Assembly (NCBI RefSeq): GCF_006345805.1
Contig: NC_042997.1
Location: 212,102,001-212,166,000, forward strand
DNA: 64,000 nt
Direction of reading: 5' to 3'
Source of the DNA: Octopus sinensis
Lineage: Eukaryota
Both the position numbers and the translations under genes were made by a program. Under the pieces are notes generated by a model that saw nothing but the letters and a program-made list of their open reading frames with translations, was not told the DNA's origin and did no database searches. Below are positions 1-64,000 of this stretch, piece after piece; within the stretch, counting starts at the first letter, position 1, and each line of letters opens with the position of its first letter.

Positions 1-618
1 CATCTGATGGTTGATGTTTTATTGATTTAAGTATGTTTCTCCATTTTCTAATTTTGTTACATATATATATATACATGTGTATACATATATATATATACAC
101 AAGTGTATACATTACACATGAAATGTATTTATTTATAAACTTTAAACTGAACTTCAATTGTTTTATAAACCTAACAGCTTGGTGTACGTAAATAAACGGC
201 GTAAATTAACGAAGGTATAAACCTGACGGAAATACACGAAGTTGACTACTTTCACTTCTAACAACCAAAGGCATGACTGCCGTTTTTTTTTTTTGTGAGG
301 GTCCGGGGACAGCAACTAGAAAGGCCTCCCCGGGCAGCACAGATTCTAGCTACGCTAGTGCCAATATTCCCTCTAACTCCATCTAATAAAAAGTTATCCG
401 ACTTCCACCCAGCATGTTGCGTCTTCTCACTAGCTTTTCTACTACATAGCCACTATCCACTGGAGCTGGTTGATCTCATACCTATTCTACTCAGGATCAC
501 CCGACTCCTCTACCCTCTCGTCTCTTATTCATTTGCATAAAACACTACACCTCATCTTTCTCAGACGTTAACTCTTGGAATATCTTTTCTGGAGTTGTTC
601 AAGAACATCAGTTACATC

Positions 619-1353
619 GGTTCTACTAGCGAACTGTGGTCCGGGTGCGCGCAGTCGCGCATCCGCGCTAGCTAGTCGTAAGTAGTCGATCCTACAACGA
701 CTTTTTAACCCTAACCCTAACTTGTTTATAAAAATAATTTATTTACTTAGTTTAAAAAATCATTTACTTTGCGTTTTATTTACTTAGTTCGAAAAATATT
801 ATTTAATATTATTTAATGGCGCGGGAGTGGCTGTGTGGTAAGTAGCTTGCTAACTAACCACATGGTTCCGGGTTCAGTCCCACCGCGTGGCATCTTGGGC
901 AAGTGTCTTCTGCTATAGCCCCGGGCCGACCAATGCCTTGTGAGTGGATTTGGTAGACGGAAACTGAAAGAAGCCTGTCGTATATATGTATATATATATA
1001 TATGAGTGTGTGTGTGTCTGTGTTTGTCCCCCTAGCATCGCTTGACAACCGATGCTGATGTGTTTAAGTCCCCGTCACTTAACGGTTCGGCAAAAAGAGA
1101 CCGATAGAATAAGTACTGGGCTTACAAAGAATAAGTCCCGGGGTTGATTTGCTCGACTAAAGGCGGTGCTCCAGCATGGCCGCAGTCAAATGACTGAAAC
1201 AAGTAAAAGAGTAGAAGAGAGTAAAGAGTAAAGAGTAATTTTCTTTGATCTGTATTCAGCCTTGAAATACAAACATACGCGGAAGTCGTTGTAGGATCGA
1301 CTACTTACGACTAGCTAGCGCGAGTGCGTGCACCACTGTTCGCTAGTAGTACC
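619..1353. mobile_element. Non-autonomous TIR element (MULE/Merlin-like) with 9-bp TSD and a nested SINE
   Basis: TIRs GGTTCTACTAGCGAAC.../...GTTCGCTAGTAGTACC, inner arms 664-702 vs 1285-1322, TSD agttacatc at 610-618 and 1354-1362. Further copies at 6889-7616 and 13075-13808. Confidence 0.8.
818..1238 (+). mobile_element. tRNA-derived SINE (abundant family). Other copies: ~1490-1840(-), 4190-4352(-), 7088-7500(+), 7750-8100(-), 10450-10612(-), 13272-13692(+), 17335-17742(-), 18770-19105(+), 26478-26872(+), 43490-43882(-), 47850-48210(-)
   Basis: A-box-like tggctgtgtggt and B-box-like ggttcagtcc head, shared body, internal TA/TG microsatellite, (gagtaaa)n tail. Confidence 0.85.
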
Positions 1354-1847
1354 AGTTACATCAACTTAAACAGTTTCGGAGTCGCCTACGAAAGGTCACC
1401 AGTGCAGACCCTCACAGGTCAAACCAAACCATAAAAAAAAAAAATTAGTCTTATTAGGTTAATTATGTCTTTTTTTTTTATTTTTGATACTTGTTTCAGT
1501 CATTTGACTGCGGCCATGCTGGAGCACCACCTTTTAGTACTTATTCTATCGGTCTGTTTTGACGAACCGCTAAGTGACGGGGACATAAACACACCAGCAT
1601 CGGTTGTCAAGCAATGCTAGGGGGACAAACACAGACACACAAACATATACACACACACTTATATACATATACATATATACGACAGGCTTCTTTCAGTTTC
1701 CGTCTACCAAATCCACTCACAAGGCATTAGTCGGCCCGGGGCTATAGCAGAAGACACTTGCCCAAGATGCCACGCAGTGGGACTGAACCCGGAACCATGT
1801 GGTTGGCTAGCAAGCTACTTACCACACAGTCACTCCTGTACCTTATA

Positions 1848-2132
1848 TATATTATATAATAGTGTACATTTAAACACAAAAGAAAACTACCCTTTAACAG
1901 GTAATTTTTATATGCTAGAAAGAGCAGCCAACATGTCCAAAACCACGATTTAATAGCAATTTTCGAAGTAAATGAAAAAAAAAAAAATAACATGGTAAAA
2001 GTTTTTTATTTACTTCGAAAATTGCTATTAAATCGTGGTTTTGGCCGTGTTGGCTGCTCTTTCTAGCATGTAAAAATGACCTGTTAAAGGGTAGTTTTCT
2101 TTTGTGTTTAATGTACACTATTTTAAAATATA
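1848..2132. mobile_element. Foldback/MITE-like palindrome with ~125-bp arms (copy at ~8107-8389)
   Basis: atagtgtacatttaaacacaaaagaaaactaccc...ttcgaagtaaat is the reverse complement of atttacttcgaa...gggtagttttcttttgtgtttaatgtacactat. Confidence 0.8.
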
Positions 2133-2374
2133 ATATGTTGTCTGTTGACCATTTATACATGCTAGGTTACTGGTGGTGATATTTTATAACGAATATTCAC
2201 TACCCTATATATGTATGTATATATATACGGTTAAGTATTGAGATTCAAGTGAATGCTAATGAATTCACATGAATATGGTCCTTAACTAGGATGCACCGGA
2301 AATCTATATGGTGTTAACCATACGACAAGTGGGGTGATTACAAATAGGAAAAAAGCAACAAGAATGGATTAAAA

Positions 2375-2462
2375 TCTCGGTACAATCGTTTCGTACGAGG
2401 ACATCTTTAATAAGCTACAAAAAATGCAGTGAATACAGATGGCTCGTACTCGTCAGCCGAAA
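2375..2462 (-). ncRNA. Type I hammerhead ribozyme motif with canonical core and long stem II
   Basis: Minus strand reads tttcgg CTGACGA GTACGAG...CTCGTAC GAAA CGATTG TA ccgaga: 6-bp stem I, 7-bp stem II extended by catct/agatg, 2-bp stem III with tetraloop, GUA cleavage triplet. Confidence 0.85.
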
Positions 2463-2879
2463 AAACATCAGAGAATTCCCAAACATCAAAAGGGGTAGAT
2501 ACAAAAGAGGGTGTAAGATTAACTGCATTGAAGAAAGTTCGATTCATGGAGATCCGATGAAAGGTTTTAAACTTACAGAATTTGTGCATGTCTACATATA
2601 GCTCATATTGAATTGCTAATCAAGTTGTGTGAAGAAATTTTCGGATACAGTCATGCAAAATTTCTGAAAATCCGAGTAAGAAGCAAAGTGACTGTCATAT
2701 CGTGTAGAGGAACAGATTGTTATTGAAATTTACAAGAATCGCAGATAAGTTCGATTCTTGGAGATCCGATGAAAAGTCTTGAACTTACAGAATATGTGCA
2801 TGTCCTTATAGTTCATAATCCAGTTTTGTGAGGAGATTTAGGCTACAATCATGCGAAAATATCAGGGAATCCGATTCCC

Positions 2880-3397
2880 TGATATTTTAGCATTTCATCA
2901 TTAATATGGTGAACAGTTTTATTCCTCGGGGCCAGTATAGCCTTTTCGCCAATCCAATCCATATTCTGATAATTAGCTTGTAGATCTGGGAACACTGCAT
3001 CTCTGAGATCAGAAGGGGTCTTAACAATGTTACAAATGGAATCGATGGCAATATTACCATTTTCATCCCCTGGTATTTTGCCTTCGCCAAGTGCAAGGAG
3101 GGTGTGAGGAAATGCTGCTGATGTGATATTACGTCGCATATGAGCACGCATATTGGTGTGAAGTTTGAGAGTTACTTCCCTTTATTAAAAAAAATATGCA
3201 TTAAAAAGGAAAAAAATGATGGTAAATTATTTGTAAACTCATAGACTCATCGTAGACGTGCGCTAATACCCAGAAGGGCTCGATATGAATCACGACTATA
3301 AGATACCCGGTTTTGGTTAAACTGCATCGCAAAATGTGGGAGTAGTTAGGAATCTAAATCGGAGTAGACAGACACACAACCTTTCTTTTATATATAA
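2880..3397 (-). mobile_element. Helitron fragment: 5'-end-like segment joined to part of the RepHel PIF1-type helicase
   Basis: Translation LKLHTNMRAH...LLALGEG...VFPDLQANYQNMDWIGEKAILAPRNKTVHHIN matches Helitron helicase motifs. 3180-3397 resembles the 5' end of the short Helitron at 21785-22112. Confidence 0.8.
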
Positions 3398-4357
3398 ATA
3401 TTTTCGTCCTAAAAAACTTTGTATGGATTGAATGGTTACCTCTATGGAAATATATACACGTACATCATACATACATGTGTGTATAGATGAATATATAAAT
3501 ACATTTAAATATCTATATACACTTTTGGGCGATCTTTCTGTTTCTTAGAGATAACTTTATCCCGTCCGATTCGCTCCAAAATTTACAGGGACATGTAGAA
3601 TGAGGTGACGATGCTCGTGGGCTACCTTAGAAATCCCTATCTTAAAAGGTGTGGTTGCTAGGGGCCATCTTCCTCACTCACCCTATTTCCTCCAGTACCC
3701 TCTCACTCCTCTACATATGACAGGCCACTACGGTTATTTAATGTAAAGTCTTCCTCAAATCATTCTCTCGCTATTTACTCTCTTCCAAGAACATTTTCAC
3801 TCACTCTTATCTCTTAGCTTCCCATACATTTTACTCATGTATCTATCAGCGTCATAGACAGAAACAAATATTACATCGCCATCGCCTTCTATTGTCTACC
3901 TGTCAACACACACACAGTGAATTACTTTCACTTTATTCGTTGCACACTGTGTGTGTGCGTGTGCTGTATCCCACACTAAGAAAAGCACTTGACTCATACA
4001 CCACAATGTGAGTTTTCTCTAAATTTTGCTTAATTGGGGTTGAAATTTTAAAAAGTGGACCTGGCAAGACCCGATGCATTCTACTCTTAAAAATGCTAGG
4101 TAAATTGTAATTGAAGAAATCCTATATTGTAGATTTCTATAAGAGACAAAGGGAGGCAGATAAAATCTGCCTTTTATAATAAGAGATATACGACGGGCTT
4201 CTTTCAGTTTCCATCTACCAAATCCACTCACAAGGCTTTGGTCGACCCAAGGCTATAGTAGAAGACAGTTGCCCAGGGTGCCATGCAGTGGGACTGAACC
4301 TGGAAGCATGTGGTTGGTAAGCAAGCTACTTACCACACAGCCACTCCTGTGCCCTGT

Positions 4358-4565
4358 TCAGGCTTGGATATAAACATGTAGTGTAAAACATTCAGACATC
4401 ATCATTATCTTCCCATATCCTGTGGTACATTCTTTCGCCATAGCCACAAGAATGATGAAAATAGCTCTTCCTTCCCATCTGAAGGAAGGAGGCGTGACAA
4501 TATTGACGATAGACTTGGCTGATAAACCGACTCGTCCCACACACGACAGCAGTCGTTCGACATAG
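4358..4565 (-). mobile_element. Tx1/L1-type LINE ORF2 C-terminal fragment (copy at ~10619-10825)
   Basis: YVERLLSCVGRVGLSAKSIVNIVTPPSF.WEGRAIFIILVAMAKEC is homologous to the fragments at 37459-37870 and 56630-56760. Confidence 0.7.
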
Positions 4566-4848
4566 ATAGAAAGATAGATCGATATAGATAGAAAGATAGA
4601 TAGATAGTGGGTGGCACAAAGTGTAAAGGTCGTAAATAGCGCTATAAGCGAGGAAGATAACTAGAAACATATTTGCGTTTCTAATAAGTCGAGGAAGTAA
4701 ACTGTAAATACGGAGACGTACTTGCATAGCAAGTGATTTGATCTGAGATCGTGTGCTGAAACGAAAACAATTGCAGCGTGGAAGGTGTTTGTAAGCCATT
4801 TAAGAAACACACAAAAGCCGTTCGATTCACTTCAACATTTAAGTTTAA

Positions 4849-4898
4849 TTTGTCAAAATATTTTCGTCGCTAAAATCCGCGACCTGTTCACTGACAAA
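4849..4898 (-). ncRNA. Minimal type I hammerhead motif with G3:C8 core swap, 56 bp upstream of the DCTD ATG
   Basis: Minus strand reads tttgtca GTGAACA g gtcgc-ggatttta-gcgac GAAA ATAT T T tgacaaa: 7-bp stem I, 5-bp stem II, palindromic AATATT stem III. Confidence 0.7.
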
Positions 4899-4954
4899 GT
4901 CCGTGCTGCATCTCTGTAAATATTTCCCGCAAAATCTTACGTATTTGAATCACT

Positions 4955-5614
4955 ATGGCAGAAGGTACTTCTGTTAACGATGTTGCATCAAGCATGTCTA
5001 AAAAGCGGCAAGGTTACCTTGGATGGGATGATTACTTCATGTCAGTGGCTTTCCTCTCTGCTAAACGTAGCAAAGACCCAAGAACTCAGGTAGGAGCTTG
5101 TATTGTTAATGAAGATCGACGTATTGTTGGCACCGGATATAACGGTATGCCTCGAGGTTGTAGTGACGATGTTTTTCCTTGGTGCAATGAAGGTCCCACT
5201 GAGCTACAGAAGAAAAGTCTCTACGTATGTCATGCTGAGCTTAATGCTATTCTCAATAAGAACTCTGCAGACGTTCGCAATTGCACTATGTATGTCGGTT
5301 TGTTTCCTTGCAATGAATGTGCTAAAGTCATTATACAGTCTGGAATTAAAAAAGTAATATTCTATTCGGATAAATATAAGGACCGAACTACCTCTCAAGC
5401 TTCTCGAAAAATGTTTAAAGATGCTGAAATAGACTGTGACCAGTATCAACCTACAGACGAACAAATTGTTATAGATTTTACTTCAATAGAAGAAAAGAAA
5501 AACCGGATTATAAGTTCAGACAGACAAAATGTTACAGGTTTTACTTCATTAGATAAAAAGAAAGACCGGATTAAAAGTTCAGATTCACACCTTTTTTCTG
5601 AACTTTCATTTTAA
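4955..5614 (+). CDS. DCTD: Intronless dCMP deaminase (deoxycytidylate deaminase), 219 aa, with a duplicated C-terminal segment
   Basis: Family motifs [32 protein letters not shown], zinc/catalytic HAE (H93,E95), PCxxC (P118-C119-N-E-C122), SGIKKV and IVIDF lie in one uninterrupted ATG-to-TAA frame. Confidence 0.95.
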
Positions 5615-6009
5615 TCAGATGCGAACATAAACACTTGGAATTCATTATATTGCCACCATTGCCTTTTCATAATGATATCCTGTTATATTTTCTAGCTAAA
5701 ATATTAACTGTTGTATTTTTAACGAACATTTTTATTCCATTTTGTTTTCGTTTGTGTGTACATAACATTTTAACTTCCTCTTTCTAAGAAAGTGAAACTA
5801 TCCACATTTGCTCCAATACGCAGTAGCGTAGCTGGGGGGTGTGTGTGCATTTTGGGCCGCACTTTTAAAGAGGCTAATGTGTGTGTGTCTGTATTTATGT
5901 ATGTGTGTATAAGTAGTTATATGCTTATATTATCTATTATAGTAATATTTTTCTGTTGAAATCCGTTTTAAGGCGGTCAATAGTTTAATTAAAGATGTGT
6001 CTATACATG

Positions 6010-6060
<51 letters not shown>

Positions 6061-6061
6061 T

Positions 6062-6104
<43 letters not shown>

Positions 6105-8633
6105 TATTACATATTATATTTTATATTTTATATTTCTATTTCCTTGTCTATTTATATTTACTATATATGTTGTATAATGCCTTTACTAATATGTAATGGT
6201 GTAATAAAGTATTGATTGAGTATCATCTGATGGTTGATGTTTTATTGATTTAAGTATGTTTCTCCATTTTCTAATTTTGTTACATATATATATATACATG
6301 TGTATACATATATATATATACACAAGTGTATACATTACACATGAAATGTATTTATTTATAAACTTTAAACTGAACTTCAATTGTTTTATAAACCTAACAG
6401 CTTGGTGTACGTAAATAAACGGCGTAAATTAACGAAGGTATAAACCTGACGGAAATACACGAAGTTGACTACTTTCACTTCTAACAACCAACAACTGCTT
6501 TCACTTCTAACAACCAACAACTACTTTCACTTCTAACAACTAACAACTGCCGTTTTTTTTTTTGTGAGGGTCCGGGGACAGCAACTAGAAAGGCCTCCCC
6601 GGGCAGCACAGATTCTAGCTACGCTAGTGCCAATATTCCCTCTAACTCCATCTAATAAAAAGTTATCCGACTTCCACCCAGCATGTTGCGTCTTCTCACT
6701 AGCTTTTCTACTACATAGCCACTATCCACTGGAGCTGGTTGATCTCATACCTATTCTACTCAGGATCACCCGACTCCCTCTACCCTCTCGTCTCTTATTC
6801 ATTTGCATAAAACACTACACCTCATCTTTCTCAGACGTTAACTCTTGGAATATCTTTTCTGGAGTTGTTCAAGAACATCAGTTACATCGGTTCTACTAGC
6901 GAACTGTGGTCCGGGTGCGCGCAGTCGCGCATCCGCGCTAGCTAGTCGTAAGTAGTCGATCCTACAATGACTTTTTAACCCTAACCCTAACTTGTTTATA
7001 AAAATAATTTATTTCTTTAGTTTAAAAAATCATTTACTTTGCGTTTTATTTACTTTGTTCGAAAAATATTATTTAATATTATTTAATGGCGCGGGAGTGG
7101 CTGTGTGGTAAGTAGCTTGCTAACTAACCACATGGTTCCGGGTTCAGTCCCACCGCGTGGCATCTTGGGCAAGTGTCTTCTGCTATAGCCCCGGGCCGAC
7201 CAATGCCTTGTGAGTGGATTTGGTAGACGGAAACTGAAAGAAGCCTGCCGTATATATATATGTATATATATATGAGTGTGTGTGTGTCTGTGTTTGTCCC
7301 CCTAGCATCGCTTGACAACCGATGCTGATGTGTTTACGTCCCCGTCACTTAACGGTTCGGCAAAAAGAGACCGATAGAATAAGTACTGGGCTTACAAAGA
7401 ATAAGTCCCGGGGTCGATTTGCTCGACTAAAGGCGGTGCTCCAGCATGGCCGCAGTCAAATGACTGAAACAAGTAAAAGAGTAGAAGAGAGTAAAGAGTA
7501 ATTTTCTTTGATCTGTATTCAGCCTTGAAATACAAACATACGCGGAAGTCGTTGTAGGATCGACTACTTACGACTAGCTAGCGCGAGTGCGTGCACCACT
7601 GTTCGCTAGTAGTACCAGTTACATCAACTTAAACAGTTTCGGAGTCGCCTACGAAAGGTCACCAGTGCAGACCCTCACAGGTCAAACCAAACCATAAAAA
7701 AAAAAATTAGTCTTATTCGGTTAATTATGTCTTTTTTTTTTATTTTTATACTTGTTTCAGTCATTTGACTGCGGCCATGCTGGAGCACCACCTTTTAGTA
7801 CTTATTCTATCGGTCTGTTTTGACGAACCGCTAAGTGACGGGGACATAAACACACCAGCATCGGTTGTCAAGCAATGCTAGGGGGACAAACACAGACACA
7901 CAAACATATACACACACACTTATATACATATACATATATACGACAGGCTTCTTTCAGTTTCCGTCTACAAATCCACTCACAAGGCATTAGTCGGCCCGGG
8001 GCTATAGCAGAAGACACTTGCCCAAGATGCCACGCAGTGGGACTGAACCCGAACCATGTGGTTGGCTAGCAAGCTACTTACCACACAGTCACTCCTGTAC
8101 CTTATATATATTATATAATAGTGTACATTTAAACACAAAAGAAAACTACCCTTTAACAGGTAATTTTTATATGCTAGAAAGAGCAGCCAACATGTCCAAA
8201 ACCACGATTTAATAGCAATTTTCGAAGTAAATGAAAAATAAAAAATAACAAGGTAAAAGTTTTTTATTTACTTCGAAAATTGCTATTAAATCGTGGTTTT
8301 GGCCGTGTTGGCTGCTCTTTCTAGCATGTAAAAATTACCTGTTAAAGGGTAGTTTTCTTTGTGTTTAAATGTACACTATTTTAAAATATGAATATGTTGT
8401 CTGTTGACCATTTATACATGCTAGGTTACTGGTGGTGATATTTTATAACGAATATTCACTACCCTATATATGTATGTTATATATACGGTTAAGTAATTGA
8501 GATTCAAGTGAATTCTAATGAATTCACATGAATATGGTCCTTAACTAGGATGCACCGGAAATCTATATGGTGTTAACCATACGACAAGTGGGGTGATTAC
8601 AAATAGGAAAAAAGCAACAAGAATGGATTAAAA

Positions 8634-8720
8634 TCTCGGTACAATCGTTTCGTACGAGGACATCTTTAATAAGCTACAAAAATGCAGTGAATACAGATGG
8701 CTCGTACTCGTCAGCCGAAA
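8634..8720 (-). ncRNA. Type I hammerhead ribozyme motif (copy in unit 2)
   Basis: Identical to 2375-2462 except for one A in a homopolymer within the stem II loop. Confidence 0.85.
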
Positions 8721-9139
8721 AAACATCAGAGAATTCCCAAACATCAAAAGGGGTAGATACAAAAGAGGGTGTAAGATTAACTGCATTGAAGAAAGTTCGA
8801 TTCATGGAGATCCGATGAAAGGTTTTAAACTTACAGAATTTGTGCATGTCTACATATAGCTCATATTGAATTGCTAATCAAGTTGTGTGAAGAAATTTTC
8901 GGATACAGTCATGCAAAATTTCTGAAAATCCGAGGAAGAAGCAAAGTGACTGTCATATCGTGTAGAGGAACAGATTGTTATTGAAATTTACAAGAATCGC
9001 AGATAAGTTCGATTCTTGGAGATCCGATGAAAAGTCTTGAACTTACAGAATATGTGCATGTCCTTATAGTTCATAATCCAGTTTTGTGAGGAGATTTAGG
9101 GTACAATCATGCGAAAATATCAGGGAATCCGATTCCCTG

Positions 9140-9655
9140 ATATTTTAGCATTTCATCATCATTAATATGGTGAACAGTTTTATTCCTCGGGGCCAGTATA
9201 GCCTTTTCGCCAATCCATCCATATTCTGATAATTAGCTTGTAGATCTGGGAACACTGCATCTCTGAGATCAGAAGGTGTCTTAACAATGTTACAAATGGA
9301 ATCGATGGCAATATTACCATTTTCATCCCCTGGTATTTTGCCTTCGCCAAGTGCAAGGAGGGTGTGAGGAAATGCTGCTGATGTGATATTACGTCGCATA
9401 TGAGCACGCATATTGGTGTGAAGTTTGAGAGTTACTTCCCTTTATTAAAAAAATATGCATTAAAAAGGAAAAAAGATGGTAAATTATTTGTAAACTCATA
9501 GACTCATCGAAGACGTGCGCTAATACCCAGAAGGGCTCGATATGAATCACGACTATAATACCCGGTTTTGGTTAAACTGCATCGCAAAATGTGGGAGTAG
9601 TTAGGAATCTAAATCGGAGTAGACAGACACACAACCTTTCTTTTATATATAAATA
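9140..9655 (-). mobile_element. Helitron helicase fragment (unit 2 copy, frameshifted)
   Basis: Same sequence as 2880-3397 with a 1-nt deletion near 9215 and a 3-nt insertion near 9155. Confidence 0.8.
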
Positions 9656-11126
9656 TTTTCGTCCTAAAAAACTTTGTATGGATTGAATGGTTACCTCTAT
9701 GGAAATATATACACGTACATCATACATACATGTGTGTATAGATGAATATATAATACATTTAAATATCTATATACACTTTTGGGCGATCTTTCTGTTTGTT
9801 TCTTAGAGATAACTTTATCCCGTCCGATTCGCGCCAAAATTTACAGGGACATGTAGAATGAGGTGACGATGCTCGTGGGCTACCTTAGAAATCCCTATCT
9901 TAAAAGGTGTGGTTGCTAGGGGCCATCTTCCTCACTCACCCTATTTCCTCCTCCAGTACCCTCTCACTCCTCTACATATGACAGGCTACTACGGTTATTT
10001 AATGTAAAGTCTTCCTCAAATCATTCTCTCGCTATTTACTCTCTTCCAAGAACATTTTCACTCACTCTTATCTCTTAGCTTCCCATACATTTTACTCATG
10101 TATCTATCAGCGTCATAGACAGAAACAAATATTACATCGCCATCGCCTTCTACTGTCTACCTGTCAACACACACACAGTGAATTACTTTCACTTTATTCG
10201 TTGCACACTGTGTGTGTGCGTGTGCTGTATCCCACACTAAGAAAAGCACTTGACTCATACACCACAATGTGAGTTTTCTCTAAATTTTGCTTAATTGGGG
10301 TTGAAATTTTAAAAAGTGGACCTGGCAAGACCCGATGCATTCTACTCTTAAAAATGCTAGGTAAATTGTAATTGAAGAAATCCTATATTGTAGATTTCTA
10401 TAAGAGACAAAGGGAGGCAGATAAAATCTGCCTTTTATAATAAGAGATATACGACGGGCTTCTTTCAGTTTCCATCTACCAAATCCACTCACAAGGCTTT
10501 GGTCGACCCAAGGCTATAGTAGAAGACAGTTGCCCAGGGTGCCATGCAGTGGGACTGAACCTGGAAGCATGTGGTTGGTAAGCAAGCTACTTACCACACA
10601 GCCACTCCTGTGCCCTGTTCAGGCTTGGATATAAACATGTAGTGTAAAACATTCAGACATCATCATTATCTTCCCATATCCTGTGGTACATTCTTTCGCC
10701 ATAGCCACAAGAATGATGAAAATAGCTCTTCCTTCCCATTTGAAGGAAGGAGGCGTGACAATATTGACGATAGACTTGGCTGATAAACCGACTCGTCCCA
10801 CACACGACAGCAGTCGTTCGACATAGATAGAAAGATAGATATAGATAGAAAGATAGATCGATATAGATAGAAAGATAGATAGACAGTGGGTGGCACAAAG
10901 TGTAAAGGACGTAAATAGCGCTATAAGCAAGGGAGATAACTAGAAACATATTTGCGTTTCTAATAAGTCGAGGAAGTAAACTGTAATACGGAGATGTACT
11001 TGCATAGCAAGTAATTTGATCTGAGATCGTGTGCTGAAACGAAAACAATTGCAGCGTGGAAGGTGTTTGTAAGCCATTTAAGAAACACACAAAAGCCGTT
11101 CGATTCACTTCAACATTTAAGTTTAA

Positions 11127-11176
11127 TTTGTCAAAATATTTTCGTCGCTAAAATCCGCGACCTGTTCACTGACAAA
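11127..11176 (-). ncRNA. Minimal G3:C8 hammerhead motif (copy in unit 2)
   Basis: Identical to 4849-4898. Confidence 0.7.
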
Positions 11177-11232
11177 GTCCGTGCTGCATCTCTGTAAATA
11201 TTTCCCGCAAAATCTTACGTATTTGAATCACT

Positions 11233-11853
11233 ATGGCAGAAGGTACTTCTGTTAACGGTGTTGCATCAAGCACGCATAAGCGGCGAGGTTACCTTGGATG
11301 GGATGAATACTTCATGTCAGTGGCTTTCCTCTCTGCTCAACGTAGCAAAGACCCAAGAACTCAGGTAGGAGCTTGTATTGTTAATGAAAATCAACGTATT
11401 GTTGGCACCGGATATAACGGTATGCCTCGAGGTTGTAGTGACGATGGAAAAACATCGTCACTACAACCTCGAGGCATACCGTTGGTGCCATAACAGTCCC
11501 ACTGAGCTAGATAACAATATCTCTACGTATGTCATGCTGAGCTTAATGCTGTTCTCAATAAGAACTCTGCAGACGTTCGCAATTGCACTATGTATGTCGG
11601 TTTGTTTACTTGCAATGAATGTGCTAAAGTCATTACACAGTCTGGAATTAAAGAAGTCATATACTTTTCGGATAAATATAAGGACCGAACTACCTCTCAA
11701 GCTTCTCGAAAAATGTTTAAACATGCTGAAATAAAATATCGCCAGTATCATCCTACAGACGAACAAATTGTTATAGATTTTACTTCAATAGAAGAAAAGA
11801 AAGACCCGATTATAAGTCCAGTTTCGCACCTTCCTTCTAAAGTTTCAACTTTA
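11233..11853 (+). pseudogene. DCTD: Disrupted second dCMP deaminase copy
   Basis: Aligns to 4955-5614. A foldback event adds a net 28 nt near 11446-11481, giving TAA at 11491-11493 plus two more stops. A 1-nt loss near 11516 restores the frame, and PCNEC is changed to TCNEC. Confidence 0.9.
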
Positions 11854-12262
11854 ATCAGATGCGAACATAAACACTTGGAATTCATTATATTGCCACCACT
11901 GCCTTTTCATAATGATATCCTGTTATATTTTCTAGCTAAAATATTAACTGTTGTATTTTTAACGAACATTTTTATTCCATTTTGTTTTCGTTTGTGTGTA
12001 CATAACATTTTAACTTCCTCTTTCTAAGAAAGTGAAACTATCCACATTTGCTCCAATACGCAGTAGCGTAGCTGGGGGGTGTGTGTGCATTTTGGGCCGC
12101 ACTTTTAAAGAGGCTAACGTGTGTGTGTCTGTATTTATTGTATGTGTGTATAAGTAGTTATATGCTTATATTATCTATTATAGTAATATTTTTCTGTTGA
12201 AATCCGTTTTAAGGCGGTCAATAGTTTAATTAAAGATGTGTCTATAAATGTGTGTGTATATA

Positions 12263-12349
<87 letters not shown>

Positions 12350-14088
12350 CATATTATATTTTATATTTCTATTTCCTTGTCTATTTATATTTACTATATA
12401 TGTTGTATAATGCCTTTACTAATATGTAATGGTGTAATAAAGTATTGATTGAGTATCATCTGATGGTTGATGTTTTATTGATTTAAGTATGTTTCTCCAT
12501 TTTCTAATTTTGTTACATATATATATATACATGTGTATACATATATATATATACACAAGTGTATACATTACACATGAAATGTATTTATTTATAAACTTTA
12601 AACTGAACTTCAATTGTTTTATAAACCTAACAGCTTGGTGTACGTAAATAAACGGCGTAAATTAACGAAGGTATAAACCTGACGGAAATACACGAAGTTG
12701 ACTACTTTCACTTCTAACAACCAAAGGCATGACTGCCGTTTTTTTTTTTGTGAGGGTCCGGGGACAGCAACTAGAAAGGCCTCCCCGGGCAGCACAGATT
12801 CTAGCTACGCTAGTGCCAATATTCCCTCTAACTCCATCTAATAAAAAGTTATCCGACTTCCACCCAGCATGTTGCGTCTTCTCACTAGCTTTTCTACTAC
12901 ATAGCCACTATCCACTGGAGCTGGTTGATCTCATACCTATTCTACTCAGGATCACCCGACTCCCTCTACCCTCTCGTCTCTTATTCATTTGCATAAAACA
13001 CTACACCTCATCTTTCTCAGACGTTAACTCTTGGAATATCTTTTCTGGAGTTGTTCAAGAACATCAGTTACATCGGTTCTACTAGCGAACTGTGGTCCGG
13101 GTGCGCGCAGTCGCGCATCCGCGCTAGCTAGTCGTAAGTAGTCGATCCTACAATGACTTTTTAACCCTAACCCTAACTTGTTTATAAAAATAATTTATTT
13201 CTTTAGTTAAAAAATCATTCACTTTGCATTTTATTTACTTTGTTCGAAAAATATTATTTAATATTATTTAATGGCGCGGGAGTGGCTGTGTGGTAAGTAG
13301 CTTGCTAACTAACCACATGGTTCCGGGTTCAGTCCCACCGCGTGGCATCTTGGGCAAGTGTCTTCTGCTATAGCCCCGGGCCGACCAATGCCTTGTGAGT
13401 GGATTTGGTAGACGGAAACTGAAAGAAGCCTGTCGTATATATATATGTATATATATATGAGTGTGTGTGTGTCTGTGTTTGTCCCCCTAGCATCGCTTGA
13501 CAACCGATGCTGATGTGTTTACGTCCCCGTCACTTAACGGTTCGGCAAAAAGAGACCGATAGAATAAGTGCTGGGCTTACAAAGAATAAGTCCCGGGGTC
13601 GATTTGCTCGACTAAAGGCGGTGCTCCAGCATGGCCGCAGTCAAATGACTGAAACAAGTAAAAGAGTAGAAGAGAGTAAAGAGTAAAGAGTAATTTTCTT
13701 TGATCTGTATTCAGCCTTGAAATACAAACATACGCGGAAGTCGTTGTAGGATCGACTACTTACGACTAGCTAGCGCGAGTGCGTGCACCACTGTTCGCTA
13801 GTAGTACCAGTTACATCAACTTAAACAGTTTCGGAGTCGCCTACGAAAGGTCACCAGTGCAGACCCTCACAGGTCAAACCAAACCATAAAAAAAAAAAAT
13901 TAGTTTTATTAGGTTAATTATGTGTTAATTTCCTTAGTTTTCATTATGTTAGTCCCTGAAATAATTGTGCCTATTTTTAATGTTTTATTCTTGTTTTTTT
14001 TTCGTTTAATTCTTAGATTATTCACATTGTAGTCTTTGTTTAACTTTCAAGTTTATTTGAATTTTATTCTTTATTTAAAAAATTATTC

Positions 14089-14903
14089 GGCGATGTTTCG
14101 CTTGTCGTAGCACACGTTTCCGTCGATTTCCGTAAAAAACTTTTATTTTTTTACATAAGTAATGAGAGCGAAAGAGACTAAGAGGAAGCGATTTTATGAC
14201 GAGGAAGTTTCTCTTTGAAGTCTCCGTGTGTGTGTTTGATGGGGTGTGGGAGACAGACAGTATGTTGTGTAAGTGAAGTGCTTCTGTTAGTGTGTGCGAA
14301 GAGACAGAGAGAGTAATGTGTGAAAGAGAGAAATAACTGAAATTTTTTACTCGATGTATGTGTATATGTATGTATGCATGTATGTGTGTGTGTGTATGTA
14401 TCTATGTATGTGTGTATGTGTATGTATCTATGTATGTGTGTGTATGTATCTATGTATGTGTGTAAGTATGTATGTGTGTATGTATGTATGTATGGCCGAT
14501 TCAGTGTAACATACATACACACACATACATAGATACATACACACACATACATAGATACATACACACATACATACTTACACACATACATAGATACATACAC
14601 ACACACACATACATGCATACATACATATACACATACACCGAGTAAAAAATTTCAGTTATTTCTCTCTTTCACACATTACTCTCTCTGTCTCTTCGCACAC
14701 ACTAACAGAAGCACTTCACTTACACAACATACTGTCTGTCTCCCACACCCCATCAAACACACACACGGAGACTTCAAAGAGAAACTTCCTCGTCATAAAA
14801 TCGCTTCCTCTTAGTCTCTTTCGCTCTCATTACTTATGTAAAAAAATAAAAGTTTTTTACGGAAATCGACGGAAACGTGTGCTACGACAACCGAAACATT
14901 GCC
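14089..14903. mobile_element. 815-bp foldback element with ~400-bp TIRs and 8-bp TSD
   Basis: GGCGATGTTTCG...CGAAACATTGCC termini; the arms, including mirrored TATG/CATA microsatellites, pair to a ~15-nt centre at 14495-14509; TSD aattattc at 14081-14088 and 14904-14911. Confidence 0.85.
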
Positions 14904-16084
14904 AATTATTCATTCAAATCTTGATAAGCATGTTATTGTTTGAATTTTTCAACCATAGATTCAAATTCCTATTTCATTATATGTTTGTAATTATGTGTAA
15001 ATTTTTAATTTCATCCTTAGTGTAAAATCATTCGTGAATCTAACCCCTATCAGGTTCTTTGTTCGCCCCTTGTGGGTAATAAAAAAACAGGTATGTATGT
15101 GTGTGTGTGTGTGTGTGTGTAGGGGTCTATATCACCTTAAAACACTGCAACACTTTGTACCACTCAACACACTGCAACACTTTATAACACTCTACACACT
15201 GAAACATTTAATCTAAATTCAGGCACACAACCCCCCACCTCCCCCGAAATACTTTGTTTCCCTACTGACAAAGATCTTCAAAAGGAATTAGTGTCTTCGG
15301 TCAGATTCTGGGTCATTAGGTTATTACATAGCATCAACAATGAATTATCAGTCAATGTGTTAGTGAACAACACATATACACAACACAAACACACGCACAC
15401 ACACGTTATAATCTGAGACTGGTTATAAAATAATATAGGAATGTTTTATTCAAATAAGGTAATTATCAAAAACAACAAATGGAGTAAATAAAATAACAAA
15501 ACGTTATAAAAACAAAATGATCCTTCTTTTTACTAATTTTAATGACTTTCAATCAGCCACTCATATTTTCTGATAGATTATCAACCAAGAAATGATAAAG
15601 TGTAGAGTCAGTGAAGTATATGATTAAAGTGTTGAGATGACATCCACTTGTGAAGTGATCACATCCACTTATCTAACCCTCACTTAATATCTTCAGATAA
15701 CAGATTATTCTCCACAAACAAATAATGAATGTAACCTCAGTGGAAAGTGATTGTAGGGACAATGCTGCGTCAAAAAGAGATAAAAGAAATGGGTTCTATA
15801 CAGCAGTACACAGCAATACCTAGATTAGCTATGGCCAATAAGACATAAGAGATAGTTTGGTAAAGGGTCAGCCACCAATCCATTTCAACATCTGGTCACT
15901 TACAAATGGGGTGTCTTCTCCCTCTTTCTCATAAACATTGCTACAACTGTCTTTGCTTGTCTAAATCATCTGGGTACACACCCCATTCAGCACATGACCA
16001 ATGAGAACAAGATGCAAGGTAAACATGTTTCTGTCATATTAAACCTCTTCAGTGCATACCGAGTAATACACATGCAGTAGAATC

Positions 16085-16330
16085 ACCCTATGAAGTTCTT
16101 TGTATATATACCCCTTTAAATTCAATACCATTGACGATTTTTTTCCTCTGTCTTCCCTTCCTTGGATCTTTCCTTTTCCTATGTTTCTGACGAAGAGCTC
16201 CGCTCAAAACGTTAAATCCTCCTTCGTTCTTTCCTTTCCTGAGTGTCCAATAACACTGTACTTGCTCCACGTCCTCGCGTTTTCTCTTTGGGATGCGTAC
16301 AAGGTAGAGGAATTAGACAACGAAGAACTT
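16085..16330 (+). mobile_element. Penelope-like pseudo-LTR remnant with a mutated minimal hammerhead (16184-16216)
   Basis: ttt CTGACGA a gagc-tcc-gctc AAAA CG T T aaa: GAAA has become AAAA (G12A), ACGT palindromic stem III. The PLE assignment is inferred from this architecture. Confidence 0.5.
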
Positions 16331-19170
16331 CTCCTTTGTTTCCTATTGATAGTTGGAATGCTTGCTTTAGAACAGAACCAGGTATTCCTTGCACTAATAA
16401 CCATTTAGAGGGATGTCACAATGCACACATCCGAATCTATGGAAACTAATTACGGCACTGAAAAAGGAAGAACATTTGGCACAATTGAGAAAGGTTGAAT
16501 TTGATTGAGGTGAGATCTGCGAGAGCCCCCCAAAAATATAAAGATACAAACAAACAGCTGCAGATAATTGTTGAGCGATCGAGTCCCGAAAATAAAATGG
16601 AATTTTTACAAGCAATCGCTCAAGACCTTCATCATTATTAAAGCTTTTAGCAATGTTTTTATGCTTTACTATAATTTTTATCATATCTTTATTTCAATGA
16701 TTTACTTTTTTCTAATATTGGGAATGGAATTATCAGGAGTCAAATTACTGGTCACTGTCTGTCTGTCTGTATGTATACACAAGTATATTACACACACACA
16801 CACACACACACTAATGTACACACATTCACTCAAATCCTTGAGGAAAGAATACATTTCAAGAGAGCAACACTTATAGAAATACTATTTTACTTTTTCTCAG
16901 AACATTTAATGAACCATAAACAAATGCAACTTCCCCACAAATAGATTTAGATTCCAATTTTTCACATAATAAAGTGCCATGATACTTTGGCAATCCATTC
17001 TAGGAAGTGAAATGGAATCTTGCTTGGTATGGAATAAATACAACTAATTAGGTTTGGTTTGGCAGAAATTCTTCATTTGAAAGCAATGTAGGAAACAGAA
17101 AAGAAAATTTGGTAGAAAGCAAAAATGTGACATTTTTGTCAAGCTAAAAGAAATGGCACCATGTACTTAATTTGTATTCTCATAGCGGAAGAGTGTCAAG
17201 TCAAAATAAGAAACACAGATATAGCTTAAAAGTATATAAAATATTAATTCAAATATTAATAATAATAATAATAATAACAGTACAATATTAAATGAAAGTT
17301 TACATCTCTGTGTTGCCATAACTGAGCAATTCTCTCTTTACTCTCTTTTACTCTTTTACTGGTTTCAGTCATTTGACTGCGGCCATGCTGGAGCACCGCC
17401 TTTAGTCGAGCAAATCGACCCCGGGACTTATTCTTTGTAAGCCCAGTACTTATTCTATCGGTCTCTTTTGCCGAACCGCTAAGTGACGGGGACGTAAACA
17501 CACCAGCAATGCTAGGGGGACAAACACAGACACACAAACATATACACACACACTTATATATATATATATACATATATACGACAGGCTTCTTTCAGTTTCC
17601 GTCTACCAAATCCACTCACAAGGCATTGGTCGGCCCGGGGCTATAGCAGAAGACAGTTGCCCAAGATGCCACGCAGTGGGACTGAACCCGGAACCATGTG
17701 GTTGGTTAGCAAGCTACTTACCACACAGCCACTCCTGCGCCTGTTTTTTTTTAATGAGAATCTTATGGCCATTGATGAAAGCCAAAGTGAGCAGTGTCTT
17801 GTTAAAGTTGTCACAGCTTGCAGTCTTTCACAATAGGCAACAATGAGAAGCAATCAAATTTAGCTGATAGTAAAATTATTCATTTTATTCCAACTAAAAA
17901 TATTTATTCAGATCAAAGAAATCTAGAAATAAAAATTGGATGAGTGATATTTCCATTTTCATTTCAAATTTCAACCGGAGCAAATATATCTTCTCCAAAT
18001 CAATATCCGGGAGTTGTAGTTTAGATGTAAGTATTTATTGAAAAGGGCCATGATCATCCCGTCTCTTCTTTTTTCAGTCACAGTGGACTGAGGACAACAA
18101 TACCTAAAGTGACCTTTAGTCTAAGATGATAGAGTTTCGTTTAAAAGCAATTTAGCTACTGCTTCTAGCTGGTTCATTGAACAATGGCCACCGCATAGAT
18201 TTCTATATTATATCTTTAACAAAATTGGTGAAATAACAGTGAGGAAATAAAGACTTTAGTCCATCCCAAGTTATTTGATTATTGTTGGTTATAAATAGCA
18301 CCCACCCCTCTCTCTCCTTCCCCTTTCAGCACCTCCCCACTCGCCTCCAGACCCCACCAATGCCGCTTTGATTCACAGACAATCAATGAAAACTCAATTC
18401 CAGACACCACTGTTAGCTCCATCTTATTTGAATGAGATTATCTCTGTATGGATTACCTGACTCACACTGTGATTTAATCCAGGCATAATGACATAAGACA
18501 CAAATCACACAAACACCTGCTCTCATCTCGTTAACCAGTTTCCCAAGGGATTAGAAGGAACTTTCTTCACACAACAAATAATAATCAGATTATCAACTGC
18601 GACGCAGTCACCATCTCCTCTGTGCCTCACAACAACCCTGGCTTCTGACATTAATTAAAGACCCCATTGTTCAGCCATTGTCACCTATGATTGATTTCTG
18701 TAATTTCGTACCAGTAATTAAACATGATGACAGGAAAAGAAAAAAAAAAGAATCTTTAATCAGACTCCAGTCCATTGGAATGGCTGTATGGTTAAGAGGT
18801 TTGCTTTGCTACCCACATGGTTTCAGGTTCAGTCCTAACAAGTGGTGTCTTGGGTAGGTGCCTTGGACCAGCCAAACTTTTGTGAGTGGATTTCGTAGAT
18901 GGAAACTGAAAGAAGCCTGTTGTATGTGCATGTGTCCCCCACATCACCACCACTACTTGACAACTAGAGATAGAGCAAAAGAAACTGATAAATTAAATAC
19001 CAGACTTAAAAAAAAGAGAAGTCCTTGGGTCACTTTGTTTGACCCTTCAAGGTGGTGCCCCAGTATGGGCACAGTTCAATGACTGAAACAAGTGAAAGAT
19101 AAAAGATTATAATAGTTAAAGTATAAATTCAATTTTATCAAACAATACAGGAGTTAAAGTGAAGAATTAA

Positions 19171-21400
19171 CCCTTTTGATACCAACCTGGCTGAAACCAC
19201 CTCTGGCTCTGCAGTATAAATGTCTTGTTTCCAAAAGTTCTGAATTAAAATCATCCACCAAACCTTAGTCACAATTTATGTTCGTAACACCAGCTTAATG
19301 ATAACTAAGTTATTTGACTAAATTCTTTGTTATATTTAAAGTAATTGAAAAAAATACAGAGCATCTCTACAGAAATATGGTAATAGAAGGGTTCAAATAT
19401 ATAATAGAGAAACAATTCTTAACCCTTTTGATACCAACCTGGCTGAAACCACCTCTGGCTCTGCAGTATAAATGTCTTGTTTCCAAAAGTTCTGAATTAA
19501 AATCATCCACCAAACCTTAGTCACAATTTATGTTCCTAATACTAGCTGAATGATAACTAAGTTATTTGACTAAATTCTTTGTTATATTTAAAGTAATTGA
19601 AAAAAATACAGAGCATCTCTACAGAAATATGGTAATAGAAGGGTTCAAATATATAATAGAGAAACAATTCTTAACCCTTTTGATACCAACCTGGCTGAAA
19701 CCACCTCTGGCTCTGCAGTATAAATGTCTTGTTTCCAAAAGTTCTGAATTAAAATCATCCACCAAACCTTAGTCACAATTTATGTTCCTAATACTAGCTG
19801 AATGATAACTAAGTTATTTGACTAAATTCTTTGTTATATTTAAGTAATTGAAAAAAATACAGAGCATCTCTACAGAAATATGGTAATAGAAGGGTTCAAA
19901 TATATAATAGAGAAACAATTCTTACCCTTTTGATACCAACCTGGCTGAAACCACCTCTGGCTCTGCAGTATAAATGTCTTGTTTCCAAAAGTTCTGAATT
20001 AAAATCATCCACCAAACCTTAGTCACAATTTATGTTCCTAATACTAGCTGAATGATAACTAAGTTATTTGACTAAATTCTTTGTTATATTTAAAGTAATT
20101 GAAAAAAATACAGAGCATCTCTACAGAAATATGGTAATAGAAGGGTTCAAATATATAATAGAGAAACAATTCTTAACCCTTTTGATACCAACCTGGCTGA
20201 AACCACCTCTGGCTCTGCAGTATAAATGTCTTGTTTCCAAAAGTTCTGAATTAAAATCATCCACCAAACCTTAGTCACAATTTATGTTCCTAATACTAGC
20301 TGAATGATAACTAAGTTATTTGACTAAATTCTTTGTTATTTTAAGTAATTGAAAAAAATACAGAGCATCTCTACAGAAATATGGTAATAGAAGGGTTCAA
20401 ATATATAATAGAGAAACAATTCTTAACCCTTTTGATACCAACCTGGCTGAAACCACCTCTGGCTCTGCAGTATAAATGTCTTGTTTCCAAAAGTTCTGAA
20501 TTAAAATCATCCACCAAACCTTAGTCACAATTTATGTTCCTAATACTAGCTGAATGATAACTAAGTTATTTGACTAAATTCTTTGTTATATTTAAAGTAA
20601 TTGAAAAAAATACAGAGCATCTCTACAGAAATATGGTAATAGAAGGGTTCAAATATATAATAGAGAAACAATTCTTAACCTTTTGATACCAACCTGGCTG
20701 AAACCACCTCTGGCTCTGCAGTATAAATGTCTTGTTTCCAAAAGTTCTGAATTAAAATCATCCACCAAACCTTAGTCACAATTTATGTTCCTAATACTAG
20801 CTGAATGATAACTAAGTTATTTGACTAAATTCTTTGTTATATTTAAAGTAATTGAAAAAAATACAGAGCATCTCTACAGAAATATGGTAATAGAAGGGTT
20901 CAAATATAATAGAGAAACAATTCTTAACCCTTTTGATACCAACCTGGCTGAAACCACCTCTGGCTCTGCAGTATAAATGTCTTGTTTCCAAAAGTTCTGA
21001 ATTAAAATCATCCACCAAACCTTAGTCACAATTTATGTTCCTAATACTAGCTGAATGATAACTAAGTTATTTGACTAATTCTTTGTTATATTTAAAGTAA
21101 TTGAAAAAAATACAGAGCATCTCTACAGAAATATGGTAATAGAAGGGTTCAAATATATAATAGAGAAACAATTCTTAACCCTTTTGATACCAACCTGGCT
21201 GAAACCACCTCTGGCTCTGCAGTATAAATGTCTTGTTTCCAAAAGTTCTGAATTAAAATCATCCACCAAACCTTAGTCACAATTTATGTTCCTAACACTA
21301 GCTGAATGATAACTAAGTTATTTGACTAAATTCTTTGTTATATTTAAAATCAATTGAAAGAAACACAGAGCATCTCTACAGAAATTCGGTAACAAAAGGG
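19171..21400. repeat. Nine-copy ~252-bp tandem satellite built from a piggyBac-type MITE
   Basis: Period 252 (19314, 19566...). The unit starts TTAA|CCCTTTTGATACC and the array ends GGTAACAAAAGGG|TTAA. Solo copies at 42067-42288 and, inverted, at ~22468-22710. Confidence 0.92.
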
Positions 21401-21784
21401 TTAACAAAGCTGTCTGCAATGTCTGGCTCTTAGTAATGGAATATTCTATGAATTACCATAAACCTGAGTTAGAAAAGAAAACTATTGCAAACACAAAGAC
21501 AATTGCATCTGAAAGCAGTTACCTAGGTTTTATTTTGTGATTAAATAAAATTAATTCAATGACAGCAGCTGCAATGAAAATAAGGAAAATATAACCCCTA
21601 CAGCAATATCAGATATTTTAGTGGAGCCATACCAAAATGGAAATAATTTCCACACAGAATCCAAAAGCGATTTGTGCCAAGAGGCTGGATTTGGGTTTTA
21701 AATTTCGTTTTGCTCTCAATATTATTTCATCTTTGTTTTAAACATTTGATTATATTTAAAAAAAAATATGATTTTACATTATTA

Positions 21785-22112
21785 CTAGGCAGTATCGCCT
21801 GGCGTTGCTCGGCTTTGTTTCGACCCTTTAGAATTGGAATTTTTGAAAAGTAAAAGTTTTGTATTATGTAGCTCTTTAAGTGAACATAATAGGGATTTTC
21901 ATAGAAAAAAAGCACCTTTTTGATGTAAATAATTTTTGGTGTTAACATGGTCCAATTTGAAGTTTTTCTTCTACGGAAGGAAGAGCAAGCCTTCTTCTAT
22001 CATACTCTCAATTTTGGTCAACTTGCGCTGCAGGGTCTCGGAGGATATAGTGTTAGTTGAAGGCTACCAAACCTGCCATACACAGACAACTTCAGCTTTC
22101 TATATATATAGA
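21785..22112 (-). mobile_element. Short non-autonomous Helitron
   Basis: Minus strand begins A|TCTATATATA and ends gagcaacgccaggcgatactgcCTAG|T with a GC-rich subterminal palindrome; no target-site duplication. Confidence 0.75.
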
Positions 22113-22119
22113 TTTACAA

Positions 22120-22320
22120 TGGACGGATAGGTCTCCTCACCTTGTTTGTTGTTACCAAGTTTCGGTTGATGTACTCTCCAGTCTTCATCAGGTGTTCTGG
22201 TGGAATTTTGAACCCAACCCCTTATTTGACTAATGGGGTTCTCTGTTTTCATTCCTAAGATCTTTTTTTTTACTGATGTTATTTTTTCTGTAGATATTAT
22301 TCTCCCACCCACCACCTAAT
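22120..22320 (-). mobile_element. Penelope-like pseudo-LTR remnant with a degenerate hammerhead (~22152-22195)
   Basis: Minus strand acac CTGATGA agactggagagtacatcaacc GAAA cttggta: core present, stems I and II eroded. Confidence 0.5.
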
Positions 22321-23284
22321 GTCAAACTGTCAACCCATACCAGCATGGAAAATGGATGTTAAATGATGATGATGATGATGACCTGTTCAGGTACTGTTGT
22401 TGACTGGTTCACCTCATCAAACAAAATCTCCAAATGTTCCAGCTCTACAACAATCTAAGCCATGTTAACACTTTTTACTGTATTTCTGTTGAGATGCTCT
22501 GTGTTTCTTTCAATTACTTTAAATATAACAAAGAATTTAGTAAAATAACTTAGTTATCATTAAGCTAGTGTTAGGAACATAAATTGTGACTAAGGTTTGG
22601 TGGAAGATTTTAATTGAGAACTTTTGAAAACAAGACTTCCATTTTCGCTTCAACTCCAGAGCTTCAGAGCCAGAGGTGGTTTCAGCGGGGTTGGTATGGA
22701 AAGGGTTAAGAAATCTTCAGGAGATTTCTAAGCAGTGAATTCCTTTACAGTCACCACTGATACATTTGTAATGAAAATTTGATAAGTCCAACTTGGCTTC
22801 TGTTTTGTAGAAGTGTTATCATCAACAGGCAGCCACCAAAGCTGATAAGTTAAGCGACTTTTCTTTATCAGTTAAAGTGTTTCCTTTCAGGTTGCAAAGA
22901 AGGAAATCAGAGTCAAGGAAGGTTACAGCTTCACTTATCTAAAACAAACTTCTCTTACAACTCAACACTGTGATGGGAAGTGAGGTGGGTGCATGTGTCT
23001 GTGCGCGCGCATGAGTGAGTGTATACAAATATGTAACTGTTTTCTGAAACAGAATTGCATATCTAAAGTTTTGCTATATTATACACCCTGGTGTGTTTTC
23101 CTCTTTAATATATATAAAAAATTAAATATATTAAATAGGGGTGTTTATTAATAGCTGCCAGGAATGTATTATCTATGCAAATGGATTTATGTGATGTAGT
23201 GAGTCCCTTAATAATAGGGGTGACAAAGTGTTAATGTACCGAGGGAGAAATTATGTCCGATGTCGTGTGCAAAGGAGAAGACTG

Positions 23285-23490
23285 TGCTGGTTTGGTCAGG
23301 TGATGCATGCAGATGAGGACAGTTGCATAAAGAAGTGAGGGTTACTTAAAATGGAACTTGTGGAAGAGGAAAACCTAGGAAGACATGGGGTGAAGACAGA
23401 AGGCTGATCTCAAGATGCTAAGCCTCACAGAGGAGATGACAAAGAGCCAAGGCGAATGGTGATTTTCTGTGCTTGAGAAAACCTGTTCAT
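23285..23490 (+). mobile_element. Degenerate RTE-type LINE 3' end
   Basis: Eroded WFG.V...DEDSC.KK...GRGKPRKTW...DLKML.LTEEMT motif string. Confidence 0.55.
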
Positions 23491-24453
23491 AAAACCAAAT
23501 ACGAGGTCCTAAATCCTAAAAGCATTTTATCAACTCTTATCCAACCCCGTGTACAGCCCCTGCACCATACCCCACAATTCAACCATTCCTCCTTGTGTTT
23601 CGTTCCTCCCTTCCTACTTCCATCTCTCATTCTGGTCTCCTCCCATTTCTTATCACCCCCTCCCCATTTAACTATCATTCCCAGGGCCTCGCTTGTCTGC
23701 CACCATACCAATTCACTATATCTACCATTCACATACCTCTACATCTATCTCCCCCCACCTGTCTTGTGCCTTGATCATCATCATCTCCTACCTCCTACTG
23801 CCTGAACTATCATCCCTGAGCCACTCCTACCTCTCTCTCTCTCTTTTCCTATCCTCCCACCCTTGTCCCAACTGATATTCCCCATCAAGCCACACCTCCA
23901 TTCCTCTTCACCACACTCACCTCTACCCCCATCACTTACTGTCCCCTCCTTATCTCCTGCTCAACAACTCCTGTCTTTTGAGGGGCCTTGCTCTGGCAAC
24001 CCCTACTTTCATCTTACCTTTTCTCCCAGATTCTCCATCCCATCCATATATAATGCAGGGTGGTCATGTATCTTCTCCAAAGCAACATATTTCAGCTTGG
24101 CCCTGGCATAAAATCTCCACTCCACCTTCTCAAATATCCCCCCCCCCCACCACTTAGTTAAGAGGGCTTTCCCCTTTTGCTCCTTTTCTTGTCCTTTCTG
24201 GTTACTTGGCAACCCCACTAGTGCTGGTGTTAAGAAGGGCAGCCAGCTCTAGAAACCGTGCCAAAGCCGACAGGGAGCACAATGCCGCTGTGTGGCTCGT
24301 CCAACCCATGCCAGCATGGAAAATGGTTGTACGATGATGATGATGATGGTGATTTCACTTAGGCCTCCTGATACTAATGACCAGTTGTTAGAACTCAATA
24401 TATTTATGGTGAAGAGTAAACCACAAGGTGAGTACAAGTGTCACATCAATTAA

Positions 24454-24662
24454 CCCTTTAGCATTCAAACTGGCTATATCTGTCACTTTTATTTTCGATA
24501 CTGGCCAGATCCAGCCTCTCACACCTACTCTACAATGTCATAGGAAAAGTAAACAATACCGTTATTGAAATCTCAAAGCTATGAGATAATGCAGGATCAA
24601 TTCAAGGCAATGTGAATGAATAAGGATTAGATTTGACAGAGCAATCCGAATGCTGTGAAGGG
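24454..24662. mobile_element. piggyBac-type MITE of a second family
   Basis: TTAA|CCCTTTAGCATTC...GAATGCTGTGAAGGG|TTAA. Confidence 0.65.
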
Positions 24663-24769
24663 TTAATGAATGACAAAAGAACAGAAGTTATGTAATCACT
24701 CATTTCATTTTGACTGTTTGAGTCAAGCACATCGACATCAAAATAAATATCAAATGGAAATTTTAATTG

Positions 24770-25082
24770 TGATACCTGTGCTGGTGGCACGTAAAAAGCA
24801 CCATCCGAACGTGGCCAATGCCAGCGCCGCCTTGACTGGCTTCTGTGCCGGTGGCACGTAAAAAGCACCAACCGCTGCCAGCCTCCCCTGGCACCTGTGC
24901 CGGTAGCACGTAAAAAGCACTCACTACACTCATGGAGTGGTTGGCGTTAGGAAGGGCATCCAGCTGTAGAAACACTGCCAGATCAGACTGGAGCCTGGTG
25001 TAGCCTCCTGGCTTCCCAGACCCCAGTCGAACCGTCCAACCCATGCTAGCATGGAAAACGGACGTTAAACGATGATGATGAT
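24770..25082 (+). mobile_element. SINE-like repeat family with (GAT)n tail. Other copies: ~49255-49510, 49590-49780, 52190-52380, 57110-57285 (+), 61765-62140 (-)
   Basis: Shared gtgctggtggcacgtaaaaagcacc subrepeats and ...ccaacccatgctagcatggaaaacggacgttaaacgatgatg tail. Confidence 0.75.
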
Positions 25083-27049
25083 GTTTCTGCTGCAAGAAAC
25101 ACGGCACTCACAGGTTGCTCATGCAACACCTTATACTCTCTTCAGAGCCACATCATCATCATTTAATGTCCATTCTCCCTGCTGTTATGGGTTGGATGCT
25201 TTGATAGGTGGTGGCAAGCCTCAATTGCCTGTTTTGGTACGGCTTCTATGGCTGGATGCCCTTCCTAACACTGACCACTTTACTAGAGGCTGTTTAAGTG
25301 GCTCCAGCTTAGGTGCTTTATACATGGCCCTAGCAATGATGCTTTTTACACATCACATATATGAGTGTGTGTGTATGTGCACAGTGTCTCCACATATGCT
25401 CAGTAGCTGACCACACAAAGCCCTGGAGCCATTCCAACTGATCCCACCTTTTTCCAAAATATTAAATTCAGTTTAATGTACACACACACACACACAGACT
25501 GTCATTGGCTGAAATCTATAGATTTATTCTCCAGAATATTGGAACATGGAAATAGTTCTTATCTTTATTGGGGTAGTTTTGGGGGTTGAAGCGAAAATGG
25601 AAGACTTCCCCCTTAATTCTAACAATAGTTTTGTTTGTTTTTTATCAAAGTTTCTCTGCATTGATTTTTCTCCTCTTGAAGTTGTTGAGTAAAACATTAA
25701 AATACGAAATAAATAAATCAAAGAACAAAAGGAATTTCCATTGGAGATATTTTCTCTCCTAAAACTGCTAATGATACCAAGCGGTGGCATCGTTTGTATT
25801 TCACACATTTTCAACATATATTTAGCTGCAGCAAACATTTAGATTAGTGATGGCAGCAACAAAAAAGCAAGTTTAGCCAATAGCAAAAGAAACACTTCCT
25901 TCTTATTGATTCAATATTTTTACCAAAATCTAATCTCATAAAAAAAACAAAAAAACAACCCTACATTAAAAAGAAGCCATTGTTTGTCAGAACATTCTCC
26001 AGATATTATTGTATATTGAATATTTTCAATATTAAGACTATTTGCTACCTGTATTGATAGCAAAGCAGTTGATGGGTGAAGGACTGGCCTGTTGTTTATG
26101 GAAAGGAAGCATCGAGTTCCCAATAAAAGCCGACGAAATTTGTTCAGTGAAGTTGTTTGACAAATCCAGTTCAGGTATTTCACAAAATATACATTCGAAT
26201 AAAATAGAATCGGTTCGATTTTAAGATATTATCACTTCTATTTTGATTTTATACACAACATAATACAATATTACTTGGATGAATATGCTTGAGAGTGCAT
26301 ATAAATATACACACATACAGTACATATATGCACACACACACACACACACACACACACCACACACACACATATATATAAAATAAAAAAATAATGATAATAA
26401 TTTAAGTGAGGAAAGGAGAAGTGAAATTGACATTACAATTATTTCTGTAAACGGACGATTTTTAAAATTTCCTATCTCAGGAGAGGCTGTGTAGTAAGTA
26501 GCTTGCTAACCAACCACATGGCATCTTGGGCAAGTGTCTTCTGCTATAGCCCCAGGCCGACCAAAGCCTTGTGAGTGGATTTGGTAGACGGAAACTGAAA
26601 GAAGCCTGTCGTATATATGTATATATATATATGTATGTATGTATGTATGTGTGTGGGTTTGTGAGTCTGTGTTTGTCCCCCTAGCATTGCTTGACAACCG
26701 ATGCTGGTGTGTTTACGTCCCCGTCACTCAGCGGTTCGGCAAAAAGAGACCGATAGAATAAGTACTGGGCTTACAAAGAATAAGTCCCGGGGTCGATTTG
26801 CTTGACTAAAGGTGGTGCTCCAGCATGGCCGCAGTCAAATGACTGAAACAAGTAAAAGAGAGTAAAAAGAGTATACAATGTTACGTAATACATTCCACAC
26901 ATAGAGAGGTATATCCTGCTATTCAAGTTCATTCACTTCGTCACACATCTTGATTTGGTTGATTGTGGTTTCAAAGCTTGCCAACCACTCCGAGAGGTTA
27001 GTGGGTGCTTTTTACATGCAACTAATACAAGGGCCAGTTAGGCAATACT

Positions 27050-29143
27050 GGCATCGACCATGCTTGAATGGTGCTTTTTATGTGCCACAAGCAAGGGAGC
27101 CAGCCAAGTGGTACTGGCATTGAACACACTCGAATGGCGCTTTTTACGTGCCACCAGCACGGGAGCCAGCCAAGTGGCACTGGCATTGAACATACTCGAA
27201 TGGTGCTTTTTACGTGCCACCAGCACGGGAGCCAGCCAAGTGGTACTGGCATTGAACACACTCGAATGGCGCGTTTTATGTGCCACCAGCACGGGAGCCA
27301 GCCAAGTGGCACTGGCATTGAACACACTCGAATGGCGCTTTTTACGTGCCACCAGCACAGGAGCCAGCCAAGTGGCACTGGCATTGAACACACTCGAATG
27401 GCGCTTTTTACGTGCCACCAGCACAGGAGCCAGCCAAGTGGCACTGGCATTGAACACACTCGAATGGCGCTTTTTACGTGCCACCAGCACAGGAGCCAGC
27501 CAAGTGGCACTGGCATTGAACACACTCGAATGGCGCTTTTTACGTGCCACCAGCACAGGAGCCAGCCAAGTGGCACTGGCATTGAACACACTCGAATGGC
27601 GTTTTTACGTGCCACCAGCACAGGAGCCAGCCAAGTGGCACTGGCATTGAACACACTCGAATGGCGCTTTTTACGTGCCACCAGCACAGGAGCCAGCCAA
27701 GTGGCACTGGCATTGAACACACTCGAATGGCGCTTTTTACGTGCCACCAGCACAGGAGCCAGCCAAGTGGCACTGCATTGAACACACTCGAATGGCGCTT
27801 TTTACGTGCCACCAGCACAGGAGCAGCCAAGTGGAACTGGCATTGAACACACTCGAATGGCGCTTTTTACGTGCCACCAGCACAGGAGCCAGCCAAGTGG
27901 CACTGGCATTGAACACACTCGAATGGTGCTTTTTACGTGCCACCAGCACGGGAGCCAGCCAAGTGGCACTGGCATTGAACACACTCGAATGGCGCTTTTT
28001 ACGTGCCACCAGCACAGGAGCCAGCCAAGTGGCACTGGCATTGAACACACTCGAATGGCGCTTTTTACGTGCCACCAGCACAGGAGCCAGCCAAGTGGCA
28101 CTGGCATTGAACACACTCGAATGGCGCTTTTTACGTGCCACCAGCACAGGAGCCAGCCAAGTGGCACTGGCATTGAACACACTCGAATGGCGCTTTTTAC
28201 GTGCCACCAGCACAGGAGCCAGCCAAGTGGCACTGGCATTGAAACACTCGAATGGCGCTTTTTACGTGCCACCAGCACAGGAGCCAGCCAAGTGGCACTG
28301 GCATTGAACACACTCGAATGGTGCTTTTTACGTGCCACCAGCACGGGAGCCAGCCAAGTGGCACTGGCATTGAACACACTCGAATGGCGCTTTTTACGTG
28401 CCACCAGCACAGGAGCCAGCCAAGTGGCACTGGCATTGAACACACTCGAATGGCGCTTTTTACGTGCCACCAGCACAGGAGCCAGCCAAGTGGCACTGGC
28501 ATTGAACACACTCGAATGGCGCTTTTTACGTGCCACCAGCACAGGAGCCAGCCAAGTGGCACTGGCATTGAACACACTCGAATGGCGCTTTTTACGTGCC
28601 ACCAGCACAGGAGCCAGCCAAGTGGCACTGGCATTGAACACACTCGAATGGCGCTTTTTACGTGCCACCAGCACAGGAGCCAGCCAAGTGGCACTGGCAT
28701 TGAACACACTCGAATGGCGCTTTTTACGTGCCACCAGCACAGGAGCCAGCCAAGTGGCACTGGCATTGAACACACTCGAATGGCGCTTTTTACGTGCCAC
28801 CAGCACAGGAGCCAGCCAAGTGGCACTGGCATTGAACATACTCGAATGGCGCTTTTTACGTGCCACCAGCACGGGAGCCAGCCAAGTGGTACTGGCATTG
28901 AACACACTCGAATGGCGCGTTTTATGTGCCACCAGCACGGGAGCCAGCCAAGTGGCACTGGCATTGAACACACTCGAATGGCGCTTTTTACGTGCCACCA
29001 GCACAGGAGCCAGCCAAGTGGCACTGGCATTGAACACACTCGAATGGCGCTTTTTACGTGCCACCAGCACGGGAGCCAGCCAAGTGGCACTGGCATTGAA
29101 CACACTCGAATGGCGCTTTTTACGTGCCACCAGCACAGGAGCC
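27050..29143. repeat. 66-bp minisatellite, ~32 copies, expanded inside a (GAT)n-tailed SINE
   Basis: Unit tggcattgaacacactcgaatggcgctttttacgtgccaccagcacaggagccagccaagtggcac (22-aa periodic ORFs). Its reverse complement matches the SINE subrepeat at 49255-49330, and the left flank 26975-27050 is SINE body. Confidence 0.95.
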
Positions 29144-31929
29144 AATCAGGCAGAACAGTGGATGACTTGGTATATTTTTCATTTCACTCAATGAAATCTT
29201 GAGTCATTTATACTGCAATGAGATTTAGCCTGGATACCTCCAAGTTATGGGGACCAATCTATCAGGGCTGACTTGGGGTCTAACACCACCACCACCATCT
29301 CCACTACTATCTACTACAACTACAACAAGAACAACAATCACCTCCATTTAAAAATACAGCTGTTAAACAATGAGAAAATATAAAGCATAAAATTTAAGTG
29401 AAACCAAATTAATTCATATTTGTGAGATTAAAAGCATCTTTTAGTTTTCTCCCAGTTCTAAAATTTGATAAAAGACAGCAGCAATTTGAAATAAATCTTA
29501 TTAAAAAAAAAACATTAAAAGCCTACTGGAAGAGGGCAGAAGTGAAAACGGTTAATTTTTGAAAATGATATAATTACAAGATGTGACATGAAGTGTGTTG
29601 AATCTATTTTAAAACTTTAGAGGATGGCATGTCAGTTGATTGTGGTGGGATAGCAGGACTGACTACGGGGGGGGGGGGGGGAGAGATTACAGTAATAACA
29701 TTGGGATGGGTGGGGAGAAAGAGAGAGAGAGAGAGAGAGCGAGTGTGTGTATGTGTTAATTGGTCTTTACCAATATTCACTTCTTCCCGAAAAACAGATA
29801 TAAAAATAGAGAATGGATACTAAATGTCTGCTTCTGCAATATGCCAAGAAAGACCCTCTACCCTATTCATCTCCAACCATGACTATCACTATTCAAATAG
29901 CAACTTTAATCAACAAATCATGGCACACAATGAATTCACTAAGAAGAAAAAAAAAGAAGTTTTTTCTCCCCATGAAATAAAATTTCATGGCTTTAAGAAA
30001 AAGAAAAAAAGTTCCATTTTCTTTGATAGAATTTGAGAAGAGGAGAAGGGAACATGGGGTGGGGCTGATAACTGAAGATAAAATTTTTGATTTTCTAAAA
30101 TTTATCTTCTAACTCTAAAATCCTGAACAAATGTAAAATTTGAAGATAATTAGGAAAACAAATAATGATTTTGACATGGATAATAAATGGCCATCCCTTT
30201 GAAAGAGGGGGGAATGGAAACTTAAACTGGCCTCAGTACAAGCCTACAAATTGTAAAAGTTATTTCTATCAATACTGGAAGGTAAAGGTCCCCTTAATAA
30301 GAATGATAACCAAAGCAATAATTATCCCCGTGGCATTTGGTGCAGTTGGCACAACAGTCAAACCCTAATCCTTAAAACTTGAAGGGAGCTGGAACTGAGT
30401 CTCCCATTATTTAAAATTTTGGTACAAGGCCTGCCATTTTTTAGGAGGAGGAGGGCTTAAGTTGATTACATCAAACCCAGTGATGAACTGGGGCTTATTT
30501 TAATGATCCTGAAAGAATGAAAGGGAAAATTGACCTTGGCAGAATGTGAACTGAGAATGTAAAAACGGAAAAAATGTCCAGAAGCATTTTGTCCTTTCTT
30601 CTGTAGACACAAGGTCTGCAATTAGTGGGAAGGGGGGAAAGTGCTTGACTGGGGCTTATTTTATCGCCCCCCAAAAGGATGAAAGGCAAAACTAGCTTTT
30701 GTGGAATTTGAACTCAGAACAAAAGGTGGAAGAAATGTTGCTAAGCAATTCACCTGACATGCTTTCGATTTTGCCAACATGCTGCCTTAGTGATGATGAT
30801 GATGATGATGATGCAGGAAGTCAGCTGCACGCACACCCAGTGTATGACAGGTACCTATCAAGTCCAGAGTGTAGCAAGCCTGTTTAGTGGAAGGAGACAT
30901 TACATTCATCCAATAATTAGTTATTGTTGTTTTTAATGCAAACTGAAATTGTTGTTGTTGAACTGAAGGTGAGTGTGTTCATGGAAAGCCATTCCAGCTA
31001 CGACCATTCCAACAACTAGCTGTTGTTTGGGCATAATGTCCTTATGACTTTATTAGCAGTGTACTAAGCAGTGTCGATAGAATAGTGGAGGTGTGAACAA
31101 TTATATTTAAGCCATTCATTTGCACTTAGATATGGAGAGACCTGAAACACACTGCACTGGGTTATGAATGATGTCGTTAGAGAATGGGACGGACACCAGT
31201 TTCTTCAGTATTGGAAACCAAACCCATTGTGAATTACTGTTTAAATATAGAAAAAAAAAATAGGTGTGCTTTGAGGGAGATGAGGCTGCTACTTTTAGCT
31301 AGCCAAGTGATTGTACAGAAATTCCCCCAGAAATCATACAGAATAGACCAAATTTTGGTCGATCAATTCAACTAGTTCCATCTGCAGCAGGATGAGTAGT
31401 GCTATGGCAGCAGATTAAGTCAGTCTATTCCTTAGATTATTGCCAAGAAATCTAAGAGGAAGACCATTAGCTGACAAGCAATGAGAAGCCAATCACCCAA
31501 AGAAGGGCATGTCCCTTCAAATGCAATGGATTCAGTGAAATTTCATTAAAAGTACAATAGCTCTTGCATCCAACTTTAGTTGGTGATTCACAGACACAGT
31601 TGGATAAAGTCTTCAATAATTCAAATTCAGGACTGAAGCAACTTGTTTCTCTTCTCTCATCTCATTCCTCAATATTCTTACATTCAGTCATGTAATCCTA
31701 GATGTACTGTTCCCTCCCCCCCCCACCAAAATAGATGTGATTAGTGTGACAGGAAGATCTTTGATGAAAAATCTAGAGGAAAGGAGAAGGAAGAGGAGGA
31801 CTGGCCTGAGGCTATACAACGATAGATAAGCTAAGGGACACATACACTCTGTGCTGTGTATAAGGGACATCATAAAGAAAATGTATGTGTGTGTAATATA
31901 TACATATATATATATATCATGTGATTGAC

Positions 31930-32170
31930 CAGACAATCAGATGTTGTTACACATCACTGGTCACAATGCACTTTGCATCGTTTTAGCCTTTGAATGACAC
32001 CATCCTGCTGGCTAGGTGAGCAGGCCAACATCCTCCCCTGATTAAAAGGGAGACTGGTGCAACATGAAGTGTTTTGATCCAGAACACAGTGCATCACACA
32101 CCAGGGAATCGAACCCACGATCTAGACATCATAGTGCAACTGCCTAACCACTAGGCCATGCGCCTTCACG
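31930..32170 (-). mobile_element. tRNA-headed SINE
   Basis: Minus strand begins gtgaaggcgcatggcctagtggttagg...gtgggttcgattccctgg (A- and B-box-like). Confidence 0.55.
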
Positions 32171-33353
32171 TATACATACAACACACACACACACACACAC
32201 AATGTGTGCTTGCATCTACAAGCAGAGCTTATTGATCTGTATTATACACACCAAGATGATGATATAAAAAAAAAACAGTATCAGAGTCATGACAAGCCTA
32301 TAAATTCTGCTCAGAGAAATTTTTTGCAACCTCATAATTTAGCATCTGTGAACTGGCAGCACTGTTCTAAATAGACTGACATTGATAAATGGATGTGGCA
32401 AGGTTTGGGGAAAGGAATAACAGAGAAGCTTAGGTAAAAAGAGAGATACAGGTTTATGAGATTTATTTGGCAACTAAATACACTTTTCTTTATAAAAATT
32501 CCTGTTTCTTTCTGTGAATCCGGCGAGTTAAACACCAGCTAAGAACTAAAATTCTGGCATTTGTTAGGAAAAAGCAATTCTCTCAAGACAAACACTTAAC
32601 GAGCGGAGAAGGTGAAAGTGTTTTAGTGTAGATGAACGCATTGCTACCGATGGTTAATTAAACATGACAGGAGAACGAGCGGAAGGACGAGACATGCAAT
32701 GCCGATACGGTTCACTTAACTCCAGATCTGATCAACATTTCACATGGAGATATCACAGACTATTTGCAGCTTGCAGGCATCAACGAACGCAACAAAATAT
32801 CTGAAAGATTACAGTGAAGATTATGACCAACAGCCCAACTGACCAAACGCTTCGTATGTGTGTGCATTGCTAAACAGAGAGTAAAAGAGCAAAGAAGTGA
32901 TTAGATGCCTGGTGACAGTTTAATGGTGAAGTAGTGAATGGTTCTCAGCAGAGGCAGCAGAGAAGAAAGACTAAGTCTACCATGGTTAAGACACACTGAC
33001 AACATAATAACCCCATCAACCACTTTTAGTCTCTCGCTAATGAACAAAGGGAACTTATTTTGGCCACACCAAAATAACACCCTTCTCTTAACACCTATTG
33101 ATCTTGGAGATTATAGAATGGTTTCAAGGAATTGTTTCAGTTCTTGAAACATTATCAATAATCTCGACTTTATTAGCGAGGCAGACGGTGGGAAGGTGGG
33201 TGGAGGGGAATTAGTAAAAGCTTTTTAATGAAAGACTAAAAATATTTTTGTGTAAGACAGGAAAAGAGGACATTTAAGAAATATGCATGTTGATCGTTTA
33301 ATTAGGATTTTACCATGTAGGGGGAGGAGGAGTATATACAGTTAGAGAGGAAG

Positions 33354-33402
<49 letters not shown>

Positions 33403-33439
33403 ACAACAACAACAGCAACAGCAACAACAACAACAACGA

Positions 33440-35170
33440 TAAATGCCTTGATGCAGTACCAGGCAGTGGCTCTCGTGGCTTCTGATCTTAACTGATTGGA
33501 AGTGTTATCATGTACATTGTTTTGTCTTGGTATAAAAGATGGGCTACAGCAAATATTCTGCTCAATACCACAGATTTGCTTGTCAGTTGTTTGACCGTAA
33601 CCAGTTGAGCATGTCCCTTGGTGGCTGACGATATGTGCATCTCTGATCACGAGCAGAAGTAGTGGGGGAGCATCGTAGCCATGTGTTGAGAGGGATTCTT
33701 TGGGGTTTGAATAATTCAACTCTGGAAACATGGGTGGTTCGTTCAACATCCTTAAACAACCCTTATTCAGGGACCTTTTGAACGGGATGGACTAGCTGAC
33801 CTGAAAAAAATTCTAACAGCCCCACCTGCGATGTCATGTGCTGTTATGTTGATATGAGATCACCATGTCGCACACATATGGTTGTGATGCATGTGCCTGG
33901 TGTACCCTTATCAGACGGGTAGTCATGATGGGTTAGGGTTATACTGGGCTTCATATATTTTACCCCAGCATCACTTTGATAGCATGCACTGCTCTCTCAC
34001 TCAGAACAAATATGTATGAATGACACTGTAAAAGGTATATCTGGGCCCTCAACATTACAACCCACATCCTACACAAGACACTATCAACTTAATAATACAA
34101 CTGAAATAAAACAATCCACAAATACAAGACACACTCTTTGCAGTAAATATTTGCTAAAGATTTTGCTTGGAATGGTAACAATTCTGCCAGCTTTATATAA
34201 TGATGATGATGATGATGATAATAATGGTTCCAAATTTTGCCACAAGAGCAGCAGTTTTGGGGGAGGGAATAAGTTGATTGCATCGACTCCAGTGTTTCAC
34301 TGGTACTTAGTTTATCAACCCCAAAACATGAAAGGCAAAGTCAACCTCAGCAGAATTTGAACTCAACATAGTGGCAGAGGAAATACCACTAGGCATTTCA
34401 CCTGGCGTGCTAACAATTCTGCCAGCTCAACACCTTGATAATAATAATAACAATAATAATAATAATAAGAAGAAGAATCTTTTCTACTATAGGCACAAGG
34501 CTTGACATCTTGGGGGAGGGGGACAGTCGATTACATTGACTCCAGTGTCTGGTACTTAATTTAATTGGCCCTGAAAGGATGAAAGGCAAAGTTGACCTCA
34601 GCAGAATTTGAACTCAGAATGTAAAGACGGACGAAATACTGCTCAGTATTTTACCCAGTGTGCTAACGATGCTGCCAGTCTGCTGCCGCAATAATAACAA
34701 TAATAATGATGATGAGCTATAGCAAATATTCTGCTCAATACCACAGATTTGCTTGTCAGTTGTTGGACCTTAACCAGTTGAGCATGTCCCTTAGTGGCTG
34801 ACGATATGTGCATCTCTGATCACGAGCAGAAGTAGTGGGGAAGCATCATAGCCATGTGTTGAGAGGGATTCTTTGGGGTTTGAATAGTTCACCTCTGGAA
34901 ACATGGGTGGTTCGTTCAACATCCTTAAACAACCCTTATTCAGGGACCTTTTGAGCGGGATGGGCTACTCAACCAGAAGAAAATTCTAACTGGGCCCCTC
35001 CTGCAAGGTCATGTGCTGTTTATCTTGATATGAGATCACCATGTCGCGCACATATGGTTGCGAGGCATGTGCCTGGTGTACCTTTATCAGACGGGTATTC
35101 ATGATGGGTATACTGGGCTTTGTATATTTTACCCCAGTGTCACTTTGATGGCATGAACTGCTCTCTCACT
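33440..35170. repeat. Two copies of one interspersed repeat (33440-34010 and 34710-35170) separated by SINE fragments
   Basis: The ~450-bp body from cagcaaatattctgctcaataccacagatttgc to cactgctctctcactca occurs twice. Confidence 0.75.
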
Positions 35171-35171
35171 C

Positions 35172-35202
<31 letters not shown>

Positions 35203-35224
35203 TACTAGCACAAAAGTGCAAAGA

Positions 35225-35690
35225 GGACCCTGTAGGCAAAATAGTGCATTGTCATGTTAGTCAAGTATGTGGTTTAAAAACAGCAGAAAAGTGGCACAAA
35301 CATGCAGCAGAGGCTGTGATAGAGAATACAAATAACGAAATGTTGTGGGACCTTGCTGACCAGACTGACCATACTAAAGAGACAGGATCTGACAAAATAA
35401 ACAAACTGTGCAAGAACACAGATTTTGCCGTTTCCTATGACAGCTGAGTTGATATCAAAGAAACTGAAAAAAATTGAGAAATATCTGGATTGGGCCAGAG
35501 AGCTGAAGGGATTGGCGAAGACCAAGACAAGAATTATTCCTGTGGTAGTAATTGGTGTACTTGGCACAGCATCCCAAATAACATCGAAGAGACTGAAAGA
35601 AATTGGAATTGAAGTTCACATCGTCGACCTGCAGAAAAATACCACTCAATATTTCATAAGATTCCTAAGAAAAATTCTTGAGATTTGAGG
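35225..35690 (+). mobile_element. R4/Dong-type non-LTR retrotransposon, restriction-like endonuclease fragment
   Basis: MLWDLADQTD and KYLDWARELKGL...IIPVVVIGVLGT motifs. Confidence 0.75.
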
Positions 35691-35989
35691 AAGTTTGTCA
35701 TTAAACCTCAAGATAAAATACCTGTTAACTAAATTAGCATACACTAGCATAATGATAATGCTAATCTTTTCTACTCTAGGAACAATACCTGGGGGGGGGG
35801 GATAGTCGATTACATCAACCTCAGTACTCAACTGGTATTTATTTTATCAACCTGGAAAGGATAAAAGACAAAGTTCACCTTGGCAGAATTTGAACACAGG
35901 TCATAAAGATGGACGAAATACTGCGAAGCATTTTGTTTGGCGTGCTAACAGTTCTGCCAACTCACCATAATAATAATAATAATAATAAT

Positions 35990-36600
35990 AATCTTTATGG
36001 CCATGTGGAACAAAATCCTGGTCTTGGTTAAAAAAGGGGCAATTAAAAAAAGAAACAGAGAGCCTAATTGTAGCAGCCCAAGATCAAGCAATAAAAACAA
36101 ACAACATGAGAAGAAAATATATATGGAGAGAATGTGTCAGAAAAATGTAGAGTCTGTGGAACTTGGAATGAGTCAGTGGCACACATTGTGATAGAACGCC
36201 CCAAGTTGGTACAGGAAGAATATAAGAAATGGAGGCACGATCAGGTTGTGAAAGTTTTACATTGTAAAATGTGCCAGAAACGGGGATTTGAAGCTGGAAA
36301 CAGGGTACAATCATTGAGTTGAAAGAATACTGGGGTCAGAGAAATGGAAGATTTTGTGGGATTTTACAATTCAAATGGACAAGAAATTAGAAAATAATAG
36401 ACCAGATATAACAACTGTAGATAAGGAAAAATGAAGTCGCTTACATATCGACCCATCATGCCCATTTGATTCCAGGATCATAAAGAAAGAGGATGAAAAA
36501 AACACACAATCCCTTAAAATTTGAAATAAGAAGAGTTTGGAGTATGAGAACAGTAAAGGTCATGCCTCTAATAATTGGTGTGTTGGGAACGGTGAGCATG
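35990..36600 (+). mobile_element. R4/Dong-type zinc knuckle plus RLE fragment
   Basis: CRVCG...ESVAHIV...EYKKWRHD, ILWDFTIQMD...NNRPDI, IDP.CPFD, VMPLIIGVLGT. Confidence 0.8.
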
Positions 36601-36639
36601 CCAGCATGGAAAGCGGATGTTTGATGATGATGATGATTA

Positions 36640-37255
36640 TGAATGAAAGCCTATGACAGGATTCCACACTCAATAAATTATAAGAAAGCCTATAATTCTA
36701 CATGATTGCACACTCAGAATAGATTATAAGACAGCCCATGACGTGATCCCACACTCATGGCTAAGTGGATGTTTGAATATATTCAGTAATTGCAGACAAC
36801 AAAAGAGAATTAATTAGCTTTAGCATGAAGGAATGGAAAGTAGATCTCTGCTCAGGTGACACACTCTTAGGAAAAGTTAATATCAAAAGAGGAATTTTCC
36901 AGAGGGAGTCGTTATCCCCTTTAATATTTTGTCTTATGTTTGATCCCTCCCCAGTTTAGTATTAAGGAAGGAAAGAGGCCAGGTATCAGTTCAGAAATAG
37001 TAAGGGAAAAATTAACCATTTGCTCTACATGGATGATCAGAAGCTTTTTAGTAAGAATGAAAAAGAGATAGATCCCTTAATACAGAATCTAAGATTCTTG
37101 AGCAAAGATACAGACATGGAATTTGGCATAGATAAGGGTGCAATATTAGTCATGATGAAAAGGGACAGGCAGTCAACAGTGAAGGCATCCAATTACCAGA
37201 TGCCCAGACATTAAAATCATTGAAGGGAGGAGAGGGTTATAAGTATCTAAGAGTA
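36640..37255 (+). mobile_element. R4/Dong-type reverse transcriptase fragment (degenerate)
   Basis: DY..AHDVIPHSWL, NIKRGIFQ..SLSPL, HLLYMDDQKLF, MEFGIDK. Confidence 0.8.
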
Positions 37256-37458
37256 TTATGTTTCTTTATTGGCCACACAGGGCTGAACACAGAGGGGACA
37301 AAATACAAAGTAGGTCGAATTCCGATCAAAAGGGATCATGGTGAAAAAAAGGAGGGGGGGCGATCACAGAAACGTCAATGTAAAAGTGAAAATGGATTAG
37401 GTTTATCCATGGAAAGAAAAGCCTAGGGAAAAGACCACGGGAACCTTGGGCAATAGTG

Positions 37459-37870
37459 TCATGCAAAAAAACACATTACAGTAAGTGGCTCTGTTTTTTC
37501 CTTTCTCCTTTTTTGAGTCCATAGAATTATGCTCAAGGTGGCTCTGTCATTCACACATGCCATCCTTGCTACATTCATCCATCTTATTTTGAAACAGTCA
37601 CTAGACAACACATCCCTCTCTACTCTCACCTTCCTCTTCAAGTAATACTCGAAGAAGTTGATGAGAGATTCACCAGAGAGGAAAGTGTTTGTCTCTAGAC
37701 ATTTCAGACACGTCCACCATACACATTCGTTTGCCATAGCCACAAGTACGATGAGAATGGCTCTTCCTTCTCGTTTCAAGGAAGGAGGCGCGACAATATT
37801 CACGATAGACTCGGTTGAAAAACTGACTTGTCTCACATGCGATAGCATTTGTTCGACATAGGCCCGCAGG
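37459..37870 (-). mobile_element. Tx1/L1-type LINE 3' fragment
   Basis: AYVEQMLSHV...IVAPPSL...MANECVWW...LKRKVRVER...RWMNVARM. Confidence 0.75.
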
Positions 37871-38310
37871 TTGGAAATGGTTGGACACTGTACGAGTGCA
37901 GAATCTAACAGAGTACTAACAACAGAAATGGAAAGGAAAATTGAGAAAGAGTACATCAGAAGTGTGTGGAAGCTAATGAAGTCAAAGCTAAATGGTCCGA
38001 ATCTAGTGATGTGTTGGGCAGTATCATTACTTAGATACTCGGCAGCTTTTGTAGATTGGACAAAAACTGAATTAGCAAAGCTAGACAGAAGAACTAGGAA
38101 GGAATTCAATATGAATGGAGGACCCCACCCAAGGACAGGAGTAGGAGAAAATTTGTTAGTAGCAGCACAATATTAAGCATTGGGTACTAATTGGATAAAA
38201 GCCAAGTAGATTCACAATGTAGGTTATGCAAATCAAAAGAGGAAAGTGTTACTCATATAATAAGTGAATGCAGCATTCTGGCATAGATAGAATACAAGAA
38301 AAGACATGAC
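37865..38310 (+). mobile_element. Continuation of the R4/Dong-type element
   Basis: KLMKSKLNGPNL..WAVSLLRYSAAFVDWTKTEL..LDRRTRK..HPR, then CRLCKSKEESVTHIISEC...EYKKRHD. Confidence 0.75.
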
Positions 38311-38324
38311 ACCCTAGGGAGAGT

Positions 38325-38343
38325 AATAATAATAATAATAATA

Positions 38344-38382
<39 letters not shown>

Positions 38383-38740
38383 CTTTTCTACTATATGCAG
38401 AAGGCTTGAAACTTCGGGAGAGGGGGTTAATTGAATAATAAAAATTATTATTAACAACAAAAAACAATAATCTCTTTTACTAAAGACCCAAGGCCTGAAA
38501 TTTTGAGGGAGGGGACTAGTCAATTACATCGACCCCAGTGTTTCACTGGTACTTATTTATTGACCTCAAAATGATGACAGGTAAAGTTAACCTCAGTGGA
38601 ATTTGAACTCAGACTGTAAAGATGGAATACATAATAATAATAATAATAATAATAATGATAATAATAATGATGATAATAATAATGATGATAATAATAATAA
38701 TGATGATAATAATAATAATGATGATAATAATAATGATAAC
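38325..38740. repeat. (AAT)n/(GAT)n microsatellites at 38325-38385 and 38630-38740
   Basis: Direct reading of the trinucleotide tracts. Confidence 0.9.
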
Positions 38741-39194
38741 AATCAGTCAACAGCATGATGCCAAGCAATGTAAACCTCAGTTGTCATTTGTCATATAACA
38801 GAGATATTTTACATGAAATTATTCTTTTCTACTCAAGGCACAAGGCCCAAAGTTTTGGGGAGGGGGCCAGTCGATTAGATCAACCCCAGAACACAACTGG
38901 TACTTAATTTATTGACCCTGAAAGGATGAAAAGCAAAGTCAACCTCAGCGGAATTTGAACTCAGAATGTAAAGATAAACGAAATACTGCTAAGCATTTCG
39001 CCCAGCGTGCTAACGTTTCTGCCAGTTCACTGCCTTTTTACATGAAATTATTGATGAAGGACTTGGTCATGTGTTGGCACCCTGATCAATTCCACCCTTC
39101 TGAAATAACAGTGGTCATGTAACTTCTCTATAGTAAGAAGCCTGTTCTGCTCTGGCCCCTTATTCTTATACGCATCATTTTCGAGGTAAAACTA

Positions 39195-39760
39195 AAGGCA
39201 GAGTATTAAATGATGTGAAGTTTCTCTGTAAAATATAAAGTGAAGTGCTTTGAGCCATTCTGAAATCCACGTGTTTTATTTAACACTACAGGTGAGATAG
39301 ATGCTGGTGATTTCTCCAGATTCTCTCAATTTCCAAACATGTTTTGAATACGTTGTGTTTGCTTGGTTGTGGTGACAGAATGACTATTGAAATGGTGCTC
39401 TCATCAGCACGTTGTATACAATGCTTCAACATGCAGGCAGTAAACTCACTGTTTCAGCAGATGCTTTTATTTCCCTTTAGTTGCAATATCTTTGGCATTG
39501 TAGGTCTTAACAGTATTAAACATTTCTTATACTGCTGTAGCTCACCTTCACATTGTTTTTATTGAACAACTGGAAGACATTTATAACTCTTCAGGAAACT
39601 TTTTGCACACAGGGAAATGTTTGCAGCATTAGATTTAACATCAATGTTGCATGGTGGGTTATACCATATAACATTTCTTTCGCAAGTGGTTTGTTGGGTG
39701 GTGACAAGATATGGTCATTTAGTACTGTACATGTTGTTTGTATCAGCTGAGAGATGGCAC
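39195..39760 (-). mobile_element. Degenerate Penelope-like element, GIY-YIG endonuclease region
   Basis: Minus-strand pieces RNVIWYNPPCNIDVKSN, LFNKNNVKVSYS, KHVWKLRESG and QNGSKHFTLYFTEKLHII match PLE C-terminal motifs. Confidence 0.7.
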
Positions 39761-41431
39761 AGTGCAGTGCACTGTGACCCTGTTAGTTTAATCAGAGGGT
39801 AAAGCATTTACTGGCATGCTGATATTTCCTGGTCCCTCTGTCCCGCTTCTAATCACTTTGTACTTTGAAGGTCTACCTAAAATCTCATCACTACTATTTC
39901 TATCTCTTTTCAGATCCACCTGAGTACTTGTGTAGCTCTTCTACAGCAAGAAACCAGTTCTGTTCCGGCCCCTTATTCTTATATGCATCATTTTCGAGGT
40001 ATAGCATCCCTCGCTCAGAGTTTGCAGTCTTGCAAGCTGTACAGCAACCTCACAACTGTTGGTGACAGGAAAAGCAACAACAACAAAAAAAAAAAAAACC
40101 CTCAGAACACTCAGTAAAGTGAAACAGGGAGCTCAAAGAGGAGCAACAGGGAAAGATTTAGCTTCAAAGAAATGAAGCCTTCCACCTGTAATCCATCCAA
40201 CCACACACACACACGAAGGGGAACAGGAAGCATAAAACCAAAATCCAACAAATAGAACTGAAATACGAATGAAATATTTGGCAAAAATTGCTGTAAAAAG
40301 ATAAATGTCACGACATTTGTATGTGAAGCAATTACAATTTATTAGCTAATTAATTTATTAGCTAATGAATGGCTGCAGTAGTTTGAGAGATGTGACTGAC
40401 TGACGAAGGTGTGTTGATTAAACGTGGCTTTGTTAATGATGTTTTCATGACAAAATAATGTTAGAACAATCAGCATTGGTAATCTGTTAAGAACTGTGCA
40501 GGTTTATTCTTACACGAAAGATGGAATTATACAGGTGAATCATACTTAAGCTCATTAAAATGGTTAAGAAAAAATAATAAACCTGTTCGGAAGAATTTGA
40601 ACCATTACAATAAAACTTTGAGGATCATCTGTTTAAAGGTGTGGAATTGTCAAAGAAAAACCTGACTGAATGAAGACGTTCTGCTGAGAATATTTGTTCT
40701 GTAAAAACAAATTATAAGTCAGAACACAAGATTGTTAAGTGCGGAAACAAATATAGAGTCGGGAGACAGAAGAGGATATATTTACCAGAAGCTGTGATCA
40801 TTCGGTGAAATAGCATATAAGGAACCACCAAAGCATCTCTCCACATCCCCCTATGTCCCTCACTCACTGCCCCACCCCTCTACTCCTGAAATTTACTAAA
40901 TCATCTCATTTCTTTCTCATTCTCATCCCTCTCCTGTCCACTGCATCACTATTACTTTTCTGCAGCTCTGCACTATCGGTCATCTCCACCCCCACCCCCT
41001 CCCTGCGTCCACAAACTCATACATCATTGGTCAGCCACCATTCATTATATCTCCCTTCCACTTTCAACCCTATTCAACCTTTACAATTTACCTATCTCGC
41101 CTTCCCCCTCCCTCGTACTTCTCTTGCAATCCCCACCAACCCACACTCATACTCCCTCTGTCCCTTGAGGGTCCACCCACACACCTGTCTTTCCATCTCC
41201 ATCCGATCACTCCCACCTCCCTTCTAAAACATGAGCAGTCGTGTAGCTCCTTTACGGCCAGAAATCTGTCATGCTCTGGCCCTTTATCTCATACTTTTAT
41301 CCCTCATCTTCTGGCAAGAAGGTGCCCCCTTTGGTTTTGTTGTCTTGCAGGCTGTATGGTAACCTTACTAGTGCTGCTGGCACTAAAAATGCACCGAAAT
41401 ATATGCTGTAAAGTGGCTGGGATTAAGAGGA

Positions 41432-41552
41432 GCATCCAGCTGTGTAAACCCCTGCCAAAGTAGGCAGTGGGGCATCCAGCTGTGTAAACCCTGCCAAAGT
41501 AGGCAGTGGGGCATCCAGCTGTGTAAACCCTGCCAAAGTAGGCAGTGGGGCA
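41432..41552. repeat. Three copies of a 39-bp SINE-derived unit
   Basis: gcatccagctgtgtaaaccctgccaaagtaggcagtggg x3. Confidence 0.85.
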
Positions 41553-42066
41553 TGATAGATGGATGTTACATGATGAGAAACAATAAAACAGTCGTCACTG
41601 GAGCAATTACGACCAAAGCCTCACCAGGAGACAATACATTGAGACCACAGAATATACTGGAATTTGCCAATTCTCTGGAAGATGTTTGTGTAGAAATTGA
41701 AAAAGAAATCAACGTAAAGCAGCCAAATATGACAAAAAATGATTAGAACTGGAGAAGAATATATTGTCTTTAATATATCAATTGGTGTTTACTAAAACAT
41801 TGCATGGAAAAATGGTTTAGAAAGCCTGAACCTAAAGAGTCAGAGGAAACAGAAAACAGGGGAGGAGAGAAAAAGAGAGAGAAGAATGTAGGTAAACCTA
41901 TTCTCAATAGTAAGAGAGATCATAGATGAGAATTATAAACAATTCTATATGCAGGAGTCATTCAGTTTTGTGTGTTGCAGTTGAAGGGTGAAATATAATT
42001 TTAACCTACAAACCCAATCTAGGTCTAATTAATTTCAAAATATTTTTCCTGAAACTGATTGATTAA

Positions 42067-42288
42067 CCCTTTCATTATCAACCCGGCCAAAACTGGCTCT
42101 GGCTATGTAGTATTAATGTCTTGTTTTCATAAGTTCTGAATTAAAATCTTCCACCAAACCTTAGTCACAATTTATGTTCCTAACACTAGCTTAAATGATA
42201 ACGAAGTTATTTTACTAAGTTCTTTGTTATATTTAAAGTAATTGAAAGAAATACAGAGCATCTCTACAGAAATATGGTAACGAAAGGG
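42067..42288. mobile_element. Solo piggyBac-type MITE
   Basis: TTAA|CCCTTTC...GAAAGGG|TTAA; same body as the satellite unit. Confidence 0.8.
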
Positions 42289-42711
42289 TTAATGTGATTA
42301 TTTATTACCTTCAACTTGAAATATATATGAACAAATTCAAACTTTATGCCAAGTCATCATGTTCTTCCTTCTCACCTGTTGACGAAGTCATCTATGGATG
42401 ACCATAACAGTAATAACAAGTATAGACCAATACAAGAGCCTCGTTATAATCCCAGAGAACATATTTTCTCAGGTATTTCTAAGTCTTGTATATGTGATTA
42501 AAATATAACCATACCACAACTTAATCTTACATTTAACAGCATGTATACTACAATACATATGACTGGCTATGTATTACTGGGTGTACATTACATATGAAGG
42601 CACTGCATAAAACACTAATTTATTAAAAAGTCTGATGACATTAACATACTTTTTTTACAATAGAAAACATTTCCTAGAAAATATTGAAAACATATAAGAT
42701 AGTGCATTGAC

Positions 42712-42745
<34 letters not shown>

Positions 42746-43904
42746 TATGAAGGTAGATAGATGTTCCTAGAAAATATTATTGAAAGCATAAGATAACACA
42801 ATGATATGTGTATTCCTAGAATATATTGAATACAAAAGATAAAAGTGAACAGAGAGCAGAACAAGACTTGGTCTAAAGGTTAGAGAATAAATATTAATCT
42901 GCGATCATATTCGTGATAATTGATCTTCTACTTCTTCTTCGCCCCCCCCCCCCAAACTATTATCAATGCTATCTGACACAACTAAAAGGATTTACCAATT
43001 AGAAATGAAACAATTGATAACAGCCATTTCCCAAGAACTAACCTGGCAAACAATATATTAGTTTAGCTGTTTGGGTTGGCACTAATGGCTTTTAATCAAT
43101 ATGGTTGTTTCTGAACATGTGGTGTTGGGGGTGAAGGGTATGCGTGTGCGTGAGAGAGAGGGAGAGAGAGTTGGATGGGTGAATGCTTCTGTTTTGCTGA
43201 TGGAGATATGTTTCATGGTGCAGAACATTCTGGCTGATTGCAAATTTGTTTGACAAACAGTAAGAAGAGAACCTTCTAGAACAAACAAATATAATAAACA
43301 TATAAATAAATAGAAACCCAACAAAAATGAGTTCATTTAAAAGTAGACTAAATGCCTGTTGTAGGGCTGAGCTGAAGGATTTATACACAACACGTGATAT
43401 ATATAATGAATGGTGCATATATATATATATATATATATATGTGATAATACAAACACTATGATGTATATATGTGATATAATATATATACTCTCTTTTACTC
43501 TTTTACATGTTTCAGTCATTTGACTGCGGCCATGCTGGAGCACCGCCTTTAGTCGAGCAAATCAACCCCAGGACTTATTCTTTGTAAGCCCAGTACTTAT
43601 TCTATCAGTCTCTTTTGCCGAACCGCTAAGTGATGGGGACATAAACACACCAGCATCGGTTGTCAAGCAATGCTAGGGGGACAAACATACACACACACAT
43701 ATATATATACATACATATATACGACGGGCTTCTTGCAGTTTCCGACTACCAAATCCACTCACAAGGCTTTGGTTGGCTCGAGGCTATAGTAGAAGACACT
43801 TGCCCAAGATGCCATGCAGTGGGACTGAACCCGGAACCATGTGGTTGGTAAGCAAGCTACTTACCACACAGCCACTCCTGCAAATACTATGATGTATATA
43901 TGTG

Positions 43905-43954
<50 letters not shown>

Positions 43955-45919
43955 TGTGCAAAGGTTAGTGTTCTCAATGATGTAGAGGGAGAAGTTCAGC
44001 TTAGATCTAGAAATACAATGGTTGGACACATCATTGTCAGTGTTATATCCTAAAGTGATTGGATGCTTTGGGTTTTAGAAGAAACCCCTTCACCAAGACA
44101 GCCTGACCTTAGGCTGACTAAATCTGTGTCTGTGACCAAGTGCCATTCTACTGACCTCACTGATCCCCACTTTTTTTTTTTAGTCAGAATAAGAAACCGA
44201 AATTTAATGAGAAGAGAAAATAGCAGGGAATTAGTGAGGATGGGGGAGGAGAGATAAGAAAAGGATAGATAGAGAGAAAGGGCAGAGTGAGGGAGTGAGA
44301 GAAAGACTGACTCTTGTAAGGGAAGGAAAATTTAAGGTAGAATGAGCCAACAGTTAACAATGGTCTGTGTAGAAACTGAACCACTAATTAGGAATGAAGA
44401 AGCATTTGTAAAAAAGAATGTCAGAATTTACTAACAGAATGTCTTAATAATGTAACAATGACAATACATCTTCTCTGACAGGGGCCACCATCTCCCCCTG
44501 CTATGAGAACCACTTAAGAAGAAAATTGTTGCAATTTGTCTCACTTCCTTGAAAACAACAGCTGCTTCTATAAGACACTGGTACAAAGCTAAAAATAAAC
44601 CCCAAATACACTCTACATACTGATAGAGTGTAATACATCAGTGCTCAGATCTGTGTTATAGAATGTTCTTGCGTCATTCCAGACAGTCAACAGGGAGCCG
44701 ATGGAAGGGCTGGGTATAAGTGCCAGGTATGTCTGTTGATGATGGGAGATAACACTCCAGATCTATGAGGCTTCTGCCGAGTTGATAACCCCACTGCATA
44801 TTTCAGAATGTGATCAAGGCTGGGGTGGTGGGCATCTAAGCAGTGTCAGCATGATGACAAAGTGAGTGAAGAGGATGTTGGGCCTCCTTTAAAAGTTAAC
44901 ATTGTGACAGTGGTGGAAGGGAAAACAAGGAAGTTGGGACAAAGGTTGATCAACATCTCAAGACATAAGGCTTCACATTTTAGCAACTCGAGAATAATTT
45001 CCATACAAGAAAATAATGCAGTATAAAAATAGGAAATTTAATGGGAAATATTGGATTGGAATACTTATGTCCAGTGTACAAGATGAAAGCTTCAGAATGT
45101 CCTCTCCACCAACCACAGTCTGATGTGGAGGTCATAAATTTGAGCTTGAGATCATACTGATTTGGTGGGAAATATTAAAGAAATGATTATGAATGTTGTT
45201 GAGAAATAATTATTTTAGCTTCTGTGTTCTGGTTGTAACTAACGACATACAATTGTCAGTTTTTGAAACTTTAATTCTTAATATCAGAAGTCAAAGTGAA
45301 AACCCAAGAGACAAAACTAATTTATAATATTTTTATGTTTTAAAATATTCAACCTGGTCACAACTGGTCAACAGCTCACAACAGATTGACTTCTATTTTT
45401 AAATTTGAATCCAAACTTTTATGGATTAACAACTAACATTAGAAATGTCAAAATCTAAAATAGCTAAAGTGTTACACTTTAACAATAAAATATTCTTCAC
45501 TGGAGAAGTCATTTTAAATGGATAACATTTCGCTGTACAAAAGTGTTTGTGTTTTAAGAGATTATACAGTTATTGTAATGTTCTAAATGTACTTAGTGAA
45601 TAAAATATTAAATAACAAACAATATCTGAAAAGGCTTGTCAGTATGTCTTGTGGTCCCAATGGACAAAATGGGAAAGACGTTGCCTTGGAGAGTGCAAGG
45701 GAGATGCACTGGAACAGCCACTCTGACTCATGAGGTTTGCCAGTAGCAGTGAGCAGGGATGTGGCCCAGGGGAGACAGTGGAGGTCTCCACTGTCACAGG
45801 TTCAATCAGGCTGTAGATCCACTTTTAACAATAATAGTTTAAGATTTAACCAGAAATATAACTATATCTGGATATCAGTTCGTTGTTAATTACCAAATGA
45901 ATAACTATCTATCTATCCG

Positions 45920-46330
45920 CTCAGTCGAAGTCGACTCTTGGTTACTCGATGGGTCAGTGTCCTCCAGCCAGTTCTATCCTGGGCTGCTTCTTTCATATTG
46001 GCTATGTCCATTCTGGTATCACTCTTGATGGTGTCAAGCTAGTGGGTTCTTGGTCGGCCTCTTCCTTTCTTGCCACTGACCATTCTGAGCATGATGTCCT
46101 TCTCCAGGGATTTTCTCTGCATAATATGACCAAAATATGTCAATCTATGCTTGGTGATCCTAGCTTCTAGCGACAGTTTTGGCTTGATCTGCTTAAGAAC
46201 TTCTCCATTGGTGAGCCTCGCTGTCCATGGAATCCGTAAACATCTTCTCCAACACCAAAGCTTGAATACATTAATTCTCTTCTGGTCAGCTTTCTTTAGT
46301 GTCCAGGTCTCGCATCCATATGTTGCTAAA
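45920..46330 (-). mobile_element. RTE-BovB-like LINE 3' end
   Basis: ATYGCETWTLKKADQKRI..F.LWCWRR.LRIPWTAR.TN.EVL...YFGHIM...GRGRPR...VTKSRLRL. Confidence 0.85.
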
Positions 46331-49300
46331 TGAATAACATAATTATAAATTTGTTTCTATGGAACTTTTTAATTGGGTAAACATTGATGAAAGAGTTAAA
46401 TACACTCAGTTATGTCACTGGACATAAACTGACAACTATATTACAAACAGTTTAATTATTGTTGCATCTATTTTGCTGACAGATTGTTGTGAATTAAATA
46501 AAAAAATCATTTTAATTTTGCCTTTGGAATGTGAACAAGAAGCTGAGTGAAGATTATATGTGTATTTTTAGAAATAGTGAGAAATGACAGATAAAGTAAA
46601 TTGATGAACCATTCAGAAAGTGTAGAGATTATCAATGACGAAGACATGGAATGGCCGTTTGGCACCATTCAGACTTTTTTTCTGTCAAATGTTTATTTAT
46701 TCCAGTGTTTTCATTTAATCATTCATAATCTTGTAGCTTTGAGATTTTGATTATGGGATTGTATATTTTCGAAATGACATTGAAGGGTAGGTGTTAGAGG
46801 CAGGATCTGGACAGTTAGAAAATGAACAGGTAGAATATTTGTGCTGGATACGGCCGCATTGAATACTAAATGGCGAAAGGACATCTGGTGGTTCAGACTG
46901 ACAAGATGAAGACAAAACAACTGAAAAGCTTTAGGAATTGGCTTTTACATTACAACATGTACAATTCATTCAATAAATATAGATATTTTAGTGATATGAA
47001 TATTTATCTATTCACCACGGTACTTAATCATGATGATGATGATGGTACTTAATGTGGACTTAATTAGAAAAAGTTCCCGCAGTGTCATTAAATACAAATA
47101 ATATATTTACTAAACTTTTAGTTATTCTTCTGAGCAGAAAGAGAGAAGAAGCATTTTTTGTTTTTCTGTTTTTCCAGCTTCAAATATTGGATGGTTGGTT
47201 TGTTCTTCATTGGATAATATCAAAGAGAAATCTACAAATCTTTTTATCCAAAAAGAATGACTCCCAATTCAAGAATTGTATTGAAAAGGTCAGAGTTCTT
47301 TGTGGATGTTTCGTTTTTTCCTTTTGCTATTTTGGCAAAACCATTTCAATTGGTTTTGTTAGCATCTACAGTCCTACAGACATCTTCTTCCTCAGCTGCT
47401 AGTTCAGCTAGTCTTTGATGTTTTACTAAGAATTTTATTCTCTATTTTGGCTTTGCTGCTAAAATGAAGACACTTATTCCAAAACTGTTCCCTGCTCCTT
47501 TCCACCATTCTTTTTCTTGCCTACATTTCCACATAAAGAGTAAGGACAATCTGTCCCTACACAACAATACTAGGAGTACAAGCTAAACACCCTTTCAGAG
47601 TGGCCCTAACAACTACAACGAAAATAACAACATAAGGGTGAAATGTAAGGACTGTCTTTAATGCAAGGTTATTTCTCACTGAGATTGATGTGATCATTAC
47701 CATATTTCATAATAATTACACCTGTCAGGTGTGTCTATTCCCATCCAAAGTCTCAGCAGTCCTTCAAGATTGTAATTCAAATCTTCTGGCCATTTATATC
47801 AACTTGGTTGGATCTCTGAGAAACTACTTTCACAAGAATATGACTTAACTCTTTTATTCATTTCAGTCATTTTTGACTGTGACCATGCTGGAGCATTGCC
47901 TTTAGTTGAACAAATCAACCCCTGGACTTATTCTTTGTAAGCCTGGTACTTATTCTATTGGTCTCTTTTGCTGAACCACTAAGTTACAGGAATCTAAGCA
48001 CACCAACATCGGTGTCAAGCAATGGTGGGAGGACAAACACAGACACACAAATACATATACGACAGGCTTCTTCCAGTTTCCGTCTTCCAAGCCCACTCAC
48101 AAGGCTTTGGTCAGCCCAAGGCTATAGTAGAAGACACTTGCCCAAGGTGCCACACAGTAGGACTGAACCCGGAACCATGTGGTTGAGAAGCAAGCTTCTT
48201 ACCACACAGCTACATTTGTAAAAAATTCTATCATCCTTTCCTGGATTGCTTTCAATGGATTGGGAGACATATTTCTCCATTGTTCATACAAACATACAAA
48301 AAAAATTGATTGACTAGAAAAAAAACAACCAAAAGAAACAAACAAACAAAAAAACATACAAACTATTGTCTCTGTTTAAGACTGATGGTAAACTGCCCTG
48401 GGAATTAATTATTATTTAAACAACGCAAGATAATTAAGATTCTCAAGAAATATGAATACTGATAACGAAATTAATGTACGTTCAAGAGAAGATGCAAAAT
48501 GTTGCGACAGGGTAGAAATTCTTGAAATAAATACATAATAATAATAGTGACATTAGATCCGACACTAAAGCACGACACAGTGCTTGGATCTGTCAGGCCC
48601 GATTGTCTAATCCATGCCAGTATGATGTTTCAAATGATGATGATGATGATGATGGTGATGGTGATGATGATGTTTCAAATGGTGATGATGATGTTTCAAA
48701 TGATGATGATGATGATGATGATGATGATAAAGCATCGATAAAGAATAAAGACAGTGAAAGAAACGATGTTTTAGATGTCATCCTTTGAAAATATGCAAAC
48801 AAGGGGAAGAACAGTATTTTATTTATTTATTTATTTACTTTCCAGTGTATCATTTTTGTGTTGCTTTTATTTTGTGCGGTTGTTTGTCAAAGTAAGAAAA
48901 AACAAACCCACCTGATTGGAATACAAAATATTTCACTGATTAATAATGACTTTCAGAGAAATACTTTAGAATCAGTCAACCCCTTCTCACCAAAAAAAAA
49001 ACTAGGCTGCTGTTTCTACTACTACCATTCACATAATTTCTCCTCTCATCTGTGCAAATAGCTGATGTCAAATTAATGAGAAACAGCAAAACAAACACCC
49101 AGTTGGCAGCTTGCCAAGTTATGTCTCCCATCTTACTCTTGTTTTTGACAACTCTATCCATAATTTAGGTAAAAATAGGGTGTTGAGCTATATATGTTTC
49201 ACTGGACCGACAACAAATGAGGTGTAGGTATATTCATGAACATCACTGATCTGTGCTGGTGGCACATAAAAGAGCACCATTCGAGCGTGGTTGTTGTCAG

Positions 49301-49805
49301 TGCCACCTGACTGGTCCCATGCCGGTGGCATATAAAAAGCACCCACTACACTCTCGGAGTGGTTGGTGTTAGGAAGGGCATCCAGCTATAGAAACCTTGC
49401 TAACTCATATTGGAAACTGGTGCAGCCTCCTGGCTTGCCACTCCTCAATCAAACCATCCAATCCATGCCAGCATGGAAAGAGGATGTTAAACGATGATGA
49501 TGATGATGTAATAAGCTGTGCTTGAGAAGAAAACCCATCAAGCCAAGTGAAATCATAGCTGTGGCAGATACTGGCACCACACAACAGGCACCTGTGCTGG
49601 TGGCACATAAAAGCACCCATTACATTATCGGAGTGGTTGGCATTAGGAAGGGCATTCAGCCATAGAAACCATGCCAAATCAGACAGGAGCCTGGTGCAGC
49701 CCCTCAGCTTACTAGCCATGGTCAAACCCTCCAACCCATGCCAGCATGGACAAATGGATGTTAAATGATGATGATGATGGTAATGATGATAAACAAAATT
49801 GGACA

Positions 49806-50033
49806 CACATCCTCAAGGTGTGTATATTGTTAGTTCGTCATGCAGGTGTGTTTCTGCTCCTTTTACGCGCCAATGTCTGTCTCTTTGAAAAAATAAGGGA
49901 TTTGATGCAAGTTGTCTCGCTTGGCTATGACTTACTTTCAGGTGTTTTACACCAAAGGCATTAAGAATATATTCTCTTACCTAAAAAACACAACTGCCAG
50001 ACGAACCAACAATACACACACCTTGAGGATGTG
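49806..50033. mobile_element. MITE-like element with 34-bp TIRs
   Basis: cacatcctcaaggtgtgtatattgttagttcgtc vs gacgaaccaacaatacacacaccttgaggatgtg (2 mismatches); no clear TSD. Confidence 0.6.
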
Positions 50034-50574
50034 AGTTTGATTTTGTTTAAATACCTCGAGGTACTTCTAATTCATATTTGAATACACACACATATATATA
50101 TATATATATATTATATAAAAAGGCTTAGTAAAATAAATTACTTTGCCGCATACTGAACTCATTAGAAATAGTAGCTAAAAAAAACTTTTTTAAAACTATT
50201 TCTAATACTTAAAGAAAACCTCTCTCATATAGTGTTTGCTCAATTCAACTCACGAAAGTATGGGGGTAAAGACATTAAAAAATCAAATGCAAAGGTTATT
50301 TGAGAACGTACGTTTCAAGATTAGTCAACTCGACATTTCTATCATCAGCTCAGAACTCCTTGGTTTGGATTTGAAAACACTGAAAGTGGGAGCATACCCT
50401 TTCGGCTTCTTATCACTTCTGAAGATCTGCTCGAAACTAACAGTGCCAGCAAACTCAAATATGCAAGCGAAGAATTTCTTGCTCTCCCCTTTCCACCCGC
50501 GTGGGTTAAAATCAGTAAACACTATGCTTTTTTCGGTAAAATCCGAGGCATTAAAAGAGAGAGATGAATTATAA

Positions 50575-50890
50575 TTTCAACAATTGAGAGTAAAATTAAT
50601 TATTATTAATCAATTTCACCAAGTATTCAGTATGCAAAGGGACCATTTAAGGCGAATTCAAATTATTACATTATATAAAAGGGCTTAGTAAAATAAATTA
50701 CTTTGCCGCATACTGAACTCATTAGAAATAGTAGCTAAAAAAAACTTTTTAAAACTAGCGGCAAAGTAATTTATTTTACTAAGCCCTTTTATATAATGTA
50801 ATAATTTGAATTCGCCTTAAATGGTCCCTTTGCATACTGAATACTTGGTGAAATTGATTAATAATTAATTAATTTTACCCTCAATTGTTG

Positions 50891-50893
<3 letters not shown>
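50575..50893. repeat. Foldback inversion with ~135-bp arms and 48-bp spacer; the inner part is also a direct repeat of 50110-50200
   Basis: 50575-50709 is the reverse complement of 50758-50893. Confidence 0.85.
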
Positions 50894-50924
<31 letters not shown>

Positions 50925-50975
50925 AGAGTATTGTAGTTCACTTGAAGCATTGTGTATTGTTTGTAAAGAATAAAA

Positions 50976-51213
50976 ACAATGCACTATAATACAAACAATG
51001 GGCAATTTACCTGTTGTAATTTAGTTCTCCATAGTCTGATATATTTTGGAATAAAATTCCTTCTTCAGATATTCTTAGATGGGGTCGCTGCTGAGAAGTT
51101 ATTCCATCTAAGAATATCTGAAGAAGGAATATTATTCCGAAATATCATATCAAACTATGGATGACTAAATTACAACAGGTATATAGTCCACTGTTTGTAT
51201 TATAGTGCATTGT
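50976..51213. repeat. Inverted repeat with ~107-bp arms and 21-bp spacer, each arm carrying a hammerhead-like core
   Basis: 50976-51082 pairs with 51104-51213. Confidence 0.85.
51114..51150 (+). ncRNA. Minimal hammerhead motif in the right arm of an inverted repeat
   Basis: atat CTGAAGA a ggaat-att-attcc GAAA TAT C atat: palindromic ATAT stem III, AUC triplet, 4-bp stem I. Confidence 0.6.
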
Positions 51214-54200
51214 TGTACCATTCAAAACTGTATATATTATACACACACACACACACATACACACACACAGAGGGAGAGAAAGAAAGAAAAACTTAAAGAC
51301 AAGAGAAAATAGAAATGAAAGAATTCTGCTATGGATTGCCATTTGAGGGAACGTAGCTAAAAGACAGACACAGAAAGAAAATAAAACCACAGAGAAAAGA
51401 CATTGGAGTCGATAGCTGGAAATAACAGAATGGTGGAATAAGGAGGATTAAGTAAGAGAAACGACAAGGATGGAATGAAAAAGGTATGTGTGTGGAGGGG
51501 GTGTGTGTGTGTGGAGGGGGGTGTGTGGGTGTGTGTGTGGAGGGTGTGTTCAGCGATAAAAACTGATATTGCAATTTGATGATAAGATCAATTGAACAGA
51601 AGTGTTGCTAGTTATGAGCATTTCATGGTTGTCTCTTTGATTGGGAATCAATGAGGATTCTCCAGCAATGAATAATGGAAGCACCAAAGAATGAGGAAAT
51701 ATGAAAGTATTCATAAAATTCTTTAAATCCAATGTAATGAGGATATTATGACAGTGTAGAGCTATCAAATAATGGACGATTTTAATGTAATAAAGCTGTA
51801 CCTAGAAATGAAGCCTGTTTCTACTTGAGAACCTGGAGATATCTGAATACATGAAAGGAAGAAAATATACCAGAAGCTGACAAAAGAAATGAAATTTAAA
51901 GAGTTCTTACTCTCACCATTCTTTGTTTTGTTAATCTTCACCCCTATCATTCTTGTCATTGCTTAACTTTCAATGTTTTCTCCACCACCCTCATCATACA
52001 CTCCCCTTTTCTAAACAGTCACACACTCCTTCTTCCTTACTTTTATTGTTTTTATTATTTTCATTTCTTGTAATTTACATGACTCTCCTTCAGCTTCATT
52101 ACTGAGTTCATCATCATCTTTTTAATGTGCTGGGTACCATGTAAAGAAAGCACTGGTGACGGTACCACATAGAAAACACTGGTGACGGTACCATGTGAAA
52201 AGCACTGGTGATGTACCTCATGAAAATTACCTGGTACACTCTGTAAAGTGGTTGGCATTAGGAAGAGTATCCAACCGTAGGGACCATGATAAAGCAGACA
52301 ATGGGGCTTGGTGTGGCTCCTGTCAAACTATCCAGCCCATGCCAACATAGAAAACGGATGTCAGATGATGATGATGATGATAATGTTCCATGCTTGCATG
52401 AGCTGGATGAAATTCAGTTAGAATCAATTCTTTCCCAGTTTCCATGTCAGATAATAGCTGTGCCTGGCCAACATTGGAAACAAAGGATGCCACTTGTGTG
52501 ACAGTGACACTCATTTACAACTATCATGCACTTTCAAAACAAGGAGACCATTACACCCACATGATGGTCTTCTTTTAGCTTCAGGGGAAAGAGCAGGACC
52601 TGCTGAACGTGCTCTGCAGTGGAACTGAAGTTATACTTTACATTCCATACAATGACATGTTCAAGTAGTTATCTCCCTCCTGGGCCAGTGATAGCATTTT
52701 CCCTTAATAGTTCATCCCTCCCACCCCTCCATTCGCTGCCATTCTGCTTCTTTTGGTTTCCAATATCATCATTAGATTCCACTTGTTGAAAACTGACATG
52801 TTTTCTTAGTCTTCTTTCTAGATCTATGTGTTTCTTCTGATGCAGATAGAAGAGTCCCTGCTCCTCCTCACCTGTGAACAATACTGCCCCCACCCACCAC
52901 ATGGCTACATTATCAGCTACTACTAGATTTAGATTAGATATGGACCCACCCATCACCTTTTAAAAACACATATCCAGTCTCTAACTGCTTAACTACAAGC
53001 CACCTATTACTTATAACACTCTCTTCATTATAACTGCCCAATTAAAGAAAGCATTAATGCTTCTGTACACAGCAATCTCTGCCATTCATAAACATGTCCT
53101 CTTACTCTGCTTCAAACTTTCTATGCCCAACACCTCTAAATAAATCTATTCCTCCTTCAATCATTTTCCAAATTCCTCCAACCAAGAAAAACTTCTTGAG
53201 GGATATCTTTGACTTCTTGAGGGATATCTTTCTCACTTCACCACTTTCCGAAGTTTCCTTCCTCAGCGACTTCAATGTTCTTCTTACTTTTAGTCTTCTT
53301 CCCATGTCGATCTTCCAGTCTTCCTCCAATCTTCTTCCCACTACAGAAGAGGGGCCTCTTTAAATATGATTGATCGCATCACCTTTAAATATCCCTGTTT
53401 CACTAACATTTATTTAATTTAAACTAAAACTTGAGCCAAATTCAGGGCCAGGACATCAAATATTTTGAACAGCTCCTTAATGCGATGGGTTTCTTGAACC
53501 TTAGAACAAACTACTCTAAATGCTTCCTCTCCATTCATTTTATTTAAGTTAGACTAATTACCAATGCCATAAACGTTTTCTACTCATTTTGGCTTTTTCT
53601 TCTTTTTCGCACATACATCAGTCTCTTGGCTATTGGAGATGATGTCAAATAATTGCTGTGCTGATGATGGATATTGAGGCAGAAATGAATCTACAACTGC
53701 CCTTTTAATATCCAGACAATAAGCCTGTTTTTTTCTTTAACTGCATGTCAGCTTTGGAGAATTCTTTAATCTTGAGATTATCTTCCCTTCTCAAGTGATG
53801 CTGGTCTTAATTGCTATTTGGTAATTATGATTCATTCACAAGAGGTGGGGATGATTTTAATAAATTAAGAACTTATGTTGTATGTGATACACCTGTAATT
53901 GTCTCTCACACATGCGTGCGCGCACACACACACACAGGGGTCATTCACCTGCTTGTAATGAATTCTCTTCAAATATTCAGTCACATTCAATAGTTTGATA
54001 AATGAGACTCTAAAAACTTCAAAAAAATTTCGAAAAGCAAACGTTTTTAGAAACGAGGACACCATCACCTGCCATTTATTATTCCCAGGATTTTAGTGTC
54101 AGGTTGCATAAATCAAAAGTGAACCCTTATTCAGAACCGGTTGCGTACAAACCTTGATGCCATATTGGCAAGAGGACATCGGCAGAATGAAATATGAATG

Positions 54201-55129
54201 TTAACGAACATTCAGAATGATAAATAGTTTTTACTGGATTAAACTACGAATAACAACCAGATCAAAAAAGATCAAAGGACTTTTGATGTACGGACAAAAT
54301 TGCTGAGTTAATGAAATATTTGCTTGATGGGTTCGATAGAAATTATTTTAATTCACAAAAGTTAGCTCACCTGACAGTGGAGATCCCTTGAAAATAAGTG
54401 AATTCCAAAGTTTTATATTCTATTGCAGTTATTTAAAGTATAGGCAATAAAAGAGTTGAAACCAACACAGTTATAAACTAATTCTCAAATACCATTTACT
54501 AACAAATGCTGGTATTTTAACTGGAACGGCTGATTCATTATAAGAATTCCACTATTGTTACTTGTTCATACTTTTACATTCCACAATGGAAAGTTTCCTT
54601 GCCGCCACTCATCCTTCTCCCTCAATTCACTTTGTATGTTGATGACCCACCCAGACACCTTATCACCACTATTTTCTGTTTCTCTGCGCCTCCACCCTGA
54701 TCTTTGAAAATGTAAGGAGCAGTTTCAAATACTGGATAGCATTCTTGTCTTAATCACTGATGAAAATACCTAGAAGCTTTTAACTGGGGCATCTAAAACT
54801 GAGTATTATTATGACAACTAACTGATTGTCCTACATTATATATTTATAGATAAATTCCTCTATTTACATAATATCGAGGTCTCATTCATTCTTTTGTTGT
54901 CATATTATTACTATTAATATATATAAATTGAATAAGTATCACTAACATTATTTAAAATAATGTTAATAGTAAAGTGGCTCCAGAAGGGGCATGTAAAAAC
55001 GCACATGGTGTAAAGTGGTGAATATTTCAGAAATAACATTTTATGTGTCGGGTCCAGCAGATGAGCTTAAGTATCCTTTAGATACACAAAGTGAAATCTA
55101 TAGATCCTGGAATAAATACATCTTTACTT

Positions 55130-56960
55130 ATGTATTCCACACAAGGTCAGCCCGTCTCTGTGACATTTACTGCATCCACCATGTGTATATTTATAGTGAG
55201 TAAATTGTGGTTTAGAGCGACAGCTCTGTTCATAGCAAGTGGCATTTCAAAACCTCCACCTTATATGATACATCATAGAGAGGGCTGGGACCAAAGTTGG
55301 CTTTGGGAGAGCTCTGATCAATTTAGATCAGCTGAAAGCATTTAATAGGGTCGACCATCGCTATTTTGGAAGCTGTCCTGAAAGCAGGTGGTTTCGGACC
55401 CATTTTCAGAGGCTGGATTGCTGCAATGCCCAGCAGCACCTGCTCAGTGGTGAAAGTAATTAGTCACTTATCAGAGCTGTTTGGCGTTGCATGCTCAGGC
55501 TATCAGGGCTGCCTACTGTTGCCTCTTCTGTATGTATTGGCACTTGAGCCACTGCTGTGGAAGTTGAAACAGATAAGGGGTATCCCTTCTGAAATGGGAC
55601 AAGGAAGGGCAGTGTCAGCCTATGTGGGTGAAGTTACCATCATGGTGTTGGATGCCTCCAAAGCGGAGATGGTCAACAACATCCTAAAGGAATATGAGTT
55701 GGTTGCAGGGGCTAAAATCAACAGTTGGTGGGTTTGCAGCTGGGACAATACCGTCGGATGGCATCATTGGACACTGGACCGACAGACCAGATAAATTGCT
55801 CAGGATCTGGTTTGGTCATGACCTTCAGGTAGATAAGAACTGGGATGAGGTGACAAACAGGGCAGCCAGTTTTACCCAGAAATGGGGAGCTGTACCTGAA
55901 AGGTCAACCAGAGGTGGCGAAGGCTTACATCCCCTCTGTTGTCATTTATTGCCTGACTCTCATGCCTTGTCCCAGTTACTGCTCGACCGGGCTGGAGCAT
56001 TTCTAATTTAAATTCTTGTGGAAGGGATGCATTCCAATGGCGAGGTGTTCAGCCTGTTGCCTGCTTCCTCTGAGTGGTGGGTTAGGTATGCCATGGCCCC
56101 TAATGCACAGACACGCTCTTAGGTTATGGCACCTGCAACGATTTCTGGATGGTGAGCATGTGTAAGCTCCATTTGTGAGGCTTGTCTTTCCACAGCTCGT
56201 CTCCTCGATGGAGCTGCCATCCTGGGTGAAGAAAAGACCAAGGCTAGGCACATAGCACCCAGAATGTCGTCAGGCACTCACAGCCCTCTATCAGTTGCGC
56301 AATGGGATCAATCGATGTTCTGCTTTAGAAATTTCTAGAGGATTAGTGGTGAAGAAGTGCAACGACATTCTCAGGAAGAGCCTGGATGCTGATGAAAACA
56401 AACTGGCTAGTCTGTTCTGGAGGACATTCTGGTCGGGAACTCTCATGGATAATTTCCAGGTGTCCTTGGCCTGGCAGTGCTACCAGAGGGTTGGTCGCTA
56501 CCTGTTCGAGATAAACTCTACAGGATCAGATGTGCTGTCAGACGGGCGTGTCCGAGGTGCATGCAAAATGAGGAAACCATTCTGCATGTTCTCATTCAGT
56601 ATCCAGGCATTGCTGACCTGTGGGGTTATGTTGAACAACTGCTGTCACATGTGGAATGGATCTGTCTGTTGGCTGAGTCTCTAGTAATGATTGCCTCACC
56701 ACCCACCTTCAATTGGGCAGGCAAGGTAGTTTTCTTTTGGTGGCTGTGGCAAAGAGGTTGTTTGGTGGACAAGTCTGAAAGGCATGAGGACAGATCCATT
56801 CGTCTTTGGTAGAGCTCTGATTGGCTTCTTCAGGTTTCACTTGAAAAAGAAAGTGAGAGTGAAGAGGGATATGCTGTCCTCGAGTGAGTTTATTGAAAGG
56901 TGGGTGAAAGTTGCAAAAATGGCAAGAGTGGATGGTACCTCTCTAAGTGTAGGCCTGTGA
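55130..56960 (+). mobile_element. Tx1/L1-type LINE, degenerate RT to C-terminal zinc finger
   Basis: LDQ.KAF.RVDHR, GFGPIFRGWI, QGC.L.PLLYVLALEPLL, CPRC...EETILHVL, LKKKVRV.R, RWVKVAKMARV. Confidence 0.85.
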
Positions 56961-57359
56961 GTTGGAGAGAGCACTTGGTCTTGGGGTTTCAGGGAAATCT
57001 CAGACAGTGGGGTTCCTCGATTATCCCTAGAGGTGTTCCTGTATCAGGAGGGCCACATCTCTATCATCCTCCCTGCCACCGTTGTATGCCATGCATGTGT
57101 CCCTTCTTTTTCAAAAGCACCCACTACACTCACAGAGTGGTTGGCGTTAGGAAGGGCATGCAGCTGTAGAAACACTGCCAGATCAGACTGGAGCCTGGTG
57201 CAGTCTCCATGGCTTCACAGACCCCAGTTGAACCATCCAACCCATGCTAGCATGGAAAACGGATGTTAAACGATGATGATGATGATAATTATTATTATTA
57301 TTATTGTTATTACTGTATTAAAGCAACAAGTTGACAGAATCATTAGTAAGTTGAACAAA

Positions 57360-57950
57360 ATGCTGGGTAGCATTTCGTCTGTCTTTGAGTTCAAATTCTG
57401 CCAAGGTCAATTTAACTTTTCATCCTTTGGGGTTGATGTAATTGACTTACCTCTCTGCCCCAAATTGATGGCCAGGTTTCAAAATTTGAAACCCCATTTT
57501 TATTATTGTTATTGTTAGTATTATCATTGTTATTATTTTTATTAGTAAGATAATGAGCTGGCAGAAACGTTAGTATGCCGGGCGAAGTACTTAGTGGTAT
57601 TTCATCTGCCGTTATGTTCTGAGTTCAAATTCCGCCGAGGTTGACTTTGCCTTTCATCCTTTCGGGGTCGATAAATTAAGTACCAGTTCCGCACTGGGGT
57701 CAATATAATTGACCTTAATACCTATGTCTGTCCTTGTTTGTCCCCTCTATGTTTAGCAACTTGTGGGTAATAAAGATATAGGTATTTCATCTATCTTTAT
57801 GTTCCGAGTTCAAGTTCCGCTGAGGTTGACTTTGCCTTCCATTCTTTTCGGGGTTGATAAATCAAGTACCAGTGAAACACTGGGGTCAATGTAATTGATG
57901 AGTCCCTTCCCACCAAATTTCAGGGCTTAAGCTTTTAGTAGAAAGGATTA
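57360..57950 (+). mobile_element. Cluster of a second tRNA-like SINE family. Other copies: ~30480-30790, 34230-34700, 35760-35970, 38420-38620, 38820-39030 (-), 59050-59240 (+)
   Basis: Shared gagttcaaattccgccgaggttgactttgcctttcatcctttcggggtcgataaattaagtaccag body. Confidence 0.75.
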
Positions 57951-59499
57951 CTATTATTGCTGTCTCGTAGCAAATTTATTGAAAGGAGGGCAAATGTCGG
58001 AAGAATAGCCAGTATGAAGGGACCAATTCTGAGGATACACCTGTGACAAAAAAGGTAAATATAAAAGGAGAAAAGGGCTCTCTACCCACTTTTTGACCAG
58101 GCTCTCGTGGCTTTTATGGGTTTTTCCATGAGTAACCTTTCGAAGCGCCTCCCCCTATTGGGAGTTTTTACTTGTTATATTTTCATTGTTATCTTGCATT
58201 TTTACACGGACTTTTCAAACGGACAAAACCCTTTTGTAATTTTCGTCCTCTATTTTGTCCTCACATGTTTTATTTGATTTTTGTCAGCCCTTGTGGCCAA
58301 TAAACAAATTAATTATTATCATTATTATTATTATTAGTAGTAGTAGTAGTAGGATAAGTGTTGATACTACCCCCCCCCCCAATACTACTGCTGTTAATTG
58401 TCTCTGTGACATTATTCTAGACGTAATACGTTTAGACGTATTTCAGTGTGATGCTGAGGTAAAGACGAGAAGAAGCCTGTGCTGCAAGTAGAAACCCTAT
58501 CAAGTGTTGAAGACACCAAAATGGTGATAAGCTGCACAAATAATCTACTGATACCATAGAAATGATGAAAACTGAATCTACGATGAGACTAAGTTGCAGC
58601 CTCTCCATCGACTCCCTCAGTGTAATCTAACACATCAGCTGATCGCTGCTGCTGCTGCTGCTGATGCTACTGCTACTCTCGCTGCATTGAAATTTTGTGT
58701 CACTTAATTTCGGTTCATTTCAAAATATTGATTGGAAAATATTGCACTTCTTCCCCGAAACTGAACCAGATAAGAATGCCATATATATATATGCCAGATG
58801 CATATATATATATATATATAGACTGTACATGCAGAGCCACCTACACACATGTAATAAATACCTGTGTATCTATACGTGTATTTGTGTGTGTGCACACACT
58901 CACACATACATAAATATATACAGATGTACATATAGATATACACAAATATATACATGTATGTAATCTCAATATATATATATATATACGCACGCACACACAT
59001 ACACAAGCAGCCACATCATCATCATCCCTGTTTTAATGCCTGCTTAACGCAGCACGCTGGGCGAAATGTTTAGCATTATTTCGTCTGTCCTTACATGCTG
59101 CGTCCAAATTCCACTGAGGTCAACTTTGCCTTTTATCCTTTCGGGGTCAATAAATTAAGTACCAGTTGCATACTGGGGTCAATCTAAATGACTGTCCCTC
59201 CCCTCCTCACAAAATTTCGGGCCTTGTGCCTGGAATAGAAAAGAAAAGAATGTCTGCCTTTGCCATGCTTGTATGAGACAGCTGGAATTATTGTGACAGA
59301 TATTCTCTGACCAGACGCTCTTCCTATCACCAACACTCGCCCGTTTCCAAGCGATATTTCTTCTTTTGGTTAAACATGTTTTTATGGTAGGTAGGAAACA
59401 CAGGATGCACATACTTATTCACAGCCATCACACACACACACAAGCGCACGCATGCATGCAACAGGTAATGGACCAGACTATTGGATGTTGTTATAGTAG

Positions 59500-60010
59500 T
59501 AATAATAAAATACAATAAGTAACTAAAGAAAATGTGGTGATGTGGAAGGCACAATAACTGATGTTGTCTCTGGCAGCTCAGTCCTGACTAAGAAGGAATT
59601 TATCTACAGACATGACAGAGTTGGGACCTACTGTAAATGATGCCAACACTATGGAATGAAAAGGGGAAAAACATGGTGTAGGCATATCCTGGAAAAGGTC
59701 TCAGCAAATGGTAAAGTGACCATACTCTGGGATAAGCCAACACATACAGATAGAGAAATCAAGGCTAACAGACTGGATATAGTTGTCAGAGATCATGAAG
59801 CAAAAAAATTTCTTCATATCAACAGATGACAATGTATCGCCAAAAGAAATGGAGAAATTCTCAAAATACAAAGATCTCGAAATAGAGGTAACTCGAATGT
59901 GGAGTCTAAAAAGAGAAACAATTCCTATTACAGTATGACAAAAAAAAAACATTCAGACAAATACATAACCAAAACACCAGGACTTATGAATGAGTACCAC
60001 CAGGCACCAC
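59500..60010 (+). mobile_element. R4/Dong-type RLE fragment
   Basis: KCGDVEGTI.., RHDRVG, VTILWD.P.HTDREIKANR.DIVVRD, SKYKDLEIEVTRMW. Confidence 0.75.
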
Positions 60011-61318
60011 ACACATCCTATGTAAACCACTTTCAATAGAGTGAACACAAAAACAGCACAACAAACCACAGCACATGCCCAAGGCACACAGAGCTGTGCT
60101 CGGCAGTGCAGTGAAAGCACGTGATAAAAATAAGACTACTGAATAATAATAATAATAATAATAATGTTGAAGAGTATGTTTGTCTAACTTACTTATCAGC
60201 CCATCCCTGTTGATTAATATGAAAATACCAATGACTTGTCTCCGTCTTTTTAGTCAATCAATAAACTGTTCAGAGGAACAGAATATTTCCTGGAAATTCA
60301 CTGATGAAGATTTTATAAATTGGCTGATGACAGTGATGATGATTATGATGATGATGACGCTGCTGACTGGTGGGGGTGATCATATGATAATTTGGATAAT
60401 GGTAATAACGTGGACGACGATGATGATGACTATGATAAAACTCCACATTTGGTAAACATGATGACATGACAGCAATAGTCTACATTAGGATACTGGGCAC
60501 TTGATCAAAGTGTGTGAATGTGTGTCATGTGTGTGATGTTCTCTTTTGTGACAAAAAAGCAAGCAGGAAAAAGTAGACGCTAAAACAATGATGATGATAA
60601 TATGTCCATCACTTGCAAGCTGGTAAATCTTGGCAGCCTGTTTCATGTCTTCACCAATTCTGTCCTGTGCCTGTGTAGCCACGAGAAGACATGGCTACCT
60701 TGCCAACCATCCCATTCAGTGACCTGATTGCGCACTGAGGACGAAACAGTTGAACGATAGAGCTGCACCGCCATGATGCTACCACACACTTTTAGCCGAC
60801 CAGACTGGAGCAAAGTGAAATGAAATACCATGCCCAAGGACACAACACAACCGTGTGGTTAAGGAGTGCACACAAACCCATGGGGTCTGGGGTTCTGTCC
60901 CTTTGTGCAACACATAAAGTCTTTTACTAAAACTCTGGGTTGCCAACCGATGCCTTGTCAGTGAATTTGGGAGAAAAAAGCTACCATTCGTAAAATTGTA
61001 CAAATTTCACATTTGATGTTACTGAAGAAGAGTTATTTATAAATGCTTCTCAATACAGGACTCCACTATTCTATATTATCTAAGTATATGAACTATATTT
61101 GGAATACAAGACAATATAATGGATTTTACATATGAATATTATGGATTATTGCAGAAGCAGAACAACCAATGAAGTATATATGGATTTAAAGACTCTCATC
61201 AAAAGCAGTAATTTTTAATTTATCTCTCAAGCAAACACCATTTTATAGTTTTACTTCAAATCTTTTAAAAAATACTAAAAAACTACCATTCGATATGTTA
61301 TACAGAATTCAAATTTTA

Positions 61319-61410
61319 TATCTCTGAAGAGCGGAAGAGTTGTCTATAAATGCTTATCAATATAGGATTTAATTATAGGGACAACTCCTCTGCGAAACGG
61401 TCGTAAGATG
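61319..61410 (+). ncRNA. Type I hammerhead ribozyme motif with canonical core and long stem II
   Basis: tatct CTGAAGA gcggaagagttgtc...gacaactcctctgc GAAA CGGTCG TA agatg: 13 of 14 stem II positions pair (one G-U), GUA triplet, 5-bp stem I. Confidence 0.85.
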
Positions 61411-62139
61411 CTTTAAATAATTAATTTAAAACTTTTAAACTGCCATATACATTATATATTTATACTTATACATATTTACATATATTTTTATACATATTTA
61501 TATTTTTAATACAAGTATTTTACACACGTATATATTTTCCTGAAGAATTTACTAATATTAATATAATATATATATATATATAATATATACATACATACAT
61601 ATATACATACATACATATATATATACATACATATATATATACATACATATATATATATACATACATATATTACATACATATATATAATATAACATATATA
61701 TATATACACATATATATATATACATACATACATATATATATATACATTATATATATACATAATCATCATCATCATCATCATTTAGCGTCCGTTCTCCATG
61801 CTAGCATGGGTTGGACGGTTCAACTGGGGTCTGTGAAGCTGGAAGGCTTCATCAGGCCCAGTCAGATCTGGCAGTGTTTCTACGGCTGGATGCCCTTCCT
61901 AACGCCAACCACTCCGTGAGTGTAGTGGGTGCTTTTTACGTGCCACCTGCACGGGGGCCAGACAGAGCTGGCAAACGGCCACGAACGGATGGTGCTTTTA
62001 CGTGTCACCGGCACGGGGCCAGGCGAGGCTGGCAACGGACACGAACGGATGGTGCTTTTACGTGCCACCAACACGGGGGCCAGACAGAGCTGGCAAACGG
62101 CCACGAAACGGATGGTGCTTTTACGTGTCACCGGCACGT

Positions 62140-64000
<1,861 letters not shown>

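Follow-up and report, generated by a model that had tools for sequence, protein, structure and literature searches.

The dCMP deaminase DCTD is commonly regarded as a metabolic gene that is present in one copy and evolves slowly, and the sequence-only reading of the DNA described here likewise took it for a conserved housekeeping enzyme. In the O. vulgaris / O. sinensis lineage this view has to be abandoned, since DCTD there is an intronless, multi-copy and copy-number-variable family with gene birth and death and a family-wide omega of about 1, and all the octopod DCTD genes seen are single-exon. Genes of this family have been reported in O. sinensis within hemizygous deletions and in tandem duplication (Calcino, Kenny and Gerdol, bioRxiv 10.1101/2020.09.15.298695). 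Their cluster belongs to the same gene family and the same assembly as the locus considered below, but the paper deals with presence/absence and tandem duplication only, without a second locus, pseudogenes or a substitution pattern; no paper on selection in cephalopod DCTD was found in the literature search. Among more distant relatives, the vertebrate dCTP deaminase CDADC1 goes back to a DCTD-like ancestor (PMC12088426, PMC12184417), and loop-3 is described as more variable than any other loop of the superfamily, with a role in dCMP deaminase allostery implicated (PMC4683357).

The window analysed here is a stretch of 64,000 nucleotides of Octopus sinensis chromosome CM016859.1, which falls within a span annotated as a single minus-strand CDP-diacylglycerol-synthase-like gene; neither a host-gene exon motif nor a usable anchor gene was found in the window, and Rfam gave no match in it. 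Self-BLAST and three-way alignments delimit a plus-strand tandem array with a unit of about 6.26 kb at positions 1-13923. The array, with three units in total (2.2 inside the window), begins about 4.5 kb before window position 1, and the order of the units is c0 (a pseudogene located 1.2 kb upstream of the window), c1 (the middle unit and the sole intact gene) and c2 (a pseudogene). The sequence-only reading had described two paralogues forming a deaminase array; with three units, and with its second copy disrupted by an inverted copy, stops and indels, this becomes one gene and two pseudogenes with no working array. The locus is a young DNA-level three-unit tandem duplication, the source of which is the intronless DCTD array of six copies situated 18.7 Mb off on the same chromosome (the main array, all six gene copies of which were sampled), and the c1/c2 pair is its satellite. 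Homology to the main array recurs in the window flanks at 4369-4710, 5517-5874, 6554-7087 and 7499-7700, and since it runs into both flanks of the gene a retrocopy origin is rejected. The supposed youth of the duplication was confirmed: outside the ORF the remainder of the unit differs between copies at 47 of about 5560 sites (0.85%), so that the O. sinensis / O. vulgaris split, at 1.1-1.2% divergence in orthologous main-array DNA, is at least as old. All array data come from one assembly of one individual, and the gene family is reported as hemizygous.

Besides the DCTD sequence, all three units contain a 205-bp segment, which lies at 4711-4915 on the plus strand, ends 40 bp before the c1 ATG, occurs also at 10989-11193, and is found neither in the main array nor at the O. 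bimaculoides locus; possibly it carries a new promoter or 5' UTR. Downstream of c1 the first polyA-like signals stand at 5988 and 6203. Every unit also carries, within its part without main-array homology, a PIF1/Helitron-helicase-like ORF fragment detected by tblastn (9145-9411, minus strand, with a second occurrence at 2887-3151), which has 37% identity (E=2e-7, tblastn) to a PIF1-annotated gene adjoining the O. bimaculoides DCTD, while a Pfam scan of the helicase-like ORF alone gave no match.

The intact gene c1 (4955-5614, plus strand) is a single-exon ORF of 219 aa, assigned as a DCTD paralogue by Pfam PF00383 (E=7e-28), and both Pfam and the structural model indicate one CMP/dCMP deaminase domain of the ~20-kDa class with the DCTD fold. 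Compared with human DCTD (2W4L) it gives E=4e-66 by sequence, with 60% identity and collinearity across 167 residues, and the AF2 model superposes with TM 0.96 and rmsd 0.9 A; the pLDDT of this model is 84-99 across residues 21-180 (10-residue block means) and below 50 at residues 185-203 and 208-214. The conserved catalytic, zinc-binding and allosteric-motif residues are all retained: the catalytic HxE motif, as defined in PMC12088426, as HAE (residues 93-95, 5231-5239), PCxxC as PCNEC (residues 118-122, 5306-5320) and G(Y/W)N(A/G) as GYNG (residues 61-64, 5135-5146), the last being preceded by T in the c1/pseudogene clade and by I or V in the other copies. Moreover, in 89 other DCTDs 72 positions reach a conservation of at least 90%, and c1 agrees with the consensus at every one of them; none of 12 c1-derived replacements falls on these positions (4.6 expected, p=0.002). 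Most likely, c1 would be an active dCMP deaminase of the zinc-dependent kind whose regulation or oligomer contacts have changed. Its disordered C-terminal tail contains a 63-nt in-frame tandem duplication at 5456-5581 on the plus strand (5456-5518 and 5519-5581 in the alignment) that no other copy has; 10 of the 63 nt are different between the repeats, every one of the nine codons affected being changed nonsynonymously, and the second repeat bears main-array-like states. A search of the protein database found six DCTD-like proteins of O. sinensis, five of them from the main array and the sixth taken as c1; the O. vulgaris annotation includes no intact protein of the c1 type. Of the three proteins listed by Calcino, Kenny and Gerdol, two correspond to m3 and m4 of the main array, which leaves c1 as the probable identity of XP_029637964.1, by elimination alone.

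The sister ('B') type is represented in the window by c2 (11233-11856, plus strand), recognised as a pseudogene by stops and indels in the alignment. In this copy 8 nt gave way to an inverted duplicate, 36 nt long (11446-11481), of the sequence just before it, a net insertion of 28 nt, and this produced a perfect inverted repeat with arms of 31 nt and a 6-nt spacer at 11416-11483 on the plus strand (11416-11446 / 11453-11483). The inverted duplication shifts the frame and so produces three in-frame stops (11491-11493, 11503-11505 and 11512-11514); further lesions are deletions of 3 nt and, near 11519, of 1 nt, as well as one extra nucleotide near 11847 that abolishes the normal stop. The inverted duplication bears the signature of a template switch, is common to c0 and c2 and is absent in c1. 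Although c0 is nearly identical to c2, its ATG is replaced by ATA and one nucleotide is deleted, and the two are separate copies, each with private changes. Where c1 has PCNEC the pseudogene type has TCNEC, and the changes of this type strike invariant P118 of the PCxxC motif and I127. Six of the replacements listed in the sequence-only reading (N78H, E79N, G80S, Q85D, K86N and S88Y) fall in the out-of-frame stretch of copy 2 and do not stand as described.

With indels removed, c1 and c2 differ at 34 nt over 183 comparable codons (6.2%), in agreement with the approximately 35 substitutions (~6%) counted before, and 27 of these codons are changed, 26 of them nonsynonymously and one synonymously (V134, GTA/GTC), the near-total amino-acid bias that had been claimed. 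When all ungapped columns of the ORF are taken, 46 of 592 are substituted (7.8%), an excess over the flank with Fisher p=4e-23 and about 9 times the neutral flank rate. Equally correct was the description of the borders, namely about 210 identical bp before the ATG and about three differences in the ~380 bp after the stop: the closest upstream difference is at 4735, 220 nt away from the ATG, and the ~390 nt past the c1 stop contain two substitutions (5659 and 5878) and one 1-nt indel.

According to the NG86 method, c1 and the pseudogene type have dN 0.078, dS 0.0175 and omega 4.5. A dN/dS test on a fuller copy set, as the earlier reading had proposed, was made by an ML branch model with eight taxa and resulted in omega 3.8 on the two diverging branches and 0.71 on the background, with p=0.027 in the likelihood ratio test against omega=1. 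In simulation the probability of at most one synonymous codon was 0.004 if hits were independent and 0.023 if those in clusters were kept together; the 34 substitutions created no stops (chance 0.22-0.27), and the joint p for the absence of stops and the synonymous deficit was 0.0006-0.005. The dN/dS tests are only nominally significant because synonymous sites are very few, and by a binomial estimate the test would not be significant for either lineage by itself. Thus, from the claim of strong positive selection the direction stands, with omega of about 4, but the strength does not: support for positive selection is moderate, at p=0.023 with clustering taken into account.

The pseudogenised sisters, which evolve at the flank rate, provide a built-in control and make the c1 contrast among the clearest obtainable from a single genome. 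In the three-way alignment the sites at which c1 is the odd one number 46/592 in the ORF vs 27/~5300 in the flank (Fisher p=1e-28), whereas the c0- or c2-specific sites number 2/592 vs 29/~5300 (p=0.76); these latter occur at the flank rate, and therefore no ORF excess exists once the sequence is a pseudogene. Polarisation, in which Argonauta was permitted to differ from the other nine sequences, gave 13 c1-derived and 11 pseudogene-type-derived differences, all nonsynonymous; neither O. bimaculoides nor any of the copies compared (six from the main array, three from O. vulgaris, where the main array was the locus covered) shows these derived states (24/34). For comparison, O. sinensis / O. 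vulgaris main-array orthologues differ at only 2-7 nonsynonymous sites, with omega 0.2-0.9. Between c1 and the main array dS is 0.06-0.10, but only about 0.01-0.025 between the two species, and an O. vulgaris orthologue of the c1/pseudogene clade is accordingly expected in the part of OX597814.1 (GCA_951406725.2) that is syntenic to the host CDP-DAG-synthase-like gene.

Within the protein the densest block of c1-vs-pseudogene differences is formed by codons 73-88 (5171-5218, plus strand), which, judging by alignment, polarisation and the secondary structure of the model, correspond to the long loop-3 between the Asn of GYNG and the HAE helix. Another block, codons 156-162 (5420-5440, plus strand), covers the last part of helix 4 together with strand 5 and includes H/R156D and KYR160-162 -> DCD, with six c1-derived nucleotide changes. 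The clustering before HAE and at 156-165 had thus been seen correctly, and the c1 changes lie exclusively at variable positions: loop-3, strands 4 and 5, the helix 4 end and the tails.

The explanation to which we incline, giving it somewhat better than an even chance, is a post-duplication burst of protein-level positive selection with later loss of one lineage. Once the first duplication had taken place, about 15 substitutions each would have become fixed in the c1 lineage and in the c0/c2 ancestor, nearly all amino-acid-changing and confined to the ORF, while neutral DNA diverged by less than 1%. Positive selection would have acted on the protein when both copies still worked, and may have favoured either a new specificity or subunits that no longer co-assemble with the housekeeping hexamer. 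The sister lineage would then have been killed by the template-switch inverted duplication, copied once more and left to drift at the neutral rate.

Multi-nucleotide mutations can mimic positive selection, and it is conceivable, although on the whole unlikely, that error-prone repair or template-switch mutation showers struck redundant, relaxed ORFs, the nonsynonymous excess and the intact state of c1 being partly luck. The 34 differences group into only 15 clusters, the tight ones having 5 changes in 8 nt (5432-5439) and 4 in 7 nt (5186-5192), and the sister copies contain an undoubted template switch; yet the substitution clusters are without a template, since no 9-15-mer matches were found nearby on either strand and those elsewhere are two chance 9-10-mer matches tens of kb distant. 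Structural mutations affect these ORFs too (the inverted duplication, the 63-nt tandem duplication, the 3-nt deletion and 1-nt indels, within the same 600 nt), but the excess of substitutions ends at the ORF limits, with only the two after the stop mentioned above, and c0 and c2, which share the same sequence and identical upstream DNA, differ only at the flank rate. The altered P118 and I127 in the pseudogene type and the p of only 0.023 under clustering are in keeping with relaxed ORFs; zero stops among 34 substitutions and the avoidance of all 72 conserved positions by the c1-derived changes are not. The spectrum is mixed (14 transitions and 20 transversions), without dominance of C>T or A>G, and a deaminase or A-to-I editing signature is rejected. 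Less probable still is a patchwork or artefact, i.e., ectopic conversion from diverged paralogues or from the other haplotype, or a mis-assembled or mis-polished copy-variable repeat. Here 10/34 differences match a state found in a copy of the main array or of an outgroup, which leaves room for some gene conversion, and the main-array-like states of the second C-terminal repeat and the homology spanning the ORF with parts of both flanks point the same way; however, the 24 derived states absent from all sampled copies lead to rejection of conversion from the main array for most sites, and the synonymous markers setting the clade apart from the main array are all common to c1 and the pseudogene type, which excludes a main-array donor. 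Any donor would itself require the same nonsynonymous excess, and the six O. sinensis proteins found in the protein database are accounted for by five main-array copies and c1. The hemizygous deletions reported for DCTD genes, probably including c1 itself, would fit this reading, but c0 and c2 are distinct, carrying private changes.

As to function, a host-defence or anti-retroelement role had been put forward, with c1 as an arms-race enzyme acting, for example, by nucleotide-pool depletion or on modified cytosine nucleotides. The recurrent amino-acid change focused in the substrate- and regulator-proximal loop-3, the copy-number variation with gene birth and death in the family, and the existence of DCTD-like enzymes acting on dCTP (PMC12088426) would accord with such a role. 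The deaminase domain of c1 also matches the PADLOC dCTPase model, but the best stretch covers profile positions 438-492 of 630 and c1 is a single-domain canonical DCTD lacking the extra domain of bacterial defence dCTP deaminases; besides, the sister copies were lost, c1 is perhaps on one haplotype only, and O. vulgaris has no annotated intact protein of this type. The proposal finds no support, and we consider it improbable. Scarcely more credible is a broader version, in which c1, as the survivor of a DCTD-derived pair, was recruited at about species age into a conflict-driven or newly specialised role with altered substrate (e.g., dCTP or modified dCMP) or allostery, through an ORF-confined adaptive burst in loop-3 and the C-terminal strands, and is polymorphic for presence/absence in octopus populations.

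If the signal of post-duplication positive selection holds, the locus will be a tractable case for early divergence after duplication of a hexameric, allosterically regulated enzyme, with escape from paralogue interference, new regulation and new substrate as candidate routes; if it fails, it will be a useful example of selection imitated by clustered mutations.

Loop-3 is a target of selection in the APOBEC3 genes, and the c1 hot spot at codons 73-88 is the same loop preceding the HxE helix as in AID/APOBEC-type deaminases; the fold matches of c1 are dCMP deaminases, and polynucleotide cytidine deaminases (AID/APOBEC) are absent among the best 50. With the bacterial anti-phage dCTP deaminases (AvcD; PADLOC dCTPase) c1 shares a homologous zinc deaminase domain, but these enzymes deaminate dCTP and have a further large domain at the N-terminus, while the 219 aa of c1 hold one domain only. 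CDADC1 is a precedent for a DCTD duplicate that gained a new substrate and lost classical allostery, although it is an ancient, conserved protein of ~514 residues with two deaminase domains in tandem and a long linker between them (PMC12088426), and c1 is very young and has one domain. The closest known system remains animal DCTD (EC 3.5.4.12; human 2W4L), to which c1 is alike in fold, in the HxE, PCxxC and G(Y/W)N(G/A) motifs and at the 72 conserved positions, and from which it differs as a lineage-specific extra copy at a new locus. About 12-13 of its variable positions carry derived replacements, 21 residues are duplicated in its disordered C-terminal tail, and a new 205-bp segment precedes its ATG.

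The array consists of three head-to-tail units of ~6.26 kb and extends from ~4.5 kb upstream of the window (left edge at ~520 of L001, the fetched DNA reaching upstream) to position 13923, each unit carrying one DCTD-like (dCMP deaminase) sequence, in the order c0, c1, and c2. The sole intact copy of the three is c1 (4955-5614, 219 aa); c0 (L001:3874-4453), located 1.2 kb before the window starts, and c2 (11233-11856) are pseudogenes. The latter two are almost identical and have in common the loss of 3 nt, a stretch of substitutions, and an inverted copy in which 36 nt of preceding sequence stand inverted in place of 8 nt. In c2 the inverted repeat thus created is perfect over 31 nt (11416-11446 / 11453-11483), and the frame, shifted by the inverted copy, runs into stops at 11491, 11503, and 11512. 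Further lesions are private to each copy: c2 has a deletion of 1 nt near 11519 and an inserted nucleotide that abolishes the stop, and c0 lacks this deletion but has ATA for ATG and a 1-nt deletion of its own. The second of the tandem dCMP deaminase paralogs described in the sequence-only reading is therefore a pseudogene, with a frameshift and three stops; the feature is real, its description partly wrong.

Outside the ORF the c1 and c2 units differ by 47 substitutions in ~5560 nt (0.85%), whereas within it 46 of 592 ungapped columns differ (7.8%; ORF versus non-ORF, Fisher p=4e-23). This excess ends at the ORF boundaries: the 220 nt upstream of the c1 ATG hold zero c1-c2 differences, and the ~390 nt past its stop hold two substitutions, the earliest polyA-like signals lying at 5988 and 6203. 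Changes were found in 27 of 183 comparable codons, 26 nonsynonymous and one synonymous; six of the amino acid changes listed in the sequence-only reading fall in the out-of-frame stretch of c2. By comparison, O. sinensis and O. vulgaris are 1.1-1.2% diverged in orthologous main-array DNA, and the orthologous genes show just 2-7 nonsynonymous differences.

The Nei-Gojobori estimates were dN 0.078 and dS 0.0175 (omega 4.5). The one-ratio codon model gave a family omega of 0.98, and the two-ratio model 0.71 for the background and 3.8 on the c1 and pseudogene branches (likelihood ratio tests: two-ratio versus one-ratio, p=0.010; foreground omega versus 1, p=0.027). In simulation with independent mutations 6.7 synonymous codons were expected, with a probability of 0.004 for one or fewer, which rose to 0.023 when the observed clustering was kept. 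Synonymous sites alone give modest statistical support, sensitive to clustered mutation, and the case for selection is made by the flank and pseudogene controls. In three-way alignments c1 was the odd one out at 46 ORF sites versus 27 in ~5300 nt of flank, while sites private to c0 or c2 showed no excess (2 in the ORF versus 29 in the flank, p=0.76).

A non-adaptive mutational burst may instead be the source of these differences, with lower probability. The lack of ORF excess in c0 and c2, together with the identical upstream region, indicates that the DCTD sequence is not hypermutable once dead. No local template was found for the substitution clusters, the spectrum is mixed (14 transitions, 20 transversions), and none of the 34 substitutions creates a stop, for which the chance is 0.22-0.27. 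At all 72 positions at least 90% conserved among 89 other DCTDs c1 has the consensus residue, and 12 c1-derived replacements all lie elsewhere, against 4.6 expected at these positions (p=0.002). Two of the conserved positions are changed in the pseudogene type, P118 (in PCxxC) and I127. For polarisation, the comparison set comprised O. bimaculoides, Argonauta, six copies from the main array, and three from O. vulgaris, and a single discordant sequence among the ten was tolerated, which in practice was Argonauta. Thirteen differences were c1-derived and 11 pseudogene-type-derived, all nonsynonymous and present in no other copy, while 10 involved a state common to some other copy. Since c1 and the pseudogene type have the same synonymous markers versus the main array, donors from that array are ruled out; hidden donors, or assembly problems in a copy-number-variable repeat, would be less probable sources of the differences.

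The best-supported interpretation is that, after a recent duplication, positive selection would have acted for a short time on the proteins of both daughter copies, one of which would then have been lost via a template-switch mutation and duplicated as a dead copy. The main array, 18.7 Mb away on the same chromosome (L003; CM016859.1, 193.42 Mb), has six single-exon DCTD-like copies at 6524, 10001, 13909, 17037, 19760, and 25673, and the orthologous O. vulgaris array (L006) has copies at 2479, 5198, and 9962. In the fetched 20-kb loci O. bimaculoides (L004:10001-10615) and Argonauta (L005:10001-10573) have one gene each, and all octopod DCTD genes examined, at both O. sinensis loci and in these three species, are single-exon. 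The window unit is homologous to main-array units in the ORF (~92%) and parts of both flanks, and thus arose by DNA duplication, retroposition being ruled out. Its gains are ~3 kb with one PIF1/Helitron-helicase-like ORF fragment per unit (9145-9411 and 2887-3151, both minus strand) and, 40 bp ahead of the ATG, a segment of 205 bp (4711-4915 and 10989-11193), which is confined to the window array among all sequences fetched and may represent a new promoter or 5' UTR. The fragment weakly matches (37%) a PIF1-annotated gene (L004:6414-6605) beside the O. bimaculoides DCTD, and a Helitron may have helped to move or amplify the gene.

The main array is heterogeneous and in flux: ACG stands in place of ATG in two copies, whose annotation begins at Met14, and two have HAG for the catalytic HAE, one of them truncated. 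The HAG-type copy is common to O. vulgaris, there as an intact 198-aa ORF, and may be a retained catalytically dead subunit. DCTD was reported as a tandem cluster tied to hemizygous regions in the same assembly (bioRxiv 10.1101/2020.09.15.298695); two of the three accessions given there are main-array genes, and the third (XP_029637964.1) is probably c1, by elimination only.

The c1 ORF matches at 100% a protein annotated on O. sinensis chromosome CM016859.1 (GCA_006345805.1, 213.4 Mb), and its 20-kb neighbourhood lies entirely inside the called range of a single gene on the minus strand that encodes a CTP_transf_1 domain, presumably in an intron. Outside the array the window consists of satellites (252-bp unit x 8.9, 19167-21402, 98% matches; 66-bp unit x 31.8, 27047-29144, 97%), microsatellites, including a long TATA / 16-mer tract reaching the window end (62139-64000), and transposon debris; no Rfam families were found in the window. 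A dispersed SINE-like repeat of ~400 bp (90-92% identity) occurs once per array unit (818-1228, 7088-7498, 13273-13683) and in two inverted copies elsewhere in the window (17334-17741 and 43486-43881, minus strand). Adjoining the right end of the array, ~830 TG/CA-rich bp (14081-14910) match their own reverse complement at 93.6%.

The c1 protein has the HAE, PCNEC, and GYNG motifs, gives a gap-free alignment with human DCTD (E=4e-66), and is predicted to share its structure (TM 0.96, rmsd 0.9 A), with both tails disordered. Its derived replacements fall in five places: the N-terminal tail; residue 37, directly past helix 1; loop-3 (residues 73-88), which links the conserved GYNG Asn with the HxE helix; strand 4 (133, 136); and the end of helix 4 with strand 5 (156, 160-162). 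The C-terminal tail contains an in-frame 63-nt tandem duplication, the copies of which differ at 10 nt, all nonsynonymous. Loop-3 is described as the loop that varies most across the superfamily and as implicated in dCMP deaminase allostery (PMC4683357), and DCTDs form hexameric rings in which the allosteric site lies at the interfaces between protomers (PMC12088426). The simplest mechanisms would be a change in regulation or avoidance of co-assembly with the housekeeping hexamer. A role of c1 in host defence, as suggested by the sequence-only reading, is possible but unsupported; against the profile for bacterial defence dCTPases, the best match of c1 is restricted to the deaminase-domain region. 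The c1 gene adds a new, rapidly evolving member to a known enzyme family, within a gene cluster that is already in the literature.
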